The notes below the pieces were generated by a model, which did not search any database, was not told the origin of the DNA, and saw nothing but the letters and a program-made list of their open reading frames with translations. A DNA stretch of 63,935 nucleotides, counting the filler, from Reclinomonas americana ATCC 50394 (lineage: Eukaryota): NCBI GenBank assembly GCA_048213135.1. It is 12 parts of 11 records of this genome, joined end to end, with 100 filler letters (N's around TTAATTAATTAA, not from the genome) between each part and the next. Parts side by side here need not be neighbours in the genome. Positions count along the whole stretch, not along the records: positions 31,320 to 41,925 come from PS016016.1; positions 42,026 to 49,474 come from AFZH01016455.1; positions 49,575 to 56,069 come from PS016017.1; 9 more parts are not named here. One strand, 5' to 3'. This document shows, piece by piece, positions 1-63,935 of the stretch (position 1 is its first letter; each line of letters begins with the position of its first letter). A program made the translations under genes and the position numbers.

Positions 1-11842: not shown

Positions 11843-13852
11843 ATGGCACTACCGCCTCCACTCGACACCGCACGCGCAAACCCCTCCATCACCAGCGTCT
11901 TTGTCGAAAACGGAGGAAACACGTACGTCGCACACACACACACACATCTCTCTACACACACACGCACACTGTATCCACTCCCATCCTCCTCTCTAATATT
12001 ACTTATTAGTTGTTACGTGGACTCGACACTGGCCGCGCTTTTCGCAACGTCGAGCGTCTGTGATGAGTTGCTGGAGAAGGCGGTGTTGACGGGCGCCGGA
12101 GTTGAGGCGTTGGGCGCGCGGCCGCAGTCGGCGTTGCGTTGTTTTTTGTTAGAGAGCGGAGATGATAAAGAGAGTGAGAGAGAGAAAGAGAGAGAGAGAG
12201 ATTCTTGGTCGACGTTTTTGTTGTTGTTCTCTCGCTGAGTTTGTTGCTTGTTTGTGTGTGTGTCTGTGTGTGTGCTGTTCTTTCTTCTCTGTGAGAATTG
12301 ATCCGATCCTTTTTCTTTTTTTGTTGTTTTCAGTGTTTCGTTCTTCAGTGTCTTTGTGAGAGAGTGAGGAGTTGTGCTTGTTCTTCTTCCTCGTCCTCCT
12401 CCTTGTCGTCTTCTTTCTTCTCTTTCTCCTTCATCTGTTTCTGCTCCGTCTTGTTCTTCTTCTTCTCCCAACTTCGCCTTCATCTGCTTCTGCTCCTTCT
12501 TGTTCTTCTTCTTTCTCTTCTTCTTCTTCTTGTTCCTCTGCTTGTCTTGTTTGTTTGTTTGTTGATTTGAGGGAACACGCGGACGTGCTCGGCGTATTTT
12601 GTTGTCCACTCGTTTGGAGTGCTGCGTGGATTGATGCTGGTGACACGTAGAGGTGGACAGTTTCTGTCTCACTCTCTATCTCTGTCCCTCCCTCTCTCAC
12701 TCTTGCGCTGTATAGCAGCTCCTCATTGACCCACTTTCTTTGCTCTTTCCCCCTCACTCTGTGTCCCTCCCACTGTTGATGCCTCGTTCATCGTCTTGTG
12801 ACTGTTTAGTGCAGTCTTTGCTGGTTCTCTTTCTCTCTCTTCATCTCGCTCTCTATCGTTCATTGCCTTGCTCCTTGGCTCGCTTCTCATTTCTCTATTG
12901 TTCGCCCGTTCAGTGTCGTCCTTGCAGACGCAGGTACTTGTTTTTCAGCTTCGAGCGCGTCATTCTTTCCTTCCCTCTCTTTCTTTTCATTGTCTTTTTC
13001 TTTCTTTCATGCTCTCACTCTCCTCTCCATTCTGGCCAGCCGTGCGCTGACACTATCATGGAGCGCATTCCTCTTTCACTCTCGTGCTCTCTTCATCTGT
13101 CTCACTCTCTTTCTCTCTCTTTCTCTCTCTTTCTCTCTCTTTCTCTCTCTGCATCTCTCTCACTTCATCTTTCGCTCACTCTCCCCTCCCCATCGCCAGC
13201 GCCGACGCACAAGCCGCCATCCGCGAACTGTTTGTACGTCGCCTCCGCAGCGGTGACCTCATTCTGGCCGACCACATGAATGAGCTGCGCGCTGCGATGC
13301 GGCGGGCCGGCTGGGAGGTGCGTGCTGGCCATCCCTCCTCATTCACCAGCTTATGCTCACTCCGTGCACAGCCTTATCTGTATGTTCACAACCCCGGGCG
13401 ACGGGAGGAAGGTCTGTTTGCCTGCACACCTTGCCACTTCACGTGCCTATCTCACCGCCAGACGCAGAGCTGCCGAGACCTCAACAAGACGCCTCCGAGT
13501 TCCTCAGTTTTGTGCTGACCGTGCTGGAGGGGCCGTCGCTTCTGTACCGTCGGCGCACGCTGCATGGTGGAATGGAGGAGAGTTGTGATTTGGGTGCACT
13601 GGAGGCTGTGCCGTTCCTTGCGGTGAGTGGGTGGGGAACGGGAGGGAAAGGGGAGGGAAAGGGAGACGAGAGGAGAGAGCACACATATGGAGGAGAAGGG
13701 CAAGAAATGTATGGTTGCGCGTGGAAGACNNNNNNNNNNNNNNNNNNNNNNNNNNNNNNNNNNNNNNNNNNNNTTAATTAATTAANNNNNNNNNNNNNNN
13801 NNNNNNNNNNNNNNNNNNNNNNNNNNNNNTACGTTACGTTACGTCGTTCGTT

Positions 13853-13928
<76 letters not shown>

Positions 13929-14321
13929 GCGGATGAGAGGAGAATGGGTATGCAAGTCATTTAGAGGGTCTCACCGAGTTCCTCGTCGAACCGAGCAATC
14001 TTGCGCGGATCGTCCTTCCACTCGCGCAATTGTTCTTCGATTTTCCGTGTGAGCTGCGAGGAGGAGGAGGAAGGTGCAATCTTTATCATAGTCATTCAGT
14101 ATCGACTGAGAGGACGAAGAGGGAGAAAGGCTGCACCCACAACTGCGACCACACAAAGTGCATTAAAAGCACAACAGCAACGCAAGTGCAACAGGCGCAA
14201 GGCGAGAGAGAGAGATAGAGAGAGCGACAGCGAGAGGGAGAGAACCAAGAAAGAGGGCAAGAGAGAGAGAGTTTTGCTGCTTCCGTTTCTTCTGTTCATT
14301 TTCTTCACCATTTCTCACTCT

Positions 14322-14359
<38 letters not shown>

Positions 14360-17300
14360 NNNNNNNNNNNNNNNNNNNNNNNNNNNNNNNNNNNNNNNNN
14401 NNNNNNNNNNNNNNNNNNNNNNNNNNNNNNNNNNNNNNNNNNNNNNNNNNNNNNNNNNNNNNNNNNNNNNNNNNNNNNNNNNNNNNNNNNNNNNNNNNNN
14501 NNNNNNNNNNNNNNNNNNNNNNNNNNNNNNNNNNNNNNNNNNNNNNNNNNNNNNNNNNNNNNNNNNNNNNNNNNNNNNNNNNNNNNNNNNNNNNNNNNNN
14601 NNNNNNNNNNNNNNNNNNNNNNNNNNNNNNNNNNNNNNNNNNNNNNNNNNNNNNNNNNNNNNNNNNNNNNNNNNNNNNNNNNNNNNNNNNNNNNNNNNNN
14701 NNNNNNNNNNNNNNNNNNNNNNNNNNNNNNNNNNNNNNNNNNNNNNNNNNNNNNNNNNNNNNNNNNNNNNNNNNNNNNNNNNNNNNNNNNNNNNNNNNNN
14801 NNNNNNNNNNNNNNNNNNNNNNNNNNNNNNNNNNNNNNNNNNNNNNNNNNNNNNNNNNNNNNNNNNNNNNNNNNNNNNNNNNNNNNNNNNNNNNNNNNNN
14901 NNNNNNNNNNNNNNNNNNNNNNNNNNNNNNNNNNNNNNNNNNNNNNNNNNNNNNNNNNNNNNNNNNNNNNNNNNNNNNNNNNNNNNNNNNNNNNNNNNNN
15001 NNNNNNNNNNNNNNNNNNNNNNNNNNNNNNNNNNNNNNNNNNNNNNNNNNNNNNNNNNNNNNNNNNNNNNNNNNNNNNNNNNNNNNNNNNNNNNNNNNNN
15101 NNNNNNNNNNNNNNNNNNNNNNNNNNNNNNNNNNNNNNNNNNNNNNNNNNNNNNNNNNNNNNNNNNNNNNNNNNNNNNNNNNNNNNNNNNNNNNNNNNNN
15201 NNNNNNNNNNNNNNNNNNNNNNNNNNNNNNNNNNNNNNNNNNNNNNNNNNNNNNNNNNNNNNNNNNNNNNNNNNNNNNNNNNNNNNNNNNNNNNNNNNNN
15301 NNNNNNNNNNNNNNNNNNNNCCCTCCCTCCCTCCCCTTCCCTGACACCCTTTCCCTCCCACAGCTCGCCCTCCCGGGCGACCTCCGCGAACCCTCCGGCG
15401 ACGACGTCATCTTCTCCCTCGACCGCATGCTCGACTCTTGGTTCTTCGACAACCTCGTGTCGGATGGCGTCGAGCGCTCCCTCGTCATGTCCGGCTCATG
15501 GTCGCAGCCGCCGTCCGTCGGCTTTGGCCGCCCCGACAGCAAGGGCAGCGGTGTGTCCACCCCCGTCACTCCTGACGGCACGGGTGTGACACCGGGCGGC
15601 GGTGGCATGCGTGTACGTCAGTCGGTGCCGGCACTGAACACGTACTCGCTGGCCAGCCTGCCCTCCATGCTCCCGCTGTGTGTCAAGCGATTCCGCAACG
15701 ACGGCAGCAAGGTCAAGAATCTGGTCACGGTGCCGCCCACGCTCACACTCGATCGCTTCTTTGCGAGTGATCCGAGCTTTGCGTGGCTGACTGGTGTGCC
15801 GTGGAATCTGCGCTCCATTGTGTGTCATTTGGGGGATACCGTGGCTGCAGGTGAGTTTAGAAGGCAAAGGCGGATCTCATTCTCCCTTGCTCTTCCCCTT
15901 TTTCTTGTGACTTGTTGTCCTCGTTCATTTCCCCTTGGTCTTCCTCCCTCGCCGTGTGTCTCTCTCTCTTCTTTCTCTCCCTTCTTTCTCTCCCCCATCC
16001 TCTCTCCCTTCTTTCTCTTCCCCCTTGCTCTTCCCTCTTCTCCTCTCCCATACTCTCCCCCGTGCTCGCCCCCCTTCTTTTCTCCTTCTCNNNNNNNNNN
16101 NNNNNNNNNNNNNNNNNNNNNNNNNNNNNNNNNNTTAATTAATTAANNNNNNNNNNNNNNNNNNNNNNNNNNNNNNNNNNNNNNNNNNNNCCCCCTTCTC
16201 TCCCCCTTCTCTCCCCCTTCTTCCCCTTCTCTCCCTTTCCCCTCATCTCCTTCCCTCCCCTCCAGGCCACTACGTCGCCTACCTCTCCTGCAAGGCGACG
16301 GAGGGCGACGCACACTGGTTCCGCTTCGACGACGCCATGAATCCCACCGTGCAGCCGGTGCGCCTGGAGAACTGTGTGGAGCCGTTCACCGACGGCTACA
16401 TTTTCTTTTACGAACTCGACGTGCCGGCGTACCAGCGTGCGTGCGATGCTGCGCTGGCCTCGACAAGGGTATGTCGGTGTTGTTCATGCGACTGTTCATG
16501 GCGGTTGCTGAGATTTTGTGTGCAGTCCGACAGCATCGGCACCCCGTCGTCGGCTGGCGACTCGTGGCTCGACACGCCCGGCTACCCCACTCCCGACGGT
16601 CCGGGAGCTGTGTTTTCCACCACTCCCATGAGGGCGCCACAGCCTCCGCCGCCACCTCCGCCACCACCGCAGCCCCTGATCCCCACGGCAGATTTGATGC
16701 AGGTGCCAGCACACCCACCGTCACCACCACCGCCCTACGATGCCAGCTCGGATCGCACGCCACTGCTCACAGAGGAGCGCATGCGCAACAAGGCGTTTGC
16801 CGACACGGACGACTGGTGGGATCTCAGTCCGACGTCCGCCACGCCTCCGCCAGTGCCAGCGTCGCCACCGCGGCCGGCGACAGTGCCTGCAGTGCCTGCC
16901 GCGCAGCCTTCACTCACCGTGACATTTTCCGCGGGCTCTGCTCTGTCATCGTCGTCGTCGCTGTCGTCGTCGTCGTCACCGACACCCATCGACGGTCACG
17001 TGGCCACACTGGCGTCGGGGTCGGTGCAGATCATTGCGGATCATTTTGCGGCTGTGGGTGAGTGTGCTTCTGTTTCCCTTGTCCACGATTTCCGCTCAAG
17101 AAGTCGTTTGCGCAGATGCCACGGGGACTCCCGTCGCTCGGCCGCACCCGACGCTGGTGTACCATAGGCTGCCGATGCCGTTGCAGGTATTGGTCTCGGG
17201 TCCGCGTCCGCAGTCCATGTACCGGGTGTTGGAGGCGGAGGATCCGTTGGTGGGTAAATGGGAAAGGGAGGGGGAAGGAAGAGAGAAGAGAGGGGGAAAG

Positions 17301-19395
17301 GGAGGAAAAGGGGAAGATGGGCAAAGGGGGGCGGGAAAAGGGAGAAGGGAGAAGGGAGAAGGGGAGAGAACAGAGGGGGAAGGTACGGGAATGCGAGAGA
17401 AGGGAAAGGGAATGCGAGAGACAGCGAGACAGCGCGAGATCGAAAGAAAATGAAGCGCAGAGAAGAACGGGAAAGCGAAGCAAACCGCAGAAAAATGAGG
17501 AAATGTAGAGGGCAGAGACACAGAGAGTGGAGAAGAAGCATTGTTTCTCTGACGAGTGACTGAGAGTGGGGAGAGGGAATGGCGGGCAGAGACAGCAAGC
17601 AATGTGTCTGTCATTTTCTCGCCCTTGTGGACTTTCTTATTCTGCATGCCTCAATTTCTGTTTTCTTTTGGCTTGCTCTTTCTGTGAGGAGTTGAAAAGA
17701 GGGAGGAGGAGCTTAGAAAACATGACGAGAGAGAGAGATAACGAGAAATACAATGAAAACTCATTGAGGAAAAGAGGAGAGGGAAAAAAGGAGAAAGGAC
17801 ACAAACACTGAGTGAACAGGGAGTGAAAGAGTGCGAGAGAGCTGTATATCGAGAGACAGAGGAAGAGAGTGAAAATAGAGAAATATGGGAAGTGAGGAAG
17901 TCAGATACACGGAGACGGATGAGGAGAGATCGAGCAACGAGAGTCAGAATGTGCTAGTGGATGCGAAAGGGACGGACAGAAGTGGTAAGAATTGGACGCT
18001 CATCTCCCTTTCCATTCTACGCAGGGTGAGCCGAACACGAGGGGCGAGTTCGTCACCGAGGTCACAGTTCCCGAGCAATTGCCGTATGTGTGCATTTCAC
18101 TGCATGAGGATGTGGTGGAGGCATTTGTGGTGAGTGCGACTTGTGAGAATGTCTGCAAGGAACTCGCTCTCATATGTGCTGGACAGGCGTCGCAAGAACC
18201 GAGACCCGAGCAGCGTCGCTTCTGGTCACTCCTTCCGGAGTGCAAGCTGGTGGTGCGAGCCACTGACGCACTGAGCATTATTGTTGGGCAGCCGGCGGAA
18301 TGGTTTGTGGATGGAGAGAGAGGGAAAGGAGAGAGAGAGAGGGAGAAGAGAAGAGAAGAGAGGGAGGGAGGGAAGAAGAGNNNNNNNNNNNNNNNNNNNN
18401 NNNNNNNNNNNNNNNNNNNNNNNNNNNNNNNNNNNNNNNNNNNNNNNNNNNNNNNNNNNNNNNNNNNNNNNNNNNNNNNNNNNNNNNNNNNNNNNNNNNN
18501 NNNNNNNNNNNNNNNNNNNNNNNNNNNNNNNNNNNNNNNNNNNNNNNNNNNNNNNNNNNNNNNNNNNNNNNNNNNNNNNNNNNNNNNNNNNNNNNNNNNN
18601 NNNNNNNNNNNNNNNNNNNNNNNNNNNNNNNNNNNNNNNNNNNNNNNNNNNNNNNNNNNNNNNNNNNNNNNNNNNNNNNNNNNNNNNNNNNNNNNNNNNN
18701 NNNNNNNNNNNNNNNNNNNNGGGGGAGAGACAGAGCGAGAGAGAGAGAAAGAGAGACGGATGGGGGAAAGAAGGAGAGAGAGGGCGGGGGGACAAGGGGA
18801 GAGGGAAGGAGAGAGAAGGAGAGAGAAGGAGAGGGAGGGAGGGGAAGAAGAGAGAGGGATGGAGGAAGAAGAAGAGAGCGAAGGAGAGAGAGGGGGGACG
18901 AGAGCGAGAGAGGGAGAAGAAGAGAGAGAAGAAGAGGGAGACAGACAGAGAGAGAGAGAGCAGAGGTGGATAGAATTACGAAATCTGCGTGCTCGTAGTT
19001 GATATCTTTATGCTCTCCTTTTCGACACGTGAATATTGTTCTCTTCGCATCTCGCTTCGTTGTCCCTCTCAGCTGTTTTGCTGTCAGAAAATAACAGCTG
19101 TGGATGCACAGAAATCGAAGATTTAAGATAGAGCGCTTCGTTGTCCCTCTCAGTCTGGTGACGACAGGAAGCGAGTGGGAATTTAGGCGTGCCTCTGCGA
19201 TCCTCACCCTCCTCCTTCTCTCCCCCGCCCCTCCGCAGGACAAATCTCGGCTCAATCACCATCGACAGCCCGACACTGATTGCACCCGTGCAGGCCCTCG
19301 GCCGTCGCGTGCTCCTCAAGCTCACCGTCGTGCCCAAGGAGGCGATGTCGCCGGCGGCCAGCGAGTATGCGCCGCCCGTGTGCTCCGTGCAGTGA
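11843..19395 (+). CDS. Ubiquitin-specific protease (peptidase C19/USP) with Pro-rich linker, C-terminal domain and terminal CaaX motif
   Basis: Spliced Cys box ENGGNT|CYVDSTLAALF, then QQDASEFL, LPLCVKRF, and His box LRSIVCHLGDTVAAG|HYVAY...WFRFDD...GYIFFYE. The last exon ends CSVQ-stop. The model crosses gaps. Confidence 0.85.
13854..13927 (+). repeat. (CA)n microsatellite, intronic
   Basis: Direct inspection. Confidence 0.9.
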
Positions 19396-19479
19396 GCTCC
19401 TGTTGTACATGCCGTTGTGTGTTTTTGTGTGTGAATCGATTGCATGTTATGGTTATGATTATTACGCTTGTCGATTGAT

Positions 19480-22400
19480 TCATTCTGCTTCCACCACTGT
19501 GGCGAAGCCGTTGTCGAGGACGCGTAGCGCCTCTTCGACTTTGTTGCTGTCCACCAGGAGGAAGTCCTCGGAATACCTGAGAAGTGAAAGGGAAGAGGGA
19601 TGAGGGGGAAGGGGGATGAGGGGGAAGGAAGAGGGAAAAGAGGAGAGGGAGTGACGGAGACGAGGGAGGGGAAGGTGAAGAACACAAGAAAGAGCAGTGA
19701 AGAGCGGAGGGGACAGAAGGAAGGAGAACAGGGAGAAGGGAGAGGAGATGGGAGAATGGTCATCAAGACAGCTGTCGCTTTTGTTGGTGAATGAATTGTT
19801 GAGGGAAAAAAGACAAAGAAAGAAAGAAGAGATGAGAGAGGAGACGGAGACAGGTAATAGCGGCATTGGAAAGAGAAGCGGAACTGGAGAGAACGAGAAG
19901 AGGAGAGCGCAGTCAAGAGAGAGATGGGAGTCCTGCTTTTCTCTTTTGTGCAAACTTGACGTCTGCTGCTCCCTCCCTTCTCCCTTTCCCTTTCCTCCTT
20001 TCCCCCTTTCCCCCTTTCCCCTTCTCCCCCTCTGCACGCAACGTGGACAAGTAGAAAATGGAAATATGATGGCGCGCCAGCGGATTGCTGAGCATGTTGA
20101 CCGAGTGGTCGTCGCCCGAGCCCGACGCCGAGTTGCTCAACCGCATCGGCACCCACGACGACGAGTGCGCTACGAGCTTGTCACGCACTCGTGCCGGCAG
20201 CGACGCCCACCGCTCCTCCTCCACAATCACCGACACGTTCTTTTCGTCCCACGACATGGACAAGAAGTCGCTGCTTGACAGGGAAAGTGAGCACGCACCC
20301 TCGCTCCCTCCGACCCTTTTGCAAGGCACGACGCAACCCTTCATCCAGCAAAAAGAGCCGCACAAACTCGGCCAGGCAGTGCTCGAAAAACACCGCGCGC
20401 TCCGCATGCACCGTCATCACCCTCCTCGTCAGCGGCTGCACGACCACGCGCTGCTCCTCCGGCACCGACTCGGCGTCGTCGGCGTCCATGGCGACTGCCA
20501 CCACCGCGTCCTCTTCCCTGCGCTTGTCGGCCTTGAGTGCTCTGCTCAGGGCCTCGGTGGCCTCGACGAGTTCCTCCTCGCGCACGAGGAGGAGGTCAGA
20601 GTCGACGAGGGAGAGGTAGACGAGGGGGAGGTTGCGTTGGGCGAGGGGGCGGGCGAGGCCGGCGATGAGGCCGGTGGAGCCGAGGAGGTCGACGCCTTCC
20701 TCGACCTGGAGGGTAAAAGGGGAAGGAGTGAGGAAAGGGGAAGGGAGGGGAATAAGGGGAAGGGAGGGAGAATAAATGAGAAGGAGAGAGGGACGGGGAA
20801 GGGGTGGACCGAGGGCAAGCGAGATAAGGAGAGAAGGGAGGCAAGGGGCAGAATTGCAGCGAATGAGGAAAGTTGACAAGAAGAACGACGGAGTGGTCAA
20901 GGGAGAAAGAGGCGAGACAGGAAGAAATAAGAAAGAGCATAAACCAAGGCCGAAAGAACAGAAAGAAACAGCTTAACGCAAGGCAGAAAAAACAAGGAAG
21001 TGAGATCCGAAGCACAATCTTCGAGACAAAGAGTGACTGAGCAGCAGAGAAAGAGGAAAAGATAGCAAGAGAGTGCGCAGGAGAAAACAGAGAGAAAGTG
21101 AAAACAAGAACGGAGTTGGTCAGACAGAAAGACAGAGGAGACAGGAAGGAAAGAAAGAGAACAAAAAAGCAAGAGAGAGAGAGAGAGAGAGAGAGAAACA
21201 GCAAGAATTCGGAGTGAAGAGAATAAGAGACAAGAAAAATGAACAAAAAACAGACAGAGAGAGCGAGAAAGAGAGAATGGGACAACAGACAAAGTGAAGA
21301 GAAAGAGATGAGAGAGACAACAACAAACGAAAGACGCCAAGAACAGAGAGAGAGACTAAAAGGGAGCAGCAATAAAGGCAGACAAAGCAGGACAGACGGA
21401 TTGAGAGATAGCCCGCACGCAAGCCGCACAGAGAGAAGAGTGCACAAACAAAGAGAGACAGGTTCGATATCACCGCTGAAATACCTTGATGGCGCGATAC
21501 GAGTCACTGCTCACGACAATGGCACTGCGCGTGTGGCCTGCTCCCACGGGCACCGGCACGCACTTGCTCTGCGCGGCTCGAACATCGGCGTCGGTCAGCA
21601 GCAATGAGAGACCGCCTTCGTGTGTCCGCGTAATGTTGAGTACTGTTGAGTCACTGCGCGCGCGCGAATGCACGTGAGACACACGGCCGAACGAATGCAG
21701 AGAGATGTGGACTTTCGTGGTGCGAGAAGTTGATGTCGTGCAAGAGTGGGCAGGCAGGAGAAGAGTGCAGAAAAAGCGGGCTGCAAGATGAGGATTTAAG
21801 GAAGATAGACAACAAGAGTTCAAGGACAAGGATTGAAGGGGTTGAGGAACAAGGGTTGAGGGTTCGTAGACAGGGGGTTTGGGTGCAGAGTATTTTGTAG
21901 GTAGAGGGTTGAGGGGCAAGGGTCAAGGGGCAAGGGTTGGAGGAGTGCATGAAAAGCTCGTGGAACGCGAATTTGAAGAGCGGCGGAGGATATCGGAAAC
22001 AGGGAATAGAGTGCAAGAGAATGGAGCACTGTGAGAGACAGAGAAGGAGTGCAGGCGCTCTTCCAACAGCTCAGAGAAGAGAGAAGGGAAAGGAGAGCGA
22101 AAGGGAGATTCTCGTGCGCGAGGAGAGTCGCCCGACCAATCATGCAACAAACAGAAAGAGCGAAAGAAAAGGAGGGAGTAAGAGAGGAGGGAAGAAAGCT
22201 CTCAGAGGAGGCACACGTGCCTGCGAGAGAAGCAGGGGAGAAAAAGGGAAAAGAGTTCCGGAATCGAACACGCACGGTGTTGGTTGGGAGGTGCATGCCA
22301 CTCACTCATTCTCTCGCGCACACACAGGCACACACACGCACGAGCGCACACTTTCTCACTCTCACATTGAGCAAGCGCGGAGAAATGCCACTGCAGTCAA

Positions 22401-22644
22401 AAAAGACAAACTCTTTCTCTCGAGTTCTCTTCTCACACAAACACACATACACACAGCACCTTCTCTGCCTCTTTCTCTGTGTGTGTGTGTGTGAGTGTCT
22501 CAAGAGAGAGAGATGGACTCACCCGTGATAGAGCACATGCAACACGCCGAGAGCCGCGTGTGACACGTGCACGGGAGACACCGCGCAGAGGGAGAGTGTC
22601 TGGGTGAGTTGGCGCGAGGAGAGCGCAGGGAAGCGGGTTTGCAT
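19480..22644 (-). CDS. CASTOR/GATS-like tandem ACT-domain protein (5 exons)
   Basis: Spliced product has LNITRTHEGGLSLLL, YRAIK|VEEG...TGLIAGLARPLAQRNLPLVYLSLVDSDLLLV, FLSMSWDEKNVSVIV and LSNPLARHHISIFYLST|YSEDFLLV...ALRVL. This is the duplicated ACT pattern of the CASTOR family. Confidence 0.85.
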
Positions 22645-23190
22645 GAGGAGAGGATATTGAGAGAAGGAGGTGTCTCTTTTCGCGTGTGAGAAGTGAGAGA
22701 CTTTTTTCGTGGTCGAAGATGCGGAGATTCCAATTATTGGCGGCTCTTTTTATTGGTTTTTAAAGTGGCTGTGCAGGTGTGGAGGTGGGGGTGTATGAGA
22801 GAGAGTGGCGTGTGGGGGAGACAAGACAGCTGGCACTGCGGGGAGGTCGAGACAAGAAAGCGAACGCGACGTCGACGTCGAGTGTTTCTTGTTCCTTTGC
22901 TTTCCCGGCAAGGGAGGAGGGGAAGGTGCTGCTGCAAGGAGGGCCCGAGGTGGTCTGTAAGTGGCGCTGGTACTGATACATGCGCATGAAAGCAGGGTGC
23001 ATTTGGTGACGTCGACGTCGCTGCAAAGTGTGCACTTGCTTCGTTGGCGATGTTTGAGGCGTGCACGAACACACTGGTTGGTTCGTCGTCGGAGTTTGCA
23101 GGCAGTTCAAGAGGTTGCAAGCTGGTCACTGCACAGTCCTGTCACTCATCAACTTCGTTGTGTGTTTGTTGTCAGAGTGCACAACAACGG

Positions 23191-25488
23191 ATGGGTGCAG
23201 CTCAGAGGAAAGCGTGGGAGATGGCGAGTGATGGCGATGTGAATGCGCTGCGCGAGTTGGTGAAGCGGAAGGGCGCACAGACGCTGCTGAAGAGAAAGGA
23301 GATGGATGTGTAGCAGCTCGGCATTTTACAATGCCACTCGCAATGGCCCTCTCTCTGTGTTGGAGTATTTGTGGGAGGAGAGTGGTGTCGGGCCACAACT
23401 CGCACTGTTGGTCGACGACAAAGGCTGGACTCCACTGATGCAGGCTGCCGGCGTTGGGCATCTGCACGTGGTGGAGTGGTTGCTTGCCGATGAGCGACGA
23501 TGTCCGCCGGAGATGGTGCGGGCGGTCTCCAATGACCGTGACACTTATCCACAGTCGACGGCACTGCATTGGGCTGCCTGGCAAGGCTACGAAGCCGTGG
23601 TGCGACTCCTCGCCACTCGCTTTCCCGACCTCATTCCCATGGTCGACAACAAGGGCAAGACGGCGGCTCAGTGGGCACGTGACTTCGGCAAGCAAGAAGT
23701 GGCCGAGTTGCTCGACCGCCTCGCTGCGCAGCCAGCACCACCACGTCGCCAACAACAACAACAACAAGAACAGCCGCGACCGGCTCCTTCACCTCCTCCA
23801 CCGCCTCCGCAACAAGGTGTGCTCACTATTGCTACTGTCGACGATCTCTTCCTGCTCGCTCACTCTCCCGCCTCTTGTATCCATCGGTGACCCACAGCTC
23901 CGGCACGCCAGGTGAGTCTGGCGCGCTTCTACCGCATCTTGTAGGCCCCGCCTGATTCCCGTCTCTCATGCTCTTGTTCTCTATGTGCAGGCTTCTGCAC
24001 CGGTGGCGCCAGCCGGTGATGATTCTACGCTGGGCCGCCAGCTCGCCGAAAAGGATGCACTCAACGCCCAACTTCAACGCGACCTCGCCGCAGCGCAGCA
24101 GCAACAACGAGAATGGGAACGGCAGCGACGAGAACATGAAAGCGCCGTGGCTCAGCTTCAACGAACAAACGCAGGGCTCCAACAGAGCAAGGCCGAGATG
24201 GAGCGGCGGAACGAGGAGCTGCGACAAGGCATGGCCGACGAGGAACGGAAGAATGCCCACCTGCAGCGAACCATTACAGATCTCCAGCAACGCAGCGCAG
24301 AGGAGCAGCAGAGGAACGCGCAGTTGCAGCAAGGCAACACCCAGCTGCAAGCCGAACGGGATCGGGTCGTCTCCCTTTTGACCGTGGCTCTGCGTGACAA
24401 GGACGACCTCGCCGCGCAGCTGCACGAGAAGGACCAACTCGTCTCCCAGTTGCGACAGGATCTCCTCCTCGCCCAAGGTCTGTCTCTTGCCCTCCTTCTT
24501 CCTGATGATGTGCTTCCATGTTCTGTTCTGTGTCCTTCGTTCTCTCCATTTCTCATTTCCATTGACTTCCGCAGTCGACACTGCCGTGCAGCGCTTCGAG
24601 TGGCCGGAAATTTTACTCGCCACCGACTCTTTCTCCCCCCGCCTCAAGGTCGGCGAGGGTGGTCAGGGTGCTGTCTATATCGCTCTGCTTCGCGAGATGC
24701 ATGTGGCCATCAAGGTGCTCGATCAGGAAGCACCGTGGACGATGGAGTCGTTTGAGAGTGAGGTCTGTGTCTCCCCTCTTCTGCTTCTTCCCACTCTTCT
24801 CCTCATGTCCCTTCTTTGCTTTTGCAGGTGGCCACCCTCGGACGCCTGCGCAACCGTCGTATTGTGCCTCTTGTCGGTTACTCGGTGGGCGACGACAAGG
24901 CACGCTGTCTCGTGTACAAGGCCCTGCAGTGCGTGTTCATCTCTCTCTCTCTCTCTCATCAGTCATCGTCTCACTGAGGGAGCACACAGAGTTCCGAATC
25001 TGGAAGATCTGTTGCTGCTGCCACGAGCAGGTCGTGCGCCACTCACGGTCGTGCAGCGTGTGCAGATTGGTCTCGGACTGGCAGAGGCCGTGGTGTTCTT
25101 GCACAAGGTCAGCTGGAAGAGAACACCTTTCTGCATCTTTTATTCTTCCTCTGAGGCAGCCTTTCTCTCTATCTTTTCCACTCTTCTCTCCTGTCGCTCA
25201 CTTTACCGTGTTCGACGCTCCCTGTCTCTCTCTCTCTCTCTCTCTCGATNNNNNNNNNNNNNNNNNNNNNNNNNNNNNNNNNNNNNNNNNNNNTTAATTA
25301 ATTAANNNNNNNNNNNNNNNNNNNNNNNNNNNNNNNNNNNNNNNNNNNNACGAAGGACCGGTACGGTGGGTTCGTTTGTCGTCAACGTACGAGACTGAGA
25401 GAACTCTCTTTTTTCTCTCGGAGCTTCTCTCTATCTTTCCTACTCTTCTCTCCTCGTCGCTCACTTACCGTTCGTTCGTACGCTCCTC

Positions 25489-25533
<45 letters not shown>

Positions 25534-25712
25534 CGTCTCCCTCCTAAATGTGCTTCCTGCGTCGTGCCTCGCCTCTGTGTGGTTGTACCCCTTTCTCCAG
25601 TGCTTGGCGCTCCCAATCTCACATGTTCTCTGCTCCCCCACTCCTCCTCCCCTCCTCTCTCTCTCCTCTCTCTCTCGCTCTGTCTGTCTGTCTCTTTCTC
25701 TCTCGCGGTCTG

Positions 25713-25744
<32 letters not shown>

Positions 25745-26484
25745 TGTCTCTCTCTCTCTCTCTGTCTATCTCTGTCTGTCTGTCGTCTCTTTCTCTCTCG
25801 CTGTCTGTCTCTCTCTTTCTCCCTGTCTCCTTCTCGTTTTCTCTCACTCTCTCTTTCTGTCTGTGTGTCTCTCTCTGTCGCTTTTTCTCGCACTCTACCT
25901 TCCTGTTGTATTTTTCATGGTTTCTCCCTCGCCTCACTCACCTCCTCCCTCGCAGAACAATGTGGTGCACCGCGACATCAAGCCGTCCAACGTGCTCCTC
26001 GATCACCGCTTCGAGCCATGTCTCGGTGACTTTGGAATTGCGCGGTCGATCGCCGGAGGCAAGGTCTGCTCTTCTCTTCTCTTCCGTCTCTTTCTCGCCC
26101 TCGCTCACTCTCTAATCTCCCAAGTCAACTCCCGCCGCCGGCACGCCCGACTACATGGACCCACTGGCCATGCGCGCGAGGCAACCCCTCCCAGAGCACG
26201 ACGTCTACAGCATGGGCGTCGTGTTGGTGCAGCTGGTCACCAGCAAACCCGTTGTGACGGTGGGCGAGTGGTCCCTCGCGTGGGATCGCTCGCCAGCCTC
26301 ACTGCGCGTGATGGAGCTGATGGACGGTGGAGTGGAGTGGACTCCGCGCATCGCTGAACCGATGTTCGAGCTCGGCATGCGGTGCATGAGCGTGCGACGA
26401 GACAGACCGACGGCACAAGAGGCACTCGATGTGATGCGCTCGGTGCGCGAGGCGTGTGGGCAGTTCACGCTGGTTGTTGATTGA
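23191..26484 (+). pseudogene. Ankyrin / Pro-Gln linker / coiled coil / Pelle-IRAK-like kinase, copy 1; apparent frameshift near 23305-23316
   Basis: Colinear with 26936-29941 but 2 nt shorter after KEM, giving TAG at 23311-23313. Downstream exons are open (GEGGQG, VAIK, HRDIKPSN, DFG, GTPDYMDP, DVYSMG). Confidence 0.7.
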
Positions 26485-26935
26485 ATTGAAGGCAACGGTT
26501 TTGAGAAGAGAGCAGTGCACTTCTGACGGTGGTCTACTTGGTCTCAATCTTGAAGAACCTCCTGTTCCCTTGCAAGAGTGTGATGTGTGAACGAGACAAG
26601 ACAGGGAGGAGACTGCGAGGAGGTCGAGACAGAAAGCGAATTCGAGAGTTTCTTGCAACTTTCAAGGGAGGAGGTGAGACAGGAGGCCACGGTGTGGTCC
26701 GTGAGCGACACTGGCACATGCGCGTGAAAGCATTGAGCATTGGACACGTCGCGAAGTCGAATGCGAAGGCATTGCAAATTTAAAGTTGATGCACTTGCCT
26801 GGTGATATCGAAGCTTGTGGCGTCTCGGGTGATTGGATTCGTTATCGAGTGCTCACTGCTAACGAGAGTGCGAGCTGGTCATCGAACTGTCCTGTCAAAG
26901 TCATGTTCGGGTTCGACGCCGGTTGTTTTTTAAGA

Positions 26936-29900
26936 ATGGGTGCAGCTCAGAGGAAAGCATGGCAGATGGCGAGTGATGGCGATGTGAATGCGCTGCGCAA
27001 GTTGGTGAAGAGCAAGGGCGCACAGACTCTGCTGAAGAGAGAGGAGATGAGTGGGGCTGGCTGGTCGGCATTTTACTATGCCGCTCAGCAAGGCCATCTC
27101 CCTGTGTTGGAGTACTTGTGGGAGGAGAGTGGTGTCGGGCCACAACTCACGCAAATGGTCGACTTCTTTGGCAACACGCCACTGATGATTGCTGCCACAG
27201 GGGGGCGTCTGCAAGTGGTGGAGTGGTTGCTTGCCGATGAGCGACGATGTCCGCCGAAGATGGTGCGATCTGTCACCAATGAGGGCTCCACTTATCCGGG
27301 GTCCACTGCACTGCATTATGCTGCCGTGAATGGCCACGAAGACGTTGTGCAACTCCTCGCCACTCGTTTCCCCGACCTCATTCCCATGGTCAACAAGAAG
27401 GGCAGGACGGCAGCTCAATGGGCACGCTACTACGGCAAGCAACAAGTGGCCGAGTTGCTAGAGCTCCTCGCTGCGCAGCCAGCACCACCTCAGCAACAAC
27501 AACAACAACAACAACAACAACAGCCACGACCTGCCCCTTCCCCTTCACCTCCTCCACCGCCGGCTCAACAAGGTGTGCTCACTATCGCTATTGTCGACGA
27601 TCTCTTCCTGCTCGCTCACTCTCCCGCCTCTTGTATCCATCGGTGACCACAGCACCGGCACGCCAGGTGAGTCTGGTGCGCTTCTACCGCATCTTGTAGG
27701 CCCCGCCTGATTCCCGTCTCTCATGCTCTTGTTCTCTATGTGCAGGCTTCTGCACCGGTGGCGCCAGCCGGTGATGATTCTACGCTGGGCCGCCAGCTCG
27801 CTGAGAAGGATGCGCTCAACGCCCAACTTCAGCGCGACCTCGCCGCAGCGCAGCAACAACAACGAGAGTGGGATCGGCAGCGACGAGAACATGAAAGCGC
27901 CGTGGCTCAGCTTCAACAAACAAACGCAGGGCTCCAGCAGAGCAAAGCCGAGGCGGAGCAGAGGAACGAGGAGCTGCGACAGGGCAGGGCCGACGAGGAA
28001 CGGAAGAATGTCCAACTGCAGCAAACCGTCTCGGAGGAGCAGCAGAGGAATGCCCACCTGCAGCGAACCATTACAGATCTCCAGCAACGCAGCGCAGAGG
28101 AGCAGCAGAGGAACGCGCAGTTGCAGCAAGGCAACACCCAGTTGCAAGCCGAACGGGATCGGGTCGTCTCTCTTTTGACTGTCGCTCTGCGTGACAAGGA
28201 CGACCTCGCCGCGCAGCTGCACGAGAAGGACCAACTCGTCTCCCAGTTGCGACAGGATCTCCTCCTCGCCCAAGGTCTGTCTCTTGCCCTCCTTCTTCCT
28301 GATGATGTGCTTCCATGTTCTGTTCTGTGTCCTTCGTTCTCTCCATTTCTCATTTCCATTGACTTCCGCAGTCGACACTGCCGTGCAGCGCTTCGAGTGG
28401 CCGGAAATTTTACTCGCCACCGACTCTTTCTCCCCCCGCCTCAAGGTCGGCGAGGGTGGCCAAGGTGCCGTGTTCATCTCCATCCTCCGTGAGATGCACG
28501 TGGCCATCAAGGTACTCGACCCCGATGCACCGTGGACGAGGGAGTCGTTCGAGAGTGAGGTCTGTGTGTCGCTGCCTCTTCTCTTTCTTCTCTCTCCTTC
28601 TCCTCATCCTTCTTTCCCATCCTCGCAGGTGACCACCCTCGGACGCCTGCGCGACCGCCGCATTGTGCCTCTTGTTGGCTACTCGGTGGGCGACGACAAG
28701 GCACGCTGTCTCGTGTACAAGGCCCTGCAGTGCGTGTTCATCTCTCTCTCCTTCTCCCTCTTCTCCATCATCGTCTCACTGAGGGAGCACACAGAATCCC
28801 CAACCTGGAAGATCTGTTGCTGCTGCCACGCGCCGGTCGTGCTCCTCTCACGGTTGTGCAGCGTGTGCAGATCGGCCTCGGGCTGGCCGAGGCCGTGGTG
28901 TTCTTGCACAAGGTCAGCTGGAAGAGAACACCTTTCTGCATCTTTCATTCTTCCTCTGAGGCAGCCTTGCTCTCTTTGCTTGCACTACTTTCTCTCCTGT
29001 CGCTCACTTTGCCGTGTTCGACGCTCCCTGCCTCTCGCTCCTTTTCTATCTCTCTCTCTCTTTTCGTCTCCTTCCTAATGTGCTTCGTGCGTCGTGCCTC
29101 GCCTCTCTGTGTTTGTACTCCTTTCTCCAGTGCTTGACGCTCCCAATCTCACATGTTCTCTACTCCCCCACTTCTCCTCTCCCTCTCTCTCTCCCTCTCT
29201 CTCGCGCTCTGTCTGTCTGTCTCTTTCTCTCTCGCGGTCTGTCTCTCTCTCTCTGTCTCTCTCTTTGTCTATCTCTGTCTCTTTCTCTCTCGCTGTCTGT
29301 CTCTGTCTCTGTCTGTCTCTCTCTCTCTCTCTACCTTCCTGTTGTATTTTTCATGGTTTCTCCCTCGCCTCACTCACGTCCTCCCTCGCAGAATAATGTC
29401 GTGCACCGCGACATCAAGCCCTCCAACGTGCTTCTCGATCACCGCTACGAACCCTGTCTCGGTGACTTTGGCATTGCGCGGTCGATCGCCGGGGGCAAGG
29501 TCTGCTCTTTTTCTCTCCTCTCTCTCTCTTCTCGCCCCCACTCACCTTCTCTCGTCTCCCAAGTCAACTCCCGCCGCCGGCACGCCCGACTACATGGACC
29601 CACTGGCCATGCGCGCGAGGCACCCCCTCCCGGAGCACGACGTCTACAGCATGGGTGTGGTGCTGGTGCAGCTGGTCACCAGCAAACCAGTGGTGACGGT
29701 GGGCGAGTGGTCCCTCGCGTGGGATCGCTCTAGATCTCCTGCCTCACTGCGCGTGATGGAGTTGGTGGATTCCAGCGAAGGAGTGGAGTGGACTCCACGC
29801 ATCGCTGAACCGATGTTCGAGCTTGGCATGCGGTGCATGAGCCTTCGACGCGATATCGATCGACCGACAGCGCAGGAGGCACTCGATGTGATGCGCTCGG

Positions 29901-29941
29901 TTCGCGAGGCGTGTGGGCAGTTCACGCTGGTTATTGATTGA
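26936..29941 (+). CDS. Ankyrin / Pro-Gln linker / coiled coil / Pelle-IRAK-like Ser/Thr kinase, copy 2 (intact)
   Basis: About 4-5 ankyrin repeats (GNTPLMIAA, STALHYAAVNGH), poly-Q/P linker, Gln-rich coiled coil, and kinase RFEWPEILLATDSFS..KVGEGGQGAVF, VAIK, HRDIKPSNVLL, DFG, DVYSMGVVL, split by short GT-AG introns. Confidence 0.88.
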
Positions 29942-31711
29942 ATTGAAGGCAATGGTTGTGAGCCGAGAGTGGTGCCCGCTGGCGACTGTTTTCTTGGTCT
30001 CGATATCAACGTCGCGACTTCGATCGACACTCCCTCCCCGTTCCTCCTGCTCCTTCACGCTGAAAATCACCAAGCACCCACGTCACTACCTACACTTGCA
30101 ACGTCATAACTGCCGCTCCTCCCATCCACGAAACGTCGCCTCCACACAGGACACTCGCCACTCNNNNNNNNNNNNNNNNNNNNNNNNNNNNNNNNNNNNN
30201 NNNNNNNNNNNNNNNNNNNNNNNNNNNNNNNNNNNNNNNNNNNNNNNNNNNNNNNNNNNNNNNNNNNNNNNNNNNNNNNNNNNNNNNNNNNNNNNNNNNN
30301 NNNNNNNNNNNNNNNNNNNNNNNNNNNNNNNNNNNNNNNNNNNNNNNNNNNNNNNNNNNNNNNNNNNNNNNNNNNNNNNNNNNNNNNNNNNNNNNNNNNN
30401 NNNNNNNNNNNNNNNNNNNNNNNNNNNNNNNNNNNNNNNNNNNNNNNNNNNNNNNNNNNNNNNNNNNNNNNNNNNNNNNNNNNNNNNNNNNNNNNNNNNN
30501 NNNNNNNNNNNNNNNNNNNNNNNNNNNNNNNNNNNNNNNNNNNNNNNNNNNNNNNNNNNNNNNNNNNNNNNNNNNNNNNNNNNNNNNNNNNNNNNNNNNN
30601 NNNNNNNNNNNNNNNNNNNNNNNNNNNNNNNNNNNNNNNNNNNNNNNNNNNNNNNNNNNNNNNNNNNNNNNNNNNNNNNNNNNNNNNNNNNNNNNNNNNN
30701 NNNNNNNNNNNNNNNNNNNNNNNNNNNNNNNNNNNNNNNNNNNNNNNNNNNNNNNNNNNNNNNNNNNNNNNNNNNNNNNNNNNNNNNNNNNNNNNNNNNN
30801 NNNNNNNNNNNNNNNNNNNNNNNNNNNNNNNNNNNNNNNNNNNNNNNNNNNNNNNNNNNNNNNNNNNNNNNNNNNNNNNNNNNNNNNNNNNNNNNNNNNN
30901 NNNNNNNNNNNNNNNNNNNNNNNNNNNNNNNNNNNNNNNNNNNNNNNNNNNNNNNNNNNNNNNNNNNNNNNNNNNNNNNNNNNNNNNNNNNNNNNNNNNN
31001 NNNNNNNNNNNNNNNNNNNNNNNNNNNNNNNNNNNNNNNNNNNNNNNNNNNNNNNNNNNNNNNNNNNNNNNNNNNNNNNNNNNNNNNNNNNNNNNNNNNN
31101 GGACCGTCTGTGTGTGTCAAAGTGCGTGAGAGAGAGGCAGGGGGACAGACAAGAGGAGAGAGAGAGAGTAACGATGTAGTCGTCATCTTGGGAGCACTCA
31201 AAGCGCGGAGTGATCATTTNNNNNNNNNNNNNNNNNNNNNNNNNNNNNNNNNNNNNNNNNNNNTTAATTAATTAANNNNNNNNNNNNNNNNNNNNNNNNN
31301 NNNNNNNNNNNNNNNNNNNTTTTGTATCTTTCCCTTTGCTCTTGCTCCCCTCATTTCCCCCTGCTCTCGCTGTACCGTTTTCCCTGACTCTCCCTGTCCC
31401 CTTTCCCCCTGCGCTCTCTATCCACGTCCCCCCAGCTCTCTCTATCCACTTTCCCCTCTGCTCTCATTATCTCCTTTCGTATTGACACTGCGCCCCCGGT
31501 CTCCTTTCCCCCTGCTCTCCCTGTACCCTTCCCTTTGCTCTCTTTCTGTATCATTCCGCCCCTTCTCTCCTTGCCCCCCGTTCCCCCTGCGCTGTGTGTC
31601 CTCTTTCCCCGTGCGCTCTCTCTTGTGTGTCATTTCCCCCTGCTCTCTCTGTCCACATTTCCCTGCACCCCCTGTCCCCTTTCCCCCTTCGCTCTCTCTC
31701 TCTCCGCCATG

Positions 31712-31743
<32 letters not shown>

Positions 31744-32314
31744 ATGTGTTTATCTCTTTCCCCTTTCGCTCTCTGTACCCTTCCCCTTACTCTTCCTGTC
31801 CCCTTTCCCCCTTGCTCTCTCTGTGTCAGTTCCCCCTGCGCTCTCTATCTCCTCCTCGCCCCCTGTCCACTGCTCCGTGCTCTCGTTATCTCCTTTCGTA
31901 TTGCCACTGCGCTCCCTGTCTCCTTTCCCCCTGCTCTCCCTGCCCCATTTCCCCTTGCTCTCTCAGTGTCATTTCCCAGTGTCCGCGCTATCCTTTCCCA
32001 TTGCTCTTGCTCCCCTCATTTCCCCCTGCTCTCGCTGTACCGTTTTCCCTTGCGCTTCCTGTCTCGTTTCCCACTGCGTTCTCTATCCACTTCCCCCTTG
32101 CGCTGTCTGTCCCGTTTCCCCTTGCTCTCCCCCTTCTCTCACCTTCCTTCCCCTTCCATTCCTCTTCCCCTTCTCCCTTCCCTCCATATGCTTTCCCGTT
32201 TATACCACATTCTCCTTCCCTCCTTGTCTTCCCCTTCTCCTTTCCCCCTGCGCTCATCATCTCCTCTCCCTTGTTCTCATCCTGTTCATGGTGCTGATTT
32301 GTTGTGGAGTTCAG

Positions 32315-32557
32315 GTGCTTCTTGGCGGGCATTCGTACGGCTTCAATCAGCTGTACAGTGGGTATCTGCAGAGCATGGAGGCGGAGATGGTGCGGGAGGC
32401 GGGCATCGTCGTGGCGGAGGCGGAGGAGGTGGAGGTGGCGGAGCGCAAGGTGATGCGGAGGCAGGCGGAGGATGAGAAGTTTGATGCGGATCATTATATG
32501 TTGCGTAGCAAGGAAGGGGAAGGGAGAAGGGGGAAGGGGGGAGGGGATAGGGGAGGA

Positions 32558-32642
<85 letters not shown>

Positions 32643-34553
32643 NNNNNNNNNNNNNNNNNNNNNNNNNNNNNNNNNNNNNNNNNNNNNNNNNNNNNNNNNN
32701 NNNNNNNNNNNNNNNNNNNNNNNNNNNNNNNNNNNNNNNNNNNNNNNNNNNNNNNNNNNNNNNNNNNNNNNNNNNNNNNNNNNNNNNNNNNNNNNNNNNN
32801 NNNNNNNNNNNNNNNNNNNNNNNNNNNNNNNNNNNNNNNNNNNNNNNNNNNNNNNNNNNNNNNNNNNNNNNNNNNNNNNNNNNNNNNNNNNNNNNNNNNN
32901 NNNNNNNNNNNNNNNNNNNNNNNNNNNNNNNNNNNNNNNNNNNNNNNNNNNNNNNNNNNNNNNNNNNNNNNNNNNNNNNNNNNNNNNNNNNNNNNNNNNN
33001 NNNNNNNNNNNNNNNNNNNNNNNNNNNNNNNNNNNNNNNNNNNNNNNNNNNNNNNNNNNNNNNNNNNNNNNNNNNNNNNNNNNNNNNNNNNNNNNNNNNN
33101 NNNNNNNNNNNNNNNNNNNNNNNNNNNNNNNNNNNNNNNNNNNNNNNNNNNNNNNNNNNNNNNNNNNNNNNNNNNNNNNNNNNNNNNNNNNNNNNNNNNN
33201 NNNNNNNNNNNNNNNNNNNNNNNNNNNNNNNNNNNNNNNNNNNNNNNNNNNNNNNNNNNNNNNNNNNNNNNNNNNNNNNNNNNNNNNNNNNNNNNNNNNN
33301 NNNNNNNNNNNNNNNNNNNNNNNNNNNNNNNNNNNNNNNNNNNNNNNNNNNNNNNNNNNNNNNNNNNNNNNNNNNNNNNNNNNNNNNNNNNNNNNNNNNN
33401 NNNNNNNNNNNNNNNNNNNNNNNNNNNNNNNNAGAGGCCAAGAGGCTGCAGCGCGCGGCCGGCGCCGGCGCCGCCGCCGCCGCCGAGAGCGACGAAAGTG
33501 CCGATCCCGACACCCGATACGCCGCGACATTTCCGTGGACCGAGCCGGAGACCAACACCATGTTGGCGCTGCCGAAAAAAGAATGTGCGTGCGCTCGCGT
33601 GCTTTCCTCTTTTTCTCCTGCTCCTTCTCACTCGCGCGCGCGCACACGCAGTCCTCGTGGAGAACCCGCGCGTCCTGTACGTGGGCCTGGTGGATCTGCT
33701 CTTCGCCTACTGCTACAACCACCGCGTCACCGGCGGCGAGAACACGGTCGAGTCGGCGTGGACCATTTGTACGCTGTCGTCGACGCTGTCGTGGTTGGAT
33801 GTTGCGTGTGATCGCGCCTCGACGTGGTCCCTCGGGTCGTTGGGGAGCAACTGACGATATGCGTGCCAGGTGTTCTCCGACGTGGAGGAGTGCGTGGTCA
33901 GCTGCTTCCGACGAGCACTCTCCTATCCGTTGTATCGGCATTTCGGCTTGTGTGAGACGGTGAGCAGAAGAAGGAGTGTGGGGCGGTTTGGAGACGATGC
34001 CATAATTATGCATTTGTGCAGGTGCTCCGTGACGTGGCGACTGTGCTTTCGCTCGGACTGCCAAGGTGAGTCCCATTGGGAAGTTTCAGCGTGATGAAAG
34101 GTGACAGCGCATGATGTGAAGGGATGGTGAGAAGAGGGAGAAGAGGGGGAGAGACGTCGTCAGCCGCTATTGTTCTTCACGGCTTGCTTTGTTTTGGATC
34201 CCACTCTGTGCTGCGCCAGCGTCCTGCGATGTCTGCTGGAGATTCGCTACATTTTCGAGCACTCGGAGCCGCGCTACATTCTCAACAAGCTCTACATTGA
34301 CGACTACTGCATTTGGATACAATCGCTGCGGTTTGTGTACAGTGGCGCACACTTCAAGTGGCAAGGGCCTTATCTCTCCCTCTCCTCCCACAGGTCCGGA
34401 AGTCTCAGACCGCTGCTGGAGCGAGTAGAGGCGTGTCACGTGAGCAAGGAGAGCATCGAGTGGCCGTTGGAGGCACTCGAATCGATTGCGGCAGAGGGAG
34501 GTGGAGAGGAGGAGGAGGAGGATATAGAGGAGCAGGACATAGAGGAGCGATGA
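32315..34553 (+). CDS. SHQ1: H/ACA RNP assembly factor SHQ1 (5' part in gap)
   Basis: YGFNQLYSG, EDEKFDADHYM, GLVDLLFAYCYNHRVTGGENTVESAWTICTLSSTLSWLD, RRALSYPLYRHF, RYILNKLYIDDYCIWIQ. Confidence 0.93.
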
Positions 34554-35127
34554 GGCGGTAAAAAGCGTTTGTAGACTGGCAAGGGTGATGAGGGAGTCTG
34601 TTGATGAGTGCACTGGTTGCGAGTGAGAAAGAGAGAGAATGAGAAGAAGGCAATTATAGGCTACAATATTGTGCCTCAAGAGCGAGAAAGTAATACTCAT
34701 GCTTGATGTTGCCGCTGAGTGAACGATGACGCCTCAGGGCGGCTAGAATTCTTTTACCTCGTGCAGCTGCATTATGGCCCCAATTTCAACCATTTTCATT
34801 CGTCTAGCTCCTCCTCCTCCTGTGACAACAACATCAACAGTTAGCCACATGAAGACAGGACTCATGCAGAGTCCAATTTGTCACAACTCAAGGCAACTGC
34901 TCTTCAGCGTCCCTCTTTGTGATCTGGGTTTCTTTTGTCTACTTCTTCTCCGACGAGATGTCTATGCATGCGCTGCTTGTCCAGTGAAACCTCTTCCCCT
35001 CTCCCCTCCTCTTGCTGCCACTCACTCCCACTCCCTCGCCACGCACCGTTGCAGGCATGTCATCGTCCATCCACGGCTGTGTCTTGCTCTCCACATCCAG
35101 CTCCTCCTCCACCTTGAATTGCTTGTT

Positions 35128-38100
35128 CTACATGTCTTCCTCCTCCTCCTCCTCCTCCTCCTCCTCCTCCTCCTCCTCCTCCTCTTTCTTCACCACCTCC
35201 ATCTTCACCGGCTTCTCGTCACCCAGCACTGCATCATGCGCGTCAGTAATGATGCTGGCACGACATGCCGTAAAGCCAGTTGCTCTCAGATTGTCGTATT
35301 TAAAGCACTCACCGGCACGCGCAATCTCCGCCTTTGAAAGACAACCGTCTCGAAGCAGAGTGGTCAGCAGGCCAGGGCAGGTGCGGAGCAGATGCATGGC
35401 CTGCGTGACAAATGGCAGAAGAACATTCGGCACGGTGCTCGTCCTTGTCGACTTTGCTGACTCCTGCCAGAGTACGCAAAGTGAACAAGCTAGCATCGAT
35501 TCACAGAACCACACATCCAGGAGACATGCCTCACAGTAGCCGCAATCGTCGATGACAATCAGTGGTCTCTCGACAGCATCCACGAGCTCAGCTCCTCGAA
35601 GACCACTCTTCTGATGATCCCGCATATAATGAACTCAAGTCAATGTCACGATCGGAGGCGACACAGAAACAACACACTGGCACTCACCTCGATGAAGTGG
35701 CTCACGCTCGCCAGTACACCCTCAACTGACTTGGGCGTCTCGCTGCGTGCCGTGCCGGCACTTTTGGCAAGACTCTTCCCAAATGTAGACATGACTGCGG
35801 ATGATGGACAGCCAGGTCCCTCCGACGGAATTGCGCATTCGTCACAGGCAAGCTGGAAGAGAACGCGCTGATGATGCAAGACTGTGGATCTCAGCACCAA
35901 GGGTGCCATGAGTCCGAATGCCTGCACCAGAACCCTCTTCCTGTTGCAGCGCTGCTCCCAAGTGTGGTGGGTGAGTGGGGGCGAGCAGCAGAGCAGAGTG
36001 GTAACAACAACACGCAACTTGTAGTCTCGTGAGCATTAGCTGCTCGTTGATGCTCAACTTCGCAGGGCCACTCTTGTGGCGCTGCGTTGCGAACCATACA
36101 GTTTTGAAATGCACACATCATTCCCGTTCCCTAGATAGCAGCGACGGGCGTACCTTGTGCCTCCCACTTCCCTTCCCGTCGTCGTCCTCTCTCTCCTCTT
36201 TCTTCTCCTCTTTTCCCTCCTCTTTCTTCACCATCTCAATCTCCCTCAGAGCTGCCCATTGCTTGTCAGCACACGCTCACAATGTACAGCAAAGAATGTC
36301 ACGCAGCCAAACCTCGCTCACTGCACCACTCGGCGGCACGTTCAATCTCCGCCTCGGAAAGGAAACCGTCTCGAAGCAAAGTGGCCAACAGGTCAGGGCA
36401 GTTGTGGAGAGCCTGCATGACCAGTGTGACAAAGGGCAGGAGAGGATTTTGGTTGCCGTATCTCTGCATCAGCTTGGCTGATTCCTGCCACGCGAGAAAC
36501 GAGAAAGTGAGACAATATCATTGATACACAGCAACGCACACAATCACAGTCTGCATGCCTCCGAGTAGCCACGCTCGTCAATCGCAATCAATGGTCTCTC
36601 GACAGCGTCTACCAGCTCAGCTCCTCGAAGACCACTTTTCTGATGATCCCGCATACATTGAACTCAAGTCAGTCACCAGAATGTCACAATCGGGGGCGAC
36701 ACAGAAACAGCAAACTGACACTCACTTCGATGAACTTGCTCACGCTCGCCAGCACACCCTCAACTGACTTGGGCGGCTTGTTGCGTGAATTGCGGGCACC
36801 ATCGGCAAGACTCTTGACAAATGCAGACATGACAGCGGATGATGGACAGCCAGGTCCCTTTGAGGGTATTCCGCATTCGTCACAGGCAAGCTGGAAGAGA
36901 ACGCGCTGATGATGCAAGACTGTGGATCTCAGCACCAAGGGTGCCATGAGTCCGAATGCCTGCACCAGAACCCTCTTCCTGTTGCAGCGCTGCTCCCAAG
37001 GGTGGTGGGTGAGTGGGGGCGAGCAGCAGAGCAGAGAGGTAACAACAACACGCAACATGTAGTCTTGTGAGCATAAGTTGCTCGTTGACGCTCAACTTCG
37101 CAGAGCCACTCTTGTGGCGCTGCGTTGCGAACCATACAGGTTTGAAATGCACACATCATTCCCGTCTCATAGATAGGAGTGACGGCGTACCATGTGTCTT
37201 GTGTTTCCCTTCCCGTCGTCGTCCTCATTCTCGCTGCCGACATCATCATCCGCCTGCTCGTCCTCCTCTCTCTTCTCCTCCTTCTCCATCATCTTCAGCT
37301 CCCGCAGAGCTGTCCCTTGCCAGTCAGCGCTTGTCCACAATGTGCAGCTATGCAGCCTCACACCCAAACCTCGCACACTGCACCACTCGACGGCTCCTGC
37401 AATCTCCGCCTCGGACAGACAACCGTCTCGAAGCAGAGTAACCAGCAGGCCAGGACAGTTGTGGAGAGCCTGCATGGCCAGTGTGACGAACGGCAGGAGA
37501 GGATTTTGGTTGCCGTATCTCTGCATCAGCTTGGCTGATTCCTGCCACCCGAGAAACGAGAAAGGGAGTCAATCATCATCGGCACACAACAGCACACAAT
37601 CATGTCCACAAGCCTCCGAGAAGCCACGTTCGTCAATCACAATCATTGGCCTCTCAACAGCATTCACAAGCTCAGCTCCTCGAAGTCCGCTTCTCTGATG
37701 ATTACATACACATTCGTGTCAAGTCAGCAAGCAGGCAAGTCACTGTTGAATGAAAAACAAAGTGAACACAGAGACACTCACCTCGATGACGTTGCTCACG
37801 CTCGCCAGCACACCCTCCACTGACTTGGACGTCGTGCCGCGTGCCGTGCCGGCACTATTGGCAAGACTCTTGCCGAATGCATACATGACTGCGGATGACG
37901 GGCAGCCAGGTCCCTTCGATGGCATTCCGCATTCGTCGCAAGCAAGCTGGCAGAGAGTGCGCTGGTGGTGGAGGACTGTGGATGGCAGCACCACGGGCGC
38001 CATAAGGCCGAATGCCTTCACCATCATCCTCTTCTTGTTGCAACCCTGCTCCGAGACGAGGTGAGTAGATGGGAGTGGCAGCATTGTCAGTGACATACAT

Positions 38101-41100
38101 AGAGATAACAGCAACACGCAACAAGCAGTCTCGTCAGCATCAGTTGCTCGTTGATGCTCAACTGCGAAGGACCACTGTTGTGGCTCTGGGAAACGCACAC
38201 AACGACTTGTTTAGATACACAGCTCTTGCATCATTCAGAAAAGCGAGGCAGACGTACCTTGCCTCTCGCGTCGACATCCTCATTCTCGCTGTCGTCATCA
38301 TCCTGCTGCCCTTCCTCCCCCTTCTCCTCCTTCTTCATCATCTCCAACTCTCTCCGAGCTGTGCCCGATTGTCAGTACGTGCACACATCGTGCAGCAATT
38401 GCAAAAGTCACGCAGCCAAACCTCGTTCAGTGCACCACTCGACAGCGCTTGCAATACCCACCTCGGAAAGAGAACCGTCTCGAAGCAGAGTGGCCAGCAG
38501 ACCTGGGCAGTTGCGAAGAGCATCCGCGGCCTGTGTGAAGAATGGCAAAAGAGGACTGTGCCTTTTGCGCATTATCCCAGGCAAGTTTGACGACTCCTGA
38601 CATCCGATTTTTCCGGAGCACAAAAAATGAGAAACCACAATCAAGCATAAACATCGCACAGAGAGCGCGAAAAAGCCGCACCTTCGAATGGCCGCGATCA
38701 TCCACCGCAACCACTGGCCTCTCAATGGCGTCCGCCAAAGCAGCGCCACGCAGTTCACTCTTCTGCACAGTGGCACATGCATTAGAGATGGTCTTCAGCT
38801 TGAGAGAGATGGACGCTGCTCACCTCCACAAAGTTGCTCATCAGCTGGAACACTCCCTCAACTGATCTGGGCGTCTTGTCGCGTACGTGTTGGGCGACTT
38901 GGCCAAGACCCTTGCCAAATGAGCTCACAACTGCCGTCGAAAGGCAGCCTGCTTTCGATGGAGGGATGCCACACTCCTTGCATGCCAAGTCAACAAGAGC
39001 GCGCTGGTGATGGCGGACGGTGGATCCCATCACGGTCGGTGCCATGATGCCGAATGCCGTCAGCAATATCTTCGACTTGTTGCAGCACTGCTCTTGTATG
39101 GAACACATCGTGGTGCAAAGAATCAATCGGCCAGACGACTGCCGAAGAAGGACATAAATGCAAACACACGCAACAAGAAGCCTTGCTAGCAACAGTTCTT
39201 CGTCCTTGCTCATTGTTGCAGCACCACTCTCTCGTCGCTGTGGACACGCATCATCAGATGCTGTCACAGTGTGCACAACCGCCACACCATCCATGGTCGT
39301 ACCTTGCTCCTTTCACCATCGCCCATGTCCTCGTCCTCATCGTCGTCCATTTCCTCCCTCGAATCATCCTTCTCCTCCTCCTCCTCTTTCATCTCTTCTT
39401 TTTTCATCACCTTCGCCTCCAGCAGAGCTGCATCTCACTTGTCAGTTCTGACCCCAAGCACGGTAGGACGTACTCGATGCCATCAGACCTCTTTTGCTGC
39501 ACCACTCGACGGCCCGTGCGATCTCTGCCTCGGAGAGACAGCCGTCTCGAATCAACGACGTTTGCAAGCCAGGACACTCCCGTAGTGCGTGCGCGGCTTG
39601 GGAGACGAGCGGCAGGAGACGGTCCGTGCTCCTCCCTTTACTCGCCGCCGTCTGCCATGACTCCTACAGCACGACCGACATCGTGGAAGATGCATGCAAG
39701 TCAACAACTCAACGCAGAAATACAAGAAGCACACAGTGAAAAATTGGCGCACCTCAGAATAACCACGTTCATCCACCACAATCAGTGGTCTCTCGATGGC
39801 ATTCGCCAGTGCGGCGCCGCGCAGTTCACTCTTCTGTGCAGTTGCACACGCATCGTTGTTGGCTCCCTTTCCAGTTATGTGTGAAAAAGATTGCACAGAC
39901 AGATACTCACCTCGATGAGCTTACTCATGCTCTGGAGCACTCCTGCAACTGATTTGGGTGTCTTGGCGCGTGCCTTTTGGACGAATAAACCAAGGCTCTT
40001 GCCGAATGAGTCCATGGCTGCAGGCGACGGAGAGCCAGCTCCTGATGAAGGAATGCCACACTCCTTACAGGCGAGTTCAGCGAGAACGTGCTGATGATAG
40101 AGGACGGCGTTTCCCTTCAGAATAGGTGCCATGATGCCGTATGCCATCACCAGTATCTTCTTCTTGTGGCATCGCTGTTCACAAACACAACGTAACAAGT
40201 GTTACGACAAGCATGCACACGGAAGAATCAATCACTCAGTCTTGGTAAGGTGCTGCGGACATGCACACGACACGCAACAAGCAGTCTGTCCAACACCATT
40301 CGCTCGTCCTTGCTCATCTCCGCATCAAACGCATGGCGACCACACTTGACCCGCTGCAAATGCACACGCAACGCGACATCCACAATCAACAAATCTGCCT
40401 CACCAACCACACAGACATTGTCTCATCTACCTTCTTCGCCTTTGATTCTTCTCCATCGTCACTGCCGGTCTCCACCTGCGGACACACAAGGCATCAACGC
40501 TCGACCGAGACTCGCACATTCGCTACAAGCCTCTCTTACTCATGCATTATTGCTGCGTACCTTGGTGTCATCATCTTCAAGCTTGACGGCATCCTTCTCT
40601 TCTTCCACATCCTTCTCCTCCTTCACCAGCAACTTCACATCATCAGATTCTGTGCTCTGCTGATCAATACCAGCGCATGCAACAGCAACAGCCGCACAAA
40701 ATTGCAGACCTTTCGATCGGCACCCAGCGACGGCGCGTGATATCCTGGCCTCAGAGAGGCGACTGTCTCGAAGCAGAGCAGTCATGAGACCATCGCACTC
40801 GCGCAGCGCATCCATGGCCTGTGTGGCAAACGGCAGAAGATGGTCCTTTCTGGTCTTGTTGGAGGGGCGCAAGATCTCCCACGATTCCTGTCACGTACAA
40901 GCCGTGTGAGCCAAGTCAACCGGCATGATCACAACTGCCACTGAAGGCCATGCGAAGCAAACGCACCTCCGAATAACCGCGCTCATCCACTTTTATAAGT
41001 GGTCTCACAACAGCATCCACCAGAGCCGCGCCACTGAGTTGGCTCATCTGCATAATGCAATCTTTCGGTCACATGTCACGGTCATTCACAGGCACACATG

Positions 41101-41858
41101 CTCACTCACCTCGATGTAGTTGCTCACGCTCTGGAGCACACCCTCCACTGACTTGGGCATCCTGCTTCGTGAATCACTGGCACTCGAGCCAAGACTCTTG
41201 CCGAAAGCACACTTGACAGCAGATGACGTGCGACCCAGCTCCGACAATGGAATCCCGCAGTCATCACGGGCAACCTCGAAGAGAACACTCTGATGGTGGA
41301 CGACTGTGTATCCGTGTACGATGGGTGCCATCAGGCCAAATGCCTTCACCAGGATCCTCTTCCGATTGCATTGCTGCGAGTGACACACGAAGAGATGAGG
41401 AGGAGGAGAGAGCCGGGTTGCCATGTTGACAAAGAGCAAGCACACGCAACAAGTAGCTTGTTAAACAGCAGCTTCTCGTCTGCGCTCAACTCTTCTGACT
41501 TTTTGGCAGCTTGACCCTTGCCACCCTGTGAAACCACGATGACACACAAGAACCAAATGCAGATCTACGAACAAGCACAACAATGTTCAGCGACAGAATA
41601 TCCACACCTTCTTCTTCTTCTTCTTTGGCGGTGCCAGCTCGTCATCGCTGGATGCATCCACCTGCAGACAACGAAGAGAAAACATCAGGTGTCAACTGCG
41701 ATGCACAAGCGAGAGGCAAGTTGAGACGCGCGCCTCATCGGAGCTCACCTCCAGAGAACGCTTGCGGGCTGATGCCTCTTCTGAGTCACGTGCAGGCAAG
41801 TCCTCACTGTGATCCACCAGAGACGAGTCGACTCGCTGTCCCCTCGCATGTTGCTGTT

Positions 41859-41915
<57 letters not shown>

Positions 41916-42277
41916 TAGTACGTAGNNNNNNNNNNNNNNNNNNNNNNNNNNNNNNNNNNNNNNNNNNNNTTAATTAATTAANNNNNNNNNNNNNNNNNNN
42001 NNNNNNNNNNNNNNNNNNNNNNNNNCCCCGACGCATTCTTCTTCTTCTCATCATCATCGTCATTGATGTTGATGAAGAGAGAGGAGGAGGAATGCGTCAT
42101 CACCGTCGTCATCACATGCTGCTTGCTGTCGACGAGCATCATGTCTGCTTTCTCATCGTCGCACGGAGCAGAGGCAGACATTGACAGCGAAGGAGTTGTT
42201 GTAGTTGTTGAGTGAGGGCGTGGAGGCGGAGGAGGAGGAGGAGGAGGAGGAGGAGGAGGAGGAGGTCGAGAGGCCAT
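35128..42277 (-). CDS. Uncharacterised multi-exon protein A: poly-Pro N-terminus, 6 tandem copies of a ~220-aa Cys/His-containing domain, poly-Glu tail
   Basis: Starts MASRPPPP. Repeat core CNRKRILVKAFGLMAP...HHQRVLFQLACDECGIP...PKSVEGVL..VSNFIE ends at ~41110, 39910, 38823, 37782, 36726 and 35688. Ends EEEEDM-stop. The model crosses one contig linker. Confidence 0.75.
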
Positions 42278-43468
42278 TTGTGTGTGTCTTTGTTGTTGTT
42301 TCTCGCACACACGCGCGCACTGCGTGATGCAAGAAACGAAGAGAGAGAGAGAATGAAGATTCGTTGATCCGAACAGCAAAGATGAAAAGGTGACAAGTCG
42401 TGATGTGACGGGCGAAAGAGGATGAGTGTTAAGGGAAAAGGGGAAGGAGGAACTGGGCAACGTTGGGTGCATCGTCAACTGCGATTGTTCTCCACGAGCA
42501 ACACATGCATGTCTCTTTGTTTCGGACCTCTTCTGGAGAGAACATAGATCACGGAAAGGTGATGCTGAGATGATGATGGACAATAACTCCACACAGGGCA
42601 CAACAGCGCACGTGAGCAGCTGCATCATGGCGGCATCACCTCGATGGACACCGAGGAAGAGCCTCATCAGATACATGAGAAGGTCTCGATCTCTGCGATG
42701 CAGCTGAAAACCAGAACCTCGATCGTCATCGAAACTGCATTCCAAGCGCACCCGTTGAGATGGTGTCAAGTGCAGGTGCAGGAGTATTCACAAAGCAGCA
42801 CCTCCTTCTCCTTCAAATTCGAACCACATGCACGAGTCATCTGCACAATCTCGTGGTGGGGTACTCCCGTCCCCGCAGCTGCTGGTGGGCCAACATACAC
42901 CAACGATGTGCTGCTCTGCCGCTACCATGAACACAGAAGAAGCACGTGTCGTTGGTTACCAATCTGGCTGGACATGGTCAACAAGACAGCCATTCTCGTG
43001 TTTGTTGTTGCTGAGAGTGAGCAACACGCACGAATACAAATGGATGCCCCGGGGCGACTGCACCAACAATACCATGATGGCCCCAATTTCCAATCATTCT
43101 TCATTCGTCTTGCTGCCCCTCCTGCGACAACAACAACAGCAGTCAGCAGCATGAAGACAAGACTCTCATGCAGAGTCAATCCCGCACAGCACAAGGCAAC
43201 CTCTCAATTAAGCAGTGTCCCCCTTGGTGCACTGTGTTTCTGCTTTTGTCTTCTTCTTCCCCGACAAGCTCCATCGATCTCACAAACAACATGCATGTGT
43301 TGCCTGCCAAGTGAAACATTTCTCCCTCTCTCACTCATCCGTCCGGCTGCCCCTCATTCCCACACCCTCGCCACTCACCGATGCAGGCATGCCACTTTCC
43401 ATCAACAGCAGTGGCATGCCCTGCAAGTCCAGCTCCTCCTCCATCACCACCACTCTGAATTTCTTGCT

Positions 43469-46400
43469 CTACATGTCCTCGTCCTCCTCCTCCTCCTCCT
43501 CCTCCTCCTCCTCCTCCTCCTCCTCCTCCTCCTCCTCCTCCTCCTCCTCCGCTTCCTCCTCTTCTTTCTTCACCACCTCCATCTTCACCGGTTTCTCGTC
43601 ATCCAGCACTGCATCACGCATGTCAGTGCGGTCGTCAGGGTGACATGCAACAACAACCAGGTGCTCTCAGATAGTTGCACTTGGTGCACTCACCGGCACG
43701 CTCAATCTCCTCCTTCGAAAGGCAACCATTTCGAAGCAGAGTGGCCAGCAAGCCAGGACAGGTGCGAAGCATATGCATGGCCTGTGTGACAAACGGCAGA
43801 AGAAGATTTTGGTTGCCGTTCTTCGGTAACTCTGCTGACTCCTGCCACCCGAAAAACGAGAAAGTGAGTCAAGAGTCATTGATACACAGAACCACACATT
43901 GTGAGACATGCCTCAGAGTAGCCACGCTCGTCAATCACAATCGGTGGTCTCTCGACAGCATCCACCAGCTCAGCTCCTCGAAGTCCACTCTTCTGATGGC
44001 GACATCCACGTCGAAGTCGAGTCAGGTGTCACGCACATAACAATCGGAAGGAAACTGAAACACCACACAGACACTCGCCTCGATGAAGCTGCTTACGCTC
44101 TCGAGCACACCCTCCACTGACTTGGGCGTCGTGCCGCGTGCCGTGTTGGCAGTATTGGAAAGGCAATTGCAAATTGCTGACATGACTGCGGATGAGGGGC
44201 AGCCTGGTCCCTTCGTCGGTATTCCGCATCCGTCACAAGCAAGTTGGAAGAGAAGGCGCTGATGATGCAAGACTGTGGATCTCATCACCACAGGTGCCAT
44301 GAAGCCGAATGCCTTCACCAGTATCCTCTTCCTGTTGCACCTCTGCTCTCGAGAGATAGACGGGTGGATGAAAGTGAGGAGCTTATGACAGCAATGTCGG
44401 CGATACAAAGAACACGCAACAAGCAATCTCGCCAGCATCAATTGCTCGCTGATGCTCGAATTCGCAGAATCAATCTTGCGGCGCTGTGAAACACAAGCCA
44501 CGCAGTATTAAGACGTACCTCTCGCATCTCACTGAAGAGAGCGTCGGGCGTACCTTCTTTCCCTTCGCGTCATCGTCCTCATTGTACATGTCGCTGCCGT
44601 CACCATCCACCTCCCTCTCCTCCTCTTTCTTCACCATCTCCATCTCCCTGACGACTGGTCATTTGCTTGTTAGCACATACATGCACAGTGCAGCAATGAA
44701 AGTCAGGCAGCCAAACCTCTTTCACTGCACCACTCGACGGCGCGTGCAATCTCCGCCTGCGGAAGGCAGCCGTCCCGCAGCAGAGTGACCAGCAGATCTG
44801 GACAGCTGCGCAGAGCCTGCATGGCCTGCGTGGTGAATGGCAGACGAACATTTGAAGGGCCTCGCTTCTGCGATTTTGCTGCTGATTTCTACCATCCGAG
44901 CCACATCAATGTGAGCCAGCTTTCAATGACGCACATCAGCAAACACACAATTTCACACGCACCTCAGAGTAGCCACGCTCGTCAATCACAATCAGCGGTC
45001 TCTCGACAGCATTCACAAGCTCAGCTCCCCGAAGTCCGCTCTTCTGATGGTGACATCCACGTCAAAGTCGAGTCAGGTGCCACGCACACAACAATCGGAA
45101 GGACACTGAAACAACACACCGACACTCACCTCGATGAAATTGCTCACACTCTTCAGCACACACTCCACCGACTTGGACATCTCGCAGCGTGCCGTGTTGG
45201 CACTCCTGGCAAGACTTTTGCCAAATGCAGACAAGACTGCGACTAGAGGGCAGCCTGGTCCCTTCGACGGTATTCCGCATTCGTCGCAGGCAAGTTGGAG
45301 GAGAGCACGCGGATGATGGAGGACTGTGGACGGCAGCACCACAGGTGCCATGAGGCCGAATGCCTTCACCAGCATCCTCTTCTTGTTGCAACCCTGCTCC
45401 AAGATGTGGTTGGCAGATGGGAGTGACAGCATTGTCGGCGACAAGCATAGAGATAACAGCAACACGCAACAAGCAGTTTCGCCAGCATCAATTGCTCGTT
45501 GATGCTCAGCTGCGCAGGACCACTCTTGCGGCGCTGTGGAGGGCAATCACGACAGAGTTCGGACACGCACCTGTCTCGCATCTAACGGAAACGGGCGATG
45601 GGGGCGTACCTTGCCATTGTCCTCGTCCACCTGCTCATCCTCCCACTTCTCTTCTTTCTTCACCATCTCCAACTTCCGCAGAGCTGTTCAGTTGCTTGTG
45701 AGCACATGCATTATCCAGCCACGAAGCCAAGCAGCCAGACCTCTGTCACTGCACCACTTGACGGCACGCGCAATCTCCGCCTCGGACAGACAGCCATCTC
45801 GGAGTAGTGTGGACAGCAGACCAGGGCAGTAATGGAGAGCCTCCACGGCCTGTGTGACATATGGCAGAAAGGGACTCTGCTTGTTGCGCAAAGCCCTCGG
45901 CAAGCGCGATGACTCCTGACAACCGAATTCCAGAGCACAGAATGTGAGAAAGCATCATTACAGACATACAACGTACACAGAGCGCAAGGCGGGCATACCT
46001 CCGAAAAGCCGCGTTCATCCACCAAAACCACAGGTCTCTCAATGGCGTCCGTCAGGGCAGCACCACGCAATTCACTCTTCTGCATAATGGCACATACATA
46101 GCGTTGATCATGGATCGAATCGGTCGAGTAATATAGACGCTGCGCACCTCGATAAAGTCGCTCATCATCTGAAGTACTCCCTCAACAGACTTGGGCGTTC
46201 TGGCGCGTGCCCCTTCGACGACACCGACAAAACACTTGCAGCATGAGCTCACCACTGCCGACGACAGACAATTTGCTTTCGATGGAGGGATGCCACACTC
46301 CTTGCATGCCAGGTCAAAAAGAACACGCTGATGATGGCGGACGGTGGATCTCATCACCATCAGTGCCATGATGCCAAAGGCCTTCACCAGTATCTTCTTC

Positions 46401-49358
46401 TTGTTGCAGCACTGCTCCCGCATGGAACACATCAGTCACTCAATCAGCCAGACGACTGCCAGAGAAGGACATAAATGCAAACACACGCAACAAGAAGCCT
46501 TGCTAGCAACAGTTCTTCGTCCTTGCTCATTGTTGCAGCACCACTCTCTCGTCGCTGTGGACACGCATCATCAGATGCTGTCACAGTGTGCACAACCGCC
46601 ACACCATCCATGGTCGTACCTTGCTCCTTTCACCATCGCCCATGTCCTCGTCCTCATCGTCGTCCATTTCCTCCCTCGAATCATCCTTCTCCTCCTCCTC
46701 CTCTTTCATCTCTTCTTTTTTCATCACCTTCGCCTCCAGCAGAGCTGCATCTCACTTGTCAGTTCTGACCCCAAGCACGGTAGGACGTACTCGATGCCAT
46801 CAGACCTCTTTTGCTGCACCACTCGACGGCGCGTGCAATCTCCGCCTCGGAGACACAGCCGTCTCGAATCAGCGACACTTGCAAGCCAGGACACTCACGC
46901 AGGGCCTGCGCGGCCTGGGAGACGAGCGGCAGGAGACGGTCCGTGCTCCTCCCTTTACTCGCCGCCGTCTGTCATGACTCCTACAGCACGACCGACATCG
47001 TGGAAGAAGCACGTAAGTCAACAACTCAAAAAGCAGAAATACAAGAAGCGCACAGTGAAAAGTTGGCGCACCTCAGAATGGCCACGTTCATCCACCACAA
47101 TCAGTGGTCTCTCAATGGCGTCCACAAGAGCAGCACCATGCAGTTCACTCTTCTGTGCAGTTGCACATGCATCGTTGTTGGCTCACTTTCCAGATATGTG
47201 TGAAATAGATTGCACAAACAGATACTCACCTCGATGAACGCGCTCATGCTCTGAAGTACTCCCTCAACGGACTTGGGTGTGTTGGCGCGTGCACTTTGGA
47301 CAAACAAACCAAGGCTCTTGCTGAATGAGGCCATGACTACGGAAGACGGAGAGCCAGCTCCTGACGAAGGGATCTCGCACTCCTTGCAGGCGAGTTCAGC
47401 GAGAACGCGCTGATGATGCCAGACTGCAGATCGCATCACAACAGGCGCCATGATGCCGTATGCCATCACCAGTATCTTCCTCTTGTTGCACAGCTGATCA
47501 TGCACACACGCACGAAGCAGGTGTTATGAAAGGCAAGCACATGGCAGAGTGCAATCAATCTGCCACGCTGAGGTATCGTGGGACATGCAAACGCAACAAG
47601 CAGACTGTCCAAGATCATTCGCTCGTCCTTGCTCATCTCCGCATCATAGACATTGCGACCACTCTTGACCCGCTGCAAATGCACACGCAACGCGACATCC
47701 ACAATCAGCAAGCCTGCCTCACCAACCATACACAGACATTGATATCGTCTTACCTTGCTCGGCTTCGATTCTTCGTCACTGTCACTGCCGGTCTCCACCT
47801 GCGGACACACAAGGCATCAACGCTTGACCGAGACTCGCACATTCGCTACAAGCCTCTCTTACTCATGCACTATTGCTGCGTACCTTGGTGTCATAGTCTT
47901 CAAGCTTGACAGCATCCTTCTCTTCTTCCACATCCTTCTCCTCCTTCATCACCATCTTCTCATCGCCAGATCCTGCGTGGTGCTCATCAACACCAGTGCA
48001 AGCAACACTAACTGCCACTTGAGATCGCAGACCTTTCGCATGGTACCAAGCGACGGCGCGTGATATCCTGGCCTCAGAGAGGCGACTGTCTCGAAGCAGA
48101 GCAGTCATGAGACCGTCGCACTCGCGCAACGCATCCATGGTCTGCTTGACAAACGGCTGAAGATTGTCTTTCTTAGCTTTGCTGTTCGGTGCAAGTCTCT
48201 CCCACGATTCCTGTCACAAGCAAGCCGAGTGAACGAAGATTAGTCGATATGATCGCAACACACGCAGAAAATCATGCTTCACAAACTTACCTCCGAATAA
48301 CCGCGCTCATCCACTTTTATAAGTGGTCTCTCAACAGCATCCACCAGAGCCGCGCCAACTAGCTGGCTCATCTGAAGGATTGCAATCATTTGCATGTCGG
48401 TTCACATGCCACGGTCGTTTCAGGCATACATGCTTGCTCACCTCGATGTAGTTGCTCACTCGCTGGAGCACACCTTCCACTGACTTGGGCGTTTTGGTGC
48501 GTGAACGGTTGGCAGTCCCGCCAAGTCTCTTGCCGAATGCACACTTGACGGGAGACGACGTGCGACTCTGCTCCGACAACGGAATCCCGCACTCGTCACA
48601 GGCCAGCTCAAAGAGAACACTCTGATGGTGAATGACTGTGGATCCTTGGACAATAGGCGCCATTATCCCGAATGCATTCAGCAGAATCCTCTTCCGATTG
48701 CATCGCTGCGAGTGACACGAAGAACAGTGAGTGCGACGAGGAGATGGGTTGCAATGATGTGCATGCACACGCAACAAGCAGCCTGTTCAGCAACAGCTTC
48801 TCGTTGGCGCTCAACTCCTCTGGCTCTTTCGCAGCTTGACTCTGGCCACCCTGTGAATCCACGATGACAAAAGAGAACCAAATGCAGATCTACGAACAAG
48901 CATAACAATGTTCAGCGACAGAAAATCCACACCTTCGTCTTCTTCTTTGGCGGTGCCAGCTCGTCGTCGCTGGATGCATCCACCTGTGGAGAATGAAGAG
49001 AAACATCAGGTGCAAACTGCGATGCACGAGCGAGAGGCAAGCTGAGACGCGTGTCACATCGAAGCTCACCTCCAGAGAACGCTTGCGGACCGATGTCTCG
49101 ACTGAGTCACGTGAAGGCAAGTCCTCACTGTGATCCACCGGAGACGAGTCAACTCGCAGTCTTCTCGCACGTTGCTGTGCAATCAATCAAAAGAAAGAGA
49201 TGGCCAGTGAGAGGCATGCATATCTTGGGATGACACACAATCACTGTACCTCGACGATGCCTTCCATCGCCGTGTGTTCCATGTGCTCCTGGTGAGCAGC
49301 TGCGTGCATGCACCGTCCAGGTAAGGCACTACGAGACACGAGAGCACCAAAAGCAGTG

Positions 49359-49437
<79 letters not shown>

Positions 49438-50234
49438 GAGACGACGACGACGACGACGTACGTACGTACGTACGNNNNNNNNNNNNNNNNNNNNNNNNNN
49501 NNNNNNNNNNNNNNNNNNTTAATTAATTAANNNNNNNNNNNNNNNNNNNNNNNNNNNNNNNNNNNNNNNNNNNNAGAAGAAGAAGAAGAAGAGAAGAAGA
49601 AGGAGGAGGAGGAAAAGAAGGAGGAGGAGGAGAAGAAGAGGAGGAGGAAGAGAGAGAGAGAGCATGACACACTCTCTATCATCATCACCCAGCATCACCT
49701 TGAGAGGAAAACAGATGTGAAGCTCAACACAGCCACACAGACACACAGAGGGAGGCAGAGCGAGCATGCACACCTGTGGCCACATGAAGGGCACATAGAG
49801 TACAACGGCATCACAAGTGCACCAGGCACAAAGAGAGAGATGAAGTCCACATACACACACACACACACACACACACCTTTCTCGGCAGTGACACTGGTGG
49901 TGGTGACGGAGGTGGAAGAAGAAGAATAAGAGGAGGCAGGCACTCGTCGCCTCGCCATCGCAGGTACACCACGATGAGCAGACGATCCCGATGATGCGCT
50001 CTTCTTCTTCTTCTCATCATCATCATCACACCCGTTGATGGAGGGAGAGGAGGAATGCATCATCATCATCGTCGGCGTCGTCACATGCTGCTTGCTGTCG
50101 ATGAGCATCACGTCTGCTTTCTCATCGTAGTCGCACGGAGACGAGGCAGACATTGGCAGAGAAGGAGTTGTTGTTGTTGTTGTTGTTGAGTGAGGGCGTG
50201 GTGGAGGAGGTGGAGGAGGAGGGCGAGAGGCCAT
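43469..50234 (-). CDS. Uncharacterised multi-exon protein B, tandem paralog of A with 5 copies of the same domain
   Basis: Same MASRPPPP start and EEEEDM-stop. Repeat cores end at ~48442, 47231, 46149, 45131 and 44079. Flanking non-coding sequence is homologous to that of gene A. Confidence 0.75.
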
Positions 50235-51037
50235 TTGCGTGTGTCTTTGTTGTTATTTCACACACACGCGCGCGCTGCGTGATGCAAGAAATGAAGAGAG
50301 TAAAAGAAGATTCGTGGATCCCAGCAAGATGAAAAGGCGACAAGTCGTGATGTGCAGCGAGGAGTGTGGTGGATGGGGGGATGGTAAAAGGGGGAAGGAA
50401 AGGGAGAAAGAGAGAGAGAAACCTGTTCTCACACGTGCACGGNNNNNNNNNNNNNNNNNNNNNNNNNNNNNNNNNNNNNNNNNNNNNNNNNNNNNNNNNN
50501 NNNNNNNNNNNNNNNNNNNNNNNNNNNNNNNNNNNNNNNNNNNNNNNNNNNNNNNNNNNNNNNNNNNNNNNNNNNNNNNNNNNNNNNNNNNNNNNNNNNN
50601 NNNNNNNNNNNNNNNNNNNNNNNNNNNNNNNNNNNNNNNNNNNNNNNNNNNNNNNNNNNNNNNNNNNNNNNNNNNNNNNNNNNNNNNNNNNNNNNNNNNN
50701 NNNNNNNNNNNNNNNNNNNNNNNNNNNNNNNNNNNNNNNNNNNNNNNNNNNNNNNNNNNNNNNNNNNNNNNNNNNNNNNNNNNNNNNNNNNNNNNNNNNN
50801 NNNNNNNNNNNNNNNNNNNNNNNNNNNNNNNNNNNNNNNNNNNNNNNNNNNNNNNNNNNNNNNNNNNNNNNNNNNNNNNNNNNNNNNNNNNNNNNNNNNN
50901 NNNNNNNNNNNNNNNNNNNNNNNNNNNNNNNNNNNNNNNNNNNNNNNNNNNNNNNNNNNNNNNNNNNNNNNNNNNNNNNNNNNNNNNNNNNNNNNNNNNN
51001 NNNNNNNNNNNNNNNNNNNNNNNNNNNNNNNNNNNNG

Positions 51038-51925
51038 GGAGAATGGTAGGAGAAGAAGAAAGGCGATTACTGGTTGCAATACAGGTTACAGTGTGCTGCG
51101 ATTGTCCTTGCTCCTCTCCTCTTCTCTCACACACATGGAGCCACAATCGCTCTTTGTGCGCAGCATTCAACCTGTACTCGCCCGCAAACAGGCTCGCAAA
51201 CGACTGCTGAGTGCACTCTTTGCCAGTGTGCGACGTGCAAGTGAGGCCGTCTGTGCGATTGTTGAGCAGCAGCGGAGAGGCGGCGGAGAAGGCGAAGGAG
51301 ATGGAGAAGAAGGGGAGGAGAATGGGGAGAGAATGGTAGGAGAAGAATACAGCGATTAGTGATTAATACAGGTGTACAGTGTGCTGCGATTGTCCTTTGC
51401 TCCTCTTCTCCTGTCTCTCACATGGAGCCACAATCGCTCTTTGTGCGCAGCATTCAACCTGTACTTGCACGCAAACAGGCTCGCAAACGACTGCTGAGTG
51501 CACTCTTTGCCAGTGTGCGACGCGCGAGTGAGGCTGTGTGTGCGATTGTTGAGCAGCAGCGGAGAGGCGGAGAAGGCGATGGAGATGGAGAAGAAGGGGA
51601 GGAGAATGGGGGGGAGAGTGGCAGGAGAAGAATAAAGGCGATTACTGGTTACAATACAGGAGCAATCAATGTACAGTGCTGCGATTGTCTCCTCTCTTCT
51701 CCTTTCTCACACATGGAGCCACAATCGCTCTTTGTGCGCAGCATTCAACCTGTACTTGCACGCAAACAGGCTCGCAAACGACTGCTGAGTGCACTCTTTG
51801 CCAGTGTGCGACGCGCGAGTGAGGCCGTCTGTGCGATTGTTGAGCAGCAGCGGAGAGGCGGCGGAGAAGGCGATGAAGGAGATGGAGAAGAAGGGGAGGA
51901 GAATGGGGGGAGAATGGTAGGAGAA
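51038..51925 (+). repeat. Three tandem ~290-bp copies containing the start codon and first ~60 codons (MEPQSLFVRSIQPVLARKQ...) of the downstream gene
   Basis: ATGs at 51135, 51422 and 51713, each followed by near-identical sequence. Confidence 0.9.
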
Positions 51926-54900
51926 GTGGGTGTGGGCGTGGGTCGAGTGGATGTCGATGCGGATGATGTGGGAGAGGGAGTTGGAGTGGTGAGGATGTCG
52001 GTGGAGGAGGAGCAGGCGGAGGAGGAGCGGAGGAGAGTGAGAGCGGTGAGTGAGAGAGAGTGTGTGTGTGTTTTGGTGTCTGTGTGATCATCTTGTGTGT
52101 GTGCATTGATCTCTGTCTTTTCACTCATTTCCTTCTTTTGTTCCTTTTCTCTCCGCTTTATCGTTTTCTTCGTCTCGCCTCTTCCTTCTCCTCCTCTCTA
52201 TCTTCACTTTTACACTTGTTTCCTTCTTTTGTTCTCTCTTCTTCTGTCTTTTCCTTCTTCTCCAAAGTCTTTGTGCTCTCTCTTTCTCTTTTCCTCGTGT
52301 CTTTGCTCTCAACCTTTCTTTCTCTCTCCGTCTTCTCCCCTCCTCTTTGTCTCTCATTCCCGTCTTCATTTGTTCTGTTCTCTTCTTTTCTCCTCCTTCT
52401 CCTTCTCTTCTCTCCGCGTACGCTCACTCGCTCACCCTTACTCATCTCCTTGCTCTCAACAAACCTTGTCTTTGCTTTCTTTCTCCATCTGCTCATCTCT
52501 TCCTTCTCCTCCTCTCTATCCCTTCGCTCTTTACACACATTCCTTGCTTCCCTTCTTTCTTTATCTCGTCTCCTTCTTCTTCTCTCCTCCACTCTCATTC
52601 CGTCACTCTTTGCACTCATTCCTTTCTTTATTGTTCTTCCTCCTCCTTCTCCTTTCCTTCTCTCCGCGTACGCTCACTCACTCACCCTTACTCATATCCT
52701 TGCTCTCAACAATCCTTGTCTTCGCTTTCTCTCTCCCCTTGTCTCGCTCTCTCCTCTCCTCTCCACCTCTTCACATTCACTCCTCCTTCCCCTCACCCTC
52801 GTCTTCTCCGCAGTTCGATCCCATGTCCGTGCTGCAGTCACCCGAACTCGCACGCATCACGCGTCTGTTGGAGAAGGCAAGCCTCCTCATCCTGCACTCC
52901 ACCCACCCACCCGCCGACTCATCCCCCCGCCTTCTCATTCACAGCAAGAATGCCGCCTGATGACCATTGGCCGCACCAACACGTTCCGTCTTCTCTCCGT
53001 CCCCTTCCCCCTTAATCTCCCCAGTCACTCATTCCGCCTGCAGCGGCAAGTCCACGCTGTGGAACGCATTTCTCGGTGTCCCCCGTCTCCTCCGTCGCTC
53101 GAGTCGTGCATGCACACCTCGCATTGTGGAGCTCGGACACGGCGAGGTCGGCGAGGCGGTACTGCTGGACGCGCAGGGGCAGGTGCTAGAGTCGCGGCGC
53201 CTGGAGGGTCTCCGACTGCCCGACGACATGGTACGCCGACTGGCGCCGAGCCAGCGCATGCCGGCCGGCAGTGGGGTGGTGGGAGCGGCGGGAGTGGATG
53301 TGGCCGACGAGGAGCAGGTCGGGTGTGTGGTGTGCTGCCAGCTGCCGCTGACGGTGCTCGACACGGGTCTGTGCGTGATTGATTCGCCGGGCCTGGGCGA
53401 GCTGCCGTCGTTGGATGCGGTGGTCAAGCAGCAGGCCGCGGAGGCTGACGGTATTATTTACATTATCGACAGCAGGGATCCCATGAACCGGCAGGTGTGT
53501 GGAGAAGGGGAGAAGGGGCGAAGAGAGAGAGAGAGAGGGAGAGACAGGATGTGTGTGCTTGTGAGTTTCCTCTTGAATCGGTTGCTGTTTTGCCCTCATG
53601 AGAGCGTCATTGTCATTCCAAGAGTCGCCGTTGTCTCTTTCAACTACTTTTCTCACTCTCTCTGGTTGTTTGAGTTTCCTCGCGAATGGAGAAATGTTTG
53701 CTGCGCTCCCCCGCCCTTGGGTCTTTGTATGTAGTTTTAATCACGTTGTTTAATCCTATATCTGTCTCTTTCTATTGACTTCTCTCTCAGCGAGTTTGTG
53801 AGTATCCTCGCAAATCGCCATTGTACGCTGCATTTTAAAACGACACAGTTCGCTCCCTTGACCCTTGGCCATCGTTTCTGGCACTCTCCTTTTCTCTCCT
53901 CCCTCTATTTCATCGTCTGCCTCACTCTGTTCGCCACTTTCTCTTCCCCTGCGTGCCTGTGAGGCATCCCGCAAGTCTGTTGCCCTCTCCCATTGTAGTT
54001 TGTCGTCGACGCGCCGCATTCCATGCGTGATAGTCTCCTTCTCCTGCTTTCTCCCTCTCTCCCCCTGCTCTCTCCAATCTCTAACACCCTTCCCCTTTCC
54101 ACTTCCTCCTTCCTCCAGGACGTGGACACCCTCCGCGAACTCGCCGCCCTCGGCACCCCCATCATGTTCCTCGTCAACCTGTGGCAACGAGCCGACGACG
54201 ACGAAGACGATGATGAAGAGGAAGACAGTGAGGCGGCGGGAATGAGGGAGCTGGAGGCGCTGGAGATGACCATTCGGGAGTTGCGTTCGCGGACTTGTCA
54301 ACCCACCCGTCTTCTCGGTGTCCTCTCGATTGTCTCTCTGCCTCCGCGCCATCATTTCTGCTCTCTCCCGTCTATCTTCAACTCCTCCGCTCTCAGTCGT
54401 CCTCACTGGCTGTCAATCTGCTGCATCCGCGCGGTTATCTCTGCCTCTCCATCCTCCATTTCGTGACTCCCTTTCTATCTCTCGTTCGCTCTCTCTCTCT
54501 CTCGATCACTCTCTCTCTCTCTCGCTACCCCTCTATGTTCGTGACACCTTCTCCCTATCCTCCATTTATTGTGATGCCCTCTCTATCTATCACGCTCTCT
54601 ATCGCTCACTCTCTCTCTCTCTCTCTCTGTTTTGCCCCTCCATGCTCGTGACCCGCTCTGTCCATCCATTTTCAAGACGCCCTTCTCCCTCCTTCCCACC
54701 TTAATCCGCCACACCGTTCTTCCCCCTTCTCAGGCGCTTGCGGGACGTCGGCATGGCCCCCGATGCCTCACGATTGCAGTTTGTCGATGTCAAGCAGGCG
54801 GTCTGTACCATCGTTTCCCTTGTTCTCCAATCAACATTTTGCTCATCACTGACTCACGTTGCTTCTGCACAGTGGCGCGCCTCGGCCGTGAGTCGCCATG

Positions 54901-57715
54901 AATCACTTCATTTCTGCTCTCTCCTGTCTGACATCCTCCTACAGGGCCGAGTGTCGGCGTATCCAGCAGACTTCACCGTTTCGTCACTCTCTTCTCCCCT
55001 GCCTCCCCCTTGCCCCTCGCTCACTTTCCCATATCGTTGACAGCTCTTCATGACCCACCTCACCACCTTTGTCGGCGACATTTGGTCGGCGGAGACATTC
55101 CAGGCTGCGCGCGATCTCCAAACCGTCGTGCGCACTGTACTGCAGTCGCTGTTGCACGAACGGTGCGTGGAAGCAACGATGTTCTTGATGTGCTGCATTC
55201 CTCCCTCACTCTTTCGCGCAGTGAATCCGGGGAGGAGATTCGGCAGCGGTTCACGGTGACCGAAGAGGCGCTGCAGCGATTTCTTGACGCCATGTTGCGT
55301 GCTGCTGCTCGATCACTTCCTCCTGCCAATAACTGACTTCCTGCCACAGGACCGCCGTGCCCGCTGTGGTGGAAGATCGAGTGCGCGAGGGTCTCCGACA
55401 GATTGTGGCCGAGGATGCATTTCGCGCCGCCATTGTAGTAGAAGTGGACAGCGCTGTCATGCGTGGACAATTTAGTGTGCGTGCACAGCTTAGTTGCCTC
55501 ATCTCTTGTTTCTCGTGACTGACCTCCATACGCATGCAGTCCGTGCCTGCCGGCGTTCGAAAGCGAGACCACACGAACCAGATCATTTGGGGAATTGTTC
55601 ACAGACAGGTTTCGTCGCGTGGGAGGGCCTCCTGCTTGTGCGCATTTCGCCTCACTACCCTTCCCTCGCAGTTGGAACAATCTCTTCAAGTGCCGGTCAT
55701 TGTGGGGCAAGTGGTGGGCGCGGCGGTGGCGCGCGGTCGTGACCAGGTGCAAGCGTACCTCGACGAACTCGGCGACGGTCACTCGGCGACTCTTGCGCGT
55801 GTTTTGCAGGATGCATTTGGAGCGGGTACCGAACTCAGTGGTCCCGAGTTTCAGTGGGAGCTGGTCGGTGGCGTCAGCGGCGCAGGTGGTTCAATTGGCA
55901 TGACGTTGCTGACGATTGGAGCGTTTGCGACGTCGGCGGAAACGGTGTGTCTCAACTGAAGGGATTCCTTTTATTTTTTTGGCTTCTTTCCTCCTCGGTC
56001 CCGTCGTCTTTTTTCGCCTGTCCCCTTCTCGCCTCCCGCCTCCGTCTTCCTTCTTTGGTCTTCCCCCTTNNNNNNNNNNNNNNNNNNNNNNNNNNNNNNN
56101 NNNNNNNNNNNNNTTAATTAATTAANNNNNNNNNNNNNNNNNNNNNNNNNNNNNNNNNNNNNNNNNNNNATGTCTTCAAGTCTTCCCGCATGTCGTCCCC
56201 CATCTCTTCCTCCCTCTCCCTCCCCAATCTTCCCCACTCTCCCCCTGTCTTCCCCATTTCACTCATCTCTCCTCCACCTTTCGCAACGCAGAGCCTTGGA
56301 CTCACGCTGGCCGCCATCGGTGTCGGCTCGGCTGCTCTCGCCCTGGTCGGCGCCGTTGTCGGGGGTGTGGTGGCGGGAGCCATGTTGCGTAGCACTCGCT
56401 TCCTGTGAGTGCTCCACGATGTTCTCTCTCATCAATCCTCGCAGATATGGAGTTAAGCGCTGGCTTCACGATCCCGATCCTCCTGCGGTGCGTCAGCATA
56501 CTATCATATCTGCCAATTGTCGCTGCTGACACTCTTTACGACATACAGGATGCCTCTTTCCGCGAATCCGTCATCAACAATGCGATTGAGTCCCTGCGAT
56601 CGTCTGCTGTGGAGGTGCGCCGCCCTCGTCCATCTCTCTTCTGTCTTCATCTCTCACGCTTCGCGCGCAGATTGCGCAACGCTACCGCGCGGCACTGGAA
56701 CCGATCCTTGAAGGCCAGAGATTACTGGTGACGACACGCCTGGCTCGCTCACGCGAGGCCGCACTGCGCCTGGCCGAGGTCACTGACGCCAGTCGAGTGG
56801 TGCGTGTTAGCGGTAATTGTTCTGCAACCGCTGTGTTCCNNNNNNNNNNNNNNNNNNNNNNNNNNNNNNNNNNNNNNNNNNNNNNNNNNNNNNNNNNNNN
56901 NNNNNNNNNNNNNNNNNNNNNNNNNNNNNNNNNNNNNNNNNNNNNNNNNNNNNNNNNNNNNNNNNNNNNNNNNNNNNNNNNNNNNNNNNNNNNNNNNNNN
57001 NNNNNNNNNNNNNNNNNNNNNNNNNNNNNNNNNNNNNNNNNNNNNNNNNNNNNNNNNNNNNNNNNNNNNNNNNNNNNNNNNNNNNNNNNNNNNNNNNNNN
57101 NNNNNNNNNNNNNNNNNNNNNNNNNNNNNNNNNNNNNNNNNNNNNNNNNNNNNNNNNNNNNNNNNNNNNNNNNNNNNNNNNNNNNNNNNNNNNNNNNNNN
57201 NNNNNNNNNNNNNNNNNNNNNNNNNNNNNNNNNNNNNNNNNNNNNNNNNNNNNNNNNNNNNNNNNNNNNNNNNNNNNNNNNNNNNNNNNNNNNNNNNNNN
57301 NNNNNNNNNNNNNNNNNNNNNNNNNNNNNNNNNNNNNNNNNNNNNNNNNNNNNNNNNNNNNNNNNNNNNNNNNNNNNNNNNNNNNNNNNNNNNNNNNNNN
57401 NNNNNNNNNNNNNNNNNNNNNNNNNNNNNNNNNNNNNNNNNNNNNNNNNNNNNNNNNNNNNNNNNNNNNNNNNNNNNNNNNNNNNNNNNNNNNNNNNNNN
57501 NNNNNNNNNNNNNNNNNNNNNNNNNNNNNNNNNNNNNNNNNNNNNNNNNNNNNNNNNNNNNNNNNNNNNNNNNNNNNNNNNNNNNNNNNNNNNNNNNNNN
57601 NNNNNNNNNNNNNNNNNNNNNNNNNNNNNNNNNNNNNNNNNNNNNNNNNNNNNNNNNNNNNNNNNNNNNNNNNNNNNNNNNNNNNNNNNNNNNNNNNNNN
57701 NNGGGAGGGAAGGAG

Positions 57716-57750
<35 letters not shown>

Positions 57751-58745
57751 GATTGATGCCGTGTCTCTTGTTTGCTTCGCTTTCCTCTCATCCTGTTGCC
57801 TCACACAGTGCGGCACCATCAACGGCGCCGATTGCGCAATCGTGTCGCTTCCGCTGGATCCCGAACGACGACTCACATCGCTGTTTGCAGTTCACAATCT
57901 GCTGGCTTTCCGGTGAACTCCCTTGCATCCCTACTGTATCCGTCCAGCTGCTGACTCGCTTGCTGCAGTGGTCAGCGCGGTGTGCTGACCGCCCGTGCCG
58001 TTCAAGTTCCCGACTTGCTGTCACTCGTGCGCGCTGGTGAGTGACCCTTTTTCCCGTCATCGCAACCTCCACCCTGCTGCTGACTAAGAAGCAGATGTCG
58101 GCGATCGACTGCGGGATCCCGATCAAATCCTCGTGTGCGTCCCGCCGTGTGAATCGTCGCTGGCTGTGTTTGCGGTCGAGCGCTTCGGCACTGTGAGCAC
58201 GGGAGAGCGCATCGCGCTGATTGCGAGCGTCATCAAGGGTCTGGCCGCCCTCCATCGACGCCGCTGTGCGCACGGCCACTTGCGCGCAGAGAACTTTCTT
58301 GTGCGTGGTACCGTGTCACCGAAATCGGAGGCAGGCACTCTGGATGCTCATCCCTTTGTCACAGATGCAACGAGCCGGCGATCCCTCCAGCATTCTGCTG
58401 GCCGACGCCGGAGTGACAGGTGCATTCGCTGGCATCTGGGCTAACATGTCACCGTGGATGATTCCACCGGAGCACCGGCGAGTGCCATCGTTTGCCGGCG
58501 ATGTGTTCTCGCTGGCCTGCATCATATTCCAAATCATCTTCATCAACGACGACGTCGCCATGTTTGACGATGGCACTTCTGCGCATCCAGCGCGGCCCGA
58601 GAACATCTTCGTGGAGCTGCCGGAGGAGTCTGTGGATCGTCTGTGGCAGCTGCTGGAGCGCTGCTGGTCCGACGATCCCGCCCGACGGCCCAGCTCGGCT
58701 GATATATTTGCCGAGTTTGCCTCCATGTTTGGCTCGGCGCCGTGA
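51713..58745 (+). CDS. Dynamin-like (BDLP/mitofusin-type) GTPase with hydrophobic segment and C-terminal kinase-fold (pseudokinase) domain; DSTYK-like architecture
   Basis: Spliced G1 IGRTNT|GKSTLWNAFLG, G2 RACT, G3 IDSPGL, G4-like MFLVNLW. Gly-rich hydrophobic stretch near 55860-56390. Kinase C-lobe HGHLRAENFL, LADAG, GDVFSL, LLERCWSDDPARRPS. Fusion is inferred across two gaps. Confidence 0.7.
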
Positions 58746-58859
58746 ACTAGAAGGAAGAACGTAGTTAAATAGTTATAAATGTACATTGTCAATTATCGGA
58801 GACGGGAGAAGTTACAGACATTGTAACACTTTTGTTTATTTTCATTTTTCTCCCGCGAT

Positions 58860-59092
58860 TTACCACGCAGTGCGGCCGGCGTGACTCACTGGCTCCGACG
58901 CCGACTCGTACGACGAAGACCCTGAACCTGGCAGGCGGTTGTCAGTGTCTTTCTGTGTGTGGATGTAAGAGGGTGGAAGAAAACAAACCACTCGATTTCT
59001 GGTCATTGTCGGCCTCTTCGTCGTCGTCCTCGGCCTCCACGGCGTGGCTGAAACGAGCAAAGCGCTGGTACTCGTGTGAACCGATGGCTCCC
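58860..59092 (-). CDS. Last two exons of an unidentified gene (possibly the tail of the OFCC1-like gene)
   Basis: GAIGSHEYQRFARFSHAVEAEDDEEEADNDQKS, then a short GT-AG intron, then SSGSSSYESASEPVSHAGRTAW-stop. Confidence 0.5.
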
Positions 59093-59327
59093 TGGTGCGA
59101 AAGAAAGGACAGAGGTGTGAGGGAATGGCGCGGAAGAGAGGATGGTAGGAGGAAGGGAGAAAGAGGAGAGGGAGAGGAAGAGGGAGAGGAAGAGGGAGAG
59201 GAAGAGGGAGAGGAAGAGGGAGAGAGANNNNNNNNNNNNNNNNNNNNNNNNNNNNNNNNNNNNNNNNNNNNTTAATTAATTAANNNNNNNNNNNNNNNNN
59301 NNNNNNNNNNNNNNNNNNNNNNNNNNN

Positions 59328-59476
59328 CAGCAAAGCATAGCGCAGCAAAGCACAGCGAAGCGCAGCAAAGCACAGCGAAGCGCAGCACAGCAAAGCATAG
59401 CGCAGCATAGCGTAGCACAGCGAAGCATAGCGCAGCATAGCGCAGCACAGCGAAGCACAGCGCAGCGCAGCAAAGC
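59328..59476 (+). repeat. Pentamer-based minisatellite (CAGCA/AAGCA/TAGCG units), intronic
   Basis: Direct inspection. It produces the spurious CFAVLRYAAL ORFs. Confidence 0.85.
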
Positions 59477-59552
59477 ACACACCAAAGAACAAGACGAAGT
59501 ACCCAGTGAGCCATCCACTCCTTTCATCACTTTCCCTTCTCCATCAACGCAC

Positions 59553-60839
59553 CTGCGTGGTAGCCACCTGCCCATCGCACGCTTCGCAGTGCTCGTTGAA
59601 CTCGCGATGCAGTGAGCACGGAGTCGCGGTCACCCGATTGGCTGCATCGCCCTTGCCAGCAGCCTTGTCACCCTCGGTCGGCGGCTTCCACGGCATGCGA
59701 TTGCCGCCGAGACGGTCCCACATGGACACGGTCAACACCTGCACTCAAATCAGTATTGGACACACACGCACACCATCATGCAAGTCACGCACAAAGCAAC
59801 CAGGCGGCAGCTTGTCCTTGACGGCACGCAGCAGGCGCAAGCGCAGGCGAATGGGCTGCGGTCGCGCCGACCAGTTGATCTCGCGGCGATCGGGCCGGCC
59901 GTACAAGTCGTCGGCATCCACCAGCTTGCCGTACTCCTCCACCACCTCGGTCTTGCGGCGATCGAGCACCGACTCCAGTTGCACCTTGGCCTCAGCAAAG
60001 GCCTCCTGCATGCGACGAATGCGCATCCTGTGTGCTTGCACGCGAGCCTCTTCACGCTTCTCGCGGCGAGAGATGCGGGCGTGCGTCTCATCGTGGGCCT
60101 CCTTCAGCAATCTGCGGCGCCCAAGTGATTGGTACAAGAGAATCACAATCACAGAGAGAGAGAGAGAGACAGGGAGCTCACCGCTCTTCGGCCGACTGCA
60201 CGCGATGCAGCATCTCCTGGTGACGCAGCTCCTGTGCACGCTCTGCTCACAAAGAGATGTCAGTCATTCTGATTCATCCTCTCTCTTCCCCCTTCTTCGC
60301 AACCAACCATGCGCCAATCGCAATGCGCGCAATCGCTGCTCCTCCTCGCGCGCCTTATTGACGTCGATCTTGCCAATGACGAGCACATCGTCGGCAGCCT
60401 CGCGATCGAACTCCTGCAGGTAGTCCGCACCACGTCCGTCTTTGCGAATGCGCCGCTTGATGCGCTCAATCTCTCGCAGGCGCTCGCGACGCTCCGCCGC
60501 CGCCTCCAGCACCGCCTCAAAGTCCATGCGCTCCAGCGGATCGGGCGCGGTGTATGAGCCTGTGGGTGTTGGAGTGAGGTGAGCAAGAGAAGGAGAGAAA
60601 TGGAAAAAAGAGGAGATGAGAACCTCGACTCTCCGCCGAGGTCGGCCGCATCCCGGCGAGACCCGCAGCTGCGCCTCGCAGCGACGGACTCAGCTCCGGC
60701 GGCAGAGCGGTGGGCAGTGGTGGGCGGTCGACAAAGTCGTCTTCGACCGACGACGAGGAGGAGAGGGTGGAGCTGGCGCGACTGCCTCCGAAGCGGCGGC
60801 GGGGAGGGGGAGGAGTGGTGAAGGAGGTGTTGGAGGCCG
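59553..60839 (-). CDS. OFCC1-like protein (partial)
   Basis: Coiled coil followed by KTEVVEEYGKL...INWSARPQPIRLRLRLLRAVKDKLPPGCF|VLTVSMWDRLGGNRMPW, resembling the conserved OFCC1-family block as I recall it. Confidence 0.65.
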
Positions 60840-61629
60840 CTGTGGGGGGAGGAGGAAAAAGGAGAAGGAGAGGAGAGGGTGAGGAAGGAAGGAGAAGGGA
60901 AGGAGAAGGGAGATGGATGGGGAAGGAGGGTGAGGACGAAGGCGAAGAGAGATGGATAGGATGAAGTGAAGAGAGACAGATAGGGAAGGAAGTGAAGGGA
61001 GACAGATAGGGAAGGGGGCGAAGAACAACTGGTGATTGAGGAGAAGCGTATGACAGATGACACGGTCCAAGGGACATGAGAGATATGGAAGCATGAGACT
61101 GTGTTGAGTGAGAGATCTTGAGCACTTGCAGACAAGACGATGATCATAATGACGGATACCCTGCCTCATCAAGCGAAGGTTGACGTGAGAGAGACAGTGA
61201 GTGAGTGAGTGTGTGAATGTGTGTGTGTGTGCGTGTGGGTGTGCGGGTGGGTGGGTGGAGAGAGAAAGAGGAAGAGAGAGAGAGAGAGAGAGATGACGAC
61301 GATTGTTCAGCCTTGTCTGCACATACGCACTCACAGTTCCTCTCTCTCCCTCACTCCTCTCTTCCTCTTACCCCTCNNNNNNNNNNNNNNNNNNNNNNNN
61401 NNNNNNNNNNNNNNNNNNNNTTAATTAATTAANNNNNNNNNNNNNNNNNNNNNNNNNNNNNNNNNNNNNNNNNNNNGGAGGAGGAGGAGGAAGAGGCAGA
61501 AGAGGAGAAGAAACAGCAAGAGAAACCGAGCAGAAGGTGAAAAAGGGAGATGCAAGATATGAAGAACTGGACCCAAGCAGATAAGCAAAGAACGCAGGCG
61601 CCTGTGTTGTGCCATCTCCCTCGCCTCAC

Positions 61630-61943
61630 CAGTCATGGTGATCGACACAATATCCTCCGCATCACCGCAGAACGCCATGTTGCGCTGCCCGAGACCCACA
61701 GTGTACTTGCCAGTCGACACGCCATCGTACTTTTCTGCACCACATCGCAGGCGTGAGAAGAGATCGTACAAGAATCTCGATATCAGCACACCCACCAAGA
61801 TCTGTCAAGAAACAACAGATCAGTCACGATCCAGTGCTCACACAGCAACCAAAAAACAAACAGCACTGACCTGCTTGACTGACGTACGTCGAGGGGAAGT
61901 ACACCTCCATGGCCAGCACACCGACATGCGATGGACGCGAGTG
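61630..61943 (-). CDS. HMGCS: Hydroxymethylglutaryl-CoA synthase, N-terminal exons; remainder lost at the contig join
   Basis: [59 protein letters not shown]. Confidence 0.93.
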
Positions 61944-62588
61944 CTGCGAAAAAAAAAAGGGAGAGTGAGAACTTCTCATGCGCGACATCTTCTCACATGG
62001 CGCACACAGAGAGACGACCGCCCCCACTCTCTCCTCCTCTTCTCTCTCTCCAGTGCACATGGTATGTGTGCGCAGTGGTGAGAGCAAAAGTAGAGCATAC
62101 ATGCGAGAGACACACAGGCGCAGAGAGAGGCGAGTGGTGCAGTGCAGGAGTCGTTACTGCAGCAGATTTTTTTCGCAGTTTCTCACGCTTTTTTTCGCTG
62201 CTGTTCGTGCGTGTTTGTTGGGGTGAGACAAGAGAGAGAGAGACGCAACAGTGGCAGCGGCAGCGGCAGCAGCAGCGGCGACTGAGCTCATGCGCTGCGG
62301 GCGAGCGACTGCAGCAGTGGAGCGAGGCAGCGAGAGAGCGCTGCGACGCACCAGAGAGGCGCCGAGGAGAGACCACATGCAACGAGGGTATTGAGTGAGA
62401 GAGAGCAACAGGAGAGAAGAATGAGAAGGTCGGGCGCAGCGCGTGCGCGGAGGAAAGAGGGTGAGAATAACGGGCAACGAACGTCAATGTCGAGACTCGC
62501 AGTTCGGATTCTCACATCCATGCGGAGATGGGCCCTCCCCAAGCTCACACAACACATGCACAACACTGCCGTCACCTTCATTCACATC

Positions 62589-63717
62589 TCACTCGACAAA
62601 CTGCGCCATGCACAACAAGACATGGTAAGCATGAGCATCACAAAAAAACCCGTCAACTCCGGTCCACCATTTTCGCTCACCTTCTCCGCCGGTCTCAGCA
62701 ACTCCCGCAGCGTCGGCGTCACCGACACCTCCACGTCCAGCTGTGGCGATGCGCGTGCCAGTCGCACCAGCTCGCGCAGGTCGAGCAGGATCTGCACCGA
62801 CATCTTGTCCATGTCGGTGGCTTCGGCGTTCGTCGTTGCGGCGGCTGCACCGCCGGCACTCCCATCGGAGGCATCGCGGCGCATGAGCTTCTTCAGCGAC
62901 TCCTCTGTCTTGCGGCCCGTCTCGATGATCTCGCGGGCAATGTCCTCAAAGCTGTGACTGGCAGTCAGCGTCCAAGACGACAACTGCCTCGCCCGACACA
63001 AGTAACTTTTTCATGACCACGCCGAGCACGCTCGAGGCCCACTCGTGACGCGTGAAACCCAGGTGATTTGGCATGAGGCCACACAGGTGCTGCAGCGGTT
63101 CGAGAGTGGCGGCCACGTACGGCAGCGGTTCCGCCGGCATCTCGCGCTGCGTCATGCGATAGGCCGACGGTAATCTACGCAAGTCGGCCAGGTGGCGCAC
63201 ACACAGTGGAGGCACGATGGCGAGCACGCGGGCGCCAATGTCGCGCTCGGCCACCGCCTGCAGCGCCGCCGTCGACTCGAGAATGCACTCTGTGCACGCA
63301 CGTCCGTCAGGAGAAGATGGGGGAAAGCACTCGACACTTCACATACCGCTGACAATCGACACCACGGCTTCGTCCTTGATACGCTGCGTGCGCAGCACGC
63401 GCAGCAAGGGGCCCTCGACAAACTCGCCCATCTCCACCAGGTCACAGTGCACGTGCACCAGGGCCTCCTGATCCAGTTCGCCCACTCGTTTCACGACGTA
63501 CGTGCGCAACCGCGACAGCAACTGGACCGTCAGCCGCACGAAGCGATGCAGCAGTGGCGCCAGATACACGCCCTCCGACCACGTGTAGAGCAGCAGTCGT
63601 GCAATTTGCGCCACTTGGCCGGTGCGGAACGAGCACACCTCCACGGCGGCCGGTGTCACCAGAGCGGCGGGTGGTTGTGCGAGTGATTTCTCGGCTTGCG
63701 TGGCGATCTCTTGGAAA
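62589..63717 (-). CDS. COG2: Conserved oligomeric Golgi complex subunit 2, C-terminal exons
   Basis: FQEIA, WSEGVYLAPLLHRFVRLTVQLLSR, LRRLPSAYRMTQREMP..PLPYV...LEPL, KTEESLKKL, TDMDKMSVQILLD. The final mini-exon is FVE-stop. Confidence 0.88.
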
Positions 63718-63885
63718 CTGCGCACAAAAGCAAAGGGGGTGACAAAAGGAGAAGGGGGGAAGGGGAGGGAGGGAGAGGGAGGGAGAGGGAATGGGAGACA
63801 GGCGGAAGAGTGGCAAGAGATTGCTTGTTTTGCATCGCGGGCACGGTGGGGAGAGAGTGAGAGAGAGATGGAGAAAGGGATAGAG

Positions 63886-63916
<31 letters not shown>

Positions 63917-63935
63917 CGGAAGAGTGGCAAGAGAT

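What the first reader, a model, noticed from the sequence alone, without database searches (positions are those of the whole stretch)
23191..29941. Ankyrin-coiled coil-Pelle/IRAK kinase pair whose differences concentrate on the ankyrin binding surface
Seen: adjacent introns, coiled coil and kinase exons are nearly identical between the copies, but the ankyrin repeats differ in clusters: YNATRNGP vs YYAAQQGH, DDKGWTPLMQAAGVGH vs DFFGNTPLMIAATGGR, LHWAAWQGY vs LHYAAVNGH, WARDFG vs WARYYG. Scaffold stretches (VLEYLWEESGVGPQL, VVEWLLADERRCPP, LLATRFPDLIPMV) are unchanged. Established: these beta-turn and helix-1 positions form the target-binding face of ankyrin repeats, and Pelle/IRAK/RLK kinases are innate-immune signalling kinases in animals and plants. 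Inference: a cytosolic variable-sensor kinase family under diversifying selection, possibly a protist immune receptor.
Basis: partly seen in the sequence, partly recalled or inferred. Interest (0 to 1): 0.72.

Follow-up and report, generated by a model that had tools for sequence, protein, structure and literature searches.

The report
Ankyrin coiled-coil IRAK-type kinase gene pair
Two neighbouring genes of a single-celled eukaryote encode soluble signalling kinases of the plant-receptor/animal-IRAK type. Their ankyrin "binding head" has diverged much faster than the rest of the protein, as expected if the two copies recognise different partners, but nothing yet shows what they recognise.

Summary
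The pair is real. Copy 2 (26936-29941) is an intact 8-exon gene for a 690-aa protein: N-cap plus 4 ankyrin repeats, Q/P linker, about 160-aa coiled coil, RD Ser/Thr kinase. Copy 1 (23191-26484) is its tandem paralogue.

Amino-acid identity is 73% in ANK, 97% in the coiled coil and 95% in the kinase. dN/dS is 0.78, 0.12 and 0.08. At the six repeat positions randomised in DARPins, 14 of 20 residues differ against 24 of 115 elsewhere (p=3e-5). Their pN (0.50) exceeds every neutral reference (0.20-0.27; p=2e-5 to 2e-3).

Only introns 1-3 are "nearly identical"; introns 4, 6 and 7 are 62-84% identical. The middle of the gene was homogenised, probably by gene conversion.

All five kinase exons hit IRAK/RLK structures first. 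A model supports a parallel coiled-coil dimer. An EST-derived third paralogue varies at the same positions.

Adaptive divergence of binding specificity is the best reading (about 0.6). An immune role is untested. Earlier notes of this scan report the same family on other pieces of this genome.

The parts
23191..26484 (+). Copy 1 gene. Exons: 23191-23816, 23898-23911, 23991-24477, 24575-24762, 24828-24928, 24990-25107, 25956-26063, 26125-26484.
   Evidence: All borders are GT..AG. The CDS is 2002 nt (1 mod 3) and is in frame with copy 2 except near codon 40.
23309..23313 (+). Frame break in copy 1: 2 nt missing relative to copy 2, with an in-frame TAG at 23311-23313.
   Evidence: Three-frame translation and DNA alignment A3. 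It could be a real lesion or a draft-assembly error; this could not be decided.
25250..25349 (.). Assembly linker (44 N, TTAATTAATTAA, 44 N) inside intron 6 of copy 1.
   Evidence: The 3' part of copy 1 and the whole of copy 2 lie on one gap-free stretch, 25350-30163.
26936..29941 (+). Copy 2 gene, intact, 690 aa. Exons: 26936-27572, 27653-27666, 27746-28274, 28372-28559, 28629-28729, 28795-28912, 29392-29499, 29564-29941.
   Evidence: the CDS is 2073 nt with an open frame, and all borders are GT..AG.
26936..27572 (+). Exon 1 of copy 2: N-cap (aa 1-38), ankyrin repeats R1-R4 (aa 39-178), then a Q/P-rich linker.
   Evidence: Pfam Ank_2 1.8e-23. AF2 model pLDDT 90, pTM 0.86. DARPin-like fold.
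23191..23816 (+). Exon 1 of copy 1 (ANK domain), 84% DNA identity to copy 2.
27653..27666 (+). Inferred 14-nt micro-exon (copy 1: 23898-23911). It keeps the frame. Its single difference between the copies is silent (GCT/GCA).
   Evidence: There is no transcript evidence. From my own reading of the sequence, an alternative acceptor 22 nt into exon 3 would also keep the frame.
27746..28274 (+). Coiled-coil exon of copy 2 (176 aa; copy 1: 23991-24477).
   Evidence: L/I/V/M periodicity at 3.5 residues has power 1.94 against a shuffle mean of 0.15; 0 of 2000 shuffles reach it. The homodimer model scores 0.53 against a best control of 0.00.
28007..28048 (+). 42-nt (14-aa, two heptads) segment present in copy 2 and absent from copy 1. 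Its placement is approximate because it lies in an internal repeat.
   Evidence: Protein alignment and 42 gap columns in exon 3.
28372..29941 (+). Kinase domain of copy 2 on exons 4-8, with GEGGQGAV, VAIK, HRDIKPSN, DFG and GTPDYMDP.
   Evidence: Pfam Pkinase on exons 7 and 8. Motif positions. PDB best hits are IRAK/RLK.
23809..24666 (+). Homogenised tract from intron 1 to the start of exon 4 (copy 2: about 27565-28463), 91-100% identical per 100-nt window (eight of nine windows 95% or more).
   Evidence: introns 1-3 show 3 mismatches in 256 nt, while introns 4, 6 and 7 show 125 in 603.

Best explanation
This is a tandem pair from a multigene family of soluble ANK - coiled-coil - RLK/Pelle/IRAK-type kinases in a protist. 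The nearest relative is an EST-derived ORF of the jakobid Reclinomonas americana.

Shown:
- The domain order and an intact catalytic motif set.
- Strong purifying selection on the coiled coil and the kinase.
- Replacement changes concentrated at the canonical ANK contact positions.
- A mosaic history, with the middle of the gene recently homogenised.

Inferred mechanism:
- The coiled coil holds two chains in a parallel, in-register dimer.
- The ANK heads bind a protein partner through the hairpin, inner-helix and turn surface.
- Partner binding or clustering brings the kinase domains together for trans-autophosphorylation and downstream Ser/Thr phosphorylation.

After duplication the binding face was driven apart by selection for different partners. 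Gene conversion kept the stalk uniform and purifying selection conserved the kinase. Whether the partners are endogenous or foreign is unknown.
For: Gene models.

Domains:
- ANK.
- Coiled coil. The model supports binding with score 0.53 against a best control of 0.00. The runs share at least 92% of contacts and the partner's pLDDT is at least 86. The mark was reached by 21 of 30 proteins solved as pairs of one chain and 0 of 23 solved as single chains; on eukaryotes 17 of 29 and 0 of 30. Contacts follow an unbroken a/d pattern from residue 14 to 176, residue i against residue i.
- Kinase: 5 of 5 exons hit IRAK/RLK first. E4 finds a LysM RLK at 4.4e-5 and IRAK1 at 7.3e-5; E5 finds BRI1 only; E6 finds IRAK1 only; E7 finds IRAK1 at 6.8e-7; E8 finds BIK1 at 3.3e-5 over 118 aa, then IRAK4. 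The nearest named Atlas clusters are plant PK_Tyr_Ser-Thr kinases (a lead only).

Selection:
- dN/dS is 0.78 in ANK, 0.12 in the coiled coil and 0.08 in the kinase. dS is similar in ANK and kinase (0.23 and 0.33), so ANK is not simply older.
- At the pre-chosen positions 14 of 20 differ against 24 of 115 elsewhere (p=2.8e-5).
- pN there is 0.503. It exceeds exon pS 0.203 (p=3e-4), whole-gene pS 0.218 (p=4.6e-5), kinase pS 0.268 (p=0.0019) and introns 4, 6, 7 at 125/603 (p=1.7e-5).
- The scaffold stretches carry almost no silent change: 1 of 45 nt and 0 of 42 nt.

Third paralogue P0187:
- Pre-chosen positions are variable at 10 of 14 against 26 of 89 elsewhere (p=0.003).
- Three different residues occur at 5 of 14 against 4 of 89 (p=0.002).
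- Of 30 copy 1/copy 2 differences, 13 match P0187 in copy 1, 8 match it in copy 2 and 9 differ in all three. So the change is not decay of copy 1 alone.

Homogenised tract.
Against: - Domain-wide dN/dS is below 1. R1-R2 alone gives 1.09, which is not significant (p=0.54).
- Against the silent sites of the same 20 codons (pS 0.40; 4.6 of 11.5 sites) the excess is not significant (p=0.42).
- Only two DNA sequences were available, so no site model or recombination-aware test was run.
- These ANK positions are the least constrained in ankyrin proteins generally, so enrichment alone is expected.
- Positions 16 and 18 (7 of 8 differ) lie at the start of the outer helix, not on the classical concave face.
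The surface mapping rests on canonical repeat positions plus DSSP, not on measured exposure.
- Copy 1 carries a frame break.
- There is no transcript evidence for these two genes.
- The APE glutamate is replaced (YMDPL) in both copies.
- No ligand is known.
Confidence: 0.6

Rival explanations
1. Neutral drift. The exposed ANK positions are simply unconstrained. After an old duplication they drifted apart while the folded scaffold, stalk and kinase stayed under purifying selection. No new specificity was selected.
For: Domain-wide dN/dS is 0.78, and 1.09 in R1-R2 without significance. The test against the binding codons' own silent sites is not significant (p=0.42). These positions vary in ankyrin domains in general (recalled).
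Against: pN 0.50 at the 20 pre-chosen codons is 1.9-2.5 times every neutral reference (0.20-0.27; p=1.7e-5 to 1.9e-3). Neutrality predicts equality. Three paralogues carry three different residues at 5 of 14 such positions.
Confidence: 0.22
2. Pseudogene decay. Copy 1 is dead (frame break, in-frame TAG), and the ANK differences are its decay.
For: Copy 1 has a 2-nt deficit and a TAG at 23311-23313.
Against: The rest of copy 1 is open, with all kinase motifs intact. Kinase dN/dS is 0.08. Differences are not spread evenly but sit at contact positions. Polarised with P0187, 8 of the 30 differences place the unique residue in copy 1 and 13 in copy 2, the intact copy; 9 differ in all three. The break may be an error of a gap-rich draft assembly.
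Confidence: 0.05
3. Patchwork conversion. The clustered differences were imported by short gene-conversion tracts from other, more diverged family members. The high local divergence then reflects shuffling of old variation, not new substitutions in these two genes.
For: Gene conversion clearly acts in this pair (introns 1-3 are 97.5-100% identical). The family has more members (P0187 and P0270; earlier notes). P0187 matches copy 1 at some sites and copy 2 at others.
Against: Conserved codons interleaved with the variable ones carry almost no silent change. An imported diverged tract should bring silent changes with it. The sites where P0187 matches copy 1 and those where it matches copy 2 are interleaved residue by residue, not in runs. 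This mechanism would also need selection to keep the diversity.
Confidence: 0.12
4. Dedicated non-self (immune) sensor family. The ANK faces would recognise pathogen, prey or virus molecules and trigger an IRAK-type defence signal.
For: A variable binding face on a conserved signalling chassis. Tandem duplication. The kinase type is the one used in plant and animal innate immunity. ANK repeats under positive selection serve as sensor domains in fungal NLRs (PMC4986451; abstract and passages read).
Against: There are no functional or expression data. The kinase is RD, while pattern-recognition kinases are mostly non-RD (recalled). There is no death, TIR or NB domain (Pfam). Divergent paralogues binding different endogenous substrates give the same pattern.
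Confidence: 0.15

Closest known systems
Plant receptor-like cytoplasmic kinases (BIK1/PBL type) and RLCK-IXb/PUB33-type kinases with a coiled-coil stalk
   Same: Soluble RLK/Pelle-type kinase. Exon 8 aligns to BIK1 over 118 aa, including the RLK-style C-lobe. PUB33 has an alpha-helical region before the kinase that is predicted to form a coiled-coil homomer, and it self-associates in yeast two-hybrid (10.64898/2026.02.10.704836, passages read).
   Different: There is no UspA or U-box domain. The N-terminus is an ankyrin domain, which I did not find described for RLCKs. The organism is not a plant. No tree shows orthology.
Animal IRAK/Pelle kinases
   Same: IRAK1 or IRAK4 is the first or second PDB hit for exons 4, 6, 7 and 8. 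The kinase is an RD Ser/Thr kinase, as IRAK4 is (recalled).
   Different: No death domain (Pfam). Oligomerisation would come from a coiled coil, not from a Myddosome-type death-domain assembly.
Hypervariable ANK repeat domains of fungal NOD-like receptors (Dyrka et al. 2014, PMC4986451)
   Same: In the fungal case positively selected and polymorphic sites map, with one exception, to the concave face (inner helices and hairpin) of ANK repeats (passages read). Here too variation falls mainly in the hairpin and inner helix, though also in the inter-helix turn and at positions 16 and 18.
   Different: There the ANK array is C-terminal to a NACHT/NB-ARC NTPase, and repeats are near-identical with number polymorphism. 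Here four dissimilar repeats sit N-terminal to a coiled coil and a kinase, and variation is between paralogues.
Designed ankyrin repeat proteins (N3C DARPins)
   Same: Best structural matches, with TM about 0.85 on the target. The positions randomised in DARPin libraries (recalled) are those that differ most here.
   Different: DARPins are engineered. The natural domain also has two long, strictly conserved loop insertions (EESGVGPQL and ADERRCPP) and extra variation at positions 10, 16 and 18.
Other ANK-plus-TKL kinases (for example P. infestans PITG_06288 with 15 ANK repeats; ILK and TNNI3K, recalled)
   Same: ANK repeats N-terminal to a TKL-group kinase (PMC3019232, passages read). Databank proteins P0002 and P0007 also join ANK repeats to a kinase; P0002 has many N-terminal ANK repeats, a helical stretch and a C-terminal kinase.
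   Different: Different kinase families. The window's kinase is only 23-25% identical to the kinases of P0002 and P0007. The P. infestans ANK kinase belongs to an oomycete-specific subfamily, and the five oomycete IRAK-class kinases lack ANK repeats in that paper's description and are predicted inactive.

Membership tests
Ankyrin repeat domain | Sequence match to ANK profiles above the curated cut-off | tested here: met
   Ank_2 1.8e-23 (83.3 bits against cut-off 27.3); Ank 6.3e-21.
Ankyrin repeat domain | Stacked helix-turn-helix-hairpin fold | tested here: met
   AF2 model pLDDT 90, pTM 0.86, with paired helices per repeat. The top 50 Foldseek hits are DARPins or ANK designs.
RLK/Pelle/IRAK kinase family (TKL group) | The kinase domain groups with IRAK/Pelle/RLK rather than other kinase families | tested here: inconclusive
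   Best PDB hit is IRAK or plant RLK/RLCK for 5 of 5 exons. E-values are weak because exons had to be searched singly, and E7 is followed closely by MKK7 and NEK2. No phylogeny could be built: the spliced domain could not be handed to the search tools, and no reference kinase set was on hand.
RLK/Pelle/IRAK kinase family (TKL group) | Complete catalytic motif set of an active Ser/Thr kinase (G-loop, VAIK Lys, HRDxKxxN, DFG) | tested here: met
   GEGGQGAV at 420, VAIK at 437, HRDIKPSN at 534, DFG at 554. The APE motif is atypical (YMDPL) in both copies.
IRAK/Pelle proper | N-terminal death domain | tested here: not met
   Pfam finds only ANK families on exon 1 and no death domain.
Plant-type receptor-like kinase (RLK proper) | Signal peptide, ectodomain and transmembrane helix | tested here: not met
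   The highest 19-aa Kyte-Doolittle mean is 1.41, inside the kinase. The N-terminus is polar. The protein is RLCK-like, not RLK-like.
Dimeric coiled coil | Heptad periodicity and self-association | tested here: met
   Periodicity: 0 of 2000 shuffles reach the observed power. The model supports a parallel in-register homodimer: score 0.53 against a best control of 0.00, at least 92% of contacts shared between runs, partner pLDDT at least 86. The mark was reached by 21 of 30 solved pairs of one chain and 0 of 23 single chains. This is a model, not a measurement.
Innate immune receptor | Sensor domain under diversifying selection | tested here: inconclusive
   pN at the pre-chosen contact codons exceeds the neutral references. 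Domain-wide omega is below 1, and only two DNA sequences were available.
Innate immune receptor | Response to, or protection against, a pathogen | not testable with these tools
   No sequencing run was listed for this DNA, and there are no functional data.
Innate immune receptor | Non-RD kinase, as in most pattern-recognition receptor kinases (rule recalled, a correlation only) | tested here: not met
   HRD is present in both copies.

The most novel reading that the evidence does not exclude
A deep-branching free-living flagellate (jakobid-like) carries a germline repertoire of cytosolic receptor kinases. A DARPin-like hypervariable ankyrin face would recognise foreign molecules from bacteria, viruses or prey. 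A coiled-coil dimer would pass binding on to an IRAK/RLK-type kinase. That would be an innate-immune sensing module built from ANK instead of LRR, TIR or death domains. It would imply that coupling IRAK-type kinases to variable repeat sensors is older, or more often reinvented, than the plant and animal systems suggest.
Probability: 0.15. Interest if true: 0.85.

Novelty: new variant of a known kind. Interest (0 to 1): 0.55.

Why it matters
IRAK/RLK-type kinases are the core signalling kinases of plant and animal innate immunity. Outside those groups they are barely characterised. Oomycetes have five, predicted inactive (PMC3019232), and a eukaryote-wide kinome tree infers an IRAK4-type kinase in the last eukaryotic common ancestor (10.1101/2020.01.27.920793, passages read).

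Here an apparently active kinase of this type is wired to a small ankyrin head. The contact residues of that head change faster than neutral sites, while the rest of the protein is frozen. This gives a compact test case for how new recognition specificities evolve on a fixed signalling chassis, and a candidate for receptor-like sensing in a protist lineage with almost no functional genetics.

My four literature searches found no description of an ANK - coiled-coil - IRAK/RLK architecture. Earlier notes of this scan report the same family on other pieces of this genome, so this window adds one more pair and not a first sighting.

Tried and rejected
- Whole-genome paralogue collection: no genome is held for this window.
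- The search for homologous proteins with the ANK exon, 'longer', and the exhaustive representative search: both were swamped by giant generic ANK proteins. Only P0187 (72% identity, 154 aa) was a close relative.
- Profile search, 'near': only P0187 and P0270 (44% identity) are family members; the rest are generic ANK proteins.
- Kinase exon 8, 'longer': nothing at E<=1e-3, so no named reference kinases were obtained and no tree was built.
- Metagenome scan with the family's conserved peptides: 378 pattern matches, none confirmed.
- The look-up of sequencing runs: none was listed and no RNA holder was listed. Read laying was therefore not used, and splicing, expression and the copy 1 frame break remain unverified.
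- The search of earlier findings by sequence and by place 'near': nothing.
- Relation to other ANK-kinases held (P0002, P0007): only 23-25% identity in the kinase, so they are not the same family.
- N-myristoylation of the conserved MGAAQRK start: considered from the sequence. Residue 6 is Arg, not the small residue favoured by the recalled consensus, so it is not claimed.
- Reading the ANK divergence as an older exon: rejected, because ANK dS (0.23) is not above kinase dS (0.33).
- Surface mapping from model coordinates: these are not delivered to the script machine, so canonical positions and DSSP were used instead.

Full report
**Anatomy**

The window is eukaryotic draft sequence, about 55% G+C away from its gaps, with many N gaps and linkers. 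Between 23191 and 29941 lie two head-to-tail copies of one gene.

Exon borders were located by motif and checked for GT..AG and frame. Copy 2 has eight exons: 26936-27572, 27653-27666, 27746-28274, 28372-28559, 28629-28729, 28795-28912, 29392-29499 and 29564-29941. It gives an open 2073-nt CDS and a 690-aa protein.

Copy 1 (23191-26484) has the same eight exons, but its CDS is 2002 nt. Relative to copy 2 it lacks 2 nt at about 23310, which creates an in-frame TAG at 23311-23313. After that point it is again open in the shifted frame, with every motif intact. I cannot tell a real lesion from an error of this gap-rich assembly.

An assembly linker (25250-25349) sits in intron 6 of copy 1. The 3' end of copy 1 and the whole of copy 2 lie on one gap-free stretch, so the tandem arrangement is directly supported. 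tblastn finds no third copy in the window.

The 14-nt micro-exon is inferred only from frame and splice signals. Its one difference between the copies is silent. From my reading, an alternative acceptor 22 nt into exon 3 would also keep the frame.

**Domains**

- *ANK head.* Exon 1 is an ankyrin domain (Ank_2 1.8e-23). AlphaFold2 was run on a four-sequence alignment. It gives pLDDT 90 and pTM 0.86, with an N-cap and four helix pairs. The best Foldseek matches are N3C DARPins, with TM about 0.85 on the target.
- *Coiled coil.* A Q/P-rich linker leads into exon 3. This exon has no proline after residue 15 and a strong 3.5-residue periodicity of L/I/V/M (0 of 2000 shuffles reach it). A homodimer model supports binding: score 0.53 against a best control of 0.00, at least 92% of contacts shared between runs, and partner pLDDT at least 86. 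The mark was reached by 21 of 30 proteins solved as pairs of one chain and 0 of 23 solved as single chains; on eukaryotes the counts are 17 of 29 and 0 of 30. Contacts are in register along an unbroken a/d pattern from residue 14 to 176. This is a model, not a measurement. Copy 2 has 14 extra residues (two heptads) in this stalk.
- *Kinase.* Exons 4-8 encode a kinase with GEGGQGAV, VAIK, HRDIKPSN and DFG. The APE motif reads YMDPL in both copies.
- *Solubility.* No hydrophobic segment reaches a transmembrane score (maximum 1.41).

**Kinase type**

Spliced sequence could not be handed to the search tools, so each exon was searched alone against all PDB chains. The first hits were:

| Exon | First hits |
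|---|---|
| E4 | LysM receptor kinase 4.4e-5, IRAK1 7.3e-5, CERK1 |
| E5 | BRI1 only |
| E6 | IRAK1 only |
| E7 | IRAK1 6.8e-7, then MKK7, BAK1, NEK2 |
| E8 | BIK1 3.3e-5 over 118 aa including the RLK-style C-lobe, then IRAK4, FERONIA, BRI1 |

That is five of five exons. The nearest named Atlas clusters for E8 are plant PK_Tyr_Ser-Thr kinases (a lead only). This supports an IRAK/Pelle/RLK-type kinase at best-hit level, but it is not a phylogeny. There is no death domain, ectodomain or transmembrane helix, so the protein resembles a receptor-like cytoplasmic kinase and not IRAK or an RLK proper.

**The observation**

| Region | aa differences | dS | dN | dN/dS |
|---|---|---|---|---|
| N-cap | 4 of 38 | 0.134 | 0.046 | 0.34 |
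| ANK | 38 of 142 | 0.233 | 0.183 | 0.78 |
| Coiled coil | 5 of 163 | 0.132 | 0.016 | 0.12 |
| Kinase | 15 of 292 | 0.332 | 0.028 | 0.08 |

The ANK exon is therefore not older than the kinase. It has taken about seven times more replacements at similar silent divergence.

Introns 1, 2 and 3 are 97.5, 98.7 and 100% identical. Introns 4, 6 and 7 are 61.5, 81 and 84% identical, and both flanks are below 65%. The stretch from intron 1 to the start of exon 4 (about 23809-24666) is 91-100% identical per 100-nt window, eight of the nine windows at 95% or more. I read this as a recent gene-conversion tract, so those introns are not a neutral yardstick for the ANK exon.

**Where the ANK differences lie**

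I fixed the test set in advance as the positions randomised in DARPin libraries (2, 3, 5, 13, 14, 33; recalled). Residues 39-43, next to the frame break, were left out.

- 14 of 20 such residues differ, against 24 of 115 others (p=2.8e-5).
- Further hot positions are 10 (3 of 4 repeats), 16 (3 of 4) and 18 (4 of 4).
- By secondary structure of the model, the share of residues that differ is 9 of 29 in the inner helix, 6 of 11 in the inter-helix turn, 16 of 57 in the hairpins and loops, and 7 of 38 in the outer helix. Beyond the first two residues of the outer helix it is only 3 of 30.
- The long loop insertions EESGVGPQL and ADERRCPP are fixed, and the scaffold stretches carry almost no silent change either (1 of 45 nt, 0 of 42 nt).

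**Selection**

At the 20 pre-chosen codons pN is 0.503 (24.4 of 48.5 sites). The neutral references are:

| Reference | Value | p |
|---|---|---|
| Silent sites of the ANK repeats R1-R4 | 0.203 | 3e-4 |
| Silent sites of the whole gene | 0.218 | 4.6e-5 |
| Silent sites of the kinase | 0.268 | 0.0019 |
| Diverged introns 4, 6, 7 (125 of 603) | 0.207 | 1.7e-5 |

Against this:
- The domain as a whole is below 1, and R1-R2 alone give 1.09 (p=0.54).
- The silent sites of the same 20 codons show pS 0.40 on only 11.5 sites (p=0.42).
- With two DNA sequences no site model is possible.

**A third paralogue**

The exhaustive protein search returned one close relative, P0187 (154 aa, 72% identical). It is an EST-derived ORF in EukProt labelled Reclinomonas americana. 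It shows that a family member is transcribed, in the same or a closely related organism. Its last 20 or so residues read like an out-of-frame translation of the conserved DLIPMV...TAAQWA stretch. This is either a read error or a frameshift.

Over residues 44-146 the three sequences are 71, 73 and 78% identical. Pre-chosen positions vary at 10 of 14 against 26 of 89 elsewhere (p=0.003). They carry three different residues at 5 of 14 against 4 of 89 (p=0.002). The four other three-state sites are positions 10 (twice), 18 and a hairpin-loop residue.

Of the 30 copy 1/copy 2 differences, 13 match P0187 in copy 1, 8 match it in copy 2 and 9 differ in all three. The intact copy 2 has therefore changed at least as much as copy 1, which argues against decay of copy 1 as the cause.

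P0270 (183 aa, 44-47% identical, from an unnamed contig) has the same layout and ends in the same Pro-rich linker.

**Reading**

The best-supported account is a tandem pair from a family of soluble, dimeric, probably active IRAK/RLK-type kinases. Their small ankyrin head has been pushed apart at its contact residues, most likely by selection for different partners. Gene conversion kept the stalk uniform and purifying selection conserved the kinase. I put this at about 0.6.

The rivals are:
- neutral drift at unconstrained surface sites (about 0.2);
- imported variation by short conversion tracts from other paralogues (about 0.1);
- decay of copy 1 (about 0.05).

An immune or non-self sensing role (about 0.15) is a narrower version of the main reading. 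It rests only on analogy. The kinase is RD, no immune-type adaptor domain is present, and no expression data could be found.

**Comparison and novelty**

The known neighbours are:
- plant RLCKs, including RLCK-IXb/PUB33 with a self-associating helical stalk;
- animal IRAK/Pelle;
- ANK-plus-TKL kinases of other families (P0002 and P0007 are only 23-25% identical in the kinase);
- the positively selected ANK sensor arrays of fungal NLRs.

IRAK-class kinases outside plants and animals are already recorded, and an IRAK4-type kinase is inferred for the last eukaryotic common ancestor. Four literature searches did not turn up an ANK - coiled-coil - IRAK/RLK architecture.

Earlier notes of this scan describe the same family in tandem clusters on other pieces of this genome. 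Their verdicts on selection are mixed. They are unchecked leads; I tested the same kind of claim only on this window. I rate this a new variant of a known kind.

Noticed in passing
window 1323-3155 (-) and 4071-6191 (-): A second tandem pair: two long open frames (610 and 706 aa), each with ankyrin repeats in the middle. They are 55% identical over 539 aa (E 2e-180). They are unrelated in layout to the kinase genes and no other Pfam domain was found on them.
   Followed up: partly
window 20181-20972 (-): An open frame with an ACT_7 domain match (5e-08), about 2 kb upstream of copy 1 on the other strand. It is probably an exon of a neighbouring gene.
   Followed up: no
window 52964-53734 (+): An open frame with a Dynamin_N match (3.4e-09), probably an exon of a dynamin-family GTPase gene.
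   Followed up: no
window, 11 places (e.g. 25250-25349) plus 7 larger N runs: There are eleven pairs of 44-N runs, each pair 12 bases apart. At 25294-25305 those 12 bases read TTAATTAATTAA; the others were not read. There are also seven N gaps of 340-961 bases. This is a stitched draft assembly, so single-base frame errors such as the one in copy 1 are plausible.
   Followed up: partly
window 25108-25955 and 28913-29391 (intron 6 of both copies): A long, CT-rich, microsatellite-like intron, 848 nt in copy 1 and 479 nt in copy 2, in otherwise short-intron genes (61-97 nt). It splits the kinase just before the HRD catalytic loop.
   Followed up: no
window 29564-29600 (and 26125-26161): The kinase APE motif reads YMDPL in both copies, so the conserved glutamate is replaced by Leu. 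This is unusual for an otherwise complete catalytic motif set.
   Followed up: no
P0270 (unnamed 2056-nt contig; protein only): A more distant family member, 44-47% identical in the ANK head. It has the same N-cap, the same loop insertion (SDERHFP) and a Pro-rich end. The family therefore reaches beyond the three close paralogues.
   Followed up: partly
P0187 residues about 135-154: The EST-derived paralogue ends in a stretch that matches the out-of-frame translation of the conserved DLIPMV...TAAQWA region. This is either a single-pass read error or a second frameshifted family member.
   Followed up: no

Follow-up and report, generated by a model that had tools for sequence, protein, structure and literature searches.

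A pair of predicted tandem genes in Reclinomonas americana built from a repeated five-exon cassette

Gene structure and coding status

Positions 35128 to 50234 of a 63,935-nucleotide stretch of Reclinomonas americana ATCC 50394 DNA (the window) are occupied by repeated blocks of sequence, which raises the question of whether these blocks encode genuine proteins and, if so, of what kind. The first-pass annotation described two tandem genes of six and five units. This layout was recovered by tblastn using the ORF peptide at 36684-37091(-), which gave 11 minus-strand copies with E values of 2e-28 to 6e-89 and 54-100% identity, six of them between 35.6 and 41.4 kb and five between 44.0 and 48.7 kb. 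When the spliced unit was made into a profile HMM and run against all six-frame ORFs of the window, none beyond these 11 was found. The anchor spacing between units was 1018-1212 bases.

Gene A (35128..42277, minus strand) starts with an ATG at 42277, ends with a TAG whose last base is 35128 and contains six modules, with A6 at the N-terminal end and A1 at the C-terminal end. Gene B (43469..50234, minus strand) has an ATG starting at 50234, a stop ending at 43469, 29 exons and five modules. The gene A stop and the gene B start lie exactly where they had first been placed. Exon 1 of gene B (49875..50234, minus strand) encodes Met-Ala-Ser-Arg, poly-Pro and then a Thr/Ser-rich stretch, its donor having been picked tentatively for phase 0. 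The last exon of gene A (35128..35228, minus strand) encodes an acidic tail with a poly-Glu end and a net charge of -16 over 33 amino acids. The last exon of gene B (43469..43608, minus strand) encodes an acidic poly-Glu tail with a net charge of -29 over 46 amino acids, and is in frame solely once an 85-base intron is removed; the last intron of gene A has 84 bases.

Two assembly joins of the same kind, each consisting of 44 N, a 12-base six-frame-stop linker and 44 N, fall within the genes. The join at 49475..49574 lies inside intron 1 of gene B, and that at 41926..42025 interrupts gene A at exon 1/intron 1, leaving exon 1 cut by a gap. As far as this join, exon 1 of gene A (42026..42277, minus strand) starts as in gene B and has a longer poly-Pro run.

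Splicing of exons 2-33 of gene A (33 exons in all) gave a single open frame of 1443 codons to the TAG, and splicing of the 29 exons of gene B gave 1333 codons with one internal TGA. The first-pass annotation had staked its reading on spliced frames free of stops, an expectation borne out by gene A and, except for this one codon, by gene B. The models contain 32 introns in gene A and 28 in gene B, of which 59 were scored. If left unspliced, 51/59 (27/32 in gene A and 24/27 in gene B) would break the frame through an in-frame stop or a frameshift, and the long frames therefore exist only after splicing.

Comparison of 16 unit pairs gave dN/dS values that all lay at 0.25-0.60. Between A and B counterparts, exons c and d were 81-94% identical compared with 54-69% for most introns, and GC3 was 0.64 compared with an intron GC of 0.50. 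Judged by these sequence measures, both genes are under selection. Chance ORFs and an assembly artefact were ruled out, as the copies have diverged from one another, keep their frame and are selected. Genes A and B are predicted to be genuine coding genes that arose by tandem duplication in an intron-dense eukaryote, and their predicted structure and coding status are held with high confidence.

The internal TGA of gene B is located at 46972..46974 (minus strand) in exon e of module B4, where the counterpart A5 has TGG. It is this single codon that would suggest gene B to be a recently inactivated pseudogene copy, leaving gene A alone functional, a possibility to be taken seriously but not the favoured one. 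The remaining 1332 codons are open, the dN/dS of A5 against B4 (0.30) is no higher than that of other pairs, and in a gapped draft assembly the TGA may be a sequencing error or an allele. In addition, a second AG lies in frame 12 bases downstream and could act as an alternative acceptor that skips the stop.

The repeated cassette, its introns and its duplication

Each cassette was found to encode a basic module of 185-199 amino acids and an acidic linker of 25-45 amino acids. The repeated unit and its consensus had both been recognised in the first-pass annotation and were reproduced by the spliced units, but the proposed ~220-aa domain is corrected to this module plus linker. All modules lie on the minus strand. 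In gene A, module A1 (35313..36081) comprises exons b-e at 36081-36019, 35951-35688, 35610-35530 and 35463-35313, and the equivalent exons are at 37119-37057, 36989-36726, 36639-36559 and 36484-36313 in A2 (36313..37119), at 38185-38123, 38045-37782, 37694-37614 and 37541-37370 in A3 (37370..38185), at 39237-39175, 39087-38824, 38762-38682 and 38596-38422 in A4 (38422..39237), at 40353-40279, 40174-39911, 39833-39753 and 39663-39489 in A5 (39489..40353), and at 41525-41451, 41373-41110, 41047-40967 and 40887-40710 in A6 (40710..41525). Those of gene B are at 44483-44421, 44342-44079, 43992-43912 and 43841-43694 in B1 (43694..44483), at 45533-45471, 45393-45130, 45043-44963 and 44888-44717 in B2 (44717..45533), at 46554-46492, 46411-46148, 46079-45999 and 45915-45741 in B3 (45741..46554), at 47672-47598, 47493-47230, 47152-47072 and 46980-46806 in B4 (46806..47672), and at 48850-48776, 48705-48442, 48371-48291 and 48210-48033 in B5 (48033..48850). 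Exon c was 53-85% identical to exon c of A1 across the units.

About five recurrent introns per unit had been proposed at equivalent positions, and the DNA alignment placed five introns, all AG-ended, in identical columns in 11/11 units. One extra small exon is present in the A6-to-A5 linker and in the B5-to-B4 linker. The donors of the 59 introns scored were GT in 54 cases, including 11 GTTGCG, and GC in five. The GTTGCG donor belongs to the same intron in all 11 units, and four related units have retained GC donors at a single position; both are unusual splice donors of the host genome. A literature search for GTTGCG splice donors returned only unrelated papers.

Comparison of the two genes gave 84% over 3.6 kb for A6-A4 against B5-B3, and ~76% for the remainder. 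The unit tree paired A6 with B5, A5 with B4 and A4 with B3, each with 100% support, and the duplication extends into the flanks by about 380 bases on each side. Flank matches were found only between A and B, which rules out a third copy of the gene within the window. The intragenic duplication of a multi-exon unit proposed at first reading agrees with the introns shared by 11/11 units, the tblastn E values of <=2e-28 and the unit tree. An ancestral gene already contained the five-exon cassette in at least five copies. Duplication of this entire gene, together with ~380 bases on either side, then gave A and B. Gene A gained one module within the A1/A2/A3 group, and later gene conversion re-homogenised parts of the copies.

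The same exon-intron pattern in 11/11 units, together with significant internal similarity, places the two genes among the multi-exon-block repeat proteins. In the study by Bjorklund, Ekman and Elofsson (2006, PMC1553488), nebulin-type repeats are described as expanding through tandem duplication of an exon block. As far as that text describes them, the nebulin type and genes A and B are alike in that every copy has the same multi-exon pattern, arising by internal tandem duplication, and in that exon borders fall within the domain and not only in the linkers. They differ in that five exons correspond to one module and its linker in genes A and B, whereas four exons correspond to seven small domains in nebulin. 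Also unlike nebulin as described there, the module is without a known family and the gene with all its modules has in turn been duplicated in tandem.

Relatives, partial models and conserved cysteines and histidines

No Pfam-A family was matched at E values up to 10 by seven exon-level peptides, each shorter than the whole module, which comprised 3/11 exon c copies, a read-through of A1 (exon d, intron 4 and exon e) and three exon e peptides. Exon c searched against longer proteins gave 149 candidates, none at E <=0.001, and among the 8000 candidates scored with the exon d-e alignment none was at E <=0.01. The best match in PDB profile searches was Sarcospan (E 0.084), and another such search gave six rows with E >=0.2. 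Metagenome, viral and prokaryote contigs gave 287, 58 and 46 pattern matches respectively, of which 0 were confirmed. Foldseek comparison of partial read-through models with the PDB gave 136 rows with a best E of 1.4 and none <=0.001, a result that does not by itself imply a novel fold, and VIA-align on the partial models gave nothing convincing. The best ESM Atlas scores were 0.87, with no Pfam family in common. No Rfam family reached its gathering score at 34000-51000, and a literature search found no paper with any of three module motifs. By these sequence comparisons the module appears to belong to no described family. The earlier failure to assign one was upheld, with no confident match in Pfam, PDB profiles or 1.84 billion protein representatives.

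For exon c, the only named clusters in the ESM Atlas were the transposase/integrase families HTH_32 and HTH_21, with a score of 0.78 and 116-131 shared features, no more than chance would give according to the tool's figures. These clusters are what could point to a mobile-element origin, for example from the DNA-binding part of a transposase, the array then being a domesticated or decaying remnant without host function. Such an origin is very unlikely: no transposase or integrase HTH was matched in Pfam at E up to 10, the long intact frames are under purifying selection, no catalytic domain was found, and the window holds no copies elsewhere.

A profile search of 1,835,955,588 protein representatives gave one protein at E <=0.001, P0001 (2e-4). 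This protein and four close relatives are environmental marine proteins with Cys-containing repeats of 100 residues, and are, like the proteins of genes A and B, repeat proteins without a Pfam family above cut-off. A motif of ~33 residues is common to them and to the latter half of exon c, and hhalign gave a probability of 48-52% and an E of 1.4e-4, compared with 0.3% for the reversed control. However, the P0001 repeat is half the length of the module and homology is not established, because outside the motif the rest of the module aligns without confidence. The four near-identical relatives provided no bridge to the module.

Structure models were obtained for two read-through pieces of unspliced translation, b-c and d-e, rather than for the whole spliced module. 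The AlphaFold model of piece b-c had a mean pLDDT of 64.5, with helices predicted for exons b and c and a pLDDT of 77-89 over most of the length of exon c. Piece d-e was of low confidence, with a mean pLDDT of 54.5. The parts modelled with usable confidence are predicted to be helical, and the treatment of exons b-e as a single globular domain stays presumed because the d-e half folded poorly.

In the numbering of module A2, residues C23, H48, C60 and C165 are invariant in 11/11 units, and H47 and C57 are conserved in 10/11 units. Three further Cys columns vary (7/11, 7/11 and 8/9). The invariance of three Cys and one His despite a dS of 0.2-1.3 between units would be consistent with a functional core centred on a metal or redox site, in which these residues bind zinc, as first suggested, or the CxxC forms a redox pair. 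In the partial AlphaFold model, however, the HH pair and the CxxC are separated by 9-13 residues along one continuous helix (model residues 68-86), and are therefore unlikely to share one ion. The variation of the three other Cys columns also argues against such a core, as does the lack of any zinc-finger or thioredoxin-like profile at E up to 10; neither Pfam searches with exon-level peptides nor PDB profile searches with parts of the module matched a zinc-finger profile or structure. The fold searches listed none either, a result that is not decisive by the tools' own measure. The metal or redox reading is considered improbable. C165 is located within the poorly folded half, piece d-e.

Charge pattern, possible function and significance

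The modules have a pI of 8.3-9.6 and a net charge of +2 to +12, and the linkers, which contain Ser/acidic clusters, have a net charge of -2 to -13. The protein begins with poly-Pro, with a Lys run nearby, and ends in poly-Glu. The net charges and spliced sequences confirmed the basic modules, acidic linkers and poly-Pro start noted at first reading. No signal peptide or membrane span was seen when the spliced sequences were read by eye.

The predicted protein is most likely an intracellular, probably nuclear, multivalent binder. Each of its five or six basic modules, all equivalent, would bind one site of an acidic polymer (for example DNA, RNA or chromatin), and the acidic linkers and tail may serve as spacers or as autoinhibitory or competitor segments. 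A nuclear multivalent-binder function is put forward tentatively, from the charge pattern and architecture alone, and the 'nuclear scaffold' proposed in the first-pass annotation would be a reading of composition only. Searches of parts of the module against Pfam, PDB profiles and known folds revealed no family, fold or motif that binds nucleic acids. Taken as a whole, the explanation of duplicated repeat genes encoding a multivalent binder is considered reasonably probable.

UBF carries multiple HMG boxes together with an acidic tail, and both UBF and nucleolin are nuclear/nucleolar proteins that combine several basic binding domains with acidic stretches. The predicted proteins resemble these in the alternation of basic modules with acidic Ser/Asp/Glu-rich segments, in the acidic C-terminal tail and in the Lys run, but differ from them in that Pfam found neither an HMG box nor an RRM, nor any other known domain, in the exon-level peptides.

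Basic modules with acidic linkers fit other roles as well, for example tubulin-tail binding. A cytoskeletal or cortical structural protein, with basic modules docking along a filament (e.g. acidic tubulin tails) and linkers setting the spacing in the manner of repeat-type filament-binding proteins, would show this alternation of charge and modules of equal size, and would suit a long modular protein without an enzyme signature. Against this, no known filament-binding repeat was matched in Pfam, in PDB profiles or in the fold searches, and the Lys run and Ser/acidic linker clusters are more like those of nuclear proteins; a filament-docking role is considered unlikely.

On its own, the locus describes an orphan repeat protein with a function that is only guessed, a common outcome in protist genomes. 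It also provides a clean natural example of repeat growth by a five-exon cassette, with inter-module gene conversion and unusual donors, and gives the exon-level structure of a multi-module protein that is under selection and whose module has no detectable relative in 1.84 billion representatives or the PDB. It is conceivable, though doubtful, that the module founds a lineage-restricted binding fold not described before, perhaps one that reads chromatin or nucleic acids, amplified at the level of modules and at that of gene arrays. Such a fold might be linked, very distantly, to the 100-residue Cys repeats found in uncultured marine eukaryotes (P0001). If true, such a fold would add a protein family and a lineage-specific component to the cell biology of a poorly known group of protists.

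Repeat units and their exon-intron organisation

The repeat content of the locus was examined by tblastn of the window using the ORF peptide from 36684–37091 as query, which revealed 11 minus-strand copies and no others, six at 35.6–41.4 kb and five at 44.0–48.7 kb, with E values of 2e-28 to 6e-89 and identities of 54–100%. A profile HMM of the spliced units, scanned with all filters off against every six-frame ORF of the window, matched the 11 units only, the next-best non-unit ORFs giving E values of 0.68 or higher. The unit anchors were 1018–1212 bases apart. Alignment of the genomic units with MAFFT placed five intron positions in the same columns in all 11 units, and every intron ended in AG. 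The first-pass annotation had described tandem genes of six and five copies with about five introns recurring in each unit, and both points were borne out; its outer bounds were exact, with 35128 the stop of gene A (35128–42277, minus strand, modules A6 to A1 from the N-terminus) and 50234 the start of gene B (43469–50234, minus strand, modules B5 to B1).

Each unit contained exon a, encoding the acidic linker, and four exons encoding the module: exon b of 63–75 bases, exons c and d of 264 and 81 bases in all 11 units, and exon e of 148–178 bases. An additional 45-base exon was found in the A6-to-A5 and B5-to-B4 linkers. The junctions were in phase 0 throughout, with the sole exception of e to a, which was in phase 1. 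Introns of both genes were 57–104 bases long (median 77), and of 59 scored introns 54 started with GT and five with GC. The a–b donor was GTACG in most units and the b–c donor was GTTGCG in all 11 (for example at 36018, 37056, 38122 and 44420), the exons preceding it ending in A or T. The c–d donor was of the GTGAG type, differing in B1 (GCGAGT, 44078), and the e–a donor was AG/GTYTG. The d–e donor was GT in seven units and GC in A1 (35529), A2 (36558), A3 (37613) and B1 (43911). Because four of the five GC donors occupy this equivalent intron in four related units, the d–e GC donor seems to have been passed down through the duplications.

Gene models and coding evidence

Exons 2–33 of gene A gave a single open frame of 1443 codons, finishing with a poly-Glu tail and a TAG at 35128. 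Exon 1 begins with the ATG at 42277, encodes Met-Ala-Ser-Arg followed by 15 prolines and enters the assembly gap at 41926–42025. Gene B runs from the ATG at 50234 to a stop ending at 43469, with 29 exons and 1333 codons; the donor of its exon 1 was picked to fit phase and is tentative, and an assembly gap (49475–49574) lies within intron 1. The final introns of genes A and B measure 84 and 85 bases, respectively, so that the acidic tail of gene B is in frame only once spliced. Triplet microsatellites at 35138–35184, 42222–42265 and 43476–43561 code for the Glu runs of the tails and the Pro run at the start, with lengths that are unequal between the two genes.

If left unspliced, 27 of 32 introns in gene A and 24 of 27 in gene B would break the frame through a stop or a shift, indicating that the kilocodon frames come from the proposed joins and not from chance. 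Counterpart modules of the two genes were 81–85% identical in exon c and 84–94% in exon d, compared to 54–69% in most introns, and dN/dS calculated over exons c and d (345 bases, ungapped) was 0.25–0.60 in all 16 unit pairs computed. The exons had a GC content of 0.56 (GC3 0.64) and the introns 0.50.

Gene B contains an in-frame TGA at 46972–46974, within exon e of module B4, where A5 has TGG. This codon favours reading gene B as a fresh pseudogene, which is possible, if somewhat doubtful. The TGA may also be a sequencing error, or gene B may be rescued by a second, in-frame AG located 12 bases downstream of the annotated exon e acceptor. This AG is present in both B4 (46957–47007) and A5 (39640–39690) on the minus strand, and its use in B4 would bypass the TGA.

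The window is eukaryotic DNA rich in short introns and contains assembly gaps. There are 14 pairs of 44-N runs, the runs of a pair being 12 bases apart, and in the two pairs read (41926–42025 and 49475–49574) these 12 bases form a six-frame-stop linker; such contig joins, together with longer N runs of 340–961 bases, indicate a gapped draft scaffold. Upstream of gene B a tandem repeat at 51037–51926 (period 287–291, 3.1 copies, 88–89% matches) adjoins a 594-N gap. Long paralogous ankyrin-repeat ORFs at 1323–3155 and 4071–6191 (both minus strand) form another tandem pair. Tandem genes at 23291–26500 and 26705–29941 (both plus strand) combine ankyrin and protein kinase parts with a Gln/Leu-rich stretch resembling a coiled coil, the Pfam matches coming from the second copy only. 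An ORF at 52964–53734 (plus strand) matches the N-terminal domain of dynamin-family GTPases (E 3.4e-9).

Duplication history and probable gene conversion

When A6-A5-A4 was compared with B5-B4-B3 using blastn, the identity was 84% over 3.6 kb, with other units at about 76%. The two genes are also alike over about 380 bases in the 5' region and, on the 3' side, over about 375 bases of flank, and the flank comparison revealed no start of a third gene copy within the window. A maximum likelihood tree of the 11 spliced modules recovered the pairs A6/B5, A5/B4 and A4/B3, each with 100% support, and placed A1, A2, A3, B1 and B2 in one clade (97/95) with unresolved internal order. Taken together, the tree, the blastn identities and the shared flanks argue that an ancestral gene already carrying five or more modules was duplicated whole and that gene A gained one module afterwards.

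Patches of 80–97% identity were found between A5 and B4 (introns 3 and 4, exon e), A4 and B3 (intron 2, with exon b at 100%), A3 and B2 (intron 2), A1 and A2 (intron 2) and A2 and A3 (exon e). The segment 39303–39433, compared with 46620–46750, is among patches of 91–100% identity, introns included, inside copies otherwise 76–84% alike; introns 3 and 4 of A5/B4 and intron 2 of A1/A2 belong to the same set. A mosaic of this kind within diverged copies, extending into introns, points to probable gene conversion, both among modules and from one gene to the other. The locus resembles nebulin in that repeats have grown through exon-block duplication; every seven-domain block of nebulin repeats one four-exon pattern (PMC1553488).

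Relatives, protein properties and predicted role

Seven exon peptides matched no Pfam family at E up to 10, PDB profile searches gave a best E of 0.084, a word-indexed protein search returned zero relatives, metagenome, viral and prokaryote contigs gave zero confirmed matches, and the top ESM Atlas score was 0.87, with no family indicated. The window's own proteins are missing from the searched collections, so this lack of relatives is limited by poor sampling of the lineage. An exhaustive profile search of 1.84 billion representatives gave a lone match (E 2e-4) to P0001, an environmental protein built from five repeats of 100 residues each and lacking a Pfam family above cut-off. Comparison of the 11 modules with these repeats using hhalign gave a probability of 48–52% (E 1.4e-4), against 0.3% for a reversed-repeat control, with the signal carried by a motif of about 33 residues. 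P0001 may be taken as a lead for the module, short of homology. With four relatives (P0002–P0005) it makes up a small marine environmental family of 100-residue Cys-containing repeats, also without a Pfam family above cut-off, which has the 33-residue motif in common with the module.

The modules are 185–199 residues long with a pI of 8.3–9.6 and a net charge of +2 to +12, and the linkers are 25–45 residues with a net charge of -2 to -13. The earlier view of basic patches and acidic linkers, in a domain lacking an assignable family, is consistent with these values and searches. The C-terminal tails carry charges of -16 (gene A) and -29 (gene B), a Lys run lies directly ahead of the first module, and the gene A product from exon 2 onward has a pI of 6.0. 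Reading the spliced sequences by eye showed neither a hydrophobic signal at the N-terminus nor a span of membrane length.

Folding was carried out on two unspliced read-through pieces, the exons of other units supplying the rows of the alignments. The B1 piece, running from exon b through intron 2 into exon c, gave a mean pLDDT of 64.5, with most of exon c at 77–89 and helices at residues 11–26, 51–62, 68–86, 98–118 and 123–134; the A1 piece, running from exon d through intron 4 into exon e, gave a mean of 54.5, too low to use. Residues invariant across the 11 units include C23, H48, C60 and C165 (module A2 numbering), and H47 and C57 are present in 10 of 11. A module built around a metal centre is considered improbable.

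Each product strings together five or six basic modules of nearly equal size, separated by acidic linkers and closed by an acidic tail, and also carries a Lys run and clusters of Ser and acidic residues, a layout reminiscent of nuclear or nucleolar multidomain binders such as UBF and nucleolin. By this analogy the products might be intracellular, probably nuclear, multivalent binders of an acidic polymer, a prediction offered tentatively. A structural protein binding filaments is a distinctly unlikely alternative for these arrays, and a remnant of a mobile element a very remote one. As judged from their sequences, the modules appear to be held alike by selection and conversion. The locus is that of a cassette-duplicated repeat protein with a previously undescribed module, grown in a manner that is itself already known.
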